Shown here piece after piece: positions 1 through 64,000 of a stretch of DNA of 64,000 bases. The notes beneath the pieces are model-generated. The model saw only the letters and a list, made by a program, of their open reading frames with translations. It did no database searches and was not told the DNA's origin. Each line of letters opens with the position of its first letter. Position 1 is the stretch's first letter. The stretch covers positions 1,472,001 through 1,536,000 of the forward strand of contig CBDCDZ010000004.1 in the NCBI GenBank assembly GCA_965215565.1. The letters run 5' to 3'. Source of the stretch: Trueperaceae bacterium. GTDB taxonomy: Bacteria > Deinococcota > Deinococci > Deinococcales > Trueperaceae. The translations under genes and the position numbers were made by a program.

Positions 1-834
1 CAGCATCGCCCAGACACGGAACATGGCGCTTTGCGTTTTTAAGAGGAGCCGTCCGAGCGTAATCGCGACAACCGTCCAGAGCGCCACGACAGCAAAGGCG
101 AGCGCACGGAAGAGGGCGCTCAGAATGTCCATGAGCCCCGCGCCGTAGCGCAGGTCGCTGAGCGCACGTACCAGCAGCATTCGGCTGTGCCGCCCGACGA
201 TGCCCAAGTAGATGACCACCGCGCTCAGACCTAACGCGAGCACGACCGCGCCCCACTGCGCGACTGAGAGGTAGGCTTGCGGCAACTCGCTATCTAAGCC
301 GAGTTGCAACCGAAGCTGCCTGTCCGACGCCTCCGCCGCGCCGCGCAACCAGGCGAGCCACAACTCGAGCCCCAAGATAAAAATCAGGCCCATATTATTG
401 CCGAGCCACGCCAAGCTGCGGCGCGTCAGCCCTTCCCAGAGGGGTTTGTCCGAGAAGTTAGGCAGGGGCGGCGGAGTCGGTTGCAACACTTTGGCGAGAA
501 AGACTGCAATAAGAGGCAGCACGCCCATCACGCCGCCGACGCTCTGCGCGGGCAGCCGGAGCCATGCGGAGAGCCCTAACGGGTCTTCGCACGAGGGAAT
601 CGTCACGACTTTACAGGTCAGCGATTCGTAGAAGCCGCCGATGAGACTTAGGAAGTAGAGGACGACGTAAGTTGTCAGCGTCAACGCGCCCAAGCCTAGA
701 AGAAGCTGCACGAGCGAGCCGAGGTTAGAGGAACTATCCGCGGTTGCGTAGCGGCGCATGAGGTTAGGGAGAAGCCCCAATAGGATGATGGCGATAAGGA
801 TGGCGGCGAAAGTGGTGAGGTTAAAAGGTAGCAT
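1..834 (-). CDS. multi-pass membrane protein, hypothetical (3' end runs off the window)
   Basis: Manually read open frame from ATG 834 (MLPFNLTTFAAILIAIILLGLL...) to the window edge with several hydrophobic segments; follows 847..1134 on the same strand. Absent from the ORF track because no stop lies in the window. Confidence 0.7.
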   Translation of the reverse strand, partial: MLPFNLTTFAAILIAIILLGLLPNLMRRYATADSSSNLGSLVQLLLGLGALTLTTYVVLYFLSLIGGFYESLTCKVVTIPSCEDPLGLSAWLRLPAQSVGGVMGVLPLIAVFLAKVLQPTPPPLPNFSDKPLWEGLTRRSLAWLGNNMGLIFILGLELWLAWLRGAAEASDRQLRLQLGLDSELPQAYLSVAQWGAVVLALGLSAVVIYLGIVGRHSRMLLVRALSDLRYGAGLMDILSALFRALAFAVVALWTVVAITLGRLLLKTQSAMFRVWAML

Positions 835-846
835 AATTTCGAGACC

Positions 847-1134
847 CTAAAGAACGTAGGTGATGAGAAGCCAGATGCCGAAGCCCAATAAGATGAGCGT
901 CAAGGCGTTCACGCCGACGCGGAAGGCTAAGCGGTCCTCATCGTCTACTTGGATTTTGCGGATGTCCTCGGAGTGGGGTACGGGGGAATGAGGTTCGCTC
1001 AAGCGGGGTTCTTTCTGCCCCCTAACCTCTTCCTGCTCTCGCTGGCGTATGAGGTCATCCTCATAAGGTTCGACCCGTTCAGGTAATTCCGCCAACGCTC
1101 TGTCATCGGCGTCTCTCCAACCGTTTGTCGGCAT
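847..1134 (-). CDS. small hypothetical protein with C-terminal transmembrane helix
   Basis: ATG 1134 preceded by GAAGGAG; C-terminal ALTLILLGFGIWLLITYVL. Confidence 0.65.
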   Translation of the reverse strand: MPTNGWRDADDRALAELPERVEPYEDDLIRQREQEEVRGQKEPRLSEPHSPVPHSEDIRKIQVDDEDRLAFRVGVNALTLILLGFGIWLLITYVL

Positions 1135-1287
1135 GAAAGCTCCTTCTCGTTCGCTTACAGTCTGACGCCGGATAAGGCGCACCGTTCTCTATAGCGTAAC
1201 GGTTTGTACGACTGGGATTCACAAAGGGCGCTACTTGAGGCTCTTCATCAAGCGTCTACGTTTCACCTGCTATACCGTGATATTTGT

Positions 1288-1450
1288 TAGCAGTTCCACG
1301 ACATACTGAGACAGTTGAGCGCAGATCTCTGTCCGCAAGGACTAGCGTTACGGGCAGGCCGCCCTGCCGTTGCGGGATTTCATCCCTCGAGGTGCGTGCT
1401 AGACTGTTCATTTCTCACTAAGGGTGTCTCTGACCAGATGATACCTGCTA
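1288..1450 (+). mobile_element. TA-ended miniature inverted-repeat element (MITE-like), copy A
   Basis: Ends TAGCAGTTCC...ACCAGATGATACCTGCTA; interior largely identical to the inverted copy at 18160-18343. Confidence 0.8.
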
Positions 1451-1527
1451 TGTACAGTGACATCCTCCACGACACCCCTACCCTCCTAAACGTTATGGTG
1501 TCTCATTCTAAAATGGGGATGTTCACC

Positions 1528-4500
1528 ATGCGCCCGAATTTACACACACCTCAGCACGCGCTCAATAAGGCGTTTAGAAAGGTCAAACCCAACCGCGCAG
1601 ACTTCGAGACCTTTAAGGCGCAGCTTCACGCGCTCTTAGCAGGCGTCAAAGCGGGCGAGTCCGAGGAGTTTCACAAGAACCTCATCCGCGACTTTCTCCA
1701 GACCAGCTACTACGGCGCGGACCACTTCATCAATACGAAGGGGCGCAACGACCTCGTCATCCACGAGGGCAAGACCGACACGTCGCCCGTCGGGGTCATC
1801 CTCGAGACCAAAAAACCCGACAACAAGAGCGAGATGCTCACTCCAAACGACCTCAACCGCAAAGCGCTCCACGAACTCATCCTGTACTACCTGAGGGGGC
1901 GCGTCGCGAATCAAAACTTGAGCGTCAAGCACCTCATCGCCACGAACACCTTTGAGTGGTTCATCTTCGACTCGAGCGACTTCGAGAAGCGGTTCGTCGA
2001 AAATAAGGCGTTCGTCAAGCGGTACGAAGACTTCGCGGCGGGACGCTTGTCGAGCAGCAAGACCGAGTTTTTCTATAGCGACATCGCGGAGCCGTTTATC
2101 AAAGGGTTGAGCGACCCTCTCCCCTTTACGCACGTGGACTTGCGCGACTACCAACCGGGCGAGACGAGCGAAAAGAAGCTCATCACCCTCTACAAGCTTT
2201 TCTCGCCTGAGCACCTGCTCAAGTTGCCCTTCGCTAACGACAGCAACACGCTCGATAGACGCTTCTACGCCGAGCTTCTCCACATCATCGGGCTGAGCGA
2301 GGTCAAAGAGGGCGGCAAAAAGCTGATTGTACGGCAAGCTGAGAGCGAGCGCGGCGAGGCGTCGCTCATCGAAAACGCCATGATTCAGTTGGACGACAAA
2401 GGCAAGCTGAGCCGCTTAGCGCATCCTGCCCACTATGGCAACACTAGGGAAGAACGGCTTTTCAACGTCGCGTTAGAACTCGCCATTACCTGGATCAACC
2501 GCATCCTCTTTCTCAAACTGCTCGAGTCACAACTCAAAAGCCATCATCAGGGGAGCGAGGACTACGCCTTTCTCAACAGCCAACGCCTGCACAACTACGA
2601 CGACTTAAACACCCTCTTCTTCCACGTGCTTGCCAAACCCGTCAACGAGCGCCGCGCGTCGGTTTCCGAGTTCGCGCACGTGCCGTACCTCAACTCGAGC
2701 CTCTTCGAACTCAGCGAACTCGAGCACCGCACCCTCGACATGAGCGCCCTGCGCGACGAACGCGAACTAGGGCTCTATTCCAGCACCGTCCTCAAAGACG
2801 CACAGGGCAAAAAGCGCACGGGCAAGCTCAACACGCTCGACTACCTCTTCGCCTTCTTAGACGCCTACGACTTCAGCAGCGAAGGCTCCGAAGCGGTGCA
2901 AGAGGAGCGTAAAACCCTCATTAACGCCTCGGTCTTGGGGCTCATCTTCGAGAAGATCAACGGCTACAAAGACGGCTCCTTCTTCACGCCGGGCTTCATC
3001 ACCATGTACATGTGCCGTGAAAGCATCCGCCGCGCGGTGCTGCAAAAGTTCAACGCGGTCAAAGGTTGGCGCTGCGAGACAGTGGACGACCTCTACAACA
3101 AGATTGACGACAAGCGCGAAGCCAACGCTATCATCAACAGCCTCAAACTCTGCGACCCGGCGGTGGGCTCCGGTCACTTCCTCGTCTCGGCGCTGAACGA
3201 ACTCCTGACCCTCAAGAGCGACCTCAAAATCTTGCTGGACGAGCACGGCAAGACCCTGCGCGACTACACCCTAGAGGTCAGCAACGACGAACTCGTCCTC
3301 ACCGACGATGACGGCGAGCTGTTCGCGTACAATCCCAAAAACCCCGAGAGCCAGCGCGTCCAAAAGACCCTCTTTTCTGAGAAGCAAACCCTCATCGAAA
3401 ATTGCTTGTTCGGCGTGGACATCAACCCCAACAGCGTCAAGATATGCCGCTTACGGCTCTGGATCGAACTCCTCAAACACGCCTACTACAAAGAGGTGGA
3501 TAAAGGCGAGAGGCAGCTCGAGACCCTGCCCAACATCGACATCAACATCAAAGTCGGCAACTCGCTCATCAGCCGCTTTCCCCTAGACGCCGACCTCAAA
3601 AAAGCGCTCAAAAAGAGCAAGCTCAGCGTGGCGGACTACCGCAGGGCGGTCAACACCTACCGCAACGCCACCGACAAAGAAGAGAAGCGCGAGATGGAAA
3701 GCCTCATCGGGCGCATTAAGAGAGACTTCCGCACCGAAATCGCCGCGAATGACCCCAAAGTCATCCGCTTAGAGAACCTCAAGGTCAAACTGGCAACCCT
3801 GGAACAAGCCCAACTCTTCGAGGAGAGCGCCGCGCAGAAAAAAGAGCGCGAAAAGCTCGCCAAAGACATCGCCAAGCTCGCCGCCGACATCGAAGAGATT
3901 CGGAGCAACCAAATCTTCGAAAACGCCTTCGAGTGGCGCTTCGAGTTCCCGGAAGTGCTGAATGACGACGGCGCGTTCGTGGGCTTCAATGTGATTTTAG
4001 GCAATCCGCCCTACATCCGCCAAGAGTCGATTGGCAGCGCGGTCAAAGAGCAACTCGGGCGCACCTACGGGGCGTATCACGGCAGCGCCGACCTGCTCGT
4101 CTACTTCGTAGAACTCGGTGTCAACCTCTTGAGCACCCAGGGCACATTCAGCTACATCACCGCGAACAAATGGATACGGGCGAACTACGGCAAGGCACTC
4201 CGCCGCTGGCTCAAAGAGAAACACCTCTTGCAAATTATCGACTACGGCGACCTCCCCGTCTTCGAAGAGGCGACCCCCTACCCCTGCATCCTCTCGGTTG
4301 CGAATGAACCAGAGGAAGAGAGCGCTAAACCCAGCAGTAAAGCCGTGCAAATCGTCAAGATGGAAAACCTAGAGGACGACCTCCACGACTACGTCGCCAC
4401 GCACGCCTACGCCCAACCCGTCGCAGAACTGGACGACAGCGGCTGGTCCTTAGCCAGCAAGGACGCGCAAAAGGTTTTAGACAAGATAAGCAAAGCGGGC

Positions 4501-5340
4501 GTGCCGCTAGAGCAGTATGTAGATGGGCAAATTTTCATTGGAGTCAAAACTGGATACAACAGAGCGTTTATTATTGATGAGGAGACAAGAGAAAAGCTCA
4601 TTGAAGAGGACCCGAAAAGTGAGGAGCTAATTAAACCTTATCTTGTCGGACGAGAAATCAAGAGATACCGCTTATTATCAGTAGAACGGTATCTGATATT
4701 CACGCGGCGCGGTACAGATATAGACCAGTATCCTGCTATCAAGAGACACCTGACTAAATTTAGAGAGGACCTGGAGCCTAAACCGAAAAACTGGCAAGGT
4801 AGAGAATGGAAAGGTAGAAAATCAGGCACTTACAACTGGTGGGAAATTCAAGACAATGTGGCGTACTTTCAAGAGTTCGAGAAACCCAAAATTGCATACT
4901 CTGAAATTGCCTCACGTGGTCAATTCACGATAGATGAAGGTCAAACATACTTTGACATGACAGCGTTCATTCTCGGCTCTGACTCTAAATACTTACTAGG
5001 AATTTTGAACTCGACCCTGTGGACATACATTTTTTCTAGCGTGAGTTCGCAAATACGCGGCGGATTTCTTCGGTGGAAGCGTCAATATATAGCTCCTCTC
5101 CCCATTCGCACCCTCAACCTCTCCAACCCAACCGAACAAGAGCAGCGTGAGCGCATGACGCGGCTGGTGGACGAGATGCTGGGGCTGCATGAACAGAAGG
5201 CGGGCGCGGCGGGCGCGGAGTTGGAGCGGGTGACGGGCGAGATTGCGGCGCTGGACGCTCAGATAGACGCGCTGGTGTATGAGCTTTATGGGCTCACAGA
5301 AGAAGAGGTGGAGGTTGTGGAGGCGGCGGTGGCGGGATGA
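1528..5340 (+). CDS. Type IIG restriction-modification enzyme (Eco57I-like fused endonuclease/N6-adenine methyltransferase, C-terminal TaqI-like specificity domain)
   Basis: N-terminal D..ETK nuclease-like motif, SAM-binding DPAVGSGHFL, catalytic NPPY, C-terminal EFEKPKI..YLLGILNS. Start moved to ATG 1528 because the ORF-track start lies inside the MITE. Confidence 0.9.
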   Translation: MRPNLHTPQHALNKAFRKVKPNRADFETFKAQLHALLAGVKAGESEEFHKNLIRDFLQTSYYGADHFINTKGRNDLVIHEGKTDTSPVGVILETKKPDNKSEMLTPNDLNRKALHELILYYLRGRVANQNLSVKHLIATNTFEWFIFDSSDFEKRFVENKAFVKRYEDFAAGRLSSSKTEFFYSDIAEPFIKGLSDPLPFTHVDLRDYQPGETSEKKLITLYKLFSPEHLLKLPFANDSNTLDRRFYAELLHIIGLSEVKEGGKKLIVRQAESERGEASLIENAMIQLDDKGKLSRLAHPAHYGNTREERLFNVALELAITWINRILFLKLLESQLKSHHQGSEDYAFLNSQRLHNYDDLNTLFFHVLAKPVNERRASVSEFAHVPYLNSSLFELSELEHRTLDMSALRDERELGLYSSTVLKDAQGKKRTGKLNTLDYLFAFLDAYDFSSEGSEAVQEERKTLINASVLGLIFEKINGYKDGSFFTPGFITMYMCRESIRRAVLQKFNAVKGWRCETVDDLYNKIDDKREANAIINSLKLCDPAVGSGHFLVSALNELLTLKSDLKILLDEHGKTLRDYTLEVSNDELVLTDDDGELFAYNPKNPESQRVQKTLFSEKQTLIENCLFGVDINPNSVKICRLRLWIELLKHAYYKEVDKGERQLETLPNIDINIKVGNSLISRFPLDADLKKALKKSKLSVADYRRAVNTYRNATDKEEKREMESLIGRIKRDFRTEIAANDPKVIRLENLKVKLATLEQAQLFEESAAQKKEREKLAKDIAKLAADIEEIRSNQIFENAFEWRFEFPEVLNDDGAFVGFNVILGNPPYIRQESIGSAVKEQLGRTYGAYHGSADLLVYFVELGVNLLSTQGTFSYITANKWIRANYGKALRRWLKEKHLLQIIDYGDLPVFEEATPYPCILSVANEPEEESAKPSSKAVQIVKMENLEDDLHDYVATHAYAQPVAELDDSGWSLASKDAQKVLDKISKAGVPLEQYVDGQIFIGVKTGYNRAFIIDEETREKLIEEDPKSEELIKPYLVGREIKRYRLLSVERYLIFTRRGTDIDQYPAIKRHLTKFREDLEPKPKNWQGREWKGRKSGTYNWWEIQDNVAYFQEFEKPKIAYSEIASRGQFTIDEGQTYFDMTAFILGSDSKYLLGILNSTLWTYIFSSVSSQIRGGFLRWKRQYIAPLPIRTLNLSNPTEQEQRERMTRLVDEMLGLHEQKAGAAGAELERVTGEIAALDAQIDALVYELYGLTEEEVEVVEAAVAG

Positions 5341-5395
5341 GCCTCGAGTAGACTTCGTACATTGACTTATAACCCTATGTACTATAATCTAATTG

Positions 5396-5710
5396 ATGAG
5401 CGTTTTTGTTGAAACTCCCATCTTCCACCAGCTCATCGGCAAACTTCTAAATGATGAGGGGTTGCGTGCCCTGCAAAATGAGCTGCTCGAGAATCCTACA
5501 AAGGGCACGGTTATTCGTGGCGGGGGCGGGCTTCGTAAGGTGCGCTTTACCGACCCTTCACGCGGCAAGGGTAAAAGGGGCGGCATTCGTGTTATCTACG
5601 CTATTCAAGGAGAACGCATCACCTTATTACTCGCTTATAGCAAAGACGTTCAGGACGACTTGACCCCAAGGCAGATCAAGATTTTGCGGAACACTCTCGA
5701 GGAGGAATGA
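5396..5710 (+). CDS. RelE/HigB-family type II toxin
   Basis: FVETPIF...GGGGLRKVRF...GKRGGIRVIY...LLLAYSK motif; overlaps a downstream HTH gene; TATAAT at 5383-5388. Confidence 0.88.
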   Translation: MSVFVETPIFHQLIGKLLNDEGLRALQNELLENPTKGTVIRGGGGLRKVRFTDPSRGKGKRGGIRVIYAIQGERITLLLAYSKDVQDDLTPRQIKILRNTLEEE

Positions 5711-6003
5711 TGGAAGACAAACTTTTCGACGACCTCATTACTAGTGTCAAACAGATGAAAGCGATTGAGAAGGGCGAGCTAGAACCCGCCAGGGTGACGG
5801 TACTGGAAGATGGTACGCCTAGGGTCTCTGATGTGCGGCGCACCCTCGGGCTCTCTCAAGCCGAGTTCGGCACGCTCTTAGGGGTCAGCAAGCACACGGT
5901 TATCGGTTGGGAGCAGGGGCGGCGTGTGCCGAGCGGGGCGGCGCGAACGCTGCTTAAAATTGCGGCGAAGCATCCTGAGGTGGTATTGGGGGTAAGGCAA
6001 TGA
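5707..6003 (+). CDS. HigA-like HTH (Xre) antitoxin
   Basis: LGLSQAEFGTLLGVSKHTVIGWEQGRRVPSGAARTLL; 4-nt overlap with the toxin. Confidence 0.88.
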   Translation: MMEDKLFDDLITSVKQMKAIEKGELEPARVTVLEDGTPRVSDVRRTLGLSQAEFGTLLGVSKHTVIGWEQGRRVPSGAARTLLKIAAKHPEVVLGVRQ

Positions 6004-6203
6004 GTATTGAAGAAGCGGTCTTGGAGAAGTTGCGTAAATTGCCACCAGCGCGGCAGCTTGAGGTGCTTGACTTTGTGGAGTTCTTGGAGAGCAAAATAAG
6101 TCAGCGGCAAGCGGCGCTGGCGCGAATGCTCGAGGCGAGTCAAGGTGCGGTGGTGTCTGAAGATTATGTGGCTGAACTCGAGCGTATGCGCTCTGCTGAG
6201 TAG
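6000..6203 (+). CDS. DUF2281-like small protein (putative orphan antitoxin)
   Basis: LEKLRKLPPARQLEVLDFVEFL motif; overlaps the upstream stop codon. Confidence 0.7.
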   Translation: MSIEEAVLEKLRKLPPARQLEVLDFVEFLESKISQRQAALARMLEASQGAVVSEDYVAELERMRSAE

Positions 6204-6266
6204 AGATGCAAGTCTGATCACTGCCTGATTTATCCCTTTTGTATCAACAATAATATATACTGAGTT

Positions 6267-6537
6267 ATGCGGTTCGTGTGGGATGATGCTAACTTGGAGC
6301 ACATCGCTAAACGAGGGTGGGAAGCGGAAGACGTGGAAGAAGCACCCCTACCGCATCCGCACGGACGCTTACAACATACCTTTCGAGAAGCGCCGAGCTA
6401 TCACAGGTCAAACAAACTATGGCGTCATCATCACGATTGTTTATACGGTAGAAGGTGAAGCCGTTCGCCCTTTCTCCGTACAGATTAAACGTAAAGAGGT
6501 TGAGCGCTACAAGAGGATGCGAAAGGGGAAACAATGA
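6267..6537 (+). pseudogene. BrnT-like toxin, frameshifted
   Basis: N-terminus MRFVWDDANLEHIAKRG..EDVEEA is in one frame; C-terminus RRAITGQTNYGVIITIVYT...RPFS is in another and its stop overlaps the next gene. Shift near 6340. Confidence 0.7.
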
Positions 6538-6956
6538 AAGTCATCAACGATTTGAGCGAAATTCCGCAAGGAATGAGTCCAGAAGAAGAGGCGCGATTTT
6601 GGGAAGAGCACGAGTTTGGTGATGGCGTAGCTTTTCATAGACCGAGTGCAGACGACCCTGAACTGCCACCAGTGCGTGAGCGTAGCGTAACGCTAGACTT
6701 ACCAGAAGAGGTCATAGAACAGCTTAGAGAGGTTGCGCAGGAGCGGGGGATGTCGGTGCGGCGTCTGCTGAGAACGCTGGGCATGAAACCCAAACGTTCT
6801 GGACCCATCGCCGTGCGCTTTGAAGACGACACCGTAGCGCGGCTCAAGGTGCTCGCGGAGCGCAAAGGAACGGGCTACCAAACGCTCTTAAAGGCATTTG
6901 TGCAAGAGCGGCTTTATGAGGAGGAGAAACGTGAAGGGCTACTCGAGCCACGCTAG
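6534..6956 (+). CDS. BrnA/CopG-like (RHH) antitoxin
   Basis: EEEARFWEEHE...LKVLAERKGTGYQTLLKAFVQERL; coupled to the BrnT-like frame. Confidence 0.8.
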   Translation: MKVINDLSEIPQGMSPEEEARFWEEHEFGDGVAFHRPSADDPELPPVRERSVTLDLPEEVIEQLREVAQERGMSVRRLLRTLGMKPKRSGPIAVRFEDDTVARLKVLAERKGTGYQTLLKAFVQERLYEEEKREGLLEPR

Positions 6957-6971
6957 ACCCAAAGACACAAC

Positions 6972-7000
6972 TTGACACCTCCCTCAAAGCCCCGTAAGCT
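6972..7000 (+). promoter_or_regulatory. sigma70-type promoter of the riboswitch/btu operon
   Basis: TTGACA (6972-6977), 17-nt spacer, TAAGCT (6995-7000). Confidence 0.75.
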
Positions 7001-7005
7001 GACCT

Positions 7006-7192
7006 TGTTCCACCCTTGGGAAAGTCCGGTGCGAGTCCGGCGCTGTCCCGCAACGGTAACTTGCAGGTATTATCTAGTCAGAGCCAGTTCAAGCAGATAG
7101 AGCATCCTTTAGCCGTTACTTTTAGAGATGATGTCTGCGTGATCTAAACGATAATGACCTCTTCAAGAAGCCCGAATGCCAAGCTGGAACAG
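7006..7192 (+). promoter_or_regulatory. cobalamin riboswitch
   Basis: GGGAAAGTCCGGTGCGAGTCCGGCGCTGTCCCGCAACGGTAA core and AAGCCCGAATGCC; closing helices TGTTCCA/TGGAACA and CTTGG/CCAAG; lies upstream of btuFCD-cobS. Confidence 0.9.
7061..7165 (-). repeat. degenerate MITE-family copy H inside the riboswitch
   Basis: Begins TGCAGGTATTATCTAGTCAGAG (cf. TAGCAGGTATCATCTGGTCAGAG at 27028) and contains the internal module AGAGATGATGTCTGCGTGAT; right boundary approximate. Confidence 0.55.
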
Positions 7193-7197
7193 ACCTA

Positions 7198-7308
7198 TAG
7201 CGGTTGTCGCAGTCACTGAGCTTGTATCACGCAAGTATTATCTCTGAACGTGCGTGTTGAGCGGTACTCTCTCGTCTGAGAGCGTTTGTGACCAGATAAT
7301 ACCTGCTG
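7198..7308 (+). repeat. degenerate MITE-family copy G
   Basis: TAGCGGTT..CACTGAG..CGCAAGTATTATCTCTGAACGTGCGTG..GACCAGATAATACCTGCT; same module order as copy C. Confidence 0.65.
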
Positions 7309-7453
7309 TAATTCCTTGCGAGGCACAAGGAAGGGCGATAACGGCGCGTGTTCTTTACGAACGTGCCGCTGCGCGTCCATCCGTTTACGCATGTGTGTAT
7401 ACATATGTAAATGAGATGGATTTTTTGTTCCCTGCAAGAGCCTGGAGGCTTTT

Positions 7454-8353
7454 GTGTACGCGATTCGTGTGATTAAGCTAGCTCGACTTCTCTCACTCAT
7501 CTTTCTTCTCAGTATCGCCTTTGCGACCACCTACCCGCTTACCGTCACGGACGAGTTGGGCGTAGAGGTCACGCTCTCGGCAAAGCCCATGCGCGTCGTC
7601 TCGATGCTGCCTAGCCACACCGAGACGCTCTGCGCGGTAGGGGCATGTGACACGCTCGTGGGCGTGGACCGCTACAGCGACTTTCCGGCGCAGGTACAGG
7701 ACTTGCCGACGTTGGGCGGCAGCCTCGAGGGGGCTAACCTAGAGGAAATCGTAGCGCTAGCGCCCGAACTCGTCCTGGTCTCCGAATACGGCGAGCTGGC
7801 GGGGACGCTCCGCGACTTAGGGTTGAACGTCTACGCGGGCAGCCCGCAGACCGTCCAAGACACCTTCGCCTTCTTCGAGATTTTGGGCGAACTGCTGGAC
7901 CGGGAGGCGCAGGCGCAGGCGCTCGTCGCGGACACGCGGCTCGAGCTTCAAGAGGTCGAGCGGCGCACGCAGGGTTTGGACGCGCCGAGCGTCTACTACG
8001 AAATCGACGCGACGCCCTACAGCGCCGGGCCGGGCTCCTTTATCGGCACGCTGATTCAAACAGCCGGGGGCGACAACATCGTCTCGGCGGAACAGGGCGA
8101 CTTTCCGCAGCTCGAGCCTGAATATATCGTCGCCGCAAACCCCGAGATCGTCATCCTGGGAAACGCGCCGTCGGGCGAGAGTATGGAGACCTTGGCGGCG
8201 CGTCCAGGCTTCGGTAGTCTGAGCGCGGTGCAGAGCGGGCGCGTTGTAGAACTGAGCGAAGAACAGGTCAACATCATAAACCGCCCTGGGCCGCGCATCG
8301 CCGAAGCTGCGAAGCTTTTAGCGAGCATCCTTCACCCTGAAGTGTTCGACTGA
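7454..8353 (+). CDS. btuF: cobalamin ABC transporter substrate-binding protein
   Basis: Signal peptide, RVVSMLPSHTE, RPGPR motif of the B12/siderophore SBP family; riboswitch context; GGAGG RBS. Confidence 0.85.
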   Translation: MYAIRVIKLARLLSLIFLLSIAFATTYPLTVTDELGVEVTLSAKPMRVVSMLPSHTETLCAVGACDTLVGVDRYSDFPAQVQDLPTLGGSLEGANLEEIVALAPELVLVSEYGELAGTLRDLGLNVYAGSPQTVQDTFAFFEILGELLDREAQAQALVADTRLELQEVERRTQGLDAPSVYYEIDATPYSAGPGSFIGTLIQTAGGDNIVSAEQGDFPQLEPEYIVAANPEIVILGNAPSGESMETLAARPGFGSLSAVQSGRVVELSEEQVNIINRPGPRIAEAAKLLASILHPEVFD

Positions 8354-9405
8354 TGCAGCGCGATCTACTTAGGGGCGGCGCGAGAGCGCCTATCAGGACG
8401 GGGATGCGCTGGACGCCCCTGTTGGCATCGCTCCTCGTGCTCGGCGGCATCCTCGTTTTCGCGACGGGCGTCGGGGCGGTGCGGATTGCGCCGTTGGAGG
8501 TCGTGAGCGCGGTGTGGCGCGGTGTGACGGGCGAGCTTGCGGGCACAAACGACGTGATCATCTGGCAGATTCGCTTGCCGAGGGTGCTTCTGGCGGGTCT
8601 CGTCGGCGCATCCTTATCCCTTTCGGGCGTCGCCTTTCAGGGCGTTTTTCGCAACCCACTCGCGGACCCCTACCTCTTGGGGGTAGCGAGCGGCGCGGGC
8701 TTCGGGGCGACGTTGGTTTTAGTCTTTGCGACCTCTTTACCTCTTCTAGCGCAGTTCGGCGTGCCTTTAGTCGCCTTTGTGTTCGCCCTTCTAGCCGTGT
8801 CGCTCGTCGTCCTCTTCGCTCAGCAGGGCGGGCGCGTCCCCCTCGTCTCGCTCATTTTGGCGGGCGTGGTGGTGGGCTCGAGCCTCACCGCCGCCACCTC
8901 GTTCGTGATGCTTTTGGCACAGGAGCAAGCCGCCGGGGTGCTCGCGTGGCTCTTAGGGAGTTTCGCGCTCTCGAGCTGGGCGAAGATCGTCTCGATTCTC
9001 CCCTTTATCCTCATTGCGGGCATGGCAACTATGCTTTCAGCACGCGCTTTGAACCTCTTACAACTCGGCGAAGCGCAAGCGGCGCAGCTCGGGCTGAGCG
9101 TCGAAACCTTTAAGGTCGCGCTCATCGCTGTGGCGACGTTGGCGACGGCGGCGGCGGTCAGCGTGTCGGGCATCATCGGCTTCGTCGGGCTGATGGTGCC
9201 GCACGCGGTGCGCTTGGCGGTGGGACCCGACCACCGCACACTCGTTCCACTCGCGGCAGTGTGGGGCGCACTCTTCATCATCCTTGCCGACCTCTTCGCC
9301 CGCACGGTCATCGCGCCTTCGGAGTTGCCTGTGGGCGTGGTGACGGCGCTCGTGGGCGGGCCTTTCTTTCTCTACTTGATGCGGCGACAAGGTGACACGC
9401 GGTGA
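8353..9405 (+). CDS. btuC: cobalamin ABC transporter permease (FecCD family)
   Basis: IRLPRVL, RNPLADPYLLG, GIIGFVGL, ELPVG motifs. Confidence 0.88.
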   Translation: MQRDLLRGGARAPIRTGMRWTPLLASLLVLGGILVFATGVGAVRIAPLEVVSAVWRGVTGELAGTNDVIIWQIRLPRVLLAGLVGASLSLSGVAFQGVFRNPLADPYLLGVASGAGFGATLVLVFATSLPLLAQFGVPLVAFVFALLAVSLVVLFAQQGGRVPLVSLILAGVVVGSSLTAATSFVMLLAQEQAAGVLAWLLGSFALSSWAKIVSILPFILIAGMATMLSARALNLLQLGEAQAAQLGLSVETFKVALIAVATLATAAAVSVSGIIGFVGLMVPHAVRLAVGPDHRTLVPLAAVWGALFIILADLFARTVIAPSELPVGVVTALVGGPFFLYLMRRQGDTR

Positions 9406-10169
9406 TCGAAGTCAGCGGTTTAAGCTTTCACTATAGCAAGCAAGAGGTCGTTAAAGACCTGAGCTTTTCGCTGCGAAGCGGAGAGATTTTAGGCGTCGTC
9501 GGGCCGAACGGCGCGGGCAAGTCCACGCTCATCGGGCTCCTGACGCGGCTTTTGAAACCCTCACAGGGGGAGGTGCGGCTCTTCGGCAAGAGGCTTCGAG
9601 AGGTGGGGCGCTTGGAGCTTGCGCGCGCCGTCGCCGCCACGCCACAAGCGAGCACCTTGCCCGAGGCGTTCCGCGTCCGAGACCTCGTCATGATGGGGCG
9701 CACGCCGCACCTGGGCTTTCTAGCGTCCGAAACGCAGAGAGATATAGAGATCGCCGAAGCCGCCCTGCGCCGCACCGACACGTGGGCGTTTCGAGACAGA
9801 ACCGTCGGTTCTCTGTCGGGCGGCGAAAGGCAGCGCGTTCTGCTCGCGAGGGCGCTGGCGCAGGAGCCCACGTTTCTACTCCTGGATGAGCCGACGAACC
9901 ACTTAGACCTCAAGTACCAAGTCGAGGTGCTGCGCTTCGTCAAGCGGGAGGTGGCGCGGGGTCTGGGCGCACTCGTCGTGTTACACGACCTCAACTTGGC
10001 GGCTCGAGTCTGCGGGCGCGTGCTCGTCATGCGGCGCGGCGCGTGTATGGCGCTAGGCAAACCCGAAGAGGTGTTGACTCAAAAGAGGTTAGAAGAGGTC
10101 TACGACGCCGATATCAGCGTGTTCGCGCAACCGGGTACGAACGTCCCCGTCGTCCTGCCCGAACTCTGA
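9402..10169 (+). CDS. btuD: cobalamin ABC transporter ATPase
   Basis: Walker A GPNGAGKST, LSGGERQR, Walker B LLLDEP, HDLNLA. Confidence 0.88.
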   Translation: MIEVSGLSFHYSKQEVVKDLSFSLRSGEILGVVGPNGAGKSTLIGLLTRLLKPSQGEVRLFGKRLREVGRLELARAVAATPQASTLPEAFRVRDLVMMGRTPHLGFLASETQRDIEIAEAALRRTDTWAFRDRTVGSLSGGERQRVLLARALAQEPTFLLLDEPTNHLDLKYQVEVLRFVKREVARGLGALVVLHDLNLAARVCGRVLVMRRGACMALGKPEEVLTQKRLEEVYDADISVFAQPGTNVPVVLPEL

Positions 10170-10182
10170 TAGCTTTTTTATC

Positions 10183-10920
10183 GTGACTTACTTCAGGGCG
10201 CTCCGCGTCGCGCTAGGCTTTCTCACCACGCTGCCCGTGCCGCTCGTCAAGGCGTGGCGCGAGGACGACTTGCGCTTAGCGGTAAGGGCGTATCCCGTCG
10301 TCGGGCTCGTCATCGGCACCCTTTTGGCGCTCGCGTTCGTCCTCTTCACGCCGCTGCCGCCCACGCTGCGCGGCGTTCTCGTGACGGCGCTGTGGCTCCT
10401 CGTCACGGGCGCGCTCCACTTCGACGGCTTCTGCGACCTTGCTGACGCCGCGTTCGCTCCTAAACCCCCCGAAGAGCGCTGGCGCATCGTCAAGGACCCG
10501 CGCGTGGGCGCGTTCGCGCTCGCGGCGGGCAGCCTGCTGATCCTCGTCAAGGCGACGGCAGTAGGCGCGCTGAGCGAGGTGGGCGCGCTCGTCGTCATTC
10601 CCATCCTGAGCCGGAGCGCGGTGACGTGGGCGATGGCGCGCTACCCGGTCTACGACGCGAGCCTCTTAGGGCGACGCACAAATCTCAGATTTGACGAGAC
10701 CTTTTTGCCTATCAGCCTCGGGGCTGTGCTCTCGCTTTCTATCACGGTTTTTTGGCTCGAGCTGCCCGCCCTTCTCTTCCTCGTCATTAGCGCCGCACTC
10801 TCCACACTCATCATCGCCACTTGGCTGAACCGGCGGATGGCAGGCTTGGGCGGCGACGCTTACGGCGCGCTCGTCGAGAGCAGCGAAGCGGCGATGCTCG
10901 TCGTGGCGACTTTGCTTTAG
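10183..10920 (+). CDS. cobS: adenosylcobinamide-GDP ribazoletransferase (cobalamin synthase)
   Basis: TGALHFDGFCDLADA, KDPRVGAF, GDAYGA motifs. Confidence 0.9.
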   Translation: MTYFRALRVALGFLTTLPVPLVKAWREDDLRLAVRAYPVVGLVIGTLLALAFVLFTPLPPTLRGVLVTALWLLVTGALHFDGFCDLADAAFAPKPPEERWRIVKDPRVGAFALAAGSLLILVKATAVGALSEVGALVVIPILSRSAVTWAMARYPVYDASLLGRRTNLRFDETFLPISLGAVLSLSITVFWLELPALLFLVISAALSTLIIATWLNRRMAGLGGDAYGALVESSEAAMLVVATLL

Positions 10921-10997
10921 ACGCGCTCAACTTCTCCTCTCATTGTCACCTTTCATAATGCCTGAGAGCAGCGTAGGGGCAGGCGGGGTTAGGAGAC

Positions 10998-11260
10998 ATG
11001 ATGGCGATAGAGGTGATCGGGGCGGGCTTCGGACGCACGGGAACGTAGAGGTCTTCAACAGCCATATCGAAGAGGTCAAGCGCAGTATGCCCGCCGAGAA
11101 GCTGCTGGTTTACAGCGTGAAAGAGGGCTGGGAGCCGTTAGGCGAATTCTTGGAAGTGAACATACCTGGCAACGAGCCCTTCCCGCACTTAAACGACAGG
11201 CGGAGCTTCAAAGAGCGCGTCATCAAGATGATTCAGGAACCCAAACAAGTCGCGAGGTAG
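10998..11260 (+). pseudogene. sulfotransferase-family (P-loop) gene with large internal deletion
   Basis: AGGAG RBS, then MMAIEVIGAGFGRTGT*, joined out of frame to the family C-terminus EKLLVYSVKEGWEPLGEFL..PFPHLND. Confidence 0.75.
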
Positions 11261-11473
11261 TGCGGATTCCGAAGCGACGGAGGTGTATTGGGCGGCGGAC
11301 GCGGGCGTGCCCGAGTGGGAGGTGGAGTGCGGGTAGAGGCTCGAACCATCATTAATCTCAACGGCTAGCGCGAGACGATGTAGCTTAGAGGGAGTTGGGA
11401 TGCGTTCAGATAACGCCGAAAGGCGAGGCGCGTTCCGGTTCGGAACGTTCAGAGTGATATGAGAGGACCCGAC

Positions 11474-12985
11474 ATGACGAGAACCCTCATCTACTGTTTG
11501 CTGGGCGTGCTCACGCTTGGCTTAGCCGGCTGCGCGGACACGGCGAAGCCCCTTGGCGAAAGCGCGGCAGCGGCGGCGCTGACCCTAGAGCCTGTGAACG
11601 AAACCCGTGAGGAACTGGGCGCTATGAACGGGAGAACCGCCGTGCTCTACCGAACGGACGAGCGTGCCCGCTTCGCGCTTGACGGCGTCCCGAAAGGGTC
11701 CTACGCTGTAAGCGTACGAGCGCGCGGTGACAACTACGAGGGCTGGCCCAAGATGCGCTTGAGCGTGGACGGTAAACGATTAGGCGAAGACGTTGCGGTT
11801 GAGCGAGCAACCTATCAGGAGTACACCTTCAGCGAGGTCGCGCTCTCTTCGGGACAAGTCATAGAGGCTGTTTTCACAAACGACAATTATGACGGCAGCG
11901 CTGAGAGAGACCGCAACCTTTATATCGACCATCTCACCTTGATTCCGGTCGCGGACACCGAGCAAGACGCTGATCAAGATACCGGTTGGGACACAGTCTA
12001 CGAAGGGCTGGACCAGAGCGAGCCACTCGAGCTGCGCGGGGTGAGCAACGTCTTGATTCGCAACAGCACCTTCACGAATGTAAACAACAGCAGCGCCATC
12101 CTCATCAAGGACGCAGCCAACGTGCGCGTCGAGAACGTGACCATTGACGGTGTGGGCGGGGAAAATAGCCACAACGGTGTCTACATCGTAGACAGCACTG
12201 AAGTGAGCGTCGTCGGCAACACGATTTCGAACATTACGAGTCGAGGACAATCGGCAGGCATCAAAATTTGGGGTGGCAAGTCAGCGAATATCACCCTTGA
12301 AGGCAATCACATCTACGACGCTTACGGCAATGGCATCGTTTCGGACGGCTGCTCGAGCTGCCTCAAGCAGGTTGTACACGACGTGCCAGTACCAAACCTC
12401 AGAATCATCAATAACCTCATCCACGATGTCGGCAAGACGCCTACACCGGTCAAGGGCTCCCCGACTCACGGCATGTACCTCAAAGCGCAGGACGTGTGGG
12501 TTGAGGGCAACACCGTCTACAACGTCTTCGACGGCTCAGGCATCAGCATAAGAAGCACAGCAAGGGTGCTCAATAACCGCATCTGGGATACTAGGTTCTC
12601 GGCGCTCTGGCTCTCGCAGATGAAACCTGCTGGACCGTCTATGCGCTCGGTCGTTAGAGGAAACGAACTCTTTTTCACCGACCGTGTGCCCCTTGGCGCT
12701 GAATGGTCTTCCCTGCTTATTCTGTACTGGGGCAAAAATGAGGGAAGACCCTTTCGCTACGACACTTTCGAGATAAGCGACAACACCTTCTCCATCTGCA
12801 CCACAGCCGTGGGCGACTTTCCGCACATGCGGGTCTACCCCTTTGCGAACCTGAGTGTGGAGAACAACGTCTTCGTCGACACGAGGGACAACCCGCGTTA
12901 CTTTTCCAACTACGCTGACCTGGATACCCCTTACGAACCTGGCGCAGGCAACAGCTTCAACAAGGTGGGCTGCTTGTCACCTTGA
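11474..12985 (+). CDS. lipoprotein: CBM60-like module + right-handed beta-helix domain
   Basis: Lipobox LAGC; ARGDNYEGWP..FTNDNYDG..DRNLYID module; repeated (I/V)xxNxI parallel beta-helix units. Confidence 0.8.
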   Translation: MTRTLIYCLLGVLTLGLAGCADTAKPLGESAAAAALTLEPVNETREELGAMNGRTAVLYRTDERARFALDGVPKGSYAVSVRARGDNYEGWPKMRLSVDGKRLGEDVAVERATYQEYTFSEVALSSGQVIEAVFTNDNYDGSAERDRNLYIDHLTLIPVADTEQDADQDTGWDTVYEGLDQSEPLELRGVSNVLIRNSTFTNVNNSSAILIKDAANVRVENVTIDGVGGENSHNGVYIVDSTEVSVVGNTISNITSRGQSAGIKIWGGKSANITLEGNHIYDAYGNGIVSDGCSSCLKQVVHDVPVPNLRIINNLIHDVGKTPTPVKGSPTHGMYLKAQDVWVEGNTVYNVFDGSGISIRSTARVLNNRIWDTRFSALWLSQMKPAGPSMRSVVRGNELFFTDRVPLGAEWSSLLILYWGKNEGRPFRYDTFEISDNTFSICTTAVGDFPHMRVYPFANLSVENNVFVDTRDNPRYFSNYADLDTPYEPGAGNSFNKVGCLSP

Positions 12986-13037
12986 CGAACGCTCAATGTC
13001 TGAACGAAACAGCTTGCTTGTCCCCTAAGGAGAAGAA

Positions 13038-15227
13038 ATGACCCGAATCGGCTACACGGCTCTACTACTTTTAGTGATCCTACTCTCTCTCGTTAGCTGC
13101 TCAAACACAGCAACCGATATGCTCGACGAAAGCGCAGCCCCCGCAGCCCTGACCCTAGAGCCTATAGAGGAGAACAAAGAAGAAGCAGGCGCAACGAACG
13201 GTAAGACCGCCGTGCTCCTGCGAACAGGCGAACGCGCCCGCTTCGAGATTGGTGACGTTCAGAGCGGCACCTACAAAGTAAGCGTACGTGCACGCGGTGA
13301 CAACTACGAGGGCTGGCCGGTCATGCGCTTGACGGTGAATAATCAGCAGCTAGGTGAGGACGTACTAGTAGGCAGTAATGGCTACCGCGAGTACACCTTT
13401 GGCGAGGTCGCACTCTCTTCAAGACAAGTGATAGAGGCTGTTTTCACAAACGACAACTATGACGGCTCAGCGGATAGAGACCGCAATCTCTACGTGGATC
13501 AGCTCACGCTAACCCCACTCGAGGGTGCTAAGCCTCAACCGGATACCCGCTCCAACTGCACCGACGAGCGCCTCGAGCTAGGCACGCGCGGCTCGCCCGT
13601 CTGGACGAGCGGTGCGTTCGAGGGAACCTTTTGCCGCGATATCGTCGGTGACGGCGAAAGCCTTACCCTCACACTGGACGCTAAGGACGGCGGTTTCGAT
13701 ACCGCCATCGTCTCTGAATACAACCCCAGCCGAGTTGACGACTTACGCACCACCCCCTTACCCGTCTCTGCAACCGTCGCCCCCGAATTTAGCGGCTCGG
13801 GCAACTGGTGGATAGGACCTAAGTTCTCGGTGAGAGAAGAGGTCGGGCAGGGCTTGGAAGGCAACTACGAAAACTATATCGTCGAAAACGCCTCTCGCAC
13901 ACCCGAGGAGTACCACGAGAGGCTCACGAGCGAAGACGGAGGCACCTACCTGGGAGAAACGCGCCAGGACGGAGGTGTTTATAGACACTACCTCGTGCCC
14001 CACCCTTACCAACCCTGGGAGCAGTTCTGGGCGGTGCGCCAGGTGTACCGGGAGAGTGGCGCGGTTGACTTGGCTCTCATCCTCGAGAAGTGGCGCGCAA
14101 ACGGCTTGCCGGATCAGCTCATCCCGCAGTGGCGCGTCAACGTCGAAACGAGCGGCGAGATAGCTGGGACGCTGGTCATGAAAGATATAAGCTTTCCAGC
14201 CTCAAACGCCGAGCAAGCCGTTGACCAAAGCGCTGATTGGGATGTGGTCTATGAAGGTCTGGAACAGAGTGAGCCACTCGAGCTGCGCGGCGTGAGCAAC
14301 ATTCTGGTTAGAAACAGCACCTTCACGGATATCGCTGGCAGCAACGCCATTTTTATCGAGGACGCAACCAACGTACGCGTTGAGAACGTGACCATTGACG
14401 GTGTTACTGGGAAAAGAAGTCTCAACGGTGTTCTTATCAAGGACAGCACCGAGGTGAGCGTTGTTGACAGCACCATCTCCAATATCTCCAGTCGGGGACA
14501 GTCAGCGGGTATCCGGGTTGTGGGCGCTGAGTCAGCCAACATCACGTTTCAGGGCAACCACATCTACGATACTCAGGGTAACGGCATTGTTTCAGGTGGC
14601 TGCTCGGCTTGCGCCGCTGAGCAAACCGTCCACGACGCGCCGGTACCGGGTCTCAGAATTGTCGACAACCTCATCCATGACACTGGCAAGACGCCCGAAA
14701 CCGTAGAGGGCTCCCCTACACACGGGATGTATATCAAAGCGCAAGACGCGTGGATCGAGGGCAACACCGTCTACAACGCCTTTGACGGCTCGGGCATCAG
14801 CGTAAGAAGCACCGCCACCGTGGTGAACAACCGCGTTTGGGACACCAAGTACGAAACGCTTGTCTTCTACCAGATGAAGCCTGCTGGACCGTCTATGCGC
14901 TCTGTTATCAGGGGCAACGAGCTGTTCTTCACCGACAGCAGACCTTCTGAGTCATGGAAGTCGTGGCTCCTCAAACTCTACTGGAACAAGTCCAAGGGAC
15001 CCCTGCGTTACGACACCTTCGACGTGCGCGACAATACCCTTTCAATGTGCACAACGGCGGCGGGTACCTCGGCTCTCACACTCCTTCACCCTTTCGAGAA
15101 CCTAACCGTAGAAGGCAACGACTTCGTCGATAGGAGGGACAGACCACGCTATTTTGCTGACCTTGGTACCCCTTCTGAATACGTCGCAGGCAACACCTTC
15201 AACGAAGTGGGCTGCTTGTCACCTTGA
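13038..15227 (+). CDS. lipoprotein: CBM60-like module + GH11-like domain + right-handed beta-helix
   Basis: Lipobox LVSC; same N-module; insert with ENYIVEN and QFWAVRQ..RESGAV resembling GH11; C-terminus paralogous to the 11474 gene. Confidence 0.75.
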   Translation: MTRIGYTALLLLVILLSLVSCSNTATDMLDESAAPAALTLEPIEENKEEAGATNGKTAVLLRTGERARFEIGDVQSGTYKVSVRARGDNYEGWPVMRLTVNNQQLGEDVLVGSNGYREYTFGEVALSSRQVIEAVFTNDNYDGSADRDRNLYVDQLTLTPLEGAKPQPDTRSNCTDERLELGTRGSPVWTSGAFEGTFCRDIVGDGESLTLTLDAKDGGFDTAIVSEYNPSRVDDLRTTPLPVSATVAPEFSGSGNWWIGPKFSVREEVGQGLEGNYENYIVENASRTPEEYHERLTSEDGGTYLGETRQDGGVYRHYLVPHPYQPWEQFWAVRQVYRESGAVDLALILEKWRANGLPDQLIPQWRVNVETSGEIAGTLVMKDISFPASNAEQAVDQSADWDVVYEGLEQSEPLELRGVSNILVRNSTFTDIAGSNAIFIEDATNVRVENVTIDGVTGKRSLNGVLIKDSTEVSVVDSTISNISSRGQSAGIRVVGAESANITFQGNHIYDTQGNGIVSGGCSACAAEQTVHDAPVPGLRIVDNLIHDTGKTPETVEGSPTHGMYIKAQDAWIEGNTVYNAFDGSGISVRSTATVVNNRVWDTKYETLVFYQMKPAGPSMRSVIRGNELFFTDSRPSESWKSWLLKLYWNKSKGPLRYDTFDVRDNTLSMCTTAAGTSALTLLHPFENLTVEGNDFVDRRDRPRYFADLGTPSEYVAGNTFNEVGCLSP
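13096..13511 (+). repeat. 416-bp near-identical duplicate of 18519-18934 (shared lipoprotein N-terminal module)
   Basis: Line-by-line comparison shows only a few substitutions and equal length. Confidence 0.9.
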
Positions 15228-15279
15228 CGAACGCTCAATGTCTAAACGAAACAGCTTGCTTGTCCCCCGGGGAGACAAC

Positions 15280-17799
15280 ATGACACGTACCGGGCACATA
15301 GCCACACTTCTACTAGTTTTACTCGCGTTGATCGGCTGCTCAAACACAGCAACCGATACGCTCGACCAGAGCGCGGCGGCACTGACCCTAGAGCCTATAG
15401 AGGAGAACCAACAAGAAGCAGGCGCAACGAACGGTAAGACTGCCGTGCTCCTACGGACAGATGAGCGCGCCCGCTTCGAGCTTGGTGACGTTCAGAGTGG
15501 CACCTACGAAGTAAGCGTGCGTGCACGTGGTGACAACTACCAGGGCTGGCCCGAGATGCGCCTAGAGGTGGATGGTCAGCAACGTGGTGAAGATAGGCTA
15601 GTAGGCAGTAATGGCTACCTCGAGTACAGCTTCGGTGAGGTCGCGCTCTCCCCAGGGCAAGCTGTAGAGGTTGTTTTCAAAAACGACAACTATGACGGCT
15701 CAGCGGATAGGGACCGCAACCTCTATGTGGATCATCTCATCCTCGAGCCCGTAGCAAGAATAGCGCCAGAGCCAGAGAGCCCCGACGCAAAAGGCGTCAT
15801 CGCCCTACCCCTAGAGGTTATCGGTCCAGACGGTTATATAGAGGGGGTGACTTTTGACCTCGGTGATCCTGCCAAAGTAGACAGCTTGTACCTCAAAGCC
15901 CACCGCTTGGCTTACCGCGACGCCAGCACCAACCCAAACAGGGGTGCGAAGGGCAGTGTGCGCCTCAACGGGGGCGACTGGGTTGACCTCTCGAATGAGA
16001 CGCCGGGGCTCGAATGTTCTGCGCACGAAGCGGCGTACGGCTGCCTCAACGGGGCGTACCACACCGTGCGCTTGAGCGTTCCCATCGAAGGAGCGCGGAC
16101 GGGCACGAACACTCTGGAGTTCCGCTTTAACGGTACAGACAAGCTGACCAGTGGCTACCGTATCGTGGCCTTTAACTTACAGCGCGGCGACGAGGCGGTC
16201 TTACCGGTGGAGACCTTTGCAGAGGATGACCCCGTCAAGTGGGAGCCGCCGCTAAGCAGCGCCAAGGACATCAGGGAAGGTCAGAGGCTCTGGGAAGGGG
16301 CGGCGCTCGTGGATTTTCCAGGTGGACCTAAGATCAGAGCGACCTGCAGCGGCTGCCACGCCGTAGATGGGCGCGATTTGCAGTACTACGCCTTCTCTAA
16401 CTGGTCTATTCAAGAACGGGCTAAGTTTCATAAGCTCTCCGAACTAGAAGGCAAACAGATCGCCTCTTATATCCGCTCGCTCGACGTCGAGCCACACGGA
16501 CGTCCCTGGAACCCGCCCTATCAACCTGGACCTGGGCTAGACAGCAAACCTGTAGAACAGTGGGCTGCGGGGGCAGGTTTAGATGCTGTACTCGAGAAAG
16601 ATGAGGACATGAAAGAGCATCTCTTCCCTAGCGGAACCTCTGACGCTGCCATGCGCAAGATCGTCAACAAGAACGCCACGCTCAACGTTCGCGAGATGCC
16701 TGTATCTCTACAGTTCCCCGACTGGCAGGCGTGGCTGCCCGAGGCGCACCCACTCGATATTTGGGGCCAAGGGTTTGAAACGAGCGAAATTCACCACGGC
16801 GAGACGTATCCTGAAACTTACGAGCGGGTGCGCCGCGAACTGGAGGCTAGAGGCGGCTCAGCGCTCGCCGCGGCGGGCGAACTCGAGCCCTTGCTGAACG
16901 ATTTAGCCACCCAAACCACCAACTTATCGAGCAAACGCAAGGGCGTACTGGACCGGGACGTCCCTGAAAGCAAAAGGGAGATACTCAACCGCTCGACCTT
17001 GCGCTGGGGGGCGGTCAAGACCTGGGAAGTGATGCAGGAGTTTGGACTAGAGGACCTAGCACCTGAAGTATTCTCCAATGGCGAGGCGCGTAGTTGGATC
17101 AGCACGCGGCGCAACGTCTTTGAAATCGCGCCGCACCGCTCGGCAGTGAACAGAAACAGCTTTCCCTACCAAACAATTTTGGTCGGCAAATATGAGTCTA
17201 CCGCTTGGTACCAGTTGCAACTCACACTCAACGCAGGCAACGGCGGTGGCATCCACCTCTGGCCCGTCGATTGGAACTATCAGCCCAACCACATCGAAGG
17301 GTTACGGGGTAAGGGCAGCGGACCCGCTCATCCTTACCGCTACTTAGCTTCGCACACCAAGATGCACCAACAGTTCGCCGACGGCGACCCGATGCCAGAA
17401 ACGGCATTGGGCTTCAGACAACTTCAAATTCACCGTTACGTACCGGGGCAAGGGCACGGCCGCACCTTGGACACGCTACCTACAAGCGTCCGCGCGAACG
17501 CTTATGAAGCACTTCTCAACTCAACTGTGGACGTTTTAGAGCAGTACCGTCCGAGCGACTGGGCGCGGGGCAAGGCACAAAAGAACGTCCTCGAGCCCGC
17601 CAATTACCGCCTTACCAAGCCGAATATTCCTCGAGACCGTCTCAGCGGAGAGTGCCACACCGAAGATTACGCCAACTGCTGGTATAGCGCGGTCCCCTAT
17701 TTTGAAGAGCTAGGAGTTGATGATGGGACCTTGGAGAGACTTGTGAATTGGGGACAAAGTATTTGGCCCCGTAACGACTGGAAACGGCTGACGCCTTGA
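15280..17799 (+). CDS. lipoprotein: CBM60-like module + large uncharacterised domain with CxxCH motif
   Basis: ATG 15280 after GGAG; lipobox LIGC; CSGCH heme-c-type motif. Confidence 0.75.
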   Translation: MTRTGHIATLLLVLLALIGCSNTATDTLDQSAAALTLEPIEENQQEAGATNGKTAVLLRTDERARFELGDVQSGTYEVSVRARGDNYQGWPEMRLEVDGQQRGEDRLVGSNGYLEYSFGEVALSPGQAVEVVFKNDNYDGSADRDRNLYVDHLILEPVARIAPEPESPDAKGVIALPLEVIGPDGYIEGVTFDLGDPAKVDSLYLKAHRLAYRDASTNPNRGAKGSVRLNGGDWVDLSNETPGLECSAHEAAYGCLNGAYHTVRLSVPIEGARTGTNTLEFRFNGTDKLTSGYRIVAFNLQRGDEAVLPVETFAEDDPVKWEPPLSSAKDIREGQRLWEGAALVDFPGGPKIRATCSGCHAVDGRDLQYYAFSNWSIQERAKFHKLSELEGKQIASYIRSLDVEPHGRPWNPPYQPGPGLDSKPVEQWAAGAGLDAVLEKDEDMKEHLFPSGTSDAAMRKIVNKNATLNVREMPVSLQFPDWQAWLPEAHPLDIWGQGFETSEIHHGETYPETYERVRRELEARGGSALAAAGELEPLLNDLATQTTNLSSKRKGVLDRDVPESKREILNRSTLRWGAVKTWEVMQEFGLEDLAPEVFSNGEARSWISTRRNVFEIAPHRSAVNRNSFPYQTILVGKYESTAWYQLQLTLNAGNGGGIHLWPVDWNYQPNHIEGLRGKGSGPAHPYRYLASHTKMHQQFADGDPMPETALGFRQLQIHRYVPGQGHGRTLDTLPTSVRANAYEALLNSTVDVLEQYRPSDWARGKAQKNVLEPANYRLTKPNIPRDRLSGECHTEDYANCWYSAVPYFEELGVDDGTLERLVNWGQSIWPRNDWKRLTP

Positions 17800-18159
17800 G
17801 CTGCAGAGTGTTTATACTACCGGCGTAAATGCCCGCTATTTCTTACAAGGAAGTTACGACGTGACACCTTCGCCTGTTTAAGCCGCACCTCAATGGTCAG
17901 CGCCTGCACCGACGTCACCTTTAAGCCTGAAAACACCCATTTCGGCGTCTAAGCGCAGCGGTCAACCCAACGCGCTCCGATCAACCTAGGCGCGTCTCGC
18001 CACGAAAGGTCCTACTGTGAGACACTCCACGCTGCTCAGACCTCAACCCTCGTGCCAAGCGTTTTGCAAGACGCTGTCGGCACAGAACGTTTGCTACGGC
18101 AGCAAGCTTAACCAATGTTGTTTAGTCTGCCGAACGTCTACTCCACGCTCTGCATATCC

Positions 18160-18343
18160 TAGCAGGTATCATCTGGTTTGAGACAGTCTCACTATGCAAA
18201 GCGGTGTTTCCTGCGGAAAACTGCGTAACTAGCACGCACGTTCGAAGATGAAATCCCGCAACGGCAGGGCGGCCTGCCCGTAACGCTAGTCCTTGCGGAC
18301 AGAGACCTGCGCTCATCCGTCTCAGTATGTCTTGGAACTGCTA
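18160..18343 (-). mobile_element. MITE-like copy B
   Basis: TAGCAGGTATCATCTGG...GGAACTGCTA; inverted near-copy of 1288-1450 with an extra internal segment. Confidence 0.8.
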
Positions 18344-18460
18344 TCCCTAGCAACTCTTAACTAAAAAACTTCCCGCTCTTTGTCTTAAGGTTACATCGGT
18401 AAACTCGCCACTTTGTTTTCACATTAAAGAGGCGGGTCACCCGTCCCCAAAGGAGGCGAC

Positions 18461-20333
18461 ATGAAGCACATCAAGCACATACCTCTTACACTCCTGGTAG
18501 CCCTACTCGCGCTGATTGGCTGCTCAAACACAGCAACCGATATGCTCGACGAAAGCGCAGCCCCCGCAGCCCTGACCCTAGAGCCTATAGAGGAGAACCA
18601 AGAAGAAGCGGACGCCCTCAACGGTAAGACCGCCGTGCTCCTGCGAACAGGCGAACGCGCCCGCTTCGAGATTGGTGACGTTCAGAGCGGCACCTACAAA
18701 GTAAGCGTACGTGCACGCGGTGACAACTACGAGGGCTGGCCGGTCATGCGCTTGACGGTGAATAATCAGCAGCTAGGTGAGGACGTACTAGTAGGCAGTA
18801 ATGGCTACCGCGAGTACACCTTTGGCGAGGTCGCACTCTCTTCAAGACAAGTGATAGAGGCTGTTTTCACAAACGACAACTATGACGGCTCAGCGGATAG
18901 AGACCGCAACCTCTATGTGGACCAGCTCACGCTAGAACCGGTCAGGACAGACCCGTCGCCGCCTGGTGAAGAAGGCGACCCTCCTCTTCCTCCTCCTAGC
19001 GAAGACGATACACCTACGGCAAGCCCCTCGTCTCTACCCGCTTTTCCGGGGGCGGAAGGATTTGGCTCAGACACCGTTCATGGGCGCGGCGGGCGCGTTA
19101 TCGCAGTGACGAACCTCAACGATTCGGGCGCGGGAAGTTTAAGGGCGGCGCTCGAGGCCAGTGGTCCGCGCATCGTCGTATTCCGGGTTGGGGGCATCAT
19201 CGAACTGCGCCGAGATATTACGATCACGAAACCCTACCTGATGGTCGCAGGTCAGACTGCGCCGGGAGACGGTATCGCAATCAAGAACGCAGGCATCTCG
19301 GTCGCAGCGCACGACGTTGTTTTGCGCTACTTGCGGGGAAGACCGGGCGACGCGCCTGGAGAAGACCCCGAAGACCGCGACAGCTTTCAGGTTGTCTCTC
19401 CCAGGATAAACGGTAGCCGCCCCGAGGTCTACAACGTCGTCCTCGACCACCTCTCGGCGAGCTGGGCGATTGACGAAGTGATGAGCATCTGGGGCGAAAG
19501 GTACAGGGAAGACCTCGTTCATGACGTGACAATTCAGTGGAGCATCATCTCTGAAGCGCTTGATGACAGTTTGCATCCTAAGGGTCCCCACGGCAAAGGC
19601 TTACTCATCGGCGACGGAACAAAGCGTATCAGCGTGCATCACAACTTATTCGCCCACAACCCCGATCGCCATCCACTTATAAAGTCCGGCACGTCAGTCC
19701 AACTCATCAATAATGTAATGTATAACGCTCCTGGGGGCACGGAACTTGCCGACGCCGAAGAAACGAACATGCCAGTCTTCGTCGACACTATAAGCAACTT
19801 CTATAAAGCAGGTCCGAACAGCTCAAACAATACTTGGGCTATGACGATCAAACCGAACATAATATCGTCATCGTCCGTTTACGCTGAAGGCAACTTGAGC
19901 CCGCAGCGCCCTACTGACGAAGGCGATGAGTGGCTCGGCGTACGTGCGCCTGGCGGTGAACCTGGACCTTACCGGGCAGGAAGCCCCGTAGTGGGTGAGC
20001 CTAACGTACAGATCGCTCCAGCGCAGCAGGCTTACGAAGCGGTGCTCAGCGACGCGGGTGCGACGTTACCAGCGCGTGACCGTGTAGATACTAGGGTTGT
20101 GGAAGACGTCAGGAGTGGTAGAGGCCGCTTCATTGACTCGCCACGTGAGATCGGCGGTTACCCGAGCTACGCCTTTGGTCAAGTACCTGAGGACAGCGAC
20201 GGGGACGGGATGTCCGACGCTTGGGAGAGAGAGTATGGCTTTGCGTTTAACGACGTTTCTGACGGACCTGAGAGACGCTGACGGAGACGGATACACCAAC
20301 GTCGAGGAGTTTTTGAACGGGACGAAGCCGTAG
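18461..20333 (+). CDS. lipoprotein: CBM60-like module + pectate lyase (PL1-like) domain; frameshift in last ~20 codons
   Basis: Lipobox LIGC; PAFPGAEGFG..GRGGRV..VTNLNDSGAGSLR; DSDGDGMSDAWE; terminal DADGDGYTNVEEFLNG is in a shifted frame (frame-1 stop at 20281). Confidence 0.85.
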
Positions 20334-20398
20334 CCTCAGGACCGCGGCTATGACGTCGGCGGACGTTCACGTGGGCGGCTTTGCGTTAGCGTAGGCAG

Positions 20399-21553
20399 AT
20401 GTCTCTGCCTACCTTGACGCTCAACCCGAAGCTCGAGCCCGCCCTCAAGTCCAACCACCCCTGGGTCTACCGCAACCACCTGCCTAAACACGCGCTGCAA
20501 ACGGGCGACTGGGTGCGTGTGGAGGCGGGCAGCGCGCACCGCATTGGACTTTACGACGACGAAAGCGCCATCGCCCTGCGGCTTTTTAGCAGCGAGAGCG
20601 TGCCGGATAGAGATTTTATTGAAGCGAAGGTGAAAGACGCGCTGAAGCTGCGCGAAGCGTTTATCAACCCAGAGGTGACAAACGCTTACCGTTTGCTCTT
20701 CGGTGAAGGCGACTTTTTACCCAGCGTCACCATTGACCTTTACGAACGCTACGCCGCGCTGCAAACCTACGCGAAGAGCGTCGAGGTTATCGTAACGGAT
20801 ATAGTCAAAGCGCTCAGCAAGCATCTCAAACTAAGGGGGATTGTGCGGAAAACGCAGAACGGCTTGGACCCTCTTTACGGCAAACGCCCGCCGCCCGAAC
20901 TCACAGTCAAAGAGAACGGCTTGGACCTCATCGCCAACCTTTACGAGGGACAAAAGACCGGCTTGTTCTTGGACCACCGCGACAACCGGGCGACGCTGGA
21001 GAGGGTCTGTGAGGGTAAAACCGTGCTCAACCTCTTCTCGTACACGGGCGCGTTCTCGCTCTACGCGGCGAGGGGCGGCGCGGCGCATGTCACGAGCGTG
21101 GACACAGCGAATGCGGCAAACGAGGACGCGGCACGCAATTTTGCGATGAACGGCTTCGCCCCTGGTGGGCACAACTTCGTGACGGCGGATTGTTTCGAGT
21201 TGCTCGAGACTTACACCAAAGAAAAACGCCAGTTCGACGTGGTTGTGCTAGACCCACCCTCGCTAGCCCGCAACAAAAAGAGCAAATTCGCCGCCCTGCG
21301 CGCCTACAAGAAGCTCAACACCTCCGCGCTCAGATGCGTGAAACCGGGAGGGCTTTTGGCGAGCGCGAGCTGCACCTCGCAGGTGTCGCCGGAGGATTTC
21401 AAAGGGGTATTGGGGGACGCCGCGCGTGACGCGAACGTCCGTTTGCAGCTCGTCCACGAAGCCGGACACGCGCCTGACCACCCCGTGCCCGCCAGCTTCC
21501 CCGAGGGACGCTATCTCAAGTTTGTGATGGGGCGCGTGCTACCGGGGGCGTGA
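20399..21553 (+). CDS. RlmI-like class I SAM-dependent rRNA methyltransferase
   Basis: HPWVY, GQKTGLFLDHRDNR, VLNLFSYTGAFS, LDPP, PEGRYLK. Confidence 0.88.
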   Translation: MSLPTLTLNPKLEPALKSNHPWVYRNHLPKHALQTGDWVRVEAGSAHRIGLYDDESAIALRLFSSESVPDRDFIEAKVKDALKLREAFINPEVTNAYRLLFGEGDFLPSVTIDLYERYAALQTYAKSVEVIVTDIVKALSKHLKLRGIVRKTQNGLDPLYGKRPPPELTVKENGLDLIANLYEGQKTGLFLDHRDNRATLERVCEGKTVLNLFSYTGAFSLYAARGGAAHVTSVDTANAANEDAARNFAMNGFAPGGHNFVTADCFELLETYTKEKRQFDVVVLDPPSLARNKKSKFAALRAYKKLNTSALRCVKPGGLLASASCTSQVSPEDFKGVLGDAARDANVRLQLVHEAGHAPDHPVPASFPEGRYLKFVMGRVLPGA

Positions 21554-22424
21554 CCTCTTGGCCGAGTTTGGTCACCTGACGCCTTAGCCACTCGAGCACG
21601 TCCTCCAAGGGTCCCGCTTCCGGCTCGTTAAAAAGCTCGTGGTAAAACCCAGGGTAGAGCTTCAAGGTTTTATCGTCCGTGAGCGCCGCGTCGTAGAGCG
21701 CCTGGCTGCCCGCAACGTCGGCGATTGCGTCCGCGTCGCCGTGCATCACGAGGAGGGGCAGGTGGCTGATATGCTCGGCTCGCGTCAGCACGTAGGGTCC
21801 GGCGCTCAAGAGTTCCGCGCCCAGGCGCGCCTTGACCTTGCCGTGATAGACGAGCGGGTCGCTTTTGTAAGCTTGGACGACGCCTTCGTCCCGAGACAGC
21901 GCGGACGTGTCTAGCTCCTGCACGGGTAGACTAGGGAAGTAGCGGCTAAAGGCGCGCGAGAGCCTAAGGAGCAGCGGGTGAATCTCGGCGGCGTTTTGGA
22001 TATACGCGGCGCTCAGGATGACGCCGTCCATCTTTTCGGGGTGCTCTAGGGCGAGCTGCAGCGCCACCATGCCGCCCATGCTGTGCCCCAAAACGAAGCG
22101 CGGCACATCGGGGTGTAGTTGGCGCACATGCTCCGTGAAGTCGCCTAAATCCATGACGAACTCGCGAAAGACGTTCACGTTGGCGCGTTCCCCTTCGCTC
22201 TTGCCGTGCCCCCTCTGGTCATAGGCGTAGACGGCGTAACCGCGTTCTGTGAGCCTTTCGGCGACGCGCGTGTAGCGCGACGAGTGCTCGGCGTAGCCGT
22301 GCGCAAGCACCACACAGGCGCGCACGCCCGAGTTTGCCCCTTCCACCTCGGCGGGGGGCAGCCAGTGTTGAGTATAGAGCGTCAGCCCGTCGCTCGTTCT
22401 AAACGAGCCCGTGGTGTGCTGCAT
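21516..22424 (-). CDS. alpha/beta hydrolase (lysophospholipase/monoacylglycerol lipase family)
   Basis: HGYAEH, DQRGHGKS, GHSMGG, YHELFNE. Confidence 0.88.
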   Translation of the reverse strand: MQHTTGSFRTSDGLTLYTQHWLPPAEVEGANSGVRACVVLAHGYAEHSSRYTRVAERLTERGYAVYAYDQRGHGKSEGERANVNVFREFVMDLGDFTEHVRQLHPDVPRFVLGHSMGGMVALQLALEHPEKMDGVILSAAYIQNAAEIHPLLLRLSRAFSRYFPSLPVQELDTSALSRDEGVVQAYKSDPLVYHGKVKARLGAELLSAGPYVLTRAEHISHLPLLVMHGDADAIADVAGSQALYDAALTDDKTLKLYPGFYHELFNEPEAGPLEDVLEWLRRQVTKLGQEVTPPVARAPSQT

Positions 22425-22595
22425 AAGCCCTCCTCTGTGGTGCGCCTTAAAGTCAGAACAGGATACCCTATTTCGGGCGGACTCGAGCGGGAACGGGCGA
22501 TGAGCGGGTTTCTAACAGCGCAGCTCGGAAGTGAGCGTTACGGCTAAGAGGTCATTGAGAGGGAAGATAGGGCGATGAGGCGACGCCTATTCTGC

Positions 22596-22868
22596 TCAGC
22601 GCCCCGTCGCCTCCCCTTTCACCTCCGCCAGCTCGAAGCGCACCTCTTCCATCACCGGGTTGCTGAGCACTTGGGTGGCTATTTCCTGCAGTTGCGCTTC
22701 TACGTCTTCGCGCTCGCCCGAGAGGGTGAGTTCGATGTATTTGCCAACGCGCAAGTCGCCCAAATTGTCGTGACCCAGGCGCTTCAAGGTGTTCTCCACG
22801 GTGCGCCCTTGCGGGTCTAAGATAGCGCGTTTAAGCGTGACGTAGACTTCGGCGCGGTATTCAGGCAT
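22596..22868 (-). CDS. purS: phosphoribosylformylglycinamidine synthase subunit PurS
   Basis: [21 protein letters not shown]; overlaps purC. Confidence 0.92.
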
Positions 22869-23586
22869 GGCGGGTCCCTCCGGGTAGGACACGCTTCGCC
22901 ACCTCTTTGTACGCCTCTTCGACGCCGCCCAAGTCGCGCCGAAAGCGGTCCTTGTCGAGCTTTTCGCCGCTCGCGGCGTCCCACAAGCGGCAGGTGTCGG
23001 GGCTGATTTCGTCCGCTAGGATGATCTCGCCCGAGGGCAAACGCCCGAACTCGAGCTTGAAGTCTACGAGCCTCAACCCGCGCTCTGCGAAAAAGGGCGC
23101 TAAGACGTTGTTGATTTTGAGCGACATCTCGTAGAGCGTCTCCAACTCCTCCTCGGTAGCGAAGCCGAGCGCCACCGCCGTCAGGCTATTCATCGGCGGA
23201 TCGCCCAGCTCGTCGGACTTGTAGCACCACTCCACCACGCGCGGGCTCAGCTCGCCGCCTTCGGGAACGCCGTAGCGCTTCGCAAAGGAGCCCGCCGCCA
23301 CGTTGCGCACGATGACCTCGACCGGGATGATGCTCACCGCCCTGACGAGCTGCGCCTGCTCGGAGAGCGTCTCCACGAAATGCGTCGGGACGCCCCGCGC
23401 CCCCAACACCTCGAACAGCCGCGCGCTCACCGCATTGTTGAGCGCACCCTTGCCCCGAACCACCCCGCGCTTTTGCGCGTTAAAAGCGGTCGCGTCGTCC
23501 TTATATTCGACGACGAAGAGGTGCGGATCGTCCGTGGCGAAGACCTTTTTGGCTTTGCCCTCGTAGCGCTGCTCGAGCCTATTCAT
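22861..23586 (-). CDS. purC: SAICAR synthetase
   Basis: [38 protein letters not shown]. Confidence 0.95.
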
Positions 23587-23596
23587 AAGCTTACTA

Positions 23597-23729
23597 TAGC
23601 AATTAACATAAGTACTGATTGGAATAGCGCAAGTATCATTCTCAAATGTGTGTGCTGCTTACGAAGTTTTCGCAAAGCGAAACGGTGTTCTACATCATGA
23701 GAGCGTTCCAAACCAAATGATACTTGCTA
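23597..23729 (+). repeat. degenerate MITE-family copy F
   Basis: TAGCAATT..TACTGA..CGCAAGTATCATT..GAGAGCGT..AACCAAATGATACTTGCTA. Confidence 0.65.
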
Positions 23730-23763
23730 TATAACGTGTATATCGGGGGAGGTAGAGGGAGCG

Positions 23764-24237
23764 CTAACGCCCTAACGCCACCTCATAGACGGTCCTCGAC
23801 CTCGCGCCGTCCCTGCATACAACCTCATCGGCGGCGGAGAAGGTGCCCCTCAGCCGTCCATTCTGTAGGGTGAGTTGGGCGCTGAGGCTTGAGCCGTCCA
23901 GCGTCGAGACGAGACCCGTGACGGTGCCCGCTCGAGCGCTGCCCCCGAAAGGAAATTCGCGGCTGGCGAGCGTGAACTGTCCCTCTAGCGCCTCGTCGTC
24001 ACCCGTTAGCTCGAGGCTTATAAAAACGGGCGAGCGCGAGCCGCAGGTTTCGATAATGGCGTTCTCGTCCGTCCACGTACCGGTGAGGTTGGTCTCATCG
24101 GCAGCGCCCTCGACGTTCGCGCTGTTAGAGACAACGCCATCAGAGACAGTAGCCGAGCCAGAGCCGCCACCGGCTGTAGCGGGCACCGAGCAAGCTGTGA
24201 GCAACATAGGGAGAAACAGGCAGATAGCGAGCTTCAA
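23764..24237 (-). CDS. hypothetical lipoprotein
   Basis: AGGAGG RBS, TTG start, lipobox LTAC. Confidence 0.7.
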   Translation of the reverse strand: MKLAICLFLPMLLTACSVPATAGGGSGSATVSDGVVSNSANVEGAADETNLTGTWTDENAIIETCGSRSPVFISLELTGDDEALEGQFTLASREFPFGGSARAGTVTGLVSTLDGSSLSAQLTLQNGRLRGTFSAADEVVCRDGARSRTVYEVALGR

Positions 24238-24256
24238 AGCGGTCCTCCTGATATAT

Positions 24257-24411
24257 TAGCAGTTCCAAGACACACTGAGACAAAGTGCCGCAGGCATCAT
24301 TACTGAATGTGCGTACTAGTTAGGCACTTTTCGCAGAGCGAAACGTTGCTTCGGACAGTGAGCGTGTTGCTTCGCATCGCTTCGCGCACTCAAACCAGAT
24401 GATACCTGCTA
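24257..24411 (+). mobile_element. MITE-like copy C
   Basis: TAGCAGTTCCAAGACACACTGAGAC...AACCAGATGATACCTGCTA. Confidence 0.8.
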
Positions 24412-24442
24412 CATTATGTCTAAACCAGGCTACAATACCACT

Positions 24443-25162
24443 ATGCTCATCTACGGTAAACAAGCAGTCACCGAAGCCTTACAAGAGGGCGACGTGCAGC
24501 GCCTTTTCATCGCCAACGGCGTGCAGCCGGGCACGGTCAAACAGTTGGAGTCTTTAGCCAAACGCTTTGGTGTCCCCTTCGAGCACGTGCCGCGCATCGA
24601 CTTGGATCAGACTTTGAAGACGACGCGGCATCAGGGCATCGCCGCCGAACTGCCCGAGCTGACCTACGCCGAGCCCGAGGCACCTTTTAGGCGCGCGGAG
24701 GCGCGCGGCGAAAAGCTCCTTCTCATTCTCTTGGATCAACTGAGCGACCCGCGCAACTACGGTGCGATCATCCGCAGCGCCGAGGTGTTGGGCGCGCACG
24801 GTGTCGTCACCGAAGAGCGGCGGAGCGCGCCCCTGTCGGCGGTCGTCGCGAAAACGTCGGCGGGCGCGAGCAGCCACCTCCCCCTCGTCCAGGTCAAGAA
24901 CTTGCCGCGCTACATCGACGGGCTCAAAAAGCGCAACGTCTGGATTTACGGCGCGTCGGGGGACGCCTATAACAAACCCAGTGACATCGACTGGGACAGG
25001 GACGCTGCACTCGTCATCGGCTCCGAGGGCTCGGGGATGCGCCGCTTGGTGCGGGACAAGTGCGACGACACCGTGATGATCCCGATGCGGGGGCAAGTGG
25101 CGTCTTTGAATGCGTCGGTGGCGGCGGGAATCTTGATCTACGCGGTGATGAACGCGCGGTAG
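24443..25162 (+). CDS. rlmB: 23S rRNA (G2251-2'-O)-methyltransferase
   Basis: IYG, HQGI, DPRNYGAIIRSA, GSEGSG, SLNASVAAG; TACAAT 6 nt before ATG 24443. Confidence 0.9.
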   Translation: MLIYGKQAVTEALQEGDVQRLFIANGVQPGTVKQLESLAKRFGVPFEHVPRIDLDQTLKTTRHQGIAAELPELTYAEPEAPFRRAEARGEKLLLILLDQLSDPRNYGAIIRSAEVLGAHGVVTEERRSAPLSAVVAKTSAGASSHLPLVQVKNLPRYIDGLKKRNVWIYGASGDAYNKPSDIDWDRDAALVIGSEGSGMRRLVRDKCDDTVMIPMRGQVASLNASVAAGILIYAVMNAR

Positions 25163-25243
25163 AGCAGGTAGTGGGTCTATGCCAAATGCCGACGGGTATG
25201 TCTCGCGCCGTTTCCGTGTGATGAGCAAGGGGTTCCGTGTAAA

Positions 25244-25263
25244 CAAGGGGTTTCAACCCCTTG
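25244..25263. repeat. REP-like palindrome CAAGGGGTT-N2-AACCCCTTG
   Basis: Second copy at 37687-37710. Confidence 0.55.
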
Positions 25264-25525
25264 CTCTGACATTCATATCATTACCGAATAGAGCCCTACC
25301 GGAGTGAGACGCAACCGAGTTCCTTTCTCCCTACTTCTCTTAAAGCAGTGCACCAACTAAAACGCGCGAGACACGCTAAACTTAAAGCGTGATACGAATT
25401 CCGTTATACTCTCTATCACCGAGCGCTTTTCTCGGTGATAGTTCATATCACTCCATCCGTATCTTCTTTCCCACTCGCTACGCTCGGATTGATTCGCCAA
25501 CATACGCGAATCAATCGGAATCCGT

Positions 25526-27067
25526 ATGACCTCACTTCCTCGCATCTTCTTCGAGCAGGTACAAGCCTCACCTGAAGAGACGTTCATCCACTTTGAAGGC
25601 GAAGCGTACACCTACGCGGACCTCTACGCCCACGTCTGCCGCGCCGCCGGGTCACTGCGCGCCTGGGGTCTTCGCAAGGGCGAGCGCGCCGCGCTCTACC
25701 TCGAGAATTCACCGAGCTTCGTCGCGGCTTATCTCGGAGTGCTGTGGCTGGGCGGTGTTGTCGTTCTAGTCAACGCGCGTTATAGAGAGGGTGAACTCCG
25801 CTATCTCCTGAGCGACTCAGGCGCGAGGCTCATCGTGAGGGACGCGGAGCGAGCCGAAACTTTGGACCACGTTTTAGGTCATTTAGGTGAAGTGAACGTT
25901 ATCCAGCTAGGTCAGAGCTTAGCGCAGGACGATGAGGTGTGGAGCAGGTTAGCCTGGGGACCCCCGCTCACCTTGCCCGCCGCCCTGGGCTCAGATGACC
26001 TCGCCGTCATCGCCTATACCTCCGGCACTACCGGGCGCGCCAAAGGTGCGACGCTCACGCATGGCAATTTCGTGAGTAACAGCCGCGCCGTGACCCGTGC
26101 GTGGGGCTGGACGGCGGACGATCACCTCTTGCTCGCGCTGCCTCTTTTCCACATGCACGGGCTCGGCGTGGGCTTGCACGGCACACTCACTCAGGGCTCG
26201 AGCCTCACCTTAAAGCGGACCTTTGGCGCGGCGGACGTACTGAGCGAAATAAGGCGCGGGCGCGTCACCATGTTCTTCGGCGTGCCGACGATGTACACCA
26301 GGTTGCTCGAGGCGGCGGACGAAAGAGAGGCGCACGCTCTGCGGCTGCTCGTCTCGGGCTCCGCGCCGCTCAGCCCACAAGTCATGGAGCAGGTGGAGCG
26401 AACCTTTGACCTCCGCATCTTAGAGCGCTACGGCATGACCGAAACGGTGATGAATTTGGGTAATCCACTTTACGGCGAGCGAAAAGCGGGCTCGGTAGGC
26501 GTGCCGTTCGCGGGCATCAAGGTGCGCATCGTCGATGAGCGCGGTCAAGTCGTAAAGCAGGGCGAAGTCGGCGCGCTGCAAGTGCGCGGTCCGAACGTCA
26601 CGAAGGGCTATTGGAACAAACCGGCTGAAACCGAGGCGAGCTTTGTAGACGGCTGGTTCAAAACGGGCGACTTGGGTTTTGCAGACGAGGACGGCTACTA
26701 CTTTTTGACTGGACGCGCTAAAGACCTCATCATTTCAGGCGGCTTTAACGTCTATCCAAGGGAAGTAGAAGAGGTCTTGGCGCAGCACGGCGCGGTGCGA
26801 GAGGTGGCGGTGCTGGGGCTGCCGGATGACGATTTGGGCGAGAAGGTGGTGGCGGTGGTCGTGGCGTCCGAAGAGGTTGACGCGGCAGAATTGCAAGCCT
26901 TTTGCAAAGAGAGGTTAGCGGGCTTCAAAAAACCCAAAGAGGTCTACTTCGTGGATGAACTGCCGCGCAACACGCTGGGGAAGGTGCAGAAGCACGTGTT
27001 GAGGGAGAGGCTCGAGGTTGGTACAGATAGCAGGTATCATCTGGTCAGAGACACTCTCACTTTATGA
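25526..27067 (+). CDS. acyl-CoA synthetase (MatB/malonyl-CoA ligase-like)
   Basis: YTSGTTG, LPLFHMHGL, ERYGMTET, TGD, GKVQK. Confidence 0.88.
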   Translation: MTSLPRIFFEQVQASPEETFIHFEGEAYTYADLYAHVCRAAGSLRAWGLRKGERAALYLENSPSFVAAYLGVLWLGGVVVLVNARYREGELRYLLSDSGARLIVRDAERAETLDHVLGHLGEVNVIQLGQSLAQDDEVWSRLAWGPPLTLPAALGSDDLAVIAYTSGTTGRAKGATLTHGNFVSNSRAVTRAWGWTADDHLLLALPLFHMHGLGVGLHGTLTQGSSLTLKRTFGAADVLSEIRRGRVTMFFGVPTMYTRLLEAADEREAHALRLLVSGSAPLSPQVMEQVERTFDLRILERYGMTETVMNLGNPLYGERKAGSVGVPFAGIKVRIVDERGQVVKQGEVGALQVRGPNVTKGYWNKPAETEASFVDGWFKTGDLGFADEDGYYFLTGRAKDLIISGGFNVYPREVEEVLAQHGAVREVAVLGLPDDDLGEKVVAVVVASEEVDAAELQAFCKERLAGFKKPKEVYFVDELPRNTLGKVQKHVLRERLEVGTDSRYHLVRDTLTL

Positions 27068-27176
27068 AGCAGTGTTGCCAGGCAGCAAACTTGCGTTCCC
27101 TTTCGGGGATGAAGTCCCGCTATTGCTGCGCAATGAGATCGGCGCTCATCCGTCTCAGTATGTTTTGGAGCTGCTA
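27028..27176 (-). mobile_element. MITE-like copy D (overlaps 3' end of the acyl-CoA synthetase)
   Basis: TAGCAGGTATCATCTGG...GTCTCAGTATGTTTTGGAGCTGCTA. Confidence 0.8.
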
Positions 27177-27277
27177 AGTTGCGGAGCGAGGCGAGCATTG
27201 AAGCTAGACGAGACTCGAATTGTTCACGAGGGAAAAACAAACTTTGGCAAACAGCCCCGCGTCGGTCTCCGATGCAA

Positions 27278-28798
27278 CTAACGCCCCGACACCTCCACTA
27301 CCTGCCCCAGCCACCGCCCGAAAAGCGGCACCAGCGGGTTGTCTTCAGCGGTCACGATGTCGATATGGGTGAGACCGGGCAAGACGTAGGCGGAGAAGAA
27401 GACGCTCGCCCTCGCGTTGTTATAAGCCGAAAACCCATCCAATGACGAGACGAGACCACGGCTCGCCCCTACCGCAAGTGTCGGTGTGTGCACCTCGCTG
27501 TTCGGCACAAAGCCGGGCTCGTCGCTCAGGCTGACGTCTAAACGCGCTATATCTAAGAGCAGGCGTATTGGAAAGTACCACTCGTTGAAGTTGGTCTCAG
27601 CGGTCACTTGCGACGCGACGAGCGTGCGCAAGTCGGTGCGCTCTTGCGCCGAATCGCCGCGCTCCCAACGCACGGCGTCGTAGCCGGGCGCGACGCCGGA
27701 AACGCTCCTCGAGCGTGCCCCCTTCGCCCCTTCGGACAAAAAGGCGATGAGGTTGCCGCCGTACGTCGCGCCGACGGGCTCACCTACGGACGCGCCAAAG
27801 GCGGGCGAGAATTCGTAGCGGTCGTCGATCTCCAGACCCGCCAACGCGAAGTTGGTGATAGGAAAGTCGGCGAGGTCTTCGGGCGCGAGATCTTCGGGTG
27901 CGAGGTGCGCGAGCAGCGCCTTCGCTTCGCTCCGAGCGTAGGTGTCGGGCGAGAAGGCGAGGGTGAAGTACGGGTTGCCCTGGCCGGTCTCGAGGCGCGT
28001 CACATCCGGCACGAGTTCGATAGGTCCGACGGAAAATCCTCCTTCGCGGCCGAACGCGCCCGTGCGCCCGAGCGTGCCGTCGATGAGCAAGAGACCGTCC
28101 AGGTGATCGTTGCCCAAGTCCCGCCCCGCCGCGCCGCCGAAGTCGTACGCCGCGTAGAGCGAGGCCATGCTCGCGCCGAGCGAATGCCCGCCCAAAACGA
28201 CGGTGTCCGCAACCGTCTGGGCGCGTTTGACGAGTTCGTGCAGATCGCGCAGGTGCACCTCTAGGCCCCAGCGGGCCAAGAAAGGCACCTCTTCGGGCGG
28301 CACCGCGTTAAAGCCCTCCGGCTCGCCGAGATGCTTGACGTAGTAGTCGTAAGCGATGAGAGGATCGCCCGTGCGCAGGCTCTCCAGCGTCGCGCTGCGG
28401 TACTCTAAGAGGTTGGCGCGGCGGTCGACCGCCCAGACCTCCAGCCCCGGCTGGCTCGCCACGAGTTGGCGCGCCACGATGTCTAGCGTCGCCGCGCCGC
28501 CGAAAATACCCGGCACAAGGATGAGCACGGTGCGGGTGGGCGTGTCCCCTTTCGGCGCGTAGTAGCGCATGTAGAGCGCCCTGTTGAGGTATTCGGGCGT
28601 GCCGGGCGCGGCGTACCCCGGCACGCTGAGGTACTCGTTTCGCACCGCGCCCGGCGCGAAGCGGTACGTCGCGGCGGGCAGACTGAGGTCTATGCGCACG
28701 TCGGGAATAGGCAAGCAGCCCACCAAGAGGATCAGGGACGCTAAAACAGTGAGCCGAAACACCCCTTCATTGTGACCTTTTGTCTTCCCGACATCCAC
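27278..28798 (-). CDS. alpha/beta-hydrolase-fold lipoprotein
   Basis: Lipobox-like LVGC, GHSLG nucleophile motif, C-terminal HID; start uncertain. Confidence 0.75.
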   Translation of the reverse strand: MDVGKTKGHNEGVFRLTVLASLILLVGCLPIPDVRIDLSLPAATYRFAPGAVRNEYLSVPGYAAPGTPEYLNRALYMRYYAPKGDTPTRTVLILVPGIFGGAATLDIVARQLVASQPGLEVWAVDRRANLLEYRSATLESLRTGDPLIAYDYYVKHLGEPEGFNAVPPEEVPFLARWGLEVHLRDLHELVKRAQTVADTVVLGGHSLGASMASLYAAYDFGGAAGRDLGNDHLDGLLLIDGTLGRTGAFGREGGFSVGPIELVPDVTRLETGQGNPYFTLAFSPDTYARSEAKALLAHLAPEDLAPEDLADFPITNFALAGLEIDDRYEFSPAFGASVGEPVGATYGGNLIAFLSEGAKGARSRSVSGVAPGYDAVRWERGDSAQERTDLRTLVASQVTAETNFNEWYFPIRLLLDIARLDVSLSDEPGFVPNSEVHTPTLAVGASRGLVSSLDGFSAYNNARASVFFSAYVLPGLTHIDIVTAEDNPLVPLFGRWLGQVVEVSGR

Positions 28799-28909
28799 AC
28801 CTCGTTTTACGTGAGGCGCGCGCCGCAGCTAACATGGGATTTCTCACACTAGCTCCAGACGTAACCTCAACCTTCGTTCTCCACTTTAGGGGTGGGGTCT
28901 AGGAATGGG

Positions 28910-31444
28910 TTAGCTCGAGGCTGAGCGTGACACCACGATCTCTCTAGAGCGCCCATCGTCGCGCCAGCGCACGTTCGCCGTGCGCCGCGTTTCGTCCCAG
29001 TCGGCGGTCACCTCTTCGTCCGCTAGTGTGACGCGCTCAGGCGGTGATGCCAAGCAGACCGCCACGATGAGGTCGCGCGGCGCAGGCTCGAACCTCTCGT
29101 AGTCGGGCGCGACCTCCACAAAGACCTTTTCATCCGCCTCGCTGACGCGCGTCTCCAAGCGCGCCACCTCTCCCTCTCGGTACGCGAAGCTGAGCCCGTC
29201 GTCCTCTAAGAGCGTCCAGTCACGCTCCCCCGCCGGGTAGATGTTCAGGGTGAGTTCGTCCAGAGGCTCCACCGTCGAAGCGCGCTCGTTGCCGAGTGGC
29301 AAGACTGCGCCCCCCCTCACGAAGACGGGGATGCGTCCGAGCGGCGCTTGTACGGTGTGATGCCCCGACGACACCCTCTGACCCGTCCAGAAGTCGTACC
29401 AGATGCCAGCGGGCAGATACACCATGCGGTGGCTTTGACCGGGGCGGTAGACGGGCGCGACTAAGAGGTGCGGACCCACCATCACCTGGTCATCAAGCTG
29501 ATAGACGTGCGCATCGTTGGGGAAATCGTAGACGAGCGGTCTGAAGGAAGGCTCGCCGCGCTCATGCGCGCCGTGCGCGAGCGTGTAGAGGTATGGGAGC
29601 AAGCGGTAGCGGAGCTTGATGGCTCGCCGCGCGATCTCCTCGACTTCGTGACCAAACGACCAAGGCTCTTGCGCGCGGGTGCCCTGGCAGGTGTGCGTGC
29701 GCATAAAGGGATAAAAGGTGCCGAGTTCTATCCAGCGGGCGTAGAGTTCGGGGTTGGCGTTTTCAAAAAAGCCACCGATATCTACGCCGACCCAAGGGGA
29801 GCCGACGAGCCCCATGCTCGAGAGCTGCGGCAAGCTCGCCTCCAGGTGCTCCCACCACGACGAGTTGTCGCCCATCCAGCTCGCGGCGTAACGCTGCGTG
29901 CCGACAAAGGCGCTGCGCGTCAAGACCCAGGGGCGCTCATCCGGGCGGTGGCGGTGGAGCCCTTCGAAGGTGGCCCGCGCCATCAAGTGACCGTAGAGGT
30001 TGTGCGCCTCCGCATGTGTTGTGGCGTGCATGACCGCTTTGTCGTCCCCTTGCCCGCCACCTTGTGGCGTCGCTAAGGGCATCGGCTTTTGGACGGGAAT
30101 CGCTTCGCTGTCGAAAGGCGCGTCGAAGATCGAGGGCTCGTTCATGTCCACCCACACGCCCGCGACGCCCGTGTCGATATGGCTCTCCTTCAACTCGTCA
30201 CCCCACCACGCGCGCACCTCCTCGCGGGTGTAGTCGGGGAAAAGCGCCTCGCCGGGCCAGCAGTAGCCCACGAAGCGCGAACCGTCCCCATTTTTGATGA
30301 AGACCTCCCGCTCCACGCCGCGTTCGGCTGCCCCATAACCGTCTAGGTCATTTTTGACGCCGGGGTCTAGGATGGTCACCGCGCGGACGCCCTCGTCGCG
30401 GAGGTCATCTAGCAGAGTTTTCGGCTCGGGAAACCGCTCAGGGTGCCACGTGAAGTCGCGGTAGCCGCGCATGTAGTCGATGTCGAAGTGCAAGACGTCT
30501 AGGGGAATGTCGCCGCCCCGGAAGTTCTGCACCAAGCGGCGCATCTCCTCGTCGCTGCGGTAGCCCCAGCGCGACTGGTGGTAGCCCAGAGCCCACAGGG
30601 GCGGCATGAAAGGACGCCCGGTCAGGCGCGTGATCTGCTCTGTGACCTCGGCGGGCGTCGGACCGCAGAAGAGGTACATGTCGAGTTCGCCGCCCAGCGT
30701 GAGCGACTCTAAGCGCTCCCAGTTGGCTTGTCCTACGTCGAACTGGCTGTAGAAACTCGACGCCAGAAACATCCCCCACGCTAAACCGGGGCGCACCGCT
30801 AGAAGCGCCGGGTGCGACTGATAGAGGTTGCTCTGGTGGCGTCCGTGCCCCCAGTCGGGATCGAAGTTCCAGTTCGTCAGGACGCGCCCGCGCCGCCCGA
30901 GCTTGCCCGTGCGCTCGCCTAAGCCGTACACGGCTTCATCTAAGGGCAGCGTTTTCGTCGAGCGCACCTCCAAGCGGGCGCGTCCGGGGGGCAGTTCGTC
31001 GCCCTTGCGCAGACGCATGTCGGTGTCTTGCGCCCGAATCTCGCGCCAGCGCGGGGGCAGCGCGTCCTCGGCAAAGGTCACGCCGCCCTGCTCGAGGCTC
31101 AACCTGCCGTCCTTGGCGAGGTGGACATTGAGTGAGTTTGCGCTCAGCACGAGTCCGCCCGTCACCTCTTGCACGGTCCAGTCGGGCACGCCGAAGCTCG
31201 CCTCCTGCTCCGTAATCGCCCAGGGACGGCGCGGCGCGAACGCGCCCGTGGCTGAAAAGTGGGCGCGGACGACGCCCTCAGCAAAGGACGTTAAACGCAG
31301 CTTGCCGCGCTCAAAGCTCGCCTCGACGCTCCTGCCGCGCTGCTCGTAGCCCTGGAGTGCGCCCGGCGTCTGCAAGTCGGGTCCCACCTCGAGCCGCGCC
31401 GTGCGCTCAACGGAGTCCACGGTGCTCCTTGAATACGTCAGCAC
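28910..31444 (-). CDS. glycoside hydrolase family 31 (alpha-glucosidase)
   Basis: PLWALGYHQSRW, DIDYM, WVDMNEP, WMGDN, FMRTH. Confidence 0.92.
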   Translation of the reverse strand: MLTYSRSTVDSVERTARLEVGPDLQTPGALQGYEQRGRSVEASFERGKLRLTSFAEGVVRAHFSATGAFAPRRPWAITEQEASFGVPDWTVQEVTGGLVLSANSLNVHLAKDGRLSLEQGGVTFAEDALPPRWREIRAQDTDMRLRKGDELPPGRARLEVRSTKTLPLDEAVYGLGERTGKLGRRGRVLTNWNFDPDWGHGRHQSNLYQSHPALLAVRPGLAWGMFLASSFYSQFDVGQANWERLESLTLGGELDMYLFCGPTPAEVTEQITRLTGRPFMPPLWALGYHQSRWGYRSDEEMRRLVQNFRGGDIPLDVLHFDIDYMRGYRDFTWHPERFPEPKTLLDDLRDEGVRAVTILDPGVKNDLDGYGAAERGVEREVFIKNGDGSRFVGYCWPGEALFPDYTREEVRAWWGDELKESHIDTGVAGVWVDMNEPSIFDAPFDSEAIPVQKPMPLATPQGGGQGDDKAVMHATTHAEAHNLYGHLMARATFEGLHRHRPDERPWVLTRSAFVGTQRYAASWMGDNSSWWEHLEASLPQLSSMGLVGSPWVGVDIGGFFENANPELYARWIELGTFYPFMRTHTCQGTRAQEPWSFGHEVEEIARRAIKLRYRLLPYLYTLAHGAHERGEPSFRPLVYDFPNDAHVYQLDDQVMVGPHLLVAPVYRPGQSHRMVYLPAGIWYDFWTGQRVSSGHHTVQAPLGRIPVFVRGGAVLPLGNERASTVEPLDELTLNIYPAGERDWTLLEDDGLSFAYREGEVARLETRVSEADEKVFVEVAPDYERFEPAPRDLIVAVCLASPPERVTLADEEVTADWDETRRTANVRWRDDGRSREIVVSRSASS

Positions 31445-31664
31445 TCAGCCCTAGCTCAATCCCACACCACGCCACTTTGCGCCCCCTCTTATGCCCCTCG
31501 AGATTCATCATGGACGCTAAACTACCACACCTGCGCCGCACCGCTTTGGGCTCGAGACTGCCTTCACTCAGGGTCCTCCCGGTGACAGCGTCTCTTCTAT
31601 AGAGGAATGTACTCAGAAGGTTGGAGGACTAAAACCAGGCTGACTTCGCCCGTCCAACTCCGCT

Positions 31665-32186
31665 CTAACCCTCCTCTCTCAATGCCACCGCCGCGTAGAT
31701 ATCGCGCGGTCCGTACCTCGAGCGTCGCCTGCCTACCTCTTTTACCTCGCTGAGACCGACTCGGGGCGCGAGCCGCTTGAAGTGTGAAAGGGGCACCGGA
31801 AAAGGAATCCAAGGGCTCCCTTTAGCAACGTCATATTCAACCAAGAGGAACGCGCCGCCGGGCTTGAGGTAGCGCGTGAGTTGCCCCAACACGCGCTCGT
31901 GACGGCGCACGAAATGTAGAGCGTTCGCCATGAGAATGCCGTCCAAGTCGGGCAGGTCCAAGGTCCGCGTGAAGTCCGCTCGGACGGGCGTGAGTATCGC
32001 GCTCTGTGAAGCTGAGCCGGAGAGGGAGCGCTGCCGGTCGACTGCGTACACGCGCCCTTTCGCGCCCAAGAGGTCAGCGAGCGCGCGGGTGAATACGCCC
32101 GAACCCGCGCCTAAGTCAGCCCAAACGCCGCCCGCGCCGGGCGCGACGCCCGCGCGGATAAGGGAGAGCGCGTCGGCGTGCTCCAT
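31665..32186 (-). CDS. class I SAM-dependent methyltransferase
   Basis: WADLGAGSG, ANALHF, LKPGG. Confidence 0.85.
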   Translation of the reverse strand: MEHADALSLIRAGVAPGAGGVWADLGAGSGVFTRALADLLGAKGRVYAVDRQRSLSGSASQSAILTPVRADFTRTLDLPDLDGILMANALHFVRRHERVLGQLTRYLKPGGAFLLVEYDVAKGSPWIPFPVPLSHFKRLAPRVGLSEVKEVGRRRSRYGPRDIYAAVALREEG

Positions 32187-32188
32187 CC

Positions 32189-32734
32189 TTAGCGTTCACG
32201 AAACCTGTCATATTCGGCGGGTAGCTCGAGCCCAAACCGCTCACAGAGCGCCGCTACGTCGCGGTAATCGTCCATGTCCGGCTCGTAGCCCGTATGGAAT
32301 TTGACTATCCACGCTGGTGAGATGCAGCGAACATGCTGATCCGCAATCACGCCGACGCCGGTTAGAGACTCGAGCGGATAAGGACATCCGTACATGTTAT
32401 CGCCGTCTGCGTTGAAGAGGTAAGAATGAACGTCCACCATATGCCCGGCATCATCCGCCAGGACGAAGTTACACGCCCGCGTGTCGTCCCGCAAAATCTC
32501 TTTGTAACTTCTGCTGCGAAGAAGCTCACGCAGCCTGGGCACGTCGCCATGCGACACCGCGATATCTAAGTCTTCATGCGCCCTCGTTTGTTCACCGAGC
32601 AATGCGTCTACGCCCCAGCCGCCGTCTACGTGGGTGACGACTCCGTTATTTGTAAGAAACGCGGCGAGCGCGGCGGCGTCAGGCGCGCTCATCTCGACGT
32701 TCTGCTCAGCGCGGTAGTCTTCGATAGTTTTCAT
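32189..32734 (-). CDS. lincosamide/aminoglycoside nucleotidyltransferase-like protein (Lnu(A)/ANT(2'') fold)
   Basis: DGGWGVDALLGEQTRAHEDLDI, VDVH, FHTGYE..D. Confidence 0.8.
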   Translation of the reverse strand: MKTIEDYRAEQNVEMSAPDAAALAAFLTNNGVVTHVDGGWGVDALLGEQTRAHEDLDIAVSHGDVPRLRELLRSRSYKEILRDDTRACNFVLADDAGHMVDVHSYLFNADGDNMYGCPYPLESLTGVGVIADQHVRCISPAWIVKFHTGYEPDMDDYRDVAALCERFGLELPAEYDRFRER

Positions 32735-32805
32735 GGTAAAGCCTCTTATCGCGGCGCAAGGTGACAGTTAAGTGCCCGGCAGAGCAACCTCGTATAGCCT
32801 TATGA

Positions 32806-32940
32806 TAGCAGGTATCATCTGGTCAGCTACACTCTCACTAAAAAGAACATCGTCTAGCACGCACTTTCAGGGATGAAGTTCCGTTACAGCGAAGCTGTGA
32901 AATCTGCGGAGAAGTGTAGCAATGATAAGTGGAACTGCTA
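32806..32940 (-). mobile_element. MITE-like copy E
   Basis: TAGCAGGTATCATCTGG...CTAGCACGCAC...GGAACTGCTA. Confidence 0.78.
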
Positions 32941-33050
32941 TAAGTAAGCGCAACTGTACCCATAACGTATCCATCAACTGCGCTTCGAAGTAGCGAGCAG
33001 TCTCAAGTTGAACGACTCGGGGCACGCGGCATCTGTTAAGCTACCCCTCC

Positions 33051-34256
33051 ATGCCCTCGCGCTTCGTTGTCTTCCTCGCCTTTTTGCCCGCCTACTTCCT
33101 CTCCTATTTTCTGCGCTCTACAAACGCCGTCATCGCCGAAGACCTGACGCGCGACCTCTCGCTCACCGCGTCGCAGTTGGGGCTCATGACGAGCCTTTTT
33201 TTTGCCGCGTTCGCCGCCGCGCAGCTTCCCATCGGCTCGCTCCTAGACCGCTACGGTCCGAGGTGGATGACGCCACTTCTGATGCTCTTCGCGGTGCTGG
33301 GCAGCCTCGTGTTCGGTTTCGGGGAGTCGTTCACGGCTCTGGCTGTCGGCAGGACGCTCATCGGTCTGGGCGTCGCGGGCATCTTGATGGGGGCGCTCAA
33401 GTCGTTTAGCGGCTGGTTTTCGCCTAGCAGCTTTACGAGGGTCTCGAGCCTCTACCTCTCGCTGGGCTCGCTGGGCGCACTCACCGCCGCGACACCTCTC
33501 GCCCTACTGAGTGCATCCTTCGGCTGGCGCAGCGTCTTCTTCGGCGGCGCAGCCGTGATTCTCCTGAGCGCCCTACTCATCTTATGGCTAGGGCGCGACG
33601 CGCCCACTACGGTGGAACAAACGGGTGAACAAGGCAAGGGCAGCTTCGCGGACATCTTTCGCAGCTTGGCGTTCTGGCGCGTCGCCTGTTTGAACTTCGC
33701 GCTCGTCGGCAGCTTGTTCGCCTATCAGAGCCTCTGGGCGGGACCTTTCTTGAGCGACGTGTTGGGGCTTTCCAGCGTGGCCGTCGGCAACCTCTTGCTC
33801 GTCTTGAGCGGCGGCATCACGCTGGGCTATTTCGTCGCCGGATTTTTAGGAGAACGTTTCGGCTTGGGGCGCGTGCTCGCCGTTGCTGCGCTCGTCTTCA
33901 CGCTGACGCAAGTCGGTTTGGCGCTCTTCGACTCGAGCTGGTCTCGCCCCGTCCTCACGCTCCTCTTCGCCGCCTTTAGCGTTTCGTCCGCCTTCGCCGT
34001 GCTGATGTTCGCGCAGCTTAGGACCATCTTCCCGCTGCACCTCACTGGGCGGGCGATCACAGCGGTCAACCTCTTCGGCATCGGCGGCAGCGCCCTTTTG
34101 CAGTGGGGTTTGGGGCTCCTCATCGAAGGGGTGGCGGGGAGCCAGAGCGGACCCTATCCGCCAGAGGCGTACAGCGCCGCCTTTTTCTTCACCGCCGCGC
34201 TCTCGTTCGCCGCGCTGCTCTTCTATCTGCCGCTCCTCAGGGGCGCGAAAGCGTAG
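33051..34256 (+). CDS. MFS transporter
   Basis: About 12 hydrophobic segments; motif A GSLLDRYGPR. Confidence 0.88.
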   Translation: MPSRFVVFLAFLPAYFLSYFLRSTNAVIAEDLTRDLSLTASQLGLMTSLFFAAFAAAQLPIGSLLDRYGPRWMTPLLMLFAVLGSLVFGFGESFTALAVGRTLIGLGVAGILMGALKSFSGWFSPSSFTRVSSLYLSLGSLGALTAATPLALLSASFGWRSVFFGGAAVILLSALLILWLGRDAPTTVEQTGEQGKGSFADIFRSLAFWRVACLNFALVGSLFAYQSLWAGPFLSDVLGLSSVAVGNLLLVLSGGITLGYFVAGFLGERFGLGRVLAVAALVFTLTQVGLALFDSSWSRPVLTLLFAAFSVSSAFAVLMFAQLRTIFPLHLTGRAITAVNLFGIGGSALLQWGLGLLIEGVAGSQSGPYPPEAYSAAFFFTAALSFAALLFYLPLLRGAKA

Positions 34257-34265
34257 AATCAGCTC

Positions 34266-35285
34266 ATGTCAGAAACGAAATCCGCAGCATATAAACGCGC
34301 TGGCGTTGATTTAGAGGCGAGTGAACAGACGCTAAATTTAATCAAAGACGCTGTGAAGCGCACCTACACCCCTAACGTCTTAGCAGGGCTCGGCGCGTTC
34401 GGCGGACTTTACAACGCAAATGATCTCAAGAGGTTGAATAACCCCGTGCTCGTCGCCTCGACGGACGGCGTCGGCACGAAGACGAAAGTCGCGGCGGCGT
34501 TAGGAAGAACCTATACGCTCGGCTTCGACATCGTGCACCACTGCGTGAACGATATTCTAGTGCAGGGCGCGAAACCGCTCTTTTTTTTAGATTATGTGGC
34601 GGCGGCGAGGCTCGAGCCTCCTCTCATCGCGGACCTCATCACCGGCATCGCCGAGGCGTGCGAATCGCTCGGCATTCCCCTCTTGGGCGGCGAAACCGCC
34701 GAGATGCCCGGCGTTTACGCGGAAGGCGAATTCGACTTAGTCGGCACCATCATCGGCTTAGTCGATAAAGGTAAAATCGTAGATGGCTCTCAGATTAAGC
34801 CAGGCGACAAACTTCTCGCGCTCATGTCGGGCGGCTTGCAGACGAACGGCTTCAGCTTGGCGCGGCGCGCGTTGGCGGGTAAGTTACACAATGCTTTTGG
34901 CGAAAGTGCCGTGGGCGAAACGCTGCTCACGCCGCACCGCTCGTATTTGGAAACCGTCACGCCTCTTTTGGAAAGAGGTCTCGTACGCGGCATGGCGCAC
35001 ATCACGGGCGGCGGTCTGCCGGGGAACGTGCCGCGCATCTTACCGGACGGGCTCGGCGCGAGGGTTGAAAGAGGGAGTTGGAACGTGCCAGAGATTTTTG
35101 GGCTTATTCAAAGAGAGGGTCAAGTGGATGAAGCGGAGATGTTCGACGTTTTCAACATGGGCGTCGGCTTCGTGCTCGTCGTCTCGCCTGAAGAAATTGA
35201 AGAGGTGCAGCGCTTGGCGGCGGAACCGCTTTATCTAATCGGTGAAGTCGTCGAAGGTAGCGGCGTAGAGATCAGTTATGCTTGA
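34266..35285 (+). CDS. purM: phosphoribosylaminoimidazole synthetase
   Basis: YKRAGVD, STDGVGTK, GGETAEMPG, HITGGG, FNMGVG. Confidence 0.95.
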   Translation: MSETKSAAYKRAGVDLEASEQTLNLIKDAVKRTYTPNVLAGLGAFGGLYNANDLKRLNNPVLVASTDGVGTKTKVAAALGRTYTLGFDIVHHCVNDILVQGAKPLFFLDYVAAARLEPPLIADLITGIAEACESLGIPLLGGETAEMPGVYAEGEFDLVGTIIGLVDKGKIVDGSQIKPGDKLLALMSGGLQTNGFSLARRALAGKLHNAFGESAVGETLLTPHRSYLETVTPLLERGLVRGMAHITGGGLPGNVPRILPDGLGARVERGSWNVPEIFGLIQREGQVDEAEMFDVFNMGVGFVLVVSPEEIEEVQRLAAEPLYLIGEVVEGSGVEISYA

Positions 35286-35382
35286 TGTTGACACGTGCGA
35301 AATAAGCCAACGCGCTGGCGAGCAAAGGAAAGGCTAGGTACGTAAGACACCTAGCCACCTCCATAGGGAGGATTTTATATAC

Positions 35383-35928
35383 CTAGAAGAAAGCAATAGC
35401 TGCTTGTAAGCAGACCACTAGCTCCTCTAGGTTTTCCTGCCGGTTAAAGATGCCGCGTACACCCCGTTTGAGGGCTCCACGGGCACGAGCGGAGACCGCA
35501 AGCGCCTCGGTGACTAAAACGGTCCTGACCTGAGGCGATGGATTTACTTCAATGCCCATCAGATGGGCTTCTATATAATCCATCTCTGAGGATTCAAGCT
35601 CAATTTGAGGTGGATACTCGCACCGCTTCTTTTCGAAACGCTCTTCGTATTCCTCTTCAAATTGAGGATAGATATCCTCAACCAGTATTTGAAGAGCGAC
35701 GGAGGTGTCCCACATCCTCTTCATGTCCTCGGGATAGTCTACCTGTTTCGATTTCAGGTATTCTTCCCAGAACTCCAGCTCTCGCCGGAGCATTTGAGCC
35801 ACAATGTCGAGCAACTCCTCCTTAGTCATTGCCTCGAGGGAGGCGTTGACCCTTTGAAGCATCACCGGATCACCGGTGGTGATTGCCACCGCTGCGTCTT
35901 TGACAAGCTTCGTAATCTTTTCGTCCAC
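35383..35928 (-). CDS. hypothetical acidic protein
   Basis: 181-codon ORF co-oriented with the upstream GNAT gene; no motif recognised. Confidence 0.5.
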   Translation of the reverse strand: MDEKITKLVKDAAVAITTGDPVMLQRVNASLEAMTKEELLDIVAQMLRRELEFWEEYLKSKQVDYPEDMKRMWDTSVALQILVEDIYPQFEEEYEERFEKKRCEYPPQIELESSEMDYIEAHLMGIEVNPSPQVRTVLVTEALAVSARARGALKRGVRGIFNRQENLEELVVCLQAAIAFF

Positions 35929-36025
35929 GGTAATGTAGTCGGTAAAGTTGACCTGTTATTTTTAGCATATTTAGCGCAGCCTCAAGACTTTAAGGATTAA
36001 ATCCTCTCAAATACCAGCTACAGAG

Positions 36026-36535
36026 CTATCGCAGAGCTATTTTGGTTGACGAAACGCAGAAGTGCACTACGCCCGCCCCGTAGAGGTCCACCGCGCACAG
36101 CTTCATACCGACTTTTTCTAACACGGCGACAGACGCCTTATTTTCCGGCACAGCCGCCCCATAAAAGGTCTTAGCAAGCTCTAACTTGAAGCCTTCCTCG
36201 AGACACGCCCGCGCCGCCTTTAGCGCCAGCCCGCGTCCCCACACCTCTTGAATGAGACCGTAGCGAAGGTCTATGTAAGAGGTATCACGGACGAACTCGA
36301 GCCCCACATAGCCAACCGTCTGCGAGTTTAGGGTCAAGAGGTACGAACCGAACCCGTGCGTTTCCCAGTGCGCGATTCTATCGCGCAAGTATCCTTCAAT
36401 CATCGCTTTGGGGTAGGGGCCTTCGTTCGGCAAGAAGCGCGTTAATATAGGGTCAGAGAGGTAAGTGCGGAAAAAGTCTAAGTCGTCAGGCGTGGGCTTG
36501 CGGTAGATGAGGGGCGGACGCTCGAGCATGGTCAA
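36026..36535 (-). CDS. GNAT (RimJ/RimL-like) acetyltransferase
   Basis: WGRGLA, NKASVAVLEKVGM; 4-nt overlap with the cysteine desulfurase. Confidence 0.85.
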   Translation of the reverse strand: MTMLERPPLIYRKPTPDDLDFFRTYLSDPILTRFLPNEGPYPKAMIEGYLRDRIAHWETHGFGSYLLTLNSQTVGYVGLEFVRDTSYIDLRYGLIQEVWGRGLALKAARACLEEGFKLELAKTFYGAAVPENKASVAVLEKVGMKLCAVDLYGAGVVHFCVSSTKIALR

Positions 36536-37668
36536 GCCGCGAAGAGCCGCGCCTGTTCCGCCACCTCTTTGAGAGCGTCAGCGGTGTACTCGAGCATCTC
36601 CTCCGTCACGCCGCGCCCGAGTGAGAAGCGCACGCTCGCTTTAGCTTGGGCGTAAGGGAGCCCCATCGCCAAGAGGACGTGGCTCGGCTCCAACGTCCCA
36701 GCAGCGCACGCCGAGCCCGAACTCGCCGCGATTCCTCGGCTGTCGAGCCCCATCAGCAGCGCCTCACCATCCGCGCCCGCTACGCTGACGTTCACGTGCT
36801 TAGGACCTCTCGGCGCGTGCACCGCGTTGAGCGAGACGCCCTCGATTTGGAGGAGGCGGCGCTCTAACCTGTCTCTAAGTCTTGTGATGACCTCTTTATC
36901 TTCGTTCAGACGCGCTCGCACAAGTTCCGCCGCCTTGCCCATCCCTACGATGGCGGGCACGTTGAGCGTTCCCGCCCGTAGCCCGCGCTCCTGCTCGCCG
37001 CCCAAGAGGAAGGGGGGCAGCTCTAACCCCTCTCGCACGTAGAGTACGCCAACCCCTTTGGGTCCGTGCGCTTTGTGCCCGGAGATAGCGAGCATGTCCA
37101 CGCCCAGCGTCTTCACATCAACGTCCAGCGTACCGAACGCCTGCACCGCGTCGCAAAAGAGAAGTGCGCCCGCGTCATGAACGACGCGGCTGATAGCAGG
37201 AATGTCGGTAACGACGCCCGTCTCGTTATTCACGAGCATGAGCGCGACGAGCGCGGTGTCGGGGCGGAGGGCGTTTTTAACCGCGTCAGGGGTAATTTCG
37301 CCGTGCGCATTGGGCTTTAGGTAGGTGACAGGATGACCTTGCTGCTCCAAAACCTTGCACGTCGTCAAGACCGCCGAATGCTCCAAGGCGCTCGTGACGA
37401 TGTGCTGACCCGGCTGAAGCTGCGCCACTGCCCTTAAAGCGTGGTTGTCCGCCTCGGTTGCGCCCGAGGTGAAGATGAGTTCTTTGGGCTGCGCGCCGAG
37501 CGCTTCGGCAACCGCTTCACGCGCGCCCTCCACCGCCCGCCGCGCCCGCCGACCGTAGCCGTGCAAGCTGGACGGGTTCGCGAAGTCACCGCACATAGAG
37601 GGCAGCATCGCTTCTAAGACCTGCGGGTCCAAAGGCGTCGTCGCCGCGTAATCGAGATAAACATTCAC
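36532..37668 (-). CDS. iscS: cysteine desulfurase (IscS/NifS family)
   Basis: YLDYAATTP, SGHK..GPKG, SSGSAC; GTG 37668 with GAGAGG RBS. Confidence 0.9.
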   Translation of the reverse strand: MNVYLDYAATTPLDPQVLEAMLPSMCGDFANPSSLHGYGRRARRAVEGAREAVAEALGAQPKELIFTSGATEADNHALRAVAQLQPGQHIVTSALEHSAVLTTCKVLEQQGHPVTYLKPNAHGEITPDAVKNALRPDTALVALMLVNNETGVVTDIPAISRVVHDAGALLFCDAVQAFGTLDVDVKTLGVDMLAISGHKAHGPKGVGVLYVREGLELPPFLLGGEQERGLRAGTLNVPAIVGMGKAAELVRARLNEDKEVITRLRDRLERRLLQIEGVSLNAVHAPRGPKHVNVSVAGADGEALLMGLDSRGIAASSGSACAAGTLEPSHVLLAMGLPYAQAKASVRFSLGRGVTEEMLEYTADALKEVAEQARLFAA

Positions 37669-37686
37669 GGATAAACCTCTCAACAA

Positions 37687-37710
37687 AACAAGGGGTTGCA
37701 ACCCCTTGTT
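37687..37710. repeat. REP-like perfect palindrome AACAAGGGGTTGCAACCCCTTGTT
   Basis: Between the Rrf2 and iscS genes; related to 25244-25263. Confidence 0.55.
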
Positions 37711-37776
37711 CATATTCTGGAACCTCTCACCTAAACTGATGCAAATGTAACTGAAGTGGGCTAAGCTCGGCTGAAC

Positions 37777-38223
37777 CTAATTTGCGCTCGTGAACTGTTC
37801 GGGGAGGGTCTCGAGCTGCAAAAGTTGCCGCTCCGCGACGAGGTGCGCCAGCGTCGCCCTGCCGAGCACACCCCGCACCGCCTCGTCCACGCGGTTCCAC
37901 AGCGATTCCGTCGAGCAGTGTCCGGTGTGTTCGCACGCGCTTTCGTCTTCGATGCAGGCGACGGGCGCGAGGCTGCCCTCCATCAGCTCGACGACTTCTA
38001 ATGCGGTGATTTCGTTCATAGGGCGCGCCAAGCGGTAGCCGCCGTACGCGCCGCGCACCGACTCGACGATACCCGCGCGGCGCAGCACGGCGACGATCTG
38101 CTCCAAGTAGTGCTGGCTGATGCTCTGCCGCTCCGCCACGACTTTGAGGCTCGTCGGCGCGTCGCTCAGGGCGATTTCAACAAGCGCCCGCATTCCGTAC
38201 TGTGCTCTCGTGGATACCCACAT
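37777..38223 (-). CDS. Rrf2-family transcriptional regulator (IscR/CymR-like)
   Basis: YLEQI, SVRGAYGGYRLA, three Cys (C-X6-C-X5-C). Confidence 0.9.
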   Translation of the reverse strand: MWVSTRAQYGMRALVEIALSDAPTSLKVVAERQSISQHYLEQIVAVLRRAGIVESVRGAYGGYRLARPMNEITALEVVELMEGSLAPVACIEDESACEHTGHCSTESLWNRVDEAVRGVLGRATLAHLVAERQLLQLETLPEQFTSAN

Positions 38224-38240
38224 AGCCTCTCCTTAATTTG

Positions 38241-38435
38241 TAGCGTTTCCTGCGAGTATCATCTTTGAACGCGCGTGCTAGTCAATATTTATCCAAGTGA
38301 TACTAAAGTGAAGTTTAGATGTCGTACTTTTGACATCTAAACCGCGCGGATGCGCGTACCCTCAGACGCTCTCAATTTACGACATCGTTCTTTCAGTTCA
38401 GTATGAGAGCGTTTATAACCGGATGATACCCGCGA
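38241..38435 (+). repeat. degenerate MITE-family copy I
   Basis: TAGCGTTTCC-TGCGAGTATCATCTTTGAACGCGCGTGCTAG...GAGAGCGT..AACCGGATGATACCCGCGA. Confidence 0.6.
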
Positions 38436-38488
38436 CCGTCAATCTCGGGTATTCTGTAGGGAATTATACGCTATCTGCGTGCGGAGCG

Positions 38489-38872
38489 TCAAGAAATCGG
38501 AACGGTTCCGATTTCACAGGGCTCATCCAAACGGCTCTTTGCAAGCTCCACGAGTTGGCTAGGGCGAAAGGGTTTGTGGAGCGACGCGCTCTGGCGCACC
38601 TGCGTGGACGCCCGCTTGGGGCGGCGGCTCAGAAAGATGAGGGGTATGGCTGCGGTTTCGGGTGCGCCGCGCAACACCTCGGCGGGGAAGGTACCGCCCA
38701 CTTTGGGCAGCGTTCTGTCTAAAACGATGAGGTCAGGCGCAAAGGTACGCGCGAGCGAGACGCCCTCGCTCGCGGAGGCGGCGACGAGCACGTCGTAGCC
38801 TGCGGCGAGAAAGGATCGCTCGAGCCGCGCCAACAAAAACCGCTCATCGTCGATTAGAAGCACCCGTGGCAT
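38489..38872 (-). CDS. single-domain response regulator receiver
   Basis: VLLIDD, PDLIVLD, KPF. Confidence 0.85.
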   Translation of the reverse strand: MPRVLLIDDERFLLARLERSFLAAGYDVLVAASASEGVSLARTFAPDLIVLDRTLPKVGGTFPAEVLRGAPETAAIPLIFLSRRPKRASTQVRQSASLHKPFRPSQLVELAKSRLDEPCEIGTVPIS

Positions 38873-38912
38873 GTCCTAATCTAACGCGGCAACTGTGACA
38901 CGTCTGTGCGCA

Positions 38913-39947
38913 TTACCTCTCGAGGTACCCCAGCGGGTCCGCCGCGTACCCGTTAAAGCGCAGTTCGAAGTGCAGATGAGGTCCGGTGGACGCGCCCGTG
39001 CTGCCGACTTCGCCCAACACGTCCCCCTGCTGCACCCGCTGACCTCTCGAGACCGCAACGCGGCGCATGTGTGCGTAGCGGGTCTGTGCGCCGTTCGGAT
39101 GCTCGAGGTAGACGACGTAACCGTATGAGCCGCCCCAGCCCGAGCGTGTCACAACGCCGTCTTGCACCGCGAGAATCGGCGTACCGGGAGGCGCAGCGAT
39201 GTCCACGCCCGCGTGAAAGGTGTTGCCCCGCACCGAGATATTTCTGCGCCCGAAGCGCGAACTGACGCGCCCTTTTCTCGACAAGGGCCAGATGTAATTC
39301 TGTGCGGGCGGCTTATAGTTACGCAAAAGCTGCGGCGCACGGCTGACGAGTTGGACACTCTGCGCTTGAAGTTGGGCGCGGCGCTCAGTAGTTGAAGCGG
39401 GGGCTGAAGTGGGAAGTTCTTCGTTTGGCGCGGAGGTCAACCGTGTGGTGCTCAAGGCTCGAGCCGGTAAGAACACCCGCTGACCCGCCGCCAAGCTAGA
39501 GGCGTCCGTAAAACCGTTGAGCTTAATCAGTTCTTTGGGCGAGAGGCCGTACTCGAGCGCGAGCCCCAAGAGGTTCTGCCCCGCTTCTAAAGTCGTGAGC
39601 ACGCCGCGCTGGGGTGGAATGATGAGCGTGCCGCCGGGCAGCAGCGATGCACCAGGGGTGAGATTGGGATTGACGGCTTCCAGCGTCGCCACATCTAAGT
39701 CATAGCGCGTCGCTATACTCGCCCAGGTCTCCCCCGCCCCAACCGTATGTACTTTGAACGAGGGCGGCAAGCCGGGGACGCTTGTATTCGGAAGCTGCAA
39801 AGTCTGTCCGACACGAATGACCGTGCTGTTCAAACCGTTGAGCCGCATGAGGTCAGCGACGCTCGAGTCGTAACGCGCCGCCAACGCCGCGAGCGTATCA
39901 CCAGAAACAACCGTGTGCGTTTGTGCGGACGTGATAGCGAAAGACAA
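38913..39947 (-). CDS. LysM-repeat M23 family peptidase (true start probably further upstream)
   Basis: Three LysM repeats; HAGVD, YAHM, STGPHLHFE. Confidence 0.9.
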   Translation of the reverse strand: MSFAITSAQTHTVVSGDTLAALAARYDSSVADLMRLNGLNSTVIRVGQTLQLPNTSVPGLPPSFKVHTVGAGETWASIATRYDLDVATLEAVNPNLTPGASLLPGGTLIIPPQRGVLTTLEAGQNLLGLALEYGLSPKELIKLNGFTDASSLAAGQRVFLPARALSTTRLTSAPNEELPTSAPASTTERRAQLQAQSVQLVSRAPQLLRNYKPPAQNYIWPLSRKGRVSSRFGRRNISVRGNTFHAGVDIAAPPGTPILAVQDGVVTRSGWGGSYGYVVYLEHPNGAQTRYAHMRRVAVSRGQRVQQGDVLGEVGSTGASTGPHLHFELRFNGYAADPLGYLER

Positions 39948-40119
39948 AAAAAAGAGGAGCAGGATGCTTATCGCAAGCCCCTTGCACCTCTTTTTAACAG
40001 TGACGTTCGTTGTGACGCCTATTGTAACAAAGGTATTCAGAACGCTAGCCCCGGAGGTAATTTTGCAGCCTAGTTCCGCTAAACAATGAGACTAAGCTGC
40101 AATCACCTCAACGCTAGCA

Positions 40120-41742
40120 TTACCCCTGACCCAAGGTTGACAAAAAGTCCGCATTGCTCTTTGTGCGCCCTAAGCGCGACAAGAGCATGTCCATCGCTTC
40201 GGCGGGGTCCATATCGCTGATGACCTTGCGCAGGAGCCACATCTTGGCTAAGACCTCTTCACCCAGGAGCAAATCTTCGCGGCGCGTGCTCGACTTCAAA
40301 ATGTCGATGGCGGGGAAGATGCGGCGCTCTTCCAAGCGGCGCGAGAGGTGCAGTTCCATGTTGCCCGTGCCCTTAAATTCCTCGAAGATAACGTCGTCCA
40401 TGCGCGAACCTGTCTCGACCAACGCCGTCGCCATGATGGACAGCGAACCGCCCCCGCGAATATTGCGCGCCGCGCCTAAAAAACGCTTAGGCCAGTGCAG
40501 CGCCGAGGAATCGAGACCGCCCGAGAGCGTGCGGCCTGTCGGCGGCGTGACCAAGTTGTTCGCTCGCGCTAAGCGCGTGATCGAATCGAGGAGAATCATC
40601 ACGTGCCCACCCTCTTCGACGATGCGGCGACTTCTCTCGTGCACGAATTCCGCCACGCGGATGTGATTCGTGGGCGGCTCGTCAAAGGTGCTCGCAATCA
40701 CCTCGACGCCCGAGACCGACTCGCGAAAGTCCGTGACCTCTTCGGGGCGCTCGTCCACTAGGAGGACGATAACGGTGATGTCAGGCTCGTTGGTGACAAC
40801 GGAGTTGGCGATCTTTTTGAGAAGCGTCGTTTTACCCGCTTTGGGCGGCGCGACGATCAGCCCACGCTGACCGCGCCCAATAGGAGCTAAGAGGTCGATG
40901 ACGCGAGCAGCAACTTCGTTTTGAGTGGTCTCTAACTGAATCCGCTCCTCGGGGAACGTCGGCACGAGGTCATCGAAACGGGGGCGCTTCGCGGCTTGGA
41001 AGGGGTCTACCCCGTTGACCGCTTCGACGCGGATGAGGGTGCCGTAGCGCTCGTTGTCACGCGGCTTGCGCGACTTGCCTAAGATCATATCGCCGGTGCG
41101 GAGCTTGAACTGCTTGATGAGCCCGGCGGAAACGATGACCGAGCGGGTGTTGTTTTGCAGCAGAGACTCCTGCAAAAAGCCGTAACCGTCACTGGAGATT
41201 TCCAGGTATCCTTTGACGAGCTTGAGCCCTTCACCCTCCGCCGAGCGCTCCAAAATCGCCACAGAGAGGTCCTCTTTGTCCATCTGGCGGTAGTCCGAGA
41301 GCCCGACCTCTTTCGCTAAGAGGTGCAACTCGGGCAAGATTTTAGACTGTAAGTCGCGGTAGTTGAGGCTCTGCCGCCGGGAGCGCTGGCTGCGCCCGCG
41401 TCCGCGCCGAGTCTGTCGCTCTTTGCTCTTGGTCTCATCGGCTTCGCCGCTCTCCGCGTCGCTCTCATCCGCCGCCTGGCTCACCTCTTCTTCGGCGCTC
41501 TCTTCGGGCTTGGGCGCTTGCTTCTTGGGGCGTCCGCGCTTTTTAGGTAGAGCCTCCGTTTGAGTTTCTACCTCTTCAGCTTGCGCTTCGGCCGCTTCAC
41601 CCACACTGCTGGTCTCATCGGTCTTTTTCTTGCGCCCGCTTCCTTTCGGACGCCCGCGCCGTTTGGGTTTTTCGGCTTCGGTCTGCTCGCTACCTTGCGC
41701 GACAGTCTCGTCCACCGTGTCCACTTCTTGTACTTTGGTCAT
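40120..41742 (-). CDS. rho: transcription termination factor Rho with N-terminal extension
   Basis: DGYGFL, PIGRGQRGLIVAPPKAGKT, DSITRLARA, EEFKGTGNME. Confidence 0.97.
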   Translation of the reverse strand: MTKVQEVDTVDETVAQGSEQTEAEKPKRRGRPKGSGRKKKTDETSSVGEAAEAQAEEVETQTEALPKKRGRPKKQAPKPEESAEEEVSQAADESDAESGEADETKSKERQTRRGRGRSQRSRRQSLNYRDLQSKILPELHLLAKEVGLSDYRQMDKEDLSVAILERSAEGEGLKLVKGYLEISSDGYGFLQESLLQNNTRSVIVSAGLIKQFKLRTGDMILGKSRKPRDNERYGTLIRVEAVNGVDPFQAAKRPRFDDLVPTFPEERIQLETTQNEVAARVIDLLAPIGRGQRGLIVAPPKAGKTTLLKKIANSVVTNEPDITVIVLLVDERPEEVTDFRESVSGVEVIASTFDEPPTNHIRVAEFVHERSRRIVEEGGHVMILLDSITRLARANNLVTPPTGRTLSGGLDSSALHWPKRFLGAARNIRGGGSLSIMATALVETGSRMDDVIFEEFKGTGNMELHLSRRLEERRIFPAIDILKSSTRREDLLLGEEVLAKMWLLRKVISDMDPAEAMDMLLSRLGRTKSNADFLSTLGQG

Positions 41743-42430
41743 ATGCGCTCCACTCGCGCAGCGTTCCGGCTGCGGTTAGATTGATTCGGTTGGGTTAATT
41801 TCACTGCCGCGCCCGCAAAGCTCAGAAGGTGGCTAGACGCGGCGACGTTTACAAACACTGTTTCAGGCGTTGCTTTGAATAAAGTTGCAGCGAAGGGCCC
41901 ACAAGGTTTGCAAGAAAAATTCATACGTACTCCTGGTGTGTACGCCGCAAAGGTATCCGGTCCGAGTATTTTTAGCGGCACCTGGACGGGCCCCACACCT
42001 TGCAAAACAGCCGAGGGCAAACGCACTAGATAAGATGACATGTGCATTACTAAAGACTCAAACTGTACAGTATTTCGTTTATGGCTATACATATATGCCT
42101 CAAACGCTCTTAGATAGAGGGAAGTCGCGACCTGATTCGCTTGGGTTGAGTTGCCACAAGTAGATGCTATTACCACATAAGCAGTCGTCACGTGAGCGCG
42201 TAAGCCGCGCCCGTGCAAAACCTTAAACTCGGATGCTTCACCTTAACACGTCACAAAGAAAATACCAAGTTATTTAGGGATTGTCAGCGGGTATGCAGCG
42301 CAGCGTATTGACGCCGTGTAAAGAGGCTGCTACGCTCTAGTATATGCAGGTTTCCGCACGATGTAAAGCGTTCTGACGACACAATTCTTTATAGAGTTTA
42401 TAGAGGCATCTTTAGCGGAGCCTGTAAAAA

Positions 42431-42764
42431 GCGATGACGGGAACGAGTAACCGGCAGTCTGAGCGAGCAGCGAGTTGGGGACGGTGAGAGCCCAGCGGCG
42501 AAGCGTCGGCGAATATCCTCCTCGAGCTGCGTACCTAAAAGTAGCCGTTAGCCCTTAGCAATTAGGTCTTAGCCAAGAAAAGCCAACCGCTAATCGCTAC
42601 CAAGTAAGTAGCGCCGTGCTCCGCACGTCATAGCGGAAGACTTTTCGCCCGCACATGCGAGAAGTCACCGAGGTCAAGATTGCGAAATCTTGGTAAAGTT
42701 GGGTGGTATCACGCTTATCTATACTTTAGGCGTCCCAATGCTTAGCGGCGTGGGGCGCTTTTTT
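42431..42764 (+). promoter_or_regulatory. T-box riboswitch (Ile specifier)
   Basis: GCGATGA..AGTA, AG box, GGTGAGA, specifier GAATATCC with ATC at 42515-42517, T-box GGGTGGTATCACG at 42701, terminator ending in a T-tract at 42764; upstream of ileS. Confidence 0.92.
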
Positions 42765-42842
42765 CTTGCTCCAAAGACAAAAGAGGTAAGAGGTGGAAAA
42801 CTAGTTTTCATCTCCAAGTTTCTCCTTTTCACTGAGGTGCGT

Positions 42843-45800
42843 ATGTTCAAAAATGTTAGTAGCGCAAATTTTCCTAAGCTCGAGCAAGAGGTCAGCCAGT
42901 TCTGGCGCGAGCAGGATATCTTTCGCAAGTCGGTGGACAAACCTTCTGATAAAGGCGACTACATCTTTTATGAAGGTCCGCCCACCGCGAACGGCAAGCC
43001 GGGCGTGCACCATGTCATCTCGAGAGCCTTCAAAGACCTCTTCCCCCGCTTCAAGACGATGCAGGGCTATAGAGTCGGGCGCAAAGGCGGCTGGGACACG
43101 CACGGTTTACCTGTCGAGTTGGAAATCGAAAAGAAGCTCGGCTTCAGCGGTAAAAAAGACATCGAAAACTTTGGCATCGGCGAATTCAACAAACTCGCCA
43201 AAGAATCGGCGTTCGAGTACATCCAAGAGTGGAACGCCATGACCGAGCGCATCGGCTTTTGGCTCGACTTGCAAGACCCGTACGTTACGTACGAAAACTC
43301 GTATATCGAGTCGTGCTGGTGGGTGATGAAGTCACTGTGGGAGCGTGGGCTTCTATTCGAAGACTACAAGGTGACGATGCACTGCCCGCGCTGTAACACC
43401 TCACTGGCGGACCATGAGGTTTCGCAGGGCTACAAGGATGACGTGGATGACCCCTCGGTCTATCCCAAGTTCCCGGCGCATAAGGATAGGCTCTTGGAGC
43501 TTGGCATTTTGGAGGACGACTCGAGAGAGGTCTACGTTTTAGCTTGGACCACGACGCCCTGGACGCTCGCGGCGAACACAGGGTTAGCCGTGAAAGCCGA
43601 CGCGCAGTACGGGCTTTACGACGCGCCGCGCACGCATGATGGCAAAGAGGTCCGCGAAGAGCGCGACCTCTACATCATCGCTACGGAGTTGGAGGAACAC
43701 GTCTTCGGCGAACACGCTACGCTCCTCAAGACCTTTTCGGGTGACACGCTTGTCGGGCTGACTTACAATCCCATCCTGCAAGGGCGCGTTCCGGCAGGTG
43801 AGGACACCGCCAAAGGCTTCCGCGTCATCGCCGACGAGATGGTGAGCTTGGACGACGGTACGGGCGTCGTCCACTTAGCGCCCGCTTACGGCGATTTGGA
43901 ACTCGGCAAGACCTACGGGCTACCCACGCTCTTCTCCGTTGACCTCTCGGGTGAGATGTATCCAGAGGTGAAGCTCGAGGATAGTAGCGCCGACGGACCC
44001 TACACCGGACAGTTCTTCAAAAAAGCGGACAAGCACATCTCGAGGGATTTACTGGAAAACGGGCTCATGTACCGCGCCGGACGCCTCAAGCACACCTACC
44101 CCTTCTGCTGGCGCTGCGACACCGCGCTGCTCTTCTACGCGAAAAGCTCGTGGTACGTGCGCACAACGGCGGTGAAAGACAAGCTCTTAGCGAACAACCA
44201 GGACATCAACTGGTACCCCGAACACATTAAAGGGGGACGCTTCGGGCGGTGGTTGGAGAACAACGTCGATTGGGCCTTGTCCAGAGAGCGGTATTGGGGC
44301 GCGCCGCTGCCGATTTGGGTCTCTGAGGACGGACAAGAGCAGCACTGCGTGGGAAGCGTCGCGGAACTCTCCGAACTGACCGGGCAAGATTTTTCGGATT
44401 TAGAACTCCACCGCCCTTATGTTGACGACATCACCTTCCAAAAAGATGGGAAGACGTTTAAGCGTCTTCCCTACACCGTAGACGTCTGGTTCGAGTCTGG
44501 CGCAATGCCCTACGCGCAGTGGCACTACCCCTTTGAGAACGAGGACAAACTCGCGCCGAACTTCCCCGCGGACTACATCTGCGAGGCGGTTGACCAGACA
44601 AGAGGGTGGTTCTATAGCCTCCACGCCATCGCCACCCTCTTGACCGACTCGGGTAACGGGGAACGGCAGCCCGGTACGCTTGCGCACATCGAGCAAGACA
44701 CCTCCGCTTTTAAGAACTGCATCGTTTTAGGTCATATCACCGACGAAAAGGGCAACAAGATGTCCAAATCTCGCGGCAACGCTGTTGACCCTTGGAAGGT
44801 GCTGGAGGAGCAAGGAGCCGACGCGCTGAGGTGGTACTTGTACGCCGCCTCGCCGCCCGGCAACCAGAAGCGGTTCTCGCAGAACTTAGTAGACGAGACC
44901 CTGCGCGACTTCTTCATGACCTTGTGGAACACGTACAGCTTTTTCGTCTTATACGCGAATCTGGACAAGCCCAACTTGACGCAAGAGGTTCCGGTTGGTG
45001 AAAGGGCAGAAATCGACCGCTGGCTCGTGTCTAAAGTCAACGCACTGGCGCAAGAGGTTACGGAGAACTTGGAGGGATATGACCCGACTAGCTCGAGCCG
45101 CGCGGTCCGCAATTTCGTAGTGGATGACCTCTCGAACTGGTACGTGCGCAGAAACCGCCGCCGCTTCTGGAAGTCCGAGAGCGACACGGACAAGCTCGCC
45201 GCTTATAAAACGCTCCACGAAGCCCTCGTAACGGTGGCAAAACTGATGGCTCCGATGGCTCCTTTTACGAGCGAACATCTGTACCAAAACTTAGTCCTTT
45301 CCGTTTTTCCGAACGAACCCGAATCCGTCCACCTGGCAAGCTGGCCCACCTTCGACACCTCTTTAATCGACACCGAGCTGTTGCGCGATATGAACGCGCT
45401 CATCCGCGTCGTCGAACTCGGGCGGGGAGCGCGAGCCGCCTCGGGGATGAAGACGCGCCAACCTCTTCCCGAGGTCTTGGTGCGCGTGCGGAGCAGCGAG
45501 GAGTTGCAGGGATTGAAGCGACTCGAGCCTCAACTCCTGGAAGAACTCAACGTCAAAAAGGCGACCTACTTAGACGTTACCGCTGACTTTGTGGATTACA
45601 ACGTCAAACCCAACTTGCCCTTAATCGGCAAACGCCTGGGCAAGCTCGTCCCGGAGATGAAACGCAAGCTCGCAGAGGTGGACGGCAAAGAGATCGCTCG
45701 CAACATCCGCGAAGGAAAAGAAACCGTGCTAGAACTCGGCGGCGAAGAGCACACCTTTGAGCCCGAAGCGTTTCTGATCGACGCGAAAAGCCCCGAAGGG

Positions 45801-46145
45801 TACGCGGCTTTAGAGGAGCGCGGTTACTTAGCGGCGCTAAACACGCAGCTCACGCCCGAGCTGGAGCAAGAGGGTTTGATGCGCGATGTGATTCGGCTCG
45901 TGCAAAATGCGCGGAAGAATGCGGGGTTGGAGGTGTCCGACAAGATTGTGCTGGGGTTAGGGACCTCCGGCGAGGTGCAAGCAGCTTTGGAGACGCACCG
46001 AGAGACCGTTCAAAATGAGGTTTTAGCGGAGAGCTTGGAGTTTTCACCTGTGGAGGATGCGCTTCACAGTGAGCAAGAAGAGGTTGAGGGGACATCTGTT
46101 GTGATCAGCTTGAAGAAGGCGGAGGTTGCAGCCGAAACAGCGTAA
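42843..46145 (+). CDS. ileS: isoleucine--tRNA ligase, type 2
   Basis: GPPTANG, GWDTHGLP, WTTTPWT, SRERYWG, KMSKS; ATG 42843 after GAGGTG; Ile T-box. Confidence 0.96.
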   Translation: MFKNVSSANFPKLEQEVSQFWREQDIFRKSVDKPSDKGDYIFYEGPPTANGKPGVHHVISRAFKDLFPRFKTMQGYRVGRKGGWDTHGLPVELEIEKKLGFSGKKDIENFGIGEFNKLAKESAFEYIQEWNAMTERIGFWLDLQDPYVTYENSYIESCWWVMKSLWERGLLFEDYKVTMHCPRCNTSLADHEVSQGYKDDVDDPSVYPKFPAHKDRLLELGILEDDSREVYVLAWTTTPWTLAANTGLAVKADAQYGLYDAPRTHDGKEVREERDLYIIATELEEHVFGEHATLLKTFSGDTLVGLTYNPILQGRVPAGEDTAKGFRVIADEMVSLDDGTGVVHLAPAYGDLELGKTYGLPTLFSVDLSGEMYPEVKLEDSSADGPYTGQFFKKADKHISRDLLENGLMYRAGRLKHTYPFCWRCDTALLFYAKSSWYVRTTAVKDKLLANNQDINWYPEHIKGGRFGRWLENNVDWALSRERYWGAPLPIWVSEDGQEQHCVGSVAELSELTGQDFSDLELHRPYVDDITFQKDGKTFKRLPYTVDVWFESGAMPYAQWHYPFENEDKLAPNFPADYICEAVDQTRGWFYSLHAIATLLTDSGNGERQPGTLAHIEQDTSAFKNCIVLGHITDEKGNKMSKSRGNAVDPWKVLEEQGADALRWYLYAASPPGNQKRFSQNLVDETLRDFFMTLWNTYSFFVLYANLDKPNLTQEVPVGERAEIDRWLVSKVNALAQEVTENLEGYDPTSSSRAVRNFVVDDLSNWYVRRNRRRFWKSESDTDKLAAYKTLHEALVTVAKLMAPMAPFTSEHLYQNLVLSVFPNEPESVHLASWPTFDTSLIDTELLRDMNALIRVVELGRGARAASGMKTRQPLPEVLVRVRSSEELQGLKRLEPQLLEELNVKKATYLDVTADFVDYNVKPNLPLIGKRLGKLVPEMKRKLAEVDGKEIARNIREGKETVLELGGEEHTFEPEAFLIDAKSPEGYAALEERGYLAALNTQLTPELEQEGLMRDVIRLVQNARKNAGLEVSDKIVLGLGTSGEVQAALETHRETVQNEVLAESLEFSPVEDALHSEQEEVEGTSVVISLKKAEVAAETA

Positions 46146-46159
46146 AAATGTCGGACTCG

Positions 46160-46194
46160 AAGAGGTGTAGAAAAGTTTTTACACCTCTTTTTTT
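46160..46194 (+). terminator. intrinsic terminator after ileS
   Basis: AAGAGGTGTA..TACACCTCTT followed by a T-tract. Confidence 0.8.
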
Positions 46195-46213
46195 ATCATT
46201 AGACCGTACTTGC

Positions 46214-46784
46214 TCATCCTCGGTCTTTTCTTTTGTAAAGCTCGTCGGAATAAGCCTGTAGACGCTGAACTAAGCGAAAAATTGTGGTTGCTGGATTACA
46301 TTGAGCCGGTGTCTTTCCAGTCGAGTTGTTCAGTAACTTCTCCGCATTGCTGATAGCCGTGGATGTGAGTTTTCTCAAAACTTCGTAGTGTCCTCTCCTC
46401 TTGTTAAAATCTGGAATTGTAGAGTTGAGAACCTTCACGTAATCTTTAGGGGCTGACGCGGATACGTGATAGTTGAAATGCAGCACAAACCAAAGCTCGA
46501 AACAACTATTGGACCATCCCGCATCCATTCCCGATTTCTCACCAAGCTGTTTAATGACGTTGTTGAAGCTTTGATCGTCTATCTAGTCTTTATCGAAAAT
46601 ACACCAGACCTCATCATAGCTCCCACGCTTTTTATACCCTTCAGCCTTGCGAAGCAGAGTTTTAGGATCGTTGCCTACGCCCGATACTTCTACCTGCGCA
46701 TTAACACGTAGGTCTCGCGCAAGTGAGTTGAAATAGTTTGGCTCTGTCTCTTCTCCCTCACAGATTATAAGAAAGACTTTTCTA
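46214..46784 (-). pseudogene. RloB-domain gene, nonsense-interrupted and cut by an IS
   Basis: FLIICEGEETEPNYF, VWCIFDKD, in-frame TAG at 46583-46585, then WSNSCFELWFVLHF..NPATTIFRLV in the same frame. Confidence 0.85.
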
Positions 46785-47694
46785 GAGGGTGTTTGAGAAA
46801 TCCCCCCACCTATGTTTAGGTAGGGGGTGAATGGTACAGCGAAAGCAGTATACAACGGACATGAAAGAGAAAGAGTGGCGGTTGCTCGAGCCCTACTTAG
46901 CGAAACTGATGCCTGAGCCAAAACGAGGACGTAGAACAAGCTATAAGCTCAGGCGGCTGATTGACGCAGTACGCTACGTTTTGAGAAACGGCTGCACCTG
47001 GCGAGATTTGCCAGGGGATTTTCCCCCCGTGGCAGAGTGTGTACTATCACTTTGCAAAGTGGCGCACCACGGGCACTTCCTTCGGTCGCAAAGCAGGGTT
47101 GTGGCGCAAACTGAACAAGCATCTTAGACGCAAGCTGCGTAAGACGTTAGGACGCAACCAAGAGCCAAGTGCTGGTTGCGCGGATAGTCAATCAGTTAAA
47201 GCAGGTAGCTTGCACACCAACGGCTACGACGGTGCAAAAAGTATCAACGGTAGAAAAAGGCATCTACTTGTAGATACGCTTGGGCTGGTGCTAAGCGTGT
47301 TGGTGACGAAAGCGAATATGCCTGAACGCAAGGGGCTATCACGTCTGCTTCAGAAAAGTAGGTACGCGCTGCCGAGGCTTCACCATCTGTGGCTTGATAG
47401 GGGTTACAAGGGTATTGCCTTCGTTAAGCGCATCCTCTTGTGTTTCGGCGTGGTACTTGAGATTGTAGCGCGTCGCAACAGCAAACACTTTGGGCTACAA
47501 GCGAGACGTTGGGTTGTCGAGAGGACTTTTGCATGGCTCGGAAACTACCGCCGTCTCAGCAAAGACTATGAAACCCTTCCCTCATCAAGCGAGGCGTTCA
47601 TCTACCTGGCAAGCTGTGACCTCATGACTAAGCGTCTCGCTAAAACTAATCACGCGCCCTGGAGAAAGAGGTGAGTCTATTCCAAAACACCCTC
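46785..47694 (+). mobile_element. IS5-family insertion sequence (910 bp)
   Basis: Terminal inverted repeats GAGGGTGTTT / AAACACCCTC flanked by TA on both sides; internal DDE transposase. Confidence 0.92.
46831..47674 (+). CDS. IS5-family transposase split by a frameshift
   Basis: YTTD..W, GCTWRDLPGDFPP, then shifted WQSVYYHF, DSQSVK, GRKRHLLVDTLG, DRGY, RWVVERTFAWL; extra C in the C6 run at 47023-47028. Confidence 0.88.
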
Positions 47695-47764
47695 TAGCTA
47701 CAGAATTGGTAGCCGAGGTCGTTCCCGTCGATATATAGACCTGCTAGGAACTGTGGCCTGCACT

Positions 47765-49291
47765 TTACCGCTGGGCGACAGAGGTAAATTTTTTTAGGTG
47801 TGACGAAACAATATCCTGGTTGCGATTCAGCAAAGCCGTTCGCTCTCGGAGCGGGAGGTTGTGATACCCCGCTATATCGAGTGTATCAATGGAAGTTGCG
47901 TCTAAGCGAATCCGACTATACTTAACGTTACCGTAACTATTGTTGAGTCGCGACGTATCGTCCAGGAGTTTGCTGTGCGCATAGGTTTCTAGTAGTGCGT
48001 TGAGGCGGTCCTCTTCATCCTCTTCAAAAGGTGGGTAAGAGAACGGGTCATGGACAGTTTGCCAGGCGGGACTACGCTTCTCCTCAGGCGTCGCACCCAG
48101 CGCTAAGCCAAGAGTTAAGCCAGTTTCGAACACGTCCCAAGGTACGTTATTGTATATGCCGCCATCGATCCATATGCCCGTAAGCTCTTCGGGGCTCAGC
48201 GCCCAAGACTCTGCCTCAGACATCTTTTTGGCTTTCTCGAAGGATATAAGAGTTGGTCTAAATAGGAGTGGGAAGCTCGCCGAGATGCGTACGGCGTCCG
48301 CTACTGCCATCGTAGGAGTAGTGCGGGCGCTAAACACGTGGCTCATTTGTGTCTCGAGGTTGGCCCCGGTGAGTCTCAGGTCGATGCCAAAGCACTCTTT
48401 ATGGCGGGCGAACGACACCCTCATTCGCTGGGCTTCTGATAAGTCCTCAATCCGTTTTACTCCGAAATACACACGGTTGTCCTCATGAATCAGCTCACGC
48501 TCACTAGGCCTCAGCTTTGAATAGATGAGCTGACTCACGAGTTGTACTAGAGACTGCCCCTTAAAGAAACCGAGGTATCTATAAACTGTTTCAGGTATAT
48601 CGTCACCTGCAAGTTTTTGCAACCTGTTCTTATCTAAGGTAGATAGTCCGTTCGCACCGCCCCTTGGCGCGCGCCGCGAGCTCTCACGGAAGAGTTCAGC
48701 TAACACATCATGTATTTCCGACTCCACAGCATACCTAAGGGCGAAGAAGCCAACGTTCCTAGCTACCACTTTGCCTCGTGTGCCAAAAAAAACCCAGCCT
48801 CCTTTCCGTATGTATTGCCTACGGGTATCGACAGTCAGAGGCGCTGATTTTTTAACACCCCATATCGCGCCCTCCCGCTTAGCAGGCTTGTGATCGTAGG
48901 CGAAGTTCTGATCCAATGTAGGTATACCCGCGCTAGCAGCACTTTGGAAGTTCACTACAGCTTTGAGCATTGCGTTGCTGTCGAGCAGCTTAGCCTTCAA
49001 TTCTGCTGAAGTGTAACCCGATGCGGTGAGCGCGGCAATGAGCGAACCGATGCTTGTGCCCGAGAGTCCGATTGTCCCCGGTACGAGTCTACTAAGGCGT
49101 TTGAGAAGGTGACCCTCACGGTAGCTATAGTCTCCGTAAATAAGCACACCCGCTTTCTCCAGTCCAGCGAGCGCCCCTACGTGGGCAACGCCTTTTGCGC
49201 CGCCACCACCGAAGGCGATATTAGCGATATCCTTCAGACGATGTCCTCCTCGGCGCTTTTTGGGAAGCCCGCGGCTGCTTTGCAGGCTCAC
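47765..49291 (-). CDS. patatin-like phospholipase
   Basis: GGGGAKG, GTSIG and DGG catalytic motifs all intact; overlaps the upstream gene by 4 nt. Confidence 0.88.
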   Translation of the reverse strand: MSLQSSRGLPKKRRGGHRLKDIANIAFGGGGAKGVAHVGALAGLEKAGVLIYGDYSYREGHLLKRLSRLVPGTIGLSGTSIGSLIAALTASGYTSAELKAKLLDSNAMLKAVVNFQSAASAGIPTLDQNFAYDHKPAKREGAIWGVKKSAPLTVDTRRQYIRKGGWVFFGTRGKVVARNVGFFALRYAVESEIHDVLAELFRESSRRAPRGGANGLSTLDKNRLQKLAGDDIPETVYRYLGFFKGQSLVQLVSQLIYSKLRPSERELIHEDNRVYFGVKRIEDLSEAQRMRVSFARHKECFGIDLRLTGANLETQMSHVFSARTTPTMAVADAVRISASFPLLFRPTLISFEKAKKMSEAESWALSPEELTGIWIDGGIYNNVPWDVFETGLTLGLALGATPEEKRSPAWQTVHDPFSYPPFEEDEEDRLNALLETYAHSKLLDDTSRLNNSYGNVKYSRIRLDATSIDTLDIAGYHNLPLRERTALLNRNQDIVSSHLKKFTSVAQR

Positions 49292-52197
49292 GTCTTAGCC
49301 TCGTTTAGGTCCGAGCCCTCCTGCAAGATAACTAGGTTCGTTGGTACGGTCACCTCGAAGGGCTTTCCTACATCGACGGGACCTTCGGTTTGCCTCTGCT
49401 TTCTGAGGACAGAAGCCTCCAAGGATGCGATCAACAACTCGCGAAGGATGACGTTAGGTGGTTCGGACGTAAATAGCTCAGGCTTAAGTGAGCCTCCAGT
49501 CATCTGTAGCAGGCTGACAGCAGCAGCGGCGTAGAACTCGTGCCCAGGTCTGACCGGGAGGGTGACGTGTGCTGAGCCCGCTTGAAGAAACCTTCTATGT
49601 TCTGGGTCAGGATCGTCGGCTTTGAGAAGTTGGTCCCAACGATCCAGGTTCGCCCAGAAGTAGGGTGCTAGCTCGAAGACCATGTGCTCCCACTCAAAAG
49701 CCGTCTCGAAAAACCTGATGAGGGGTCCGTGTGCAGCGGCCTTCACGACGTCGGGGCTAAAGCCATCCTGGGCAAGTGAGCCCGTGTCGGGCTTGCTACC
49801 GCGTAATAAGGTGACCACGCCCCGCTTGATCTCGTCCCTCTCAACTTCTCGATTAGTAGTAGGGTTGCGCCCGTCGATGCTCGTCCCTTGCGCCACCTCT
49901 TCGGCAGCCAGCGCTTCTAGGTAGGCTGCCTGCCGCTGTCTGTACGCCTCCATGATGGCGGTATATACCTCGTAACGCCAGGTGTTCCAGGTCTCCTTTG
50001 TAGGTGTGCAGAGAGCCTCGATGACCAGGGGACCATGAGCGGCGGCGACTAAACCTACCGAGGAGAGATAATTGTGTTCTTCTGTCTCTAACGAAATAGC
50101 TGAAACATACAGGTCACCGCCTGCACCGTAGCGCTCTATAAGGTCAACAGCCCGACCCATTCCGGCCCGCACTTTGAAGCCACCCAGCATTTGACCAGTG
50201 CGGACGTAATCTGAACCATAAACTTTCACATGCTGCTCTGCCCCAACTTTCTCAGCTCTATGCTTGTCGAAAGATACAGCTATGGTCGTGTTGAAACCTA
50301 GGGAGGTGCCCCAGACTCTAAGCGCCTCGTAACCATCCGGAACCTTGAGTATGCCCTCATCCCAAGCGACCTGAACGCTCCGGATCGCGTCCGTATTCGA
50401 GTCGACGCGGCGGCTCACCTCGTCTCTCTCGAGGTTAGGCTCCTCGTCGAACTTAAGCGTCAGGGAGACTACCTTTTTCTCGGGAAGCGGTTCGACCGCG
50501 GCACCGTACCGGGCCGCGACGACGCGCCACAGATCGTTAATCGGATCGATATCGGATAGTTCGAGAGGTTTACCATTCACCCTCGGCGGCTCCGGCTTGT
50601 CCAGAACCAGCACCTGACCGACGGGTTGGCTGGCAATCCTGAGGAGATTAGCTCCTGGCTCAGGAAGGACAAACTCGAGCATTAGCCTAACACCATAGTT
50701 ACGAACCTGGACGCTGTAAACCTTATCGACATAGCGGTAGATTCCAACGGTGTGACCGTTAGCGTTCCGGTTGTCAATCTCGTGAGAGTTTGTCTCCTCG
50801 ACCGACTCCACTCGGCGGGTAAGGCGCTGCTCCCTAAAGGTACGCTGTATCCGGGCAGTTGCCAAGCTGGACACCGTTTTCGCGTATTCACTAGCGGTCG
50901 TGCTGACAGACTCACTAAACGTGGTTAAGGAAAAGTCAGCGTAGGTCTCTACGTTTACCGAGGGTCCGTAGCTCGCATCCAGCTTTAGGCCGGCACGCTT
51001 CTCGACCTCTGAGCGCTGCACGTCACGCGCTTCTCTCGTTAAACCAAATCTCTCTTCTGTCTGGAGTTCCTCCTCTGTAGCCTCAAGGATGCTTGTCTCC
51101 ACAAAGGTGACGTCCTCGCGTAGCGTATTTCTAATATGCTCCCTCACCCGGCGCTCGCCCTTAAGGGCGTTCTCGATGTGAGCAATCTCTCCTGCTTCGT
51201 ATCTCTTTAGGTCACGCTCCGCTACCTCGAGGTCAGAGACCTTAAACCCTTGAACGTAGCCCCCCTTGAATTCAGTGAGCGCTTGCGGTCCACTAGCGGA
51301 TGCGGTCGCACTCATCACAATCATCCCACTCCGGACCACAGGTGCACTCGCGGGAGCTACTGAGACCTCGGCATTAAGCAGCATTTGCCTATCGAGTTCA
51401 TTCACTGCCTCTGAAATGGATGTGTCAGCGCTGAGCTGAAGAGATTTTAGTTGGCTGACCTCAGTCTCCTTGAGGGGGACGTCACTGATAACTACAGTCT
51501 GCGGAGGTTCTGCTCTGCCGGGACTATCTCCGGTCGTGTCATCTTGAGGGAGACTTACATCTTGCATGAATCTTTGCTGCTGAAGTGTGAGTGTTGGGCT
51601 GGACGGACTTAAGCTTATCAGACGCCGCTTCAATGCCTGAAGCTGAACCAAGCTCGGGACCGGCGAATCTATTTCAAAAGTCTCAGGCTCAGACATTGTG
51701 TTGCTCTGTGGACCTGGCGCAAACTTAAGATTGAGGGGGAGGACGGGACGCTTGCCAGCTGCTTTACTGACGGCAAGTAGATACTTTACGGCCTGCTTCG
51801 ATGAACCTTGTTCACCTAGTATTAAATCGCTGGCTTCGCTAGCTGCTCCCCTAGCGAGGAGAGACTGGAAGGCCTCGCTAGCCACAACCTCTTGCGGGTC
51901 GCGCTCGAGGATGATGCTTGCCTCCTTAGCTACCTGCTCCTGAGGTGCGTGGGAATTTTGCTTTTGCCACTCGGCTAACGTTTTGTAATTGTCGGGCACG
52001 TCCTCAGGGTCTAGATACTCATCTGAAGCTTTGTTGCGCGTGGCAGCTCGTTCCGCCTCTTCGCGTGTTTTCGCCTCTCTAAGTTCTCTCATAGAAGGAG
52101 TTTCTCTATCCTCAGGGTTGAGGAGAACACCCAACTTCTCTAAAAAATTCTCGTCTGGTGGTCTGACGATGTGGAAACGGAAAACTTCTCTACCCAT
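49288..52197 (-). CDS. large hypothetical protein (YEAGEIAHIEN motif; possible beta-pore-forming fold)
   Basis: About 970-codon ORF, ATG 52197 after GGAGAAGG; Ser/Thr-rich central segment; no signal peptide seen. Confidence 0.8.
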   Translation of the reverse strand: MGREVFRFHIVRPPDENFLEKLGVLLNPEDRETPSMRELREAKTREEAERAATRNKASDEYLDPEDVPDNYKTLAEWQKQNSHAPQEQVAKEASIILERDPQEVVASEAFQSLLARGAASEASDLILGEQGSSKQAVKYLLAVSKAAGKRPVLPLNLKFAPGPQSNTMSEPETFEIDSPVPSLVQLQALKRRLISLSPSSPTLTLQQQRFMQDVSLPQDDTTGDSPGRAEPPQTVVISDVPLKETEVSQLKSLQLSADTSISEAVNELDRQMLLNAEVSVAPASAPVVRSGMIVMSATASASGPQALTEFKGGYVQGFKVSDLEVAERDLKRYEAGEIAHIENALKGERRVREHIRNTLREDVTFVETSILEATEEELQTEERFGLTREARDVQRSEVEKRAGLKLDASYGPSVNVETYADFSLTTFSESVSTTASEYAKTVSSLATARIQRTFREQRLTRRVESVEETNSHEIDNRNANGHTVGIYRYVDKVYSVQVRNYGVRLMLEFVLPEPGANLLRIASQPVGQVLVLDKPEPPRVNGKPLELSDIDPINDLWRVVAARYGAAVEPLPEKKVVSLTLKFDEEPNLERDEVSRRVDSNTDAIRSVQVAWDEGILKVPDGYEALRVWGTSLGFNTTIAVSFDKHRAEKVGAEQHVKVYGSDYVRTGQMLGGFKVRAGMGRAVDLIERYGAGGDLYVSAISLETEEHNYLSSVGLVAAAHGPLVIEALCTPTKETWNTWRYEVYTAIMEAYRQRQAAYLEALAAEEVAQGTSIDGRNPTTNREVERDEIKRGVVTLLRGSKPDTGSLAQDGFSPDVVKAAAHGPLIRFFETAFEWEHMVFELAPYFWANLDRWDQLLKADDPDPEHRRFLQAGSAHVTLPVRPGHEFYAAAAVSLLQMTGGSLKPELFTSEPPNVILRELLIASLEASVLRKQRQTEGPVDVGKPFEVTVPTNLVILQEGSDLNEAKT

Positions 52198-52512
52198 TGG
52201 ACCTTCTCCGCTCGGCAAGAACTATGCTTGTCTTCAAACCTTGGATGCCCAGAGTATACCATCATGTGGCTAAGTACAACCACAGGTATCTTTGTAGCCG
52301 AACTAGCGCTCAGCTGAGCTTCTTATGTGCCCTATCAACATAACACCACAAAGTGACGAGCAGTGGGTTTCACCGAAGTCCGAACGCACTCATTGAAATC
52401 CGTAGTTCTTTCTACTCGCTACGCTTGGGGTAATCCCTAGGGGAGTTACCCGAAAGCCGTATTACATCGTTATTCGACCTTCCCCTCAACCCTTCTTCAA
52501 CACACAAACCTA

Positions 52513-52544
52513 TTGTGCAGCAGACGCGCGCGTTCGTCGCACAA
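52513..52544. repeat. 32-bp boundary site 1
   Basis: TTGTGC-AGCAGAC-GCGCGC-GTTCGTC-GCACAA. Confidence 0.85.
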
Positions 52545-52594
52545 AAAGATAGGTTCCGTTCCTGTGCCCCTCTATACAAATGTTCAGTCCGAGC

Positions 52595-52629
52595 GAACAG
52601 GAGCGGTTCATAGCAGACCGCTCCTGTTC
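52595..52629 (-). terminator. 13-bp hairpin downstream of the phosphoesterase gene
   Basis: GAACAGGAGCGGT/ACCGCTCCTGTTC; no clear T-tract. Confidence 0.5.
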
Positions 52630-52661
52630 ACCTGATTCAGACAGAACGCCTCTGTTTGTCC

Positions 52662-54293
52662 CTACTCCCCGGCGACCTCGAAGACGCGCGTCGCCCGGAA
52701 GGTCTGAGCGTACTGGTCGGTCGTCTCTACGCGGACCTGGTGCACGCCGGGCGCTAGGTCGTCCGGCAGGGGTGCGGTCCAGATGTGCGACGAGTCGATA
52801 GGACCGGGCATCTCCTCGGGGAAACGCTCCTGCAGCTCGCTGATGTAGGGGGCGCCGCGCAGGGTGCGCTCCATCGTCCGCATCTCGCCCCCGTCGATCT
52901 GATAGCGGACGCTGGAAAGCTCGCTGCCGTTAAAGACGTTGGCGACGACTTGCGGTCCGGACCACTGCGCGGGGTCGAGGGTGTTGCCGTCCTGCTGCGC
53001 CTGGGCGACGCTGATGTTCATCTGATAGTCGGCGGCTTCGCCCGCCCCTTTGAGCCGCTCGCGGTAGGCGTTACCCTCAAAGGAGAGGACGTGATGACCG
53101 TTAGGCAGCCCGTCACGAGTGGTGGTGATGGGGATGCCGCGCTCGTCTTCGGGTCCGCCCCACCAGATACCCGAGAGGGTCGTCAGGGTGATGTGATGCA
53201 GCGGGTTGGGCGCTTGAAAGCCGTCTGCTTCGCCGAAGTAACTGTGCTCGGTCTTAGCGTGGACGTGGCCCGAGATGGAGAGCACCCGCTCGCGCCCCGC
53301 CAAGACCTCGAAGAGTGCCTCGCGGTCGGCGGTGTTGATGCCGGCGCTGTCTTCGCGCCCTTGGTCGATCAGGGGGATGTGCATGGCTAAGACGATGAGC
53401 TTGTCCTCCGGGACGAAGCGCAGGTCGTTCTCGAGCCAAGAGAGCTGCGCTTCGCCGATATACCCGCGGTAGCCGCCTGATTCGCCGTCCTCCACCCCGA
53501 AGTACTCGACGTTGTCCAATACCACAAAGTGCGCCTGCCCGTAATCGAACGAGTAGTAGGGCGGGCCGTAGACGCGCTTATAGGTCTCTAGCGAGTAGGC
53601 GTCGTCCGGCGACTGAAAGTTCAGGTCGTGGTTGCCCGGCACGTTCCAGAAGGGGACGCCAATCGTCGCGACGATCTGATTGTAGCGCTCGAACAGGGAC
53701 AGATCGTCGTACATGATGTCGCCGACGGTGATGCCGAAGGCGGCGTCCGTACCGACGATCTCCGTAATCACGTCGTCGCGGATGTAGTCGAGTTCGGTGT
53801 CGTCGCGGGGTTGTGGGTCAGCGAAGGCGAGCGCCTCAAACGGCTCATCCACCTCGGACGCTTGCAGCGGAAAGTCCACCGAGTCGGGCAGCGGACCTGT
53901 CGGCTCGATGCCGTCAAAGTCGAGGTCTAAGTCTTCGGGCGTGCCGTTAGGCTGGTGGATGTAGTAGAACTGCGGCAGCATCACCTCGTTCACCGGGACC
54001 ATGTAGCCAGCGGGTTTGGTGACGAACATGATTATCTCGTCACGAGCGGGCAGCTCATAGCGACCGCTATCGTCTGTTTGCACCACCTCGAGCCCGTTCG
54101 AGACTGACACGCCTGCGACCCCCGGTTCGCCTTCGTCGCGCTGCCGGTTCTCGTCGAGGTCGTGATAGACGACACCCGAAACGCTCTGCCCTGATGCCTG
54201 GGCACCGCCCGTTTCAGCGCCTCCGGTCTCTTGTGCCTGCCCAACCGTGAGCGCTAATAAGCTGGCGAATAACAGTTCTTTGATAGGTAGCAT
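52662..54293 (-). CDS. secreted calcineurin-like metallophosphoesterase
   Basis: Signal peptide; ADPQ, GD, GNHD, HIP, GHVH motifs; ATG 54293 after AGGAG. Confidence 0.88.
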   Translation of the reverse strand: MLPIKELLFASLLALTVGQAQETGGAETGGAQASGQSVSGVVYHDLDENRQRDEGEPGVAGVSVSNGLEVVQTDDSGRYELPARDEIIMFVTKPAGYMVPVNEVMLPQFYYIHQPNGTPEDLDLDFDGIEPTGPLPDSVDFPLQASEVDEPFEALAFADPQPRDDTELDYIRDDVITEIVGTDAAFGITVGDIMYDDLSLFERYNQIVATIGVPFWNVPGNHDLNFQSPDDAYSLETYKRVYGPPYYSFDYGQAHFVVLDNVEYFGVEDGESGGYRGYIGEAQLSWLENDLRFVPEDKLIVLAMHIPLIDQGREDSAGINTADREALFEVLAGRERVLSISGHVHAKTEHSYFGEADGFQAPNPLHHITLTTLSGIWWGGPEDERGIPITTTRDGLPNGHHVLSFEGNAYRERLKGAGEAADYQMNISVAQAQQDGNTLDPAQWSGPQVVANVFNGSELSSVRYQIDGGEMRTMERTLRGAPYISELQERFPEEMPGPIDSSHIWTAPLPDDLAPGVHQVRVETTDQYAQTFRATRVFEVAGE

Positions 54294-54428
54294 AAACCCT
54301 CTCCTCACTGCGTCATTGAGTGTCAGTCTAGCTACCGGTAGCTGAAGTGACCCTAGCAAGCCTATGTCAGAGGGGCGTAAGGGAACACTGTAGACACGCT
54401 GACAGACAAGTGGAAGCAGATTCAGCGC

Positions 54429-54460
54429 TTCTGCGACGAACGCGCGCGTCTCTCGCACAA
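54429..54460. repeat. 32-bp boundary site 2
   Basis: TTCTGC-GACGAAC-GCGCGC-GTCTCTC-GCACAA. Confidence 0.85.
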
Positions 54461-54717
54461 GACTTCAGCTATCTGGTCGCCGTAAATATGGTCCGCGCTG
54501 CTGAGCAACCGGCCTGACTCGAGCAGGTGCTCCGCCTTCAGCTACGTACTTGGCGTAGTTTTTGCTCACATAGACGATGTTTTCAAGTTCACACGGTGCA
54601 AGTAGCGTCACATCGGAGAGCATCACGGTAAGACTGCTGCGTTCAACCAGCAAATTTGTTAGAAGATAGACGGTGCTACCCTTCAATTCTCCCCAATTCA
54701 CGCCGTTTTCGTTAACG

Positions 54718-55899
54718 TCAGGTTTCTTCGTCTATAAAAAGTACATCGCGCACGAGACCGCGGCTGTCCGCCTGACCGCCAAGCGAACCTGCCAGGGTGC
54801 CGAACGCGGCGACGAACAGGCTCAGCTTGATATGGTCGAGCGTTCGCACCGCCGGGTCTACGGTCGGCCACGTCTCCATAAGTTGACGCGGAAAAATCGT
54901 AGCGACGCCCGTGTAGACGAGCGCGGCGAAGGCGGCAAAGATAAACAGCACCGTCAGCGTAAGGCTGAGCAGGATAGCCGCCCCGGTGACGACGCTCGAC
55001 TCGGCTAAACGTCGGCCCCTGCGCCGGGGTACGCCGAAAGCGAAGGCGCGGTAGAGCGCAAACGTTCCCACCGCTACGGACACACCCGCAAACAAGAAGA
55101 GCTGATACAGCTCGACGGTGCTCGCTACGTCCCACATCTCCGGGCTGAAAAACACGACGATGATAACCGACAGCGCTGCGGTAATCAGGGTGGGCAGGCG
55201 CGTCGCCAAACGCAGCGGGTTCGCCCTAGCTACAGCGTAAGCGATACTACGCCAGTCGCTCCGAAGCGTGCGCAGCACGAAACCCCAGCGGTTGCCCTGG
55301 CTCGTGCGCTCGTGCGCTTCACGTGGCAGGGCTAGGCGCACGTGGTTCCGCTGTTCGGGCGTCAGCGTCGCCATCGCGCCCAAATCGTCTACGCTTTCAA
55401 AATCGTACATCGCGTTGTGCGCCTCGTCCGAGTGCGGCAAGTTGAGAAGATGACCGAGCGTATGCAGCAGGAGGTGATTTAGGCGCTGCACGGTGAGCGC
55501 CTCGTCCGCTTCTTCCCCCCAAAAAGCGGGCTCGAGCCGCTTCGTCGAGATGACGCCGATGTTGGTCAGCTGACTCGGCAGGGCGAGGGTGTAAGAAAGT
55601 GTGGTGGCGGCGAGGTCGACTTCAGTGACGATGAGGAGAAAGTCGGCGTTACGCTCGAGTTTTTCGCTCACGCCGAGGCGCAGAAAGTCGAGCGGCGCGT
55701 AGGCTCCGGCGGTCGGGGTGAGGTGCGGTCCGTCGAAACGGAGTAGGTCAACACGCAGCCCTAGTTCGGTGCCAAGCGCCTTGTCAAACGCCGTCACCGC
55801 CTCGTTCGCCAGCCTCTCGAAACGCTCCGAGTGCTTGCCCTCCACGTCTATCGTCATCACACCGACGACGTACTCACGGCTCGAGGGGGTCTTAGACAT
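54718..55899 (-). CDS. membrane protein with zincin-like N-terminal domain
   Basis: HTLGHLLNLPH followed by AM (Met-turn-like); four C-terminal hydrophobic helices. Confidence 0.75.
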   Translation of the reverse strand: MSKTPSSREYVVGVMTIDVEGKHSERFERLANEAVTAFDKALGTELGLRVDLLRFDGPHLTPTAGAYAPLDFLRLGVSEKLERNADFLLIVTEVDLAATTLSYTLALPSQLTNIGVISTKRLEPAFWGEEADEALTVQRLNHLLLHTLGHLLNLPHSDEAHNAMYDFESVDDLGAMATLTPEQRNHVRLALPREAHERTSQGNRWGFVLRTLRSDWRSIAYAVARANPLRLATRLPTLITAALSVIIVVFFSPEMWDVASTVELYQLFLFAGVSVAVGTFALYRAFAFGVPRRRGRRLAESSVVTGAAILLSLTLTVLFIFAAFAALVYTGVATIFPRQLMETWPTVDPAVRTLDHIKLSLFVAAFGTLAGSLGGQADSRGLVRDVLFIDEET

Positions 55900-56321
55900 G
55901 GTTGCTCACTAAGCTGAGTATACGTGACGCGCCTGTGCCAGTTCGGGACAGTTCCCTCAATCAGAAAATTTCTTACGCTAAGGCAAGCTGCCCCGTTTAC
56001 AGCATTCGGTTCGTTTTGATCAGTTGTGTCGGGAACGTTCTACTTGTGAACTAGACACTCAAACCGTCCGAAGAGCAAAGACAGGGCAGCTACGCTTAGT
56101 GCAGCAAAGCTTATTCAGGACTCAACTTATTCGCTTACCGTTAATTTTTTCCAAGCAGGGAACTACCCCTATTTGCGATGTCCCTACGCGGAGAGATGTT
56201 CACTGAGAACTTGATACGGTGATGGAGCTACAACACGCTTGGCTGAATGGCGAGCAAGGGCACCGGATTAGCGGTTCAAGGACCACTAGCGCCCTTTTGC
56301 TTACTCAAGCTGCATAAGTCC

Positions 56322-56353
56322 TTCTGCAACAGTTGCGCGCGTCACACGCATAG
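56322..56353. repeat. 32-bp boundary site 3 (degenerate)
   Basis: TTCTGC-AACAGTT-GCGCGC-GTCACAC-GCATAG. Confidence 0.65.
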
Positions 56354-56477
56354 TGGTCCAATCGGTCTTGCCACAACCTCAGCCTCTTCTCCTGCGTGTA
56401 AGAATGCTGTGAGAGGGACGCTTCTACACTGATGGGACCTGGGCGCAACGGTGCGCCTTTAGGGAAGGGGTAGCGTC

Positions 56478-58487
56478 ATGTCCTGTTCGCACTGCCGCAC
56501 GATTCACAAACTGGAAGACGGGGGCAACGTCTTGCGCCTCGCTCACCCACTCGGTCATACGCGGCAGAAGCTGCGGCGCGCCCTAACAGAGCGCTACACA
56601 GTCACCGAGGTGAGTCAGGACGGCCTCAGCGTCACCGTGCCGCCGGGCTCGCTAGGTGAGTTGGCTAACCTGCTCGAGGGTAGTCTTAGCGCCGCCGAGC
56701 GCGAGAGCTGCCAAGCCTTGCTGCTAGCCGAAGGAGAAACGCCCAGCCTCGACAAGCTGTCACAAGTTCAACCTCTAACAGCGCTTCTCGCCAAGGTCCG
56801 CTCGGGCTGGCTCATCGACATGCTCCACGAGGACGCCTTCTACGCCGACTTCCAACCGATTGTATCGGCGGCAGAGCCAAGCCGCGCTTTTGCTTACGAA
56901 TGCCTGCTGCGCGGTCACGACGCACAGGGACAGGTCGTCCCACCAAGCCTAATCTTCGGGGCCGCGCGGAGCGCCGGGTTACTCTTCCACCTCGACCGCG
57001 CTGCCCGGCTGACTGCCATCCGCGACGCTCAGCGGCACGGGGTCGCCACACCTATCTTTATCAACTTCAACCCGACCTCGATCTACGACCCCGCCTTCTG
57101 CCTCAAGACGACCATCAAAGCGATCGAAGAGGCGCACATCTCAGCGGACCGGATCGTCTTCGAGGTGGTCGAAAGCGACGCCGTAGGCGACCCGGCACAC
57201 CTTCTCAACATTGTCCGCTTCTACCGCGAACAGGGCTTTCGCATTGCCATAGACGACTTCGGCGCGGGCTACAGCTCGATCAACCTCCTCACTCAGCTCA
57301 GACCGGACTTCGTCAAGTTCGACCGGGAGCTGATCCGCTTTATTGACCAGGAGCCCTACAAACAGAAGGTGCTGAGCAAGCTTATCGAGATGTCGCGCGA
57401 GCTAGGCGTGCGAACTCTCGGCGAGGGAGTCGAGCGGGAGGAGGAGTTTCTCTGGTTACGGGAGCGGGGCGTGGACCTTTTTCAAGGTTTCTTCTTCGCC
57501 AAGCCAGCCAGTCCGCCCGAGCAGCCGCAGGTCGTCCTCACCTTCGACAAACACCACTCGACATCACAGCTTGTACCGGAAGGGCTCGACATCGACCTCT
57601 CCTTCAGCTTAGACGACCGCTCGCTCCAGGGCGTGCTCGACTCGCTGAATGAGCAGGTCGCGGTGCTAGAGCGGAGCGGCAAGATCGTGATGGTCAACCG
57701 GGCGTGGCGTCAGGTCGGCGGCCTGGAGGCGCAAAACACCCGCTTTACCGGGGTTAATTACCTCGATGTCTGCCGCTTAGCGGTCGACACAGGTGATCAA
57801 GACGCCTTACGGAGCTACGAAGGAATACGCGGGGTATTGAGCGGTCAAGCGTCCGAATTCAGCCTCGAGTACCCTTGCGAAACGCCCCAGGGGAAGCGCT
57901 GGTTCCTAATGAAGGTGACGCCTTTAAGTGAGGGGCGCGGCGCGGTGGTACTGCACGTGGACATCACCGAGCGCAGGCAGCAGGAAGCGCAGGTCAACCA
58001 TCTCGCCAGCTTCGATCAACTTACGGGGGCGGCGAACCGCCACCATTTCTATGCGCAGGCTCAGCAGGTACTCAAGGAAGCTGAGCGTGAGATGCTCCCC
58101 TTCTCCCTGCTCTACCTCGACCTGGACGGCTTCAAAGGGATCAACGACCGCTTTGGCCACACTTGCGGCGATCAGCTTCTGCAACATGTGAGTGGGCGGC
58201 TACAGGGGCTGCTGCGCGAGGGTGACCTCTTAGCTCGTTTTGGCGGCGACGAGTTCGTGGTACTGCTGCGTGGTGTCTCCGGCGTTGACATCAACTCGGT
58301 CGCAGCGCGCTTCGGCCACACCCTCGAACAGCCCTTCGTAGTCAGCGAGCATACGTTCATCTGTAGCGGCAGCTTAGGCGCAGCCTCGTATCCAAAGCAG
58401 GGGCTTACGGTAGACGACCTCCTGCAGCGCGCGGACGAGGCAATGTACCAGACTAAGGCGCAGCGTAAGGCGAAAACTTCGGTGTAG
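56478..58487 (+). CDS. EAL-PAS-GGDEF c-di-GMP metabolism protein
   Basis: YECLLR, DDFGAGYS, EGVE; PAS ending DITE; RxxD (REGD) and GGDEF. Confidence 0.92.
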   Translation: MSCSHCRTIHKLEDGGNVLRLAHPLGHTRQKLRRALTERYTVTEVSQDGLSVTVPPGSLGELANLLEGSLSAAERESCQALLLAEGETPSLDKLSQVQPLTALLAKVRSGWLIDMLHEDAFYADFQPIVSAAEPSRAFAYECLLRGHDAQGQVVPPSLIFGAARSAGLLFHLDRAARLTAIRDAQRHGVATPIFINFNPTSIYDPAFCLKTTIKAIEEAHISADRIVFEVVESDAVGDPAHLLNIVRFYREQGFRIAIDDFGAGYSSINLLTQLRPDFVKFDRELIRFIDQEPYKQKVLSKLIEMSRELGVRTLGEGVEREEEFLWLRERGVDLFQGFFFAKPASPPEQPQVVLTFDKHHSTSQLVPEGLDIDLSFSLDDRSLQGVLDSLNEQVAVLERSGKIVMVNRAWRQVGGLEAQNTRFTGVNYLDVCRLAVDTGDQDALRSYEGIRGVLSGQASEFSLEYPCETPQGKRWFLMKVTPLSEGRGAVVLHVDITERRQQEAQVNHLASFDQLTGAANRHHFYAQAQQVLKEAEREMLPFSLLYLDLDGFKGINDRFGHTCGDQLLQHVSGRLQGLLREGDLLARFGGDEFVVLLRGVSGVDINSVAARFGHTLEQPFVVSEHTFICSGSLGAASYPKQGLTVDDLLQRADEAMYQTKAQRKAKTSV

Positions 58488-58529
58488 CTAGCTCCTTGCG
58501 AGGTCAGACAAGACGTTTGAGCCCTGCTT

Positions 58530-58561
58530 TTTTGCAACGAACGCGCGCGTTCGTTGCAAAA
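58530..58561. repeat. 32-bp boundary site 4 (perfect palindrome; may also terminate two convergent genes)
   Basis: TTTTGC-AACGAAC-GCGCGC-GTTCGTT-GCAAAA. Confidence 0.85.
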
Positions 58562-58591
58562 AGCTCAGAGTTTTTTGCTCTATACAACGCT

Positions 58592-59413
58592 CTAACTGCT
58601 AGACCGAAACCGAACTGCCGCCCCGCTCTCAGGCACCGTGTTGAGGTCACTCACCTTGCCCACGAGAAGCTTCTCCCCGACATGCATCATGAAGTGTTCG
58701 CCGCCCTGTCCTACGAAGGTGCCTTCGTAGAGTCGCCCCGGCTCGGTCGTGGCGAGGTAGCGCTCGTTCCAGTTGAAGGACTCGGACTCGAGAAAGGAGA
58801 TCGCCTCTCGCATCGGAGCGACACGCTCAGGGTCGCTGATCTCGTTCACGAGCCGCCGCATCATGTCGCGCTGCCCTCGCGAGGCTTCGATGCTCGCTAG
58901 AATCATCCGCTCGCGGCTCACAACGTCGAAGGTGAGGGTGTGACCCTCCGCTTTCGCCAGCGCTTCGACGAATACCCGCTGGGTGCGCCCGTTTCCCTCT
59001 CTAAAGGGGTGGAGTTGGTTGATGTCGCTGAGGAGGTTGGCGGCTCGTACAGAGAAGGTTGGGCGGTCTAAGCCTCGGTACTCGTCAACCTCCGATAGAG
59101 AGGTGAAGATGCGCTCGGCTTCATCCTCGAGTTCAGCGACGGGCGTGAACTGGTGCAGCGGCCCGCCTATCTGAGCGGCTTTGTAGAGTTCGGTGATGCG
59201 CGGCTCGCCGGCCCAGGAATAGATATCTTGGAAGAGGTAGTGATGCGTCGCCTTGAAGCGCGCGTAGGTGAAAGGACCTTGGGGACCGTCTTCCTCGACC
59301 GTTGCGAGCCGGTAGTCGGTAAAGTCCGCTTCGAGCTGGCTGAGCACTTGCGGATCGGTGACGCCTAGGTTGTTCTTGAGGGTGCCGTTCGGCTGAAGGT
59401 AGGGGTCACTCAC
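58592..59413 (-). CDS. Fic-domain toxin (VbhT/FicT-like) with C-terminal beta-rich domain
   Basis: Canonical HPFREGNGRTQR; N-terminal DPY..GTLKN; LFQDIYSWAG. Confidence 0.92.
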   Translation of the reverse strand: MSDPYLQPNGTLKNNLGVTDPQVLSQLEADFTDYRLATVEEDGPQGPFTYARFKATHHYLFQDIYSWAGEPRITELYKAAQIGGPLHQFTPVAELEDEAERIFTSLSEVDEYRGLDRPTFSVRAANLLSDINQLHPFREGNGRTQRVFVEALAKAEGHTLTFDVVSRERMILASIEASRGQRDMMRRLVNEISDPERVAPMREAISFLESESFNWNERYLATTEPGRLYEGTFVGQGGEHFMMHVGEKLLVGKVSDLNTVPESGAAVRFRSSS

Positions 59414-59609
59414 TCCGATTATGCAAGGCTCTGAGTTCGGCGAGCCAGGTCTTTTTGTCTATCTCTCCGCTGACCCACTTCGCTTTCAGCACCTGTGCCG
59501 CGTCAGAAGGGGTCAGCCCCTCCAGGCGTAGGTGGGCGGCAGCAGAGCGAGCAACCTCACGGCGGCGTTCTAGCTCGGCCGGGCTGAGCATCGGTGTCTT
59601 GACGGTCAT
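59406..59609 (-). CDS. VbhA/FicA-like antitoxin
   Basis: RLEG inhibitory motif; overlaps the Fic start; TATACT 6 nt upstream. Confidence 0.85.
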   Translation of the reverse strand: MTVKTPMLSPAELERRREVARSAAAHLRLEGLTPSDAAQVLKAKWVSGEIDKKTWLAELRALHNRSE

Positions 59610-59683
59610 ATGGCGAGTATACCACGGGCAGCGTCGCCCTGAAGGGCGTCTTTGGCATTGGAAACGGTTGCTTTAGGCGACGC

Positions 59684-59715
59684 TTCTGCGACAGACGTGC
59701 GCATTCGTCGCACAA
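59684..59715. repeat. 32-bp boundary site 5
   Basis: TTCTGC-GACAGAC-GTGCGC-ATTCGTC-GCACAA. Confidence 0.85.
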
Positions 59716-59829
59716 GGGCTAATCCCGACTAAGAGGAAGGGAGAGTTACCCCTGTCGCTCATCCCTACACTGTAGATGACAGCGCTCAGTAGTAGCGGCT
59801 ATCCTGCAGTGAGCCTTCGTTCAATTACT

Positions 59830-61668
59830 CTAAGCAGACGCAACGAGCGGCGCGCCCACCGCTGCCGAGGTCTCCTCAATGCGTACGCGGTTCACCGGTA
59901 CACGCAGCCGCTTGACTAGCTCTTTATCGTCGCCTTCAGGTTTTGACTTGTCCACTTTGTAGGCGGTGTATTCGCAGTAAGAGGCTGTGAACTCCACAGT
60001 GGCGTAGCCCCAGTCCTCGGAGTTGAAGAACTGGATGTGCGGGTTGGTTATGCGCACGAGGGTTTCTAACCCTTGCTGCTCCAACTGCTCGACCTCTTGC
60101 GGGCTCAAGCTCTGCGTTCCGAACGACTCGCCGAGCGAACCTCTGCCCCCACCTACCCCAATGAGTTCAGCAAAGTTCGCGGACGTGACTGCTGGCGTCA
60201 TGAATTCCACACCGACAAGGTTGCGCGGGTCAATGTTGAAGGGGTCTCTATCGTAGTCCACCTTGAGGTACGAGGCGATGTAGGTGTGCAGGTCGCCCGT
60301 CAGCACGACTAGGTTCTTCACGTTAGCCTCTTTCAGCTCTCGCATGATCCGCTCGCGTTCGGCTTCGTAGCCGTCCCAAGCGTCCAGGTTGAGGTAGAGC
60401 GCGGTCCCGTCGCCTAGCCCGACTTTGAGAGGTCCCTGAAAGACCTCGTTGCCCCACACCTTCCAGGTCGCCTCGGAATTTTCGATGCCGCTAAGGAGTC
60501 TATCGCGCTGCTGCGGCCCTAACATGCTGCGCTCCGGGTCATCCTGCTCGGGACAGCCCAGCGTGAAGTAGCGCTCGCCTACATCGCCGGTGCCGCAAGG
60601 GGGTGGATCGCGGTAGGAGCGTTCGTCGGTCATGAAGAGGTCCACGAGGTTACCGAAGGCGAGCTGGCGGCGAATGTCTAAAAACTGGCGCGGGTCGTCG
60701 GCGTTTTCTTGCAGAGTGACTCTCGCTGGCATATATTCTGCCCACGCCCGCCGCGCGTCGAAAGCGAGGCCGTTGCGCACCTCCCTAGATGCATCACCAT
60801 ACGGGTGGTCAGGCACGCCTACGCAGCCGTCCGCGTAGTCCCAGTAGCAGTCGTTGGCGGTCTCGTGGTCGTCCCAGATAGCGATGAGGGTGTGCTGCTC
60901 TAAGAGCTTTTGCAAAAAGCCGTCGCTTCGGTAGAGTTTGTAGATGAAACGGTAGTCCTCTAAGTTCAGCGCCGCTTCGCCGCCACTTGGCAAGGAAAAG
61001 GTGCGGTCTTCGAAGGGTTGACGCTGAAAGCGCGGGTCGCCCGAAGTCTCGTAGATGAAATCGCCTAGGTGGACGACGAAGTCCACGTCATCTTGGGCGA
61101 GCTGCGCCAAGGCCCCGTAATACCCATTGGTGTAGTCCTGACAAGTGATGACGCCCAACTTGAGGCGTTCGGTCTCCTCACCTCTTGCCGGAGCTGTGCG
61201 ACAACGTCCGACTTGGCTGCCCGTCTTCCGGTAGGCGAAGCGGTAGTAGAGGCGCGTATTGGGAGGCAGCTTGCCGTCTAGGTCCAACTTAACTGTGTAG
61301 TCGTTCTCCGGCCTGATGTCACTGCCCTTGACGCGACCTCTCGCCACGACATTTCTAAAGTCCGGGTCGCGCGCCACCTCGAAGGCGAGCTTCTTGTTCT
61401 TCTTATAGGCCGCTGGGTCGATGCGCGTCCAGAGCATCACGCCTGAGGGCGTGGGGTCGCCCGAAGCTACCGACAGGCTAAAGACTTCTTTCGGATCACG
61501 GTCTTTTTGGAGCGTCGCGAACTCGTCCGCGACGTCCTCATCTTCGCCACTAAAGGCAGGTACGCTTTCTAACTCGCTACACGCTGTGAGGATATAGGGC
61601 GTTGCCAACGCTAAACTCGTCACGCCCATCCGCTTCAGAAACGTCCGCCGGTCGAACTGCTCCATCAT
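59830..61668 (-). CDS. phoD: alkaline phosphatase D family protein (Tat lipoprotein)
   Basis: DRRTFLK Tat motif and LTAC; VASGDP, HLGDFIYE, WDDHE, DAWDGY, TGDLH. Confidence 0.92.
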   Translation of the reverse strand: MMEQFDRRTFLKRMGVTSLALATPYILTACSELESVPAFSGEDEDVADEFATLQKDRDPKEVFSLSVASGDPTPSGVMLWTRIDPAAYKKNKKLAFEVARDPDFRNVVARGRVKGSDIRPENDYTVKLDLDGKLPPNTRLYYRFAYRKTGSQVGRCRTAPARGEETERLKLGVITCQDYTNGYYGALAQLAQDDVDFVVHLGDFIYETSGDPRFQRQPFEDRTFSLPSGGEAALNLEDYRFIYKLYRSDGFLQKLLEQHTLIAIWDDHETANDCYWDYADGCVGVPDHPYGDASREVRNGLAFDARRAWAEYMPARVTLQENADDPRQFLDIRRQLAFGNLVDLFMTDERSYRDPPPCGTGDVGERYFTLGCPEQDDPERSMLGPQQRDRLLSGIENSEATWKVWGNEVFQGPLKVGLGDGTALYLNLDAWDGYEAERERIMRELKEANVKNLVVLTGDLHTYIASYLKVDYDRDPFNIDPRNLVGVEFMTPAVTSANFAELIGVGGGRGSLGESFGTQSLSPQEVEQLEQQGLETLVRITNPHIQFFNSEDWGYATVEFTASYCEYTAYKVDKSKPEGDDKELVKRLRVPVNRVRIEETSAAVGAPLVASA

Positions 61669-61766
61669 TCACCCCTCGAGCTGAAATTATTAGACTCTAC
61701 AGCGTGAGGTTCAGACGACTGTCAGGCGAGGTCTTCGACCTGGAGTTAGCTCTTGATGCAGTTTCG

Positions 61767-61798
61767 CTGTGCGTGAGTAGCGCGCAACTCACGCACAG
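61767..61798. repeat. 32-bp boundary site 6 (arms differ but remain complementary)
   Basis: CTGTGC-GTGAGTA-GCGCGC-AACTCAC-GCACAG. Confidence 0.7.
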
Positions 61799-61869
61799 CA
61801 CTAAATAACCACTTGAGTGTCGAAGCCGTAGCGTAGCGCCGCCGCAACGGTGCGGCGGCTCATCAGCCT

Positions 61870-62475
61870 TCACTTCGCACAGCCGTCGATCACTGTGCGC
61901 ACTGTGAACGCCGCCATCTCCGGGGCACTTTTCTCGTGAGCCTGGAGCAGCTCAGGGCGTGTGAGCGCCTCGAGCGCCGCGAGTAACAGTTCGACGACTA
62001 AAGGTGACGACAGGTCCGGGCGCAGTACGCCTTCTTGCTTGCCCTCTTCCAGAAGCAGGTTAAGTGTACGCCCCACCGTGTCTCGCCGGAACGTCACGAG
62101 GTAGTTCCACACCCGCGGCGCGTTGCGGCTGACGTCCTCTAAAGCCGACGCTTCGAGCCACCCCAGACGCACGTGCACGTTCTGCAAGAACCTCTCTAAC
62201 TTGCTGTGGAATGCTCCCTCGCCCTGAACAGTCTGCTCGATGTCTGCCTGAAAGCTTTCCAGATACTGCTCTAGCGCGTGTTGGAAAAGCGCCTCTTTAC
62301 TGCTGAAGTGCTCGTAGAGCGTCTTTTTACTGATGCGAAGCTCGCGGCTCAGCGCGTCCATCGGGACGTTACTATAGCCCTCGGTGAGAAAGCGCCGCAG
62401 CGCCAACGTTGAGATGCGCTGCGCGGTGTCGGCCTGAGGCGCTTTTGCTGCGTAGCTCGTGGTTTCAATCGTCAT
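61870..62475 (-). CDS. TetR/AcrR-family regulator
   Basis: ISKKTLYEHFSSKEALF HTH; start approximate. Confidence 0.88.
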   Translation of the reverse strand: MTIETTSYAAKAPQADTAQRISTLALRRFLTEGYSNVPMDALSRELRISKKTLYEHFSSKEALFQHALEQYLESFQADIEQTVQGEGAFHSKLERFLQNVHVRLGWLEASALEDVSRNAPRVWNYLVTFRRDTVGRTLNLLLEEGKQEGVLRPDLSSPLVVELLLAALEALTRPELLQAHEKSAPEMAAFTVRTVIDGCAK

Positions 62476-62501
62476 CGTATCCAAGTCTAACAAAAGTGAG
62501 T

Positions 62502-62891
62502 TTACGACCGCGACGCGCGCTTTCGCTCTGAGCCGGTCGCGAGTTCGCGCTTATGCGCAATGCCAACGAACGCCAAGAGCGCGAGCAGAACGGCGGGCGT
62601 CATCACCTTGTTCGCGGGGTCGTTGATTTTCGCGTGCGTGGCGACTGCCCCCGTCATGGTCGCGCTAAGTAAGACGCTTGCAAGCGGTGTCAGAGCAGGA
62701 CGAACAAAACCTAAGAGGAGTCCAAGCGCACCCCCCACCTCAACCGCGCCTGTCACCACGCGAAACCACTGCGGGTAGCGGAAACGGTCGAAGTCATCGA
62801 CCATGTCGTTCGCTCCCGCAAGCTTGGAGCCGCCCGAGCCTAGAAACATCAGTCCTAATAGTGTTTGTAAAATTCTTAGTGTCCACGTCAT
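62502..62891 (-). CDS. DoxX-family membrane protein
   Basis: G.SKL, YPQWF..TGAVE, MTGAVATH; ATG 62891 after AAGGAG. Confidence 0.85.
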   Translation of the reverse strand: MTWTLRILQTLLGLMFLGSGGSKLAGANDMVDDFDRFRYPQWFRVVTGAVEVGGALGLLLGFVRPALTPLASVLLSATMTGAVATHAKINDPANKVMTPAVLLALLAFVGIAHKRELATGSERKRASRS

Positions 62892-62934
62892 GAATCTGCT
62901 CCTTATCTTTGTCTTTTTGACTCGGGTCTTACTT

Positions 62935-64000
62935 TTAAGCATTCGTAGACGAGTTAATCCTCGAGGACGCCACGTCAGTCCGGCGCTGCACCCAGCGTTT
63001 CTGCACCTCTCCGAGTCCTCTCTGATACCCTTTGCGGTGGAACGCTAAGTAACCGTCTGGTCTAACCAGAAGCGCACTACCGTCTCTCGCCCCAAGCTTG
63101 TCTCTAAACAGGCGCGTGTAATCGGCGAGTATCGGTACGTCTCCCGCTTTAGGCGTGCCTTGCCCAAGGATGCCGAACACTCTAACGGCTTCCTCCGCTT
63201 CGGCTTGCACCTTGCGTCCTATCTCCGCGAGATACCCCGTGAGATCATCGCCCGCTCTCTCCGTACCGATAAAGATGAAGAGCGTGTAGCCAGGTCTCAA
63301 GAGGTCGAAAAGCCGTACGCGGTTCTCTTCGTCAGCACCAGCCCAGCCATGCGGCGCAGCGAGGGCGAGGTCCGGCACGCGGTCGCCCGCTCGGAGCGCA
63401 CCGGGATGGGGAATATCGCGTAAGTCCTGCTTGAGTTCGCCGCGCGCTCTGGCAGCGTCCTTGTAGCTGATACTGACGCCCGAAAGCCCTTCAGAGAGCG
63501 CTTTTTGTACCGGCAGACGGGGAACGAGGGTTTTGACCAGGAGTTCCCTCGCATTCCGCAGGGTGTTGTTGCGGATGATGAGGCTCCGCAAAATTTTGTC
63601 GCTCGTCTCTACGGCGCGTTTGCCAATAGGGTGACGTTCTTGCTCGTAGGTATCCAGGAGTGACGCGGGAGCCTGCCCGTTCACGACATAGGCAAGCTTC
63701 CAGCCCAGATTAAAGGCGTCTTGAATCCCTGTGTTCATCCCCTGCCCGCCCGCTGGACTATGCACGTGCGCGGCGTCACCTGCTAGAAAGACGTTGCCCC
63801 GGCGGTAGCGGTTCGCTTGGCGAATGCCTGAACCCCAGCGCGAGAGCCAGCGGGGTTCTAAGAGGGTCGGCTGCGTCGGAATCAGCGCGTTCACTGATTC
63901 CTGCATCGTCTCTTGCGCCAAGGGCTCCTTTGCCGACTCGTCTTGATACTTCCAATCGGCAGTCACGAAGCGGAAGTAGTCGTCCTTGAAGGGCACGATA
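62935..64000 (-). CDS. FAD-dependent monooxygenase (5' end outside the window)
   Basis: FLAGDAAHVHSPAGGQGMNTGIQDAFNLGWKL, LVRPDG. Confidence 0.9.
   Translation of the reverse strand, partial: IVPFKDDYFRFVTADWKYQDESAKEPLAQETMQESVNALIPTQPTLLEPRWLSRWGSGIRQANRYRRGNVFLAGDAAHVHSPAGGQGMNTGIQDAFNLGWKLAYVVNGQAPASLLDTYEQERHPIGKRAVETSDKILRSLIIRNNTLRNARELLVKTLVPRLPVQKALSEGLSGVSISYKDAARARGELKQDLRDIPHPGALRAGDRVPDLALAAPHGWAGADEENRVRLFDLLRPGYTLFIFIGTERAGDDLTGYLAEIGRKVQAEAEEAVRVFGILGQGTPKAGDVPILADYTRLFRDKLGARDGSALLVRPDGYLAFHRKGYQRGLGEVQKRWVQRRTDVASSRINSSTNA

Follow-up and report, generated by a model that had tools for sequence, protein, structure and literature searches.

A candidate gene-cassette system of Trueperaceae with 13-6-13 crossover sites and a self-mobile Xer-like tyrosine recombinase

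Comparison of an accessory gene array in a Trueperaceae genome with related genomes points to a self-mobile cassette system, in which a single recombinase would act on double-stranded DNA at sites of 13-6-13 geometry. A 296-aa tyrosine recombinase is the candidate actor. Based on the sequences, we give this reading a probability of about 80%.

The window, i.e. the whole stretch of 64,000 nucleotides that was analysed, was scanned with the 32-bp pattern (T/C)TnTGC-N7-G(C/T)GCGC-N7-GCAnA(A/G), allowing up to two mismatches. Twelve strand-matches were obtained, namely six sites read on both strands, whereas 100 shuffles of the window gave 0.58 on average and 6 at most; there was no further match elsewhere in the window. 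This agrees with the original prediction, which had placed sites at 52513, 54429, 56322, 58530, 59684 and 61767 and none in the first 52 kb. Each site was also claimed to have an intergenic gap of its own, which the gene calls bear out; the phosphoesterase gene has its called start at position 54293 of the window, which leaves site 2 outside. A seventh site is found at C4:1536778 on the same contig, about 780 bases (0.8 kb) beyond the window end. The six sites are as follows.

Site 1, 52513..52544, no strand assigned: 13-bp arm, core GCGCGC at 52526-52531, 13-bp arm
Site 2, 54429..54460, no strand assigned: core at 54442-54447
Site 3, 56322..56353, no strand assigned: core at 56335-56340, in a divergent gap
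Site 4, 58530..58561, no strand assigned: perfect palindrome, in a convergent gap
Site 5, 59684..59715, no strand assigned: variant core GTGCGC
Site 6, 61767..61798, no strand assigned: pattern match

The array lies in an island of about 40 kb. Its modules are listed below, headed by the core gene that borders the island on the left.

ileS-like core gene, 42690..46145, plus strand: left edge of the island, named from its translation
Module 0, 47693..52531, minus strand: 976-aa protein and patatin-like phospholipase; left site missing, with an IS5-like element adjoining
Module 1, 52526..54447, minus strand: calcineurin-like phosphoesterase (Pfam)
Module 2, 54442..56340, minus strand: 393-aa membrane protein with a zincin-like motif
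Module 3, 56335..58548, plus strand: EAL-PAS-GGDEF protein (Pfam)
Module 4, 58543..59702, minus strand: VbhA antitoxin and Fic toxin pair (Pfam; PADLOC PDC-S04)
Module 5, 59697..61785, minus strand: PhoD phosphatase (Pfam)
Module 6, 61780..64000, minus strand: TetR, DoxX and FAD monooxygenase (Pfam), running on to the seventh site outside the window

Pfam agreed with the predicted gene content for patatin, metallophosphoesterase, EAL-PAS-GGDEF, Fic with VbhA, PhoD, TetR, DoxX and FAD monooxygenase. The zincin-like label of the 393-aa protein holds as far as its HxxGHxxxxxH motif, the sole basis of the name; Pfam gave no match for this protein or for the 976-aa protein. Toxin-antitoxin genes are frequent among the module cargo. 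In two related genomes, G001 and G002, the ileS-like gene is followed by ruvC about 1 kb on (gene names read from translations), and no sites were found in the 20 kb examined at that locus.

Relatives of the window modules sit at unrelated loci in related genomes. Module 0 is 97% like G001:3432726-3437565, where both ends bear sites, module 1 is 95.7% like the site-bounded module G001:2674061-2675977, and module 2 is 98.2% like G001:847687-849580, which is also bracketed, there by sites of a second class. Module 4 is 97% like G001:2896520-2897645, and a single contig of run X1 spans 58541-59713. For module 5 the closest relatives were the site-bounded G002:C8:42509-44594 (88%) and G001:857596-859580 (90%). 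Module 6 has a second copy in the same genome (C4:28463-31474, 95%), and copies at other loci in G001 and G002. A module-length match to module 3 was absent from G001 and G002; G005 holds homologues of modules 2 and 3 without flanking sites, that of module 3 being 76% alike.

The joints at the single sites were followed in the same way. The left flank of site 1 was 96.5% like G001:3432715 and the right flank 98.5% like G001:2675977, two loci 0.76 Mb apart, and all three were aligned with each other. At site 2 the left flank, together with an arm identical at 13/13, matches G001:2674061, and the right flank matches G001:847687; contigs of runs X1 and X4 begin at 54442. The left flank of site 3 is 99% like G001:849580, and an X4 contig, from an independent strain, diverges at 56340, the end of the core, into a different arm. 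The right flank of site 4 is 98.5% like G001:2897644; there an insertion sequence has taken the place of the site. The right arm of site 5 is identical (13/13) to the arm of the same module at G002:C8:42509. At site 6 the left flank matches G002:C8:44594, and the right flank is 100% like C4:28462 of the same genome and also matches G001:225035, G001:4523029 and G002:C8:8401. The strain comparison was made from contigs only, in which no circular or inverted junction was seen; joints with short sides and runs with a small share were left out.

Among the compared genomes, of which the related ones are not independent of each other, the far side was unrelated in 71/71 homologous site-to-site flank pairs (at most 18 of 40 bases alike), and none of 11 neighbour pairs was still adjacent. 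As predicted, the module order is variable and the breakpoints are in the sites. Flanks were at least 99% alike in 16 pairs. Here the identity was 0.95 for the near arm and 0.60 for the far arm, with a background of 0.59; the drop, from 1.0 to 0.50, comes directly beyond the 6-bp core, at the first base. The near arm moves with the module and the site is split at the core between neighbours; the predicted 13-6-13 geometry fits this base-level breakpoint. The far arm had co-moved in two of these 16 pairs, and near arms were identical in only 16 of the 30 pairs with flanks at least 95% alike, i.e. arms change faster than flanks. Both observations suggest that some exchanges or conversions took place outside the core. 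A near full-length homologue elsewhere was found for 41 of 155 modules, some of them 100% identical inside one genome. There was no site at the expected place for 43 flank homologues, and several of those inspected hold insertion elements.

We propose that the 32-bp elements would serve a dedicated Xer-like tyrosine recombinase as its crossover sites. Each 13-bp arm would be bound by one subunit and, as in Cre/lox or Xer/dif, the strands of double-stranded DNA would be exchanged over the 6-bp core. A module would then be the DNA from core to core with one arm at either end. Modules could be excised, probably via circular intermediates, turned round and inserted again at any other site that has the same core, and arrays would grow wherever a site exists. 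Because GCGCGC reads identically on both strands, the palindromic core should make joining non-directional, and modules would be free in their orientation.

The predicted recombinase was located beyond the window, in the largest array of the genome. It is an Xer-like tyrosine recombinase of 296 aa (C4:389675-390565), itself lying between sites; a second copy (C4:381238-382143) has one internal TGA. R144, K168, H243, R246, H269 and Y278, the full six-residue catalytic set, are invariant in 30 aligned homologues. The enzyme consists of a core-binding and a catalytic domain and lacks an arm-binding domain, as in the simple Xer-related type, and a fold search gave XerD and XerA as the nearest structures and 14-15% identity to Cre. 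A site lies just upstream of six of the seven recombinase copies in G000 (this genome), G001, G002 and G005, and the gene for the recombinase forms a module of its own, in which a toxin-antitoxin pair is often included. Six tyrosine recombinases were found in G000, and none of the four intact-looking ones that were scanned reaches the XerC, XerD or XerA cut-off. A 251-aa recombinase that adjoins a Tn3 transposase was taken as its resolvase and set aside. A single chromosomal dif site was also considered; the GC skew was too flat to locate the terminus.

The original prediction had described the arms of site 6 as different and still complementary. As a general feature this did not hold: over 198 sites the arm complementarity was 7.77/13 as compared to 7.67/13 for randomly paired arms (p = 0.18), and the pairing of arm classes was random (chi-square p = 0.47). 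Such pairing is evidence against hairpins of the attC type, and also against a XerC/XerD asymmetry. We consider it most improbable that the sites recombine as folded single strands in an integron-like pathway. The missing excess of complementarity and the splitting of the site at the core speak against it, although eight of the 198 sites are near-perfect palindromes (at least 12/13 pairs; 4.8 expected) and some far arms travel with the module. Group II introns inside some arms would also suit such a pathway, as attC sites are said to host these introns. However, the 296-aa enzyme reached 108 bits with the integron-integrase profile TIGR02249 (cut-off 265) and 63 with NF011946 (cut-off 435), and its match to IntI4 covers residues 210-281 only (72 residues).

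Contradictions with an alternating (C/D-type) polarity model were found 17 times in 46 cycles, and 15 of 46 cycles contradict a direct-repeat model. An end-by-end polarity test found no cycles in the junction graph, so it has no bearing either way. There was no recurring junction between the compared genomes, and no fixed attI-like junction was seen.

Among 128 genomes of the family the 296-aa recombinase was found in seven, all seven with sites, and 118 genomes had neither. Sites without a close recombinase were found in three genomes, G054 (10 matches), G055 (5) and G024 (1); the first two have no recombinase homologue at E <= 1e-8 and G024 only a 27% match. With site matrices trained on site-bearing loci, related sites surrounded 12/12 Bacillaceae and 7/7 Trueperaceae loci of one recombinase clade (support 0.97), and 0/29 loci outside it. 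In the closest subclade, of Alicyclobacillus type, 2 of 14 loci passed the site matrix, a de novo palindrome search of these loci gave no site family, and a pooled matrix gave weak matches near control level, several of them with GGGCAG-type cores. Bacillaceae arrays consist mostly of single, co-oriented genes, whereas the orientation in Trueperaceae is mixed. Surveys of Bacillus cereus group repeats have been published. The pattern did not occur in a sample of 198 genomes that represent other families of the phylum, and exact matches at 3 viral and 25 metagenome-contig loci were isolated and belonged to no module family.

This distribution bears on the alternative that the sites are true tyrosine-recombinase crossover points served by another enzyme, for example a host Xer-type one as for dif modules, with the 296-aa recombinase as frequent cargo. 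G054 and G055, with sites and without the enzyme, would fit this, as would the many toxin-antitoxin genes that are likewise cargo. A 343-aa tyrosine recombinase, whose family is present in 97 of the 128 genomes, could be such an enzyme, but it was rejected as the actor since it is common in genomes without sites. Every genome with the 296-aa enzyme has sites, the site family tracks the clade of the enzyme into Bacillaceae, and the arms lack two-protein asymmetry. We therefore regard another enzyme as unlikely, and the 296-aa recombinase as the putative actor on these sites.

The site family has 39 members in this genome, clustered in accessory arrays, and genomes of the genus have from 39 to more than 78 sites each; most arrays are chromosomal and some sites are solitary. 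The core was GCGCGC in 176 of 199 sites and the 13-bp arm consensus is TT[G/C/A]TGC[G/A]NNN[G/A][A/T][C/T]. In the second site class, arms of the same type enclose a core that is asymmetric, CGGGCC (in G143, CGGCCC); this class would probably form a separate channel that does not cross-react. Had the sites been even among core genes, the predicted cassette array would have been in doubt; the clustering in accessory regions, the shuffled order, the core breakpoints and the tyrosine recombinase in an array support it.

We find it very unlikely that the sites are REP-like repeats or regulator operators whose breakpoints come from unspecific short-homology recombination or site-targeting insertion elements. 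Insertion sequences and introns do adjoin or interrupt some sites, and the few solitary sites would also fit such repeats. REP/BIME elements or operators are, however, expected among core genes or upstream, without breakpoints, which is not what was found. Exchange is fixed at the 6-bp core although different sites share only about 59% of the bases in their arms, and the island clustering goes together with co-occurrence with one recombinase clade. Gene 3' ends are favoured over 5' ends (206 vs 126), and 166 gaps were divided into 76 tandem, 65 convergent and 25 divergent, the split predicted by independent orientation from the observed share of gene ends. Rfam gave no family match at sites (5 loci). 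In a separate search the left end of a Tn7-like element was not found.

The sites and modules fit neither an integron nor a dif module. As in integrons, a tyrosine recombinase would reshuffle arrays of small accessory modules, toxin-antitoxin pairs are among the cargo, and some arrays have no enzyme nearby. Unlike integrons, they have no IntI, whose integron-specific insertion is noted in PMC8138268, and show no sign of hairpins; each site is divided between its two neighbours, the orientation is mixed in Trueperaceae and the enzyme gene is itself a cassette. The pdif modules of Acinetobacter Rep_3/OrfX plasmids are accessory modules, often toxin-antitoxin, between two-arm sites with a 6-bp spacer, and they are heavily shuffled (PMC13141974). 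Here too, toxin-antitoxin-rich accessory modules between 6-bp-spacer sites are shuffled across replicons. In pdif modules, sites with the same spacer react, distinct XerC and XerD arms are served by host XerC/XerD, and C and D modules are forced to alternate (PMC13141974); insertion elements gather at pdif sites (PMC10132070). In contrast, the arms here pair at random and are 13 bp long, the alternating model fails, one palindromic spacer dominates, most arrays are chromosomal, and the recombinase is a mobile module that scores below the XerC and XerD cut-offs. Dif modules were described as unique to Acinetobacter in PMC13141974.

Cre/loxP shares one recombinase, inverted 13-bp arms and a short central spacer. 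According to PMC8762395, natural loxP is asymmetric, loxPsym, voxsym and roxsym are synthetic, and the palindromic loxPsym spacer of SCRaMbLE allows deletion and inversion alike. Here, in contrast, a natural symmetric 6-bp spacer goes with degenerate arms, dozens of sites per genome and an Xer-like enzyme. In Rhizobium etli a single tyrosine recombinase, IntA, acts in both directions on attA/attD, a palindromic site with a central region; this site differs in being 23 bp long, present in two copies on two plasmids and used in cointegration, and no cassette arrays are described in the text seen of PMC4928290. Our literature search, with most subscription journals outside it, found no description of the sites or the enzyme, and the gene-shuffling system is apparently undescribed.

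The system of Trueperaceae, which has a related form in Bacillaceae, would have an enzyme and sites of its own, and there is evidence at base resolution that its modules have moved. It would be unusual to meet a symmetric spacer in nature, as the non-directional sites treated in PMC8762395 are synthetic. A candidate enzyme-site pair is named, for which a simple plasmid assay is possible; if the enzyme tolerates degenerate 13-bp arms and separates the spacer classes, it may be of practical use as a tool. With the help of the arrays, accessory and defence genes can also be picked out for study, much as with chromosomal integrons. On balance we lean slightly towards a third kind of gene cassette beside integrons and dif modules, common to Bacillota and Deinococcota, with a self-mobile Xer-like recombinase, lox-like double-stranded sites and spacer classes that would serve as address channels. 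In this Trueperaceae genus the palindromic spacer may have taken over, which would make it a natural counterpart of SCRaMbLE, with dozens of sites and orientation-free shuffling of accessory genes.

The six 32-bp sites placed in the window by the original prediction were all recovered at exactly the predicted positions and on both strands when their pattern was searched with up to two mismatches, and no further match was found in the window at this threshold. Shuffled versions of the window gave a mean of 0.58 pattern matches and never reached 12. One site in each intergenic gap, with unrelated genes on either side, held for all six. Scanning with a weight matrix gave 33 chromosomal sites above 16 bits, as compared to none in a 2 Mb order-5 Markov control, and a refined matrix found 39 sites in the whole genome (G000; contigs C4 and C2), in which the window spans C4:1472001-1536000. 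The sites were clustered, and a tyrosine recombinase was found inside the largest array.

C4:1536778, seventh site, the next after the window's right end
C4 26-51 kb, cluster of 6 sites
C4 373-429 kb, largest array, 15 sites
C4 1524-1537 kb, window array, 7 sites
C4 770 kb and C4 1267-1277 kb, one pair of sites each
G000, two single sites
C2 (50-kb contig), 5 sites

In the related genomes G001, G002 and G005 at least 78, 64 and 18 sites were counted, respectively, as lower bounds from the stretches around known matches. The core was GCGCGC in 176 of 199 sites, and 4 of 198 (one overlapping match dropped) lay within predicted reading frames.

Taking a module as the stretch from one core to the next, six of the seven window modules were matched in G001 at 3.43, 2.67, 0.85, 2.90, 0.86 and 0.22 Mb, and most of these matches ended in or near sites. 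The EAL module had no module-length match there. In a four-genome comparison, homologous 200-bp flanks that both abutted a site formed 71 pairs, and in all 71 the sequence past the site was unrelated. For 43 further flank homologues the expected place had no site; several of those inspected had an insertion sequence or group II intron there. Where flanks were at least 99% alike (16 pairs), the near arm was 0.95 identical and the core 0.94-1.0, as compared to 0.60 for the far arm against a background of 0.59. Identity fell at the first base past the core, which fixes the geometry as 13-6-13, as had been proposed. Near arms diverged beyond their flanks, being identical in just 16 of 30 pairs with flanks at least 95% alike, and the far arm was carried along in 2 of the 16 near-identical pairs; conversion or junction migration past the core may explain this. 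Contigs from public runs of two other studies had their start exactly at core 2's first base, and one followed the window through the last base of core 3 and then passed into another arm. A contig start by itself can be explained as an assembly break at a repeat, whereas this loose end past core 3 cannot.

A near full-length homologue elsewhere was found for 41 of 155 modules, and 27 of 50 such homologues were bounded by sites at both ends. Identical copies within a genome indicate duplication besides movement. Module order varied among the relatives, none of 11 neighbour pairs being still adjacent elsewhere, and breakpoints lay in sites. The reading of the array as recombinase-assembled cassettes is therefore supported by the core breakpoints, the reshuffled order and the array-borne recombinase, and the 32-bp elements are very probably site-specific crossover points.

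Group II intron-like elements were also seen inside site arms, after position 11, in G001 (C1:2672083, L049:12083) and G002 (C8:734507 and 742214, L078:4507 and 12214). One of them carried a 574-aa reverse-transcriptase-like ORF, judged by translation. IS630-like elements and a short repeat lay directly beside arms in G001. These insertions are reminiscent of elements targeting attC or pdif sites.

The recombinase had been predicted to lie beyond the window, and two copies of one 296-aa protein were found inside the largest array, among six tyrosine-recombinase matches in G000. The intact copy (C4:389675-390565) was flanked by sites at 389577 and 391473; the other contained one TGA. All six catalytic residues were invariant across 30 aligned homologues. 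The nearest solved structures were XerD and archaeal XerA (model pLDDT 85), but the enzyme did not reach the curated thresholds for XerC, XerD, XerA, XerS or integron integrases. In four genomes a site lay directly upstream of 6 of 7 enzyme copies, and in most cases the module also held a toxin-antitoxin pair or YhcG-like gene. Named records of recombinases 81-90% identical to the enzyme were from Trueperaceae, which makes this the most likely family of the host. Among 128 family genomes, which are kin so that co-occurrence is no statistical test, the enzyme was found in 7, all with sites, and neither was found in 118. The remaining three had sites without the enzyme (10 in G054, 5 in G055 and 1 in G024). 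They leave room for a different enzyme acting on the sites, and they also fit with the recombinase being an excisable module itself. The 296-aa enzyme probably acts on double-stranded sites as a crossover recombinase.

Arm complementarity within a site was 7.77 as compared to 7.67 for random pairs (p = 0.18), and pairing between inner arm-end classes was random (p = 0.47). These results speak against attC-like folded substrates and against a pair of distinct subunits. The genes flanking 166 gaps were 76 tandem, 65 convergent and 25 divergent; as 3' ends made up 206 of 332 gene ends, independence would give about 78, 64 and 24. Arrangement of all array sites in direct repeat was contradicted in 15 of 46 cycles, and alternating polarity in 17 of 46. 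As the junction graph had no cycles, a fixed polarity of each module end may still hold, so freedom of orientation would follow from the palindromic core and from knowledge of loxPsym (PMC8762395).

An arms-only scan revealed a second class of sites, whose core is asymmetric and in most cases CGGGCC (CGGCCC in the genome G143). Its matrix gave 40 sites; in the reversed-chromosome control none exceeded 19 bits and 3 exceeded 15 bits. Eighteen lay 35-36 bp off a first-class site, and all 18 pointed at it. Such double sites flanked both sides of the recombinase module in G002 and of window module 2's copy in G001. In G005 an 859-bp stretch ending in a first-class site on one side and a second-class site on the other was present twice, and small modules bordered by both classes were found in G054, G055 and the locus L098. 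The classes may work as distinct channels, or such sites may provide accessory binding and thereby steer the reaction.

Modules had a median length of 2.1 kb, and their cargo was accessory: toxin-antitoxin pairs, phosphatases, GGDEF/EAL proteins, regulators and hydrolases. An island of roughly 40 kb bounded by ileS and ruvC holds the window array; G001 and G002 have about 1 kb between the two genes and zero sites within the 20 kb fetched. Several observations were made on individual genes. An RloB-like gene (window 46214-47674) was cut in two by an IS5-like element with its own transposase in two frames. A 976-aa protein without a match in Pfam or PADLOC precedes a patatin-like phospholipase (window 47765-52218); the two travel together within a single module and may form a defence system. 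The seventh site is followed by a four-gene block (C4:1536859-1539536, L018:6859-9536) that had copies of about 80% at C4:2997-3000 kb, adjoining a site, and at C4:3700-3703 kb, where no site was found. The second copy of the TetR-DoxX-monooxygenase module, with its monooxygenase called as two pieces, was followed by an ISAs1-like element (C4:31517-32837, L017:13517-14837).

The island's right part, outside the window, held a candidate type I-E CRISPR-associated transposon (C4:1548886-1558017, L218:3886-13017), ordered TnsA, split TnsB pieces, TniB, Cse1, Cse2, Cas7, Cas5, Cas6, one repeat-spacer-atypical repeat unit, TniQ and a transposon-like end inside the 5' part of ruvC. Cas3 was absent among the ORFs scanned there, and a left end was looked for and not found. 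The best other match of the unit's spacer in the genome was ruvC (26/33), about 38 bp from the transposon-like end. A second Tn7-like set of TnsA, TnsB, TniB and TniQ (C4:3019304-3024474, L221:11304-16474) ends beside a second-class site, with a first-class site 19 kb away.

Alicyclobacillus and its relatives carry homologues 52-62% identical to the enzyme; those of Bacillaceae and Paenibacillus are about 40-44% identical, and some in Bacillus are plasmid-borne. A motif-blind de novo palindrome search found arrays of related sites around the Bacillaceae homologues; their arms read TT[A/C/G]TT[C/G/A]AAC[T/A]A[A/T][C/A], and their 6-7 bp cores are GC-rich (e.g. CTGCCC, GCACCC; symmetric GCATGC in locus L163). 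Such sites occurred in 16 of 73 non-Trueperaceae loci and in none of the reversed controls, and matches were clustered genome-wide. The genes that they divide are small and mostly co-oriented, and the recombinase gene itself spans site to site (95% identical between L121 and L127). In a tree of 65 recombinases, sites were confined to one clade (support 0.97); excluding loci with short matches and near-duplicates, they were found there in 12/12 Bacillaceae, 7/7 Trueperaceae and 2/14 Alicyclobacillus-type loci, and outside it in 0/29. Bacillaceae arrays frequently carry paired sites that are spaced 45-64 bp and differ in core (L141, L143, L163, L118), and these resemble the 35-bp Trueperaceae double sites. 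In Salipaludibacillus (L144:1702-14369) a second palindrome family, with GCGCAA in the arms and an AT-rich centre, lay about 12 bp past several Bacillaceae-type sites.

Most alike in mode of working are dif modules, described as accessory genes set apart by Xer sites whose spacers are 6 bp long (PMC13141974); in contrast, here there is no XerC/XerD asymmetry and no alternation. Integrons are alike in outcome, but no IntI (PMC8138268), hairpin or common orientation is present here. The system thus belongs to neither. Cre/lox is nearest in site design, with a like spacer in synthetic loxPsym, and IntA of Rhizobium etli is a single bidirectional enzyme with two 23-bp sites (PMC4928290). The literature searched, which left out most subscription journals, held no description of these sites or the enzyme. 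There is a fair case for a recombinase-driven cassette system in a class of its own, and we put the probability of a distinct, orientation-free system spanning two phyla at roughly 0.55.
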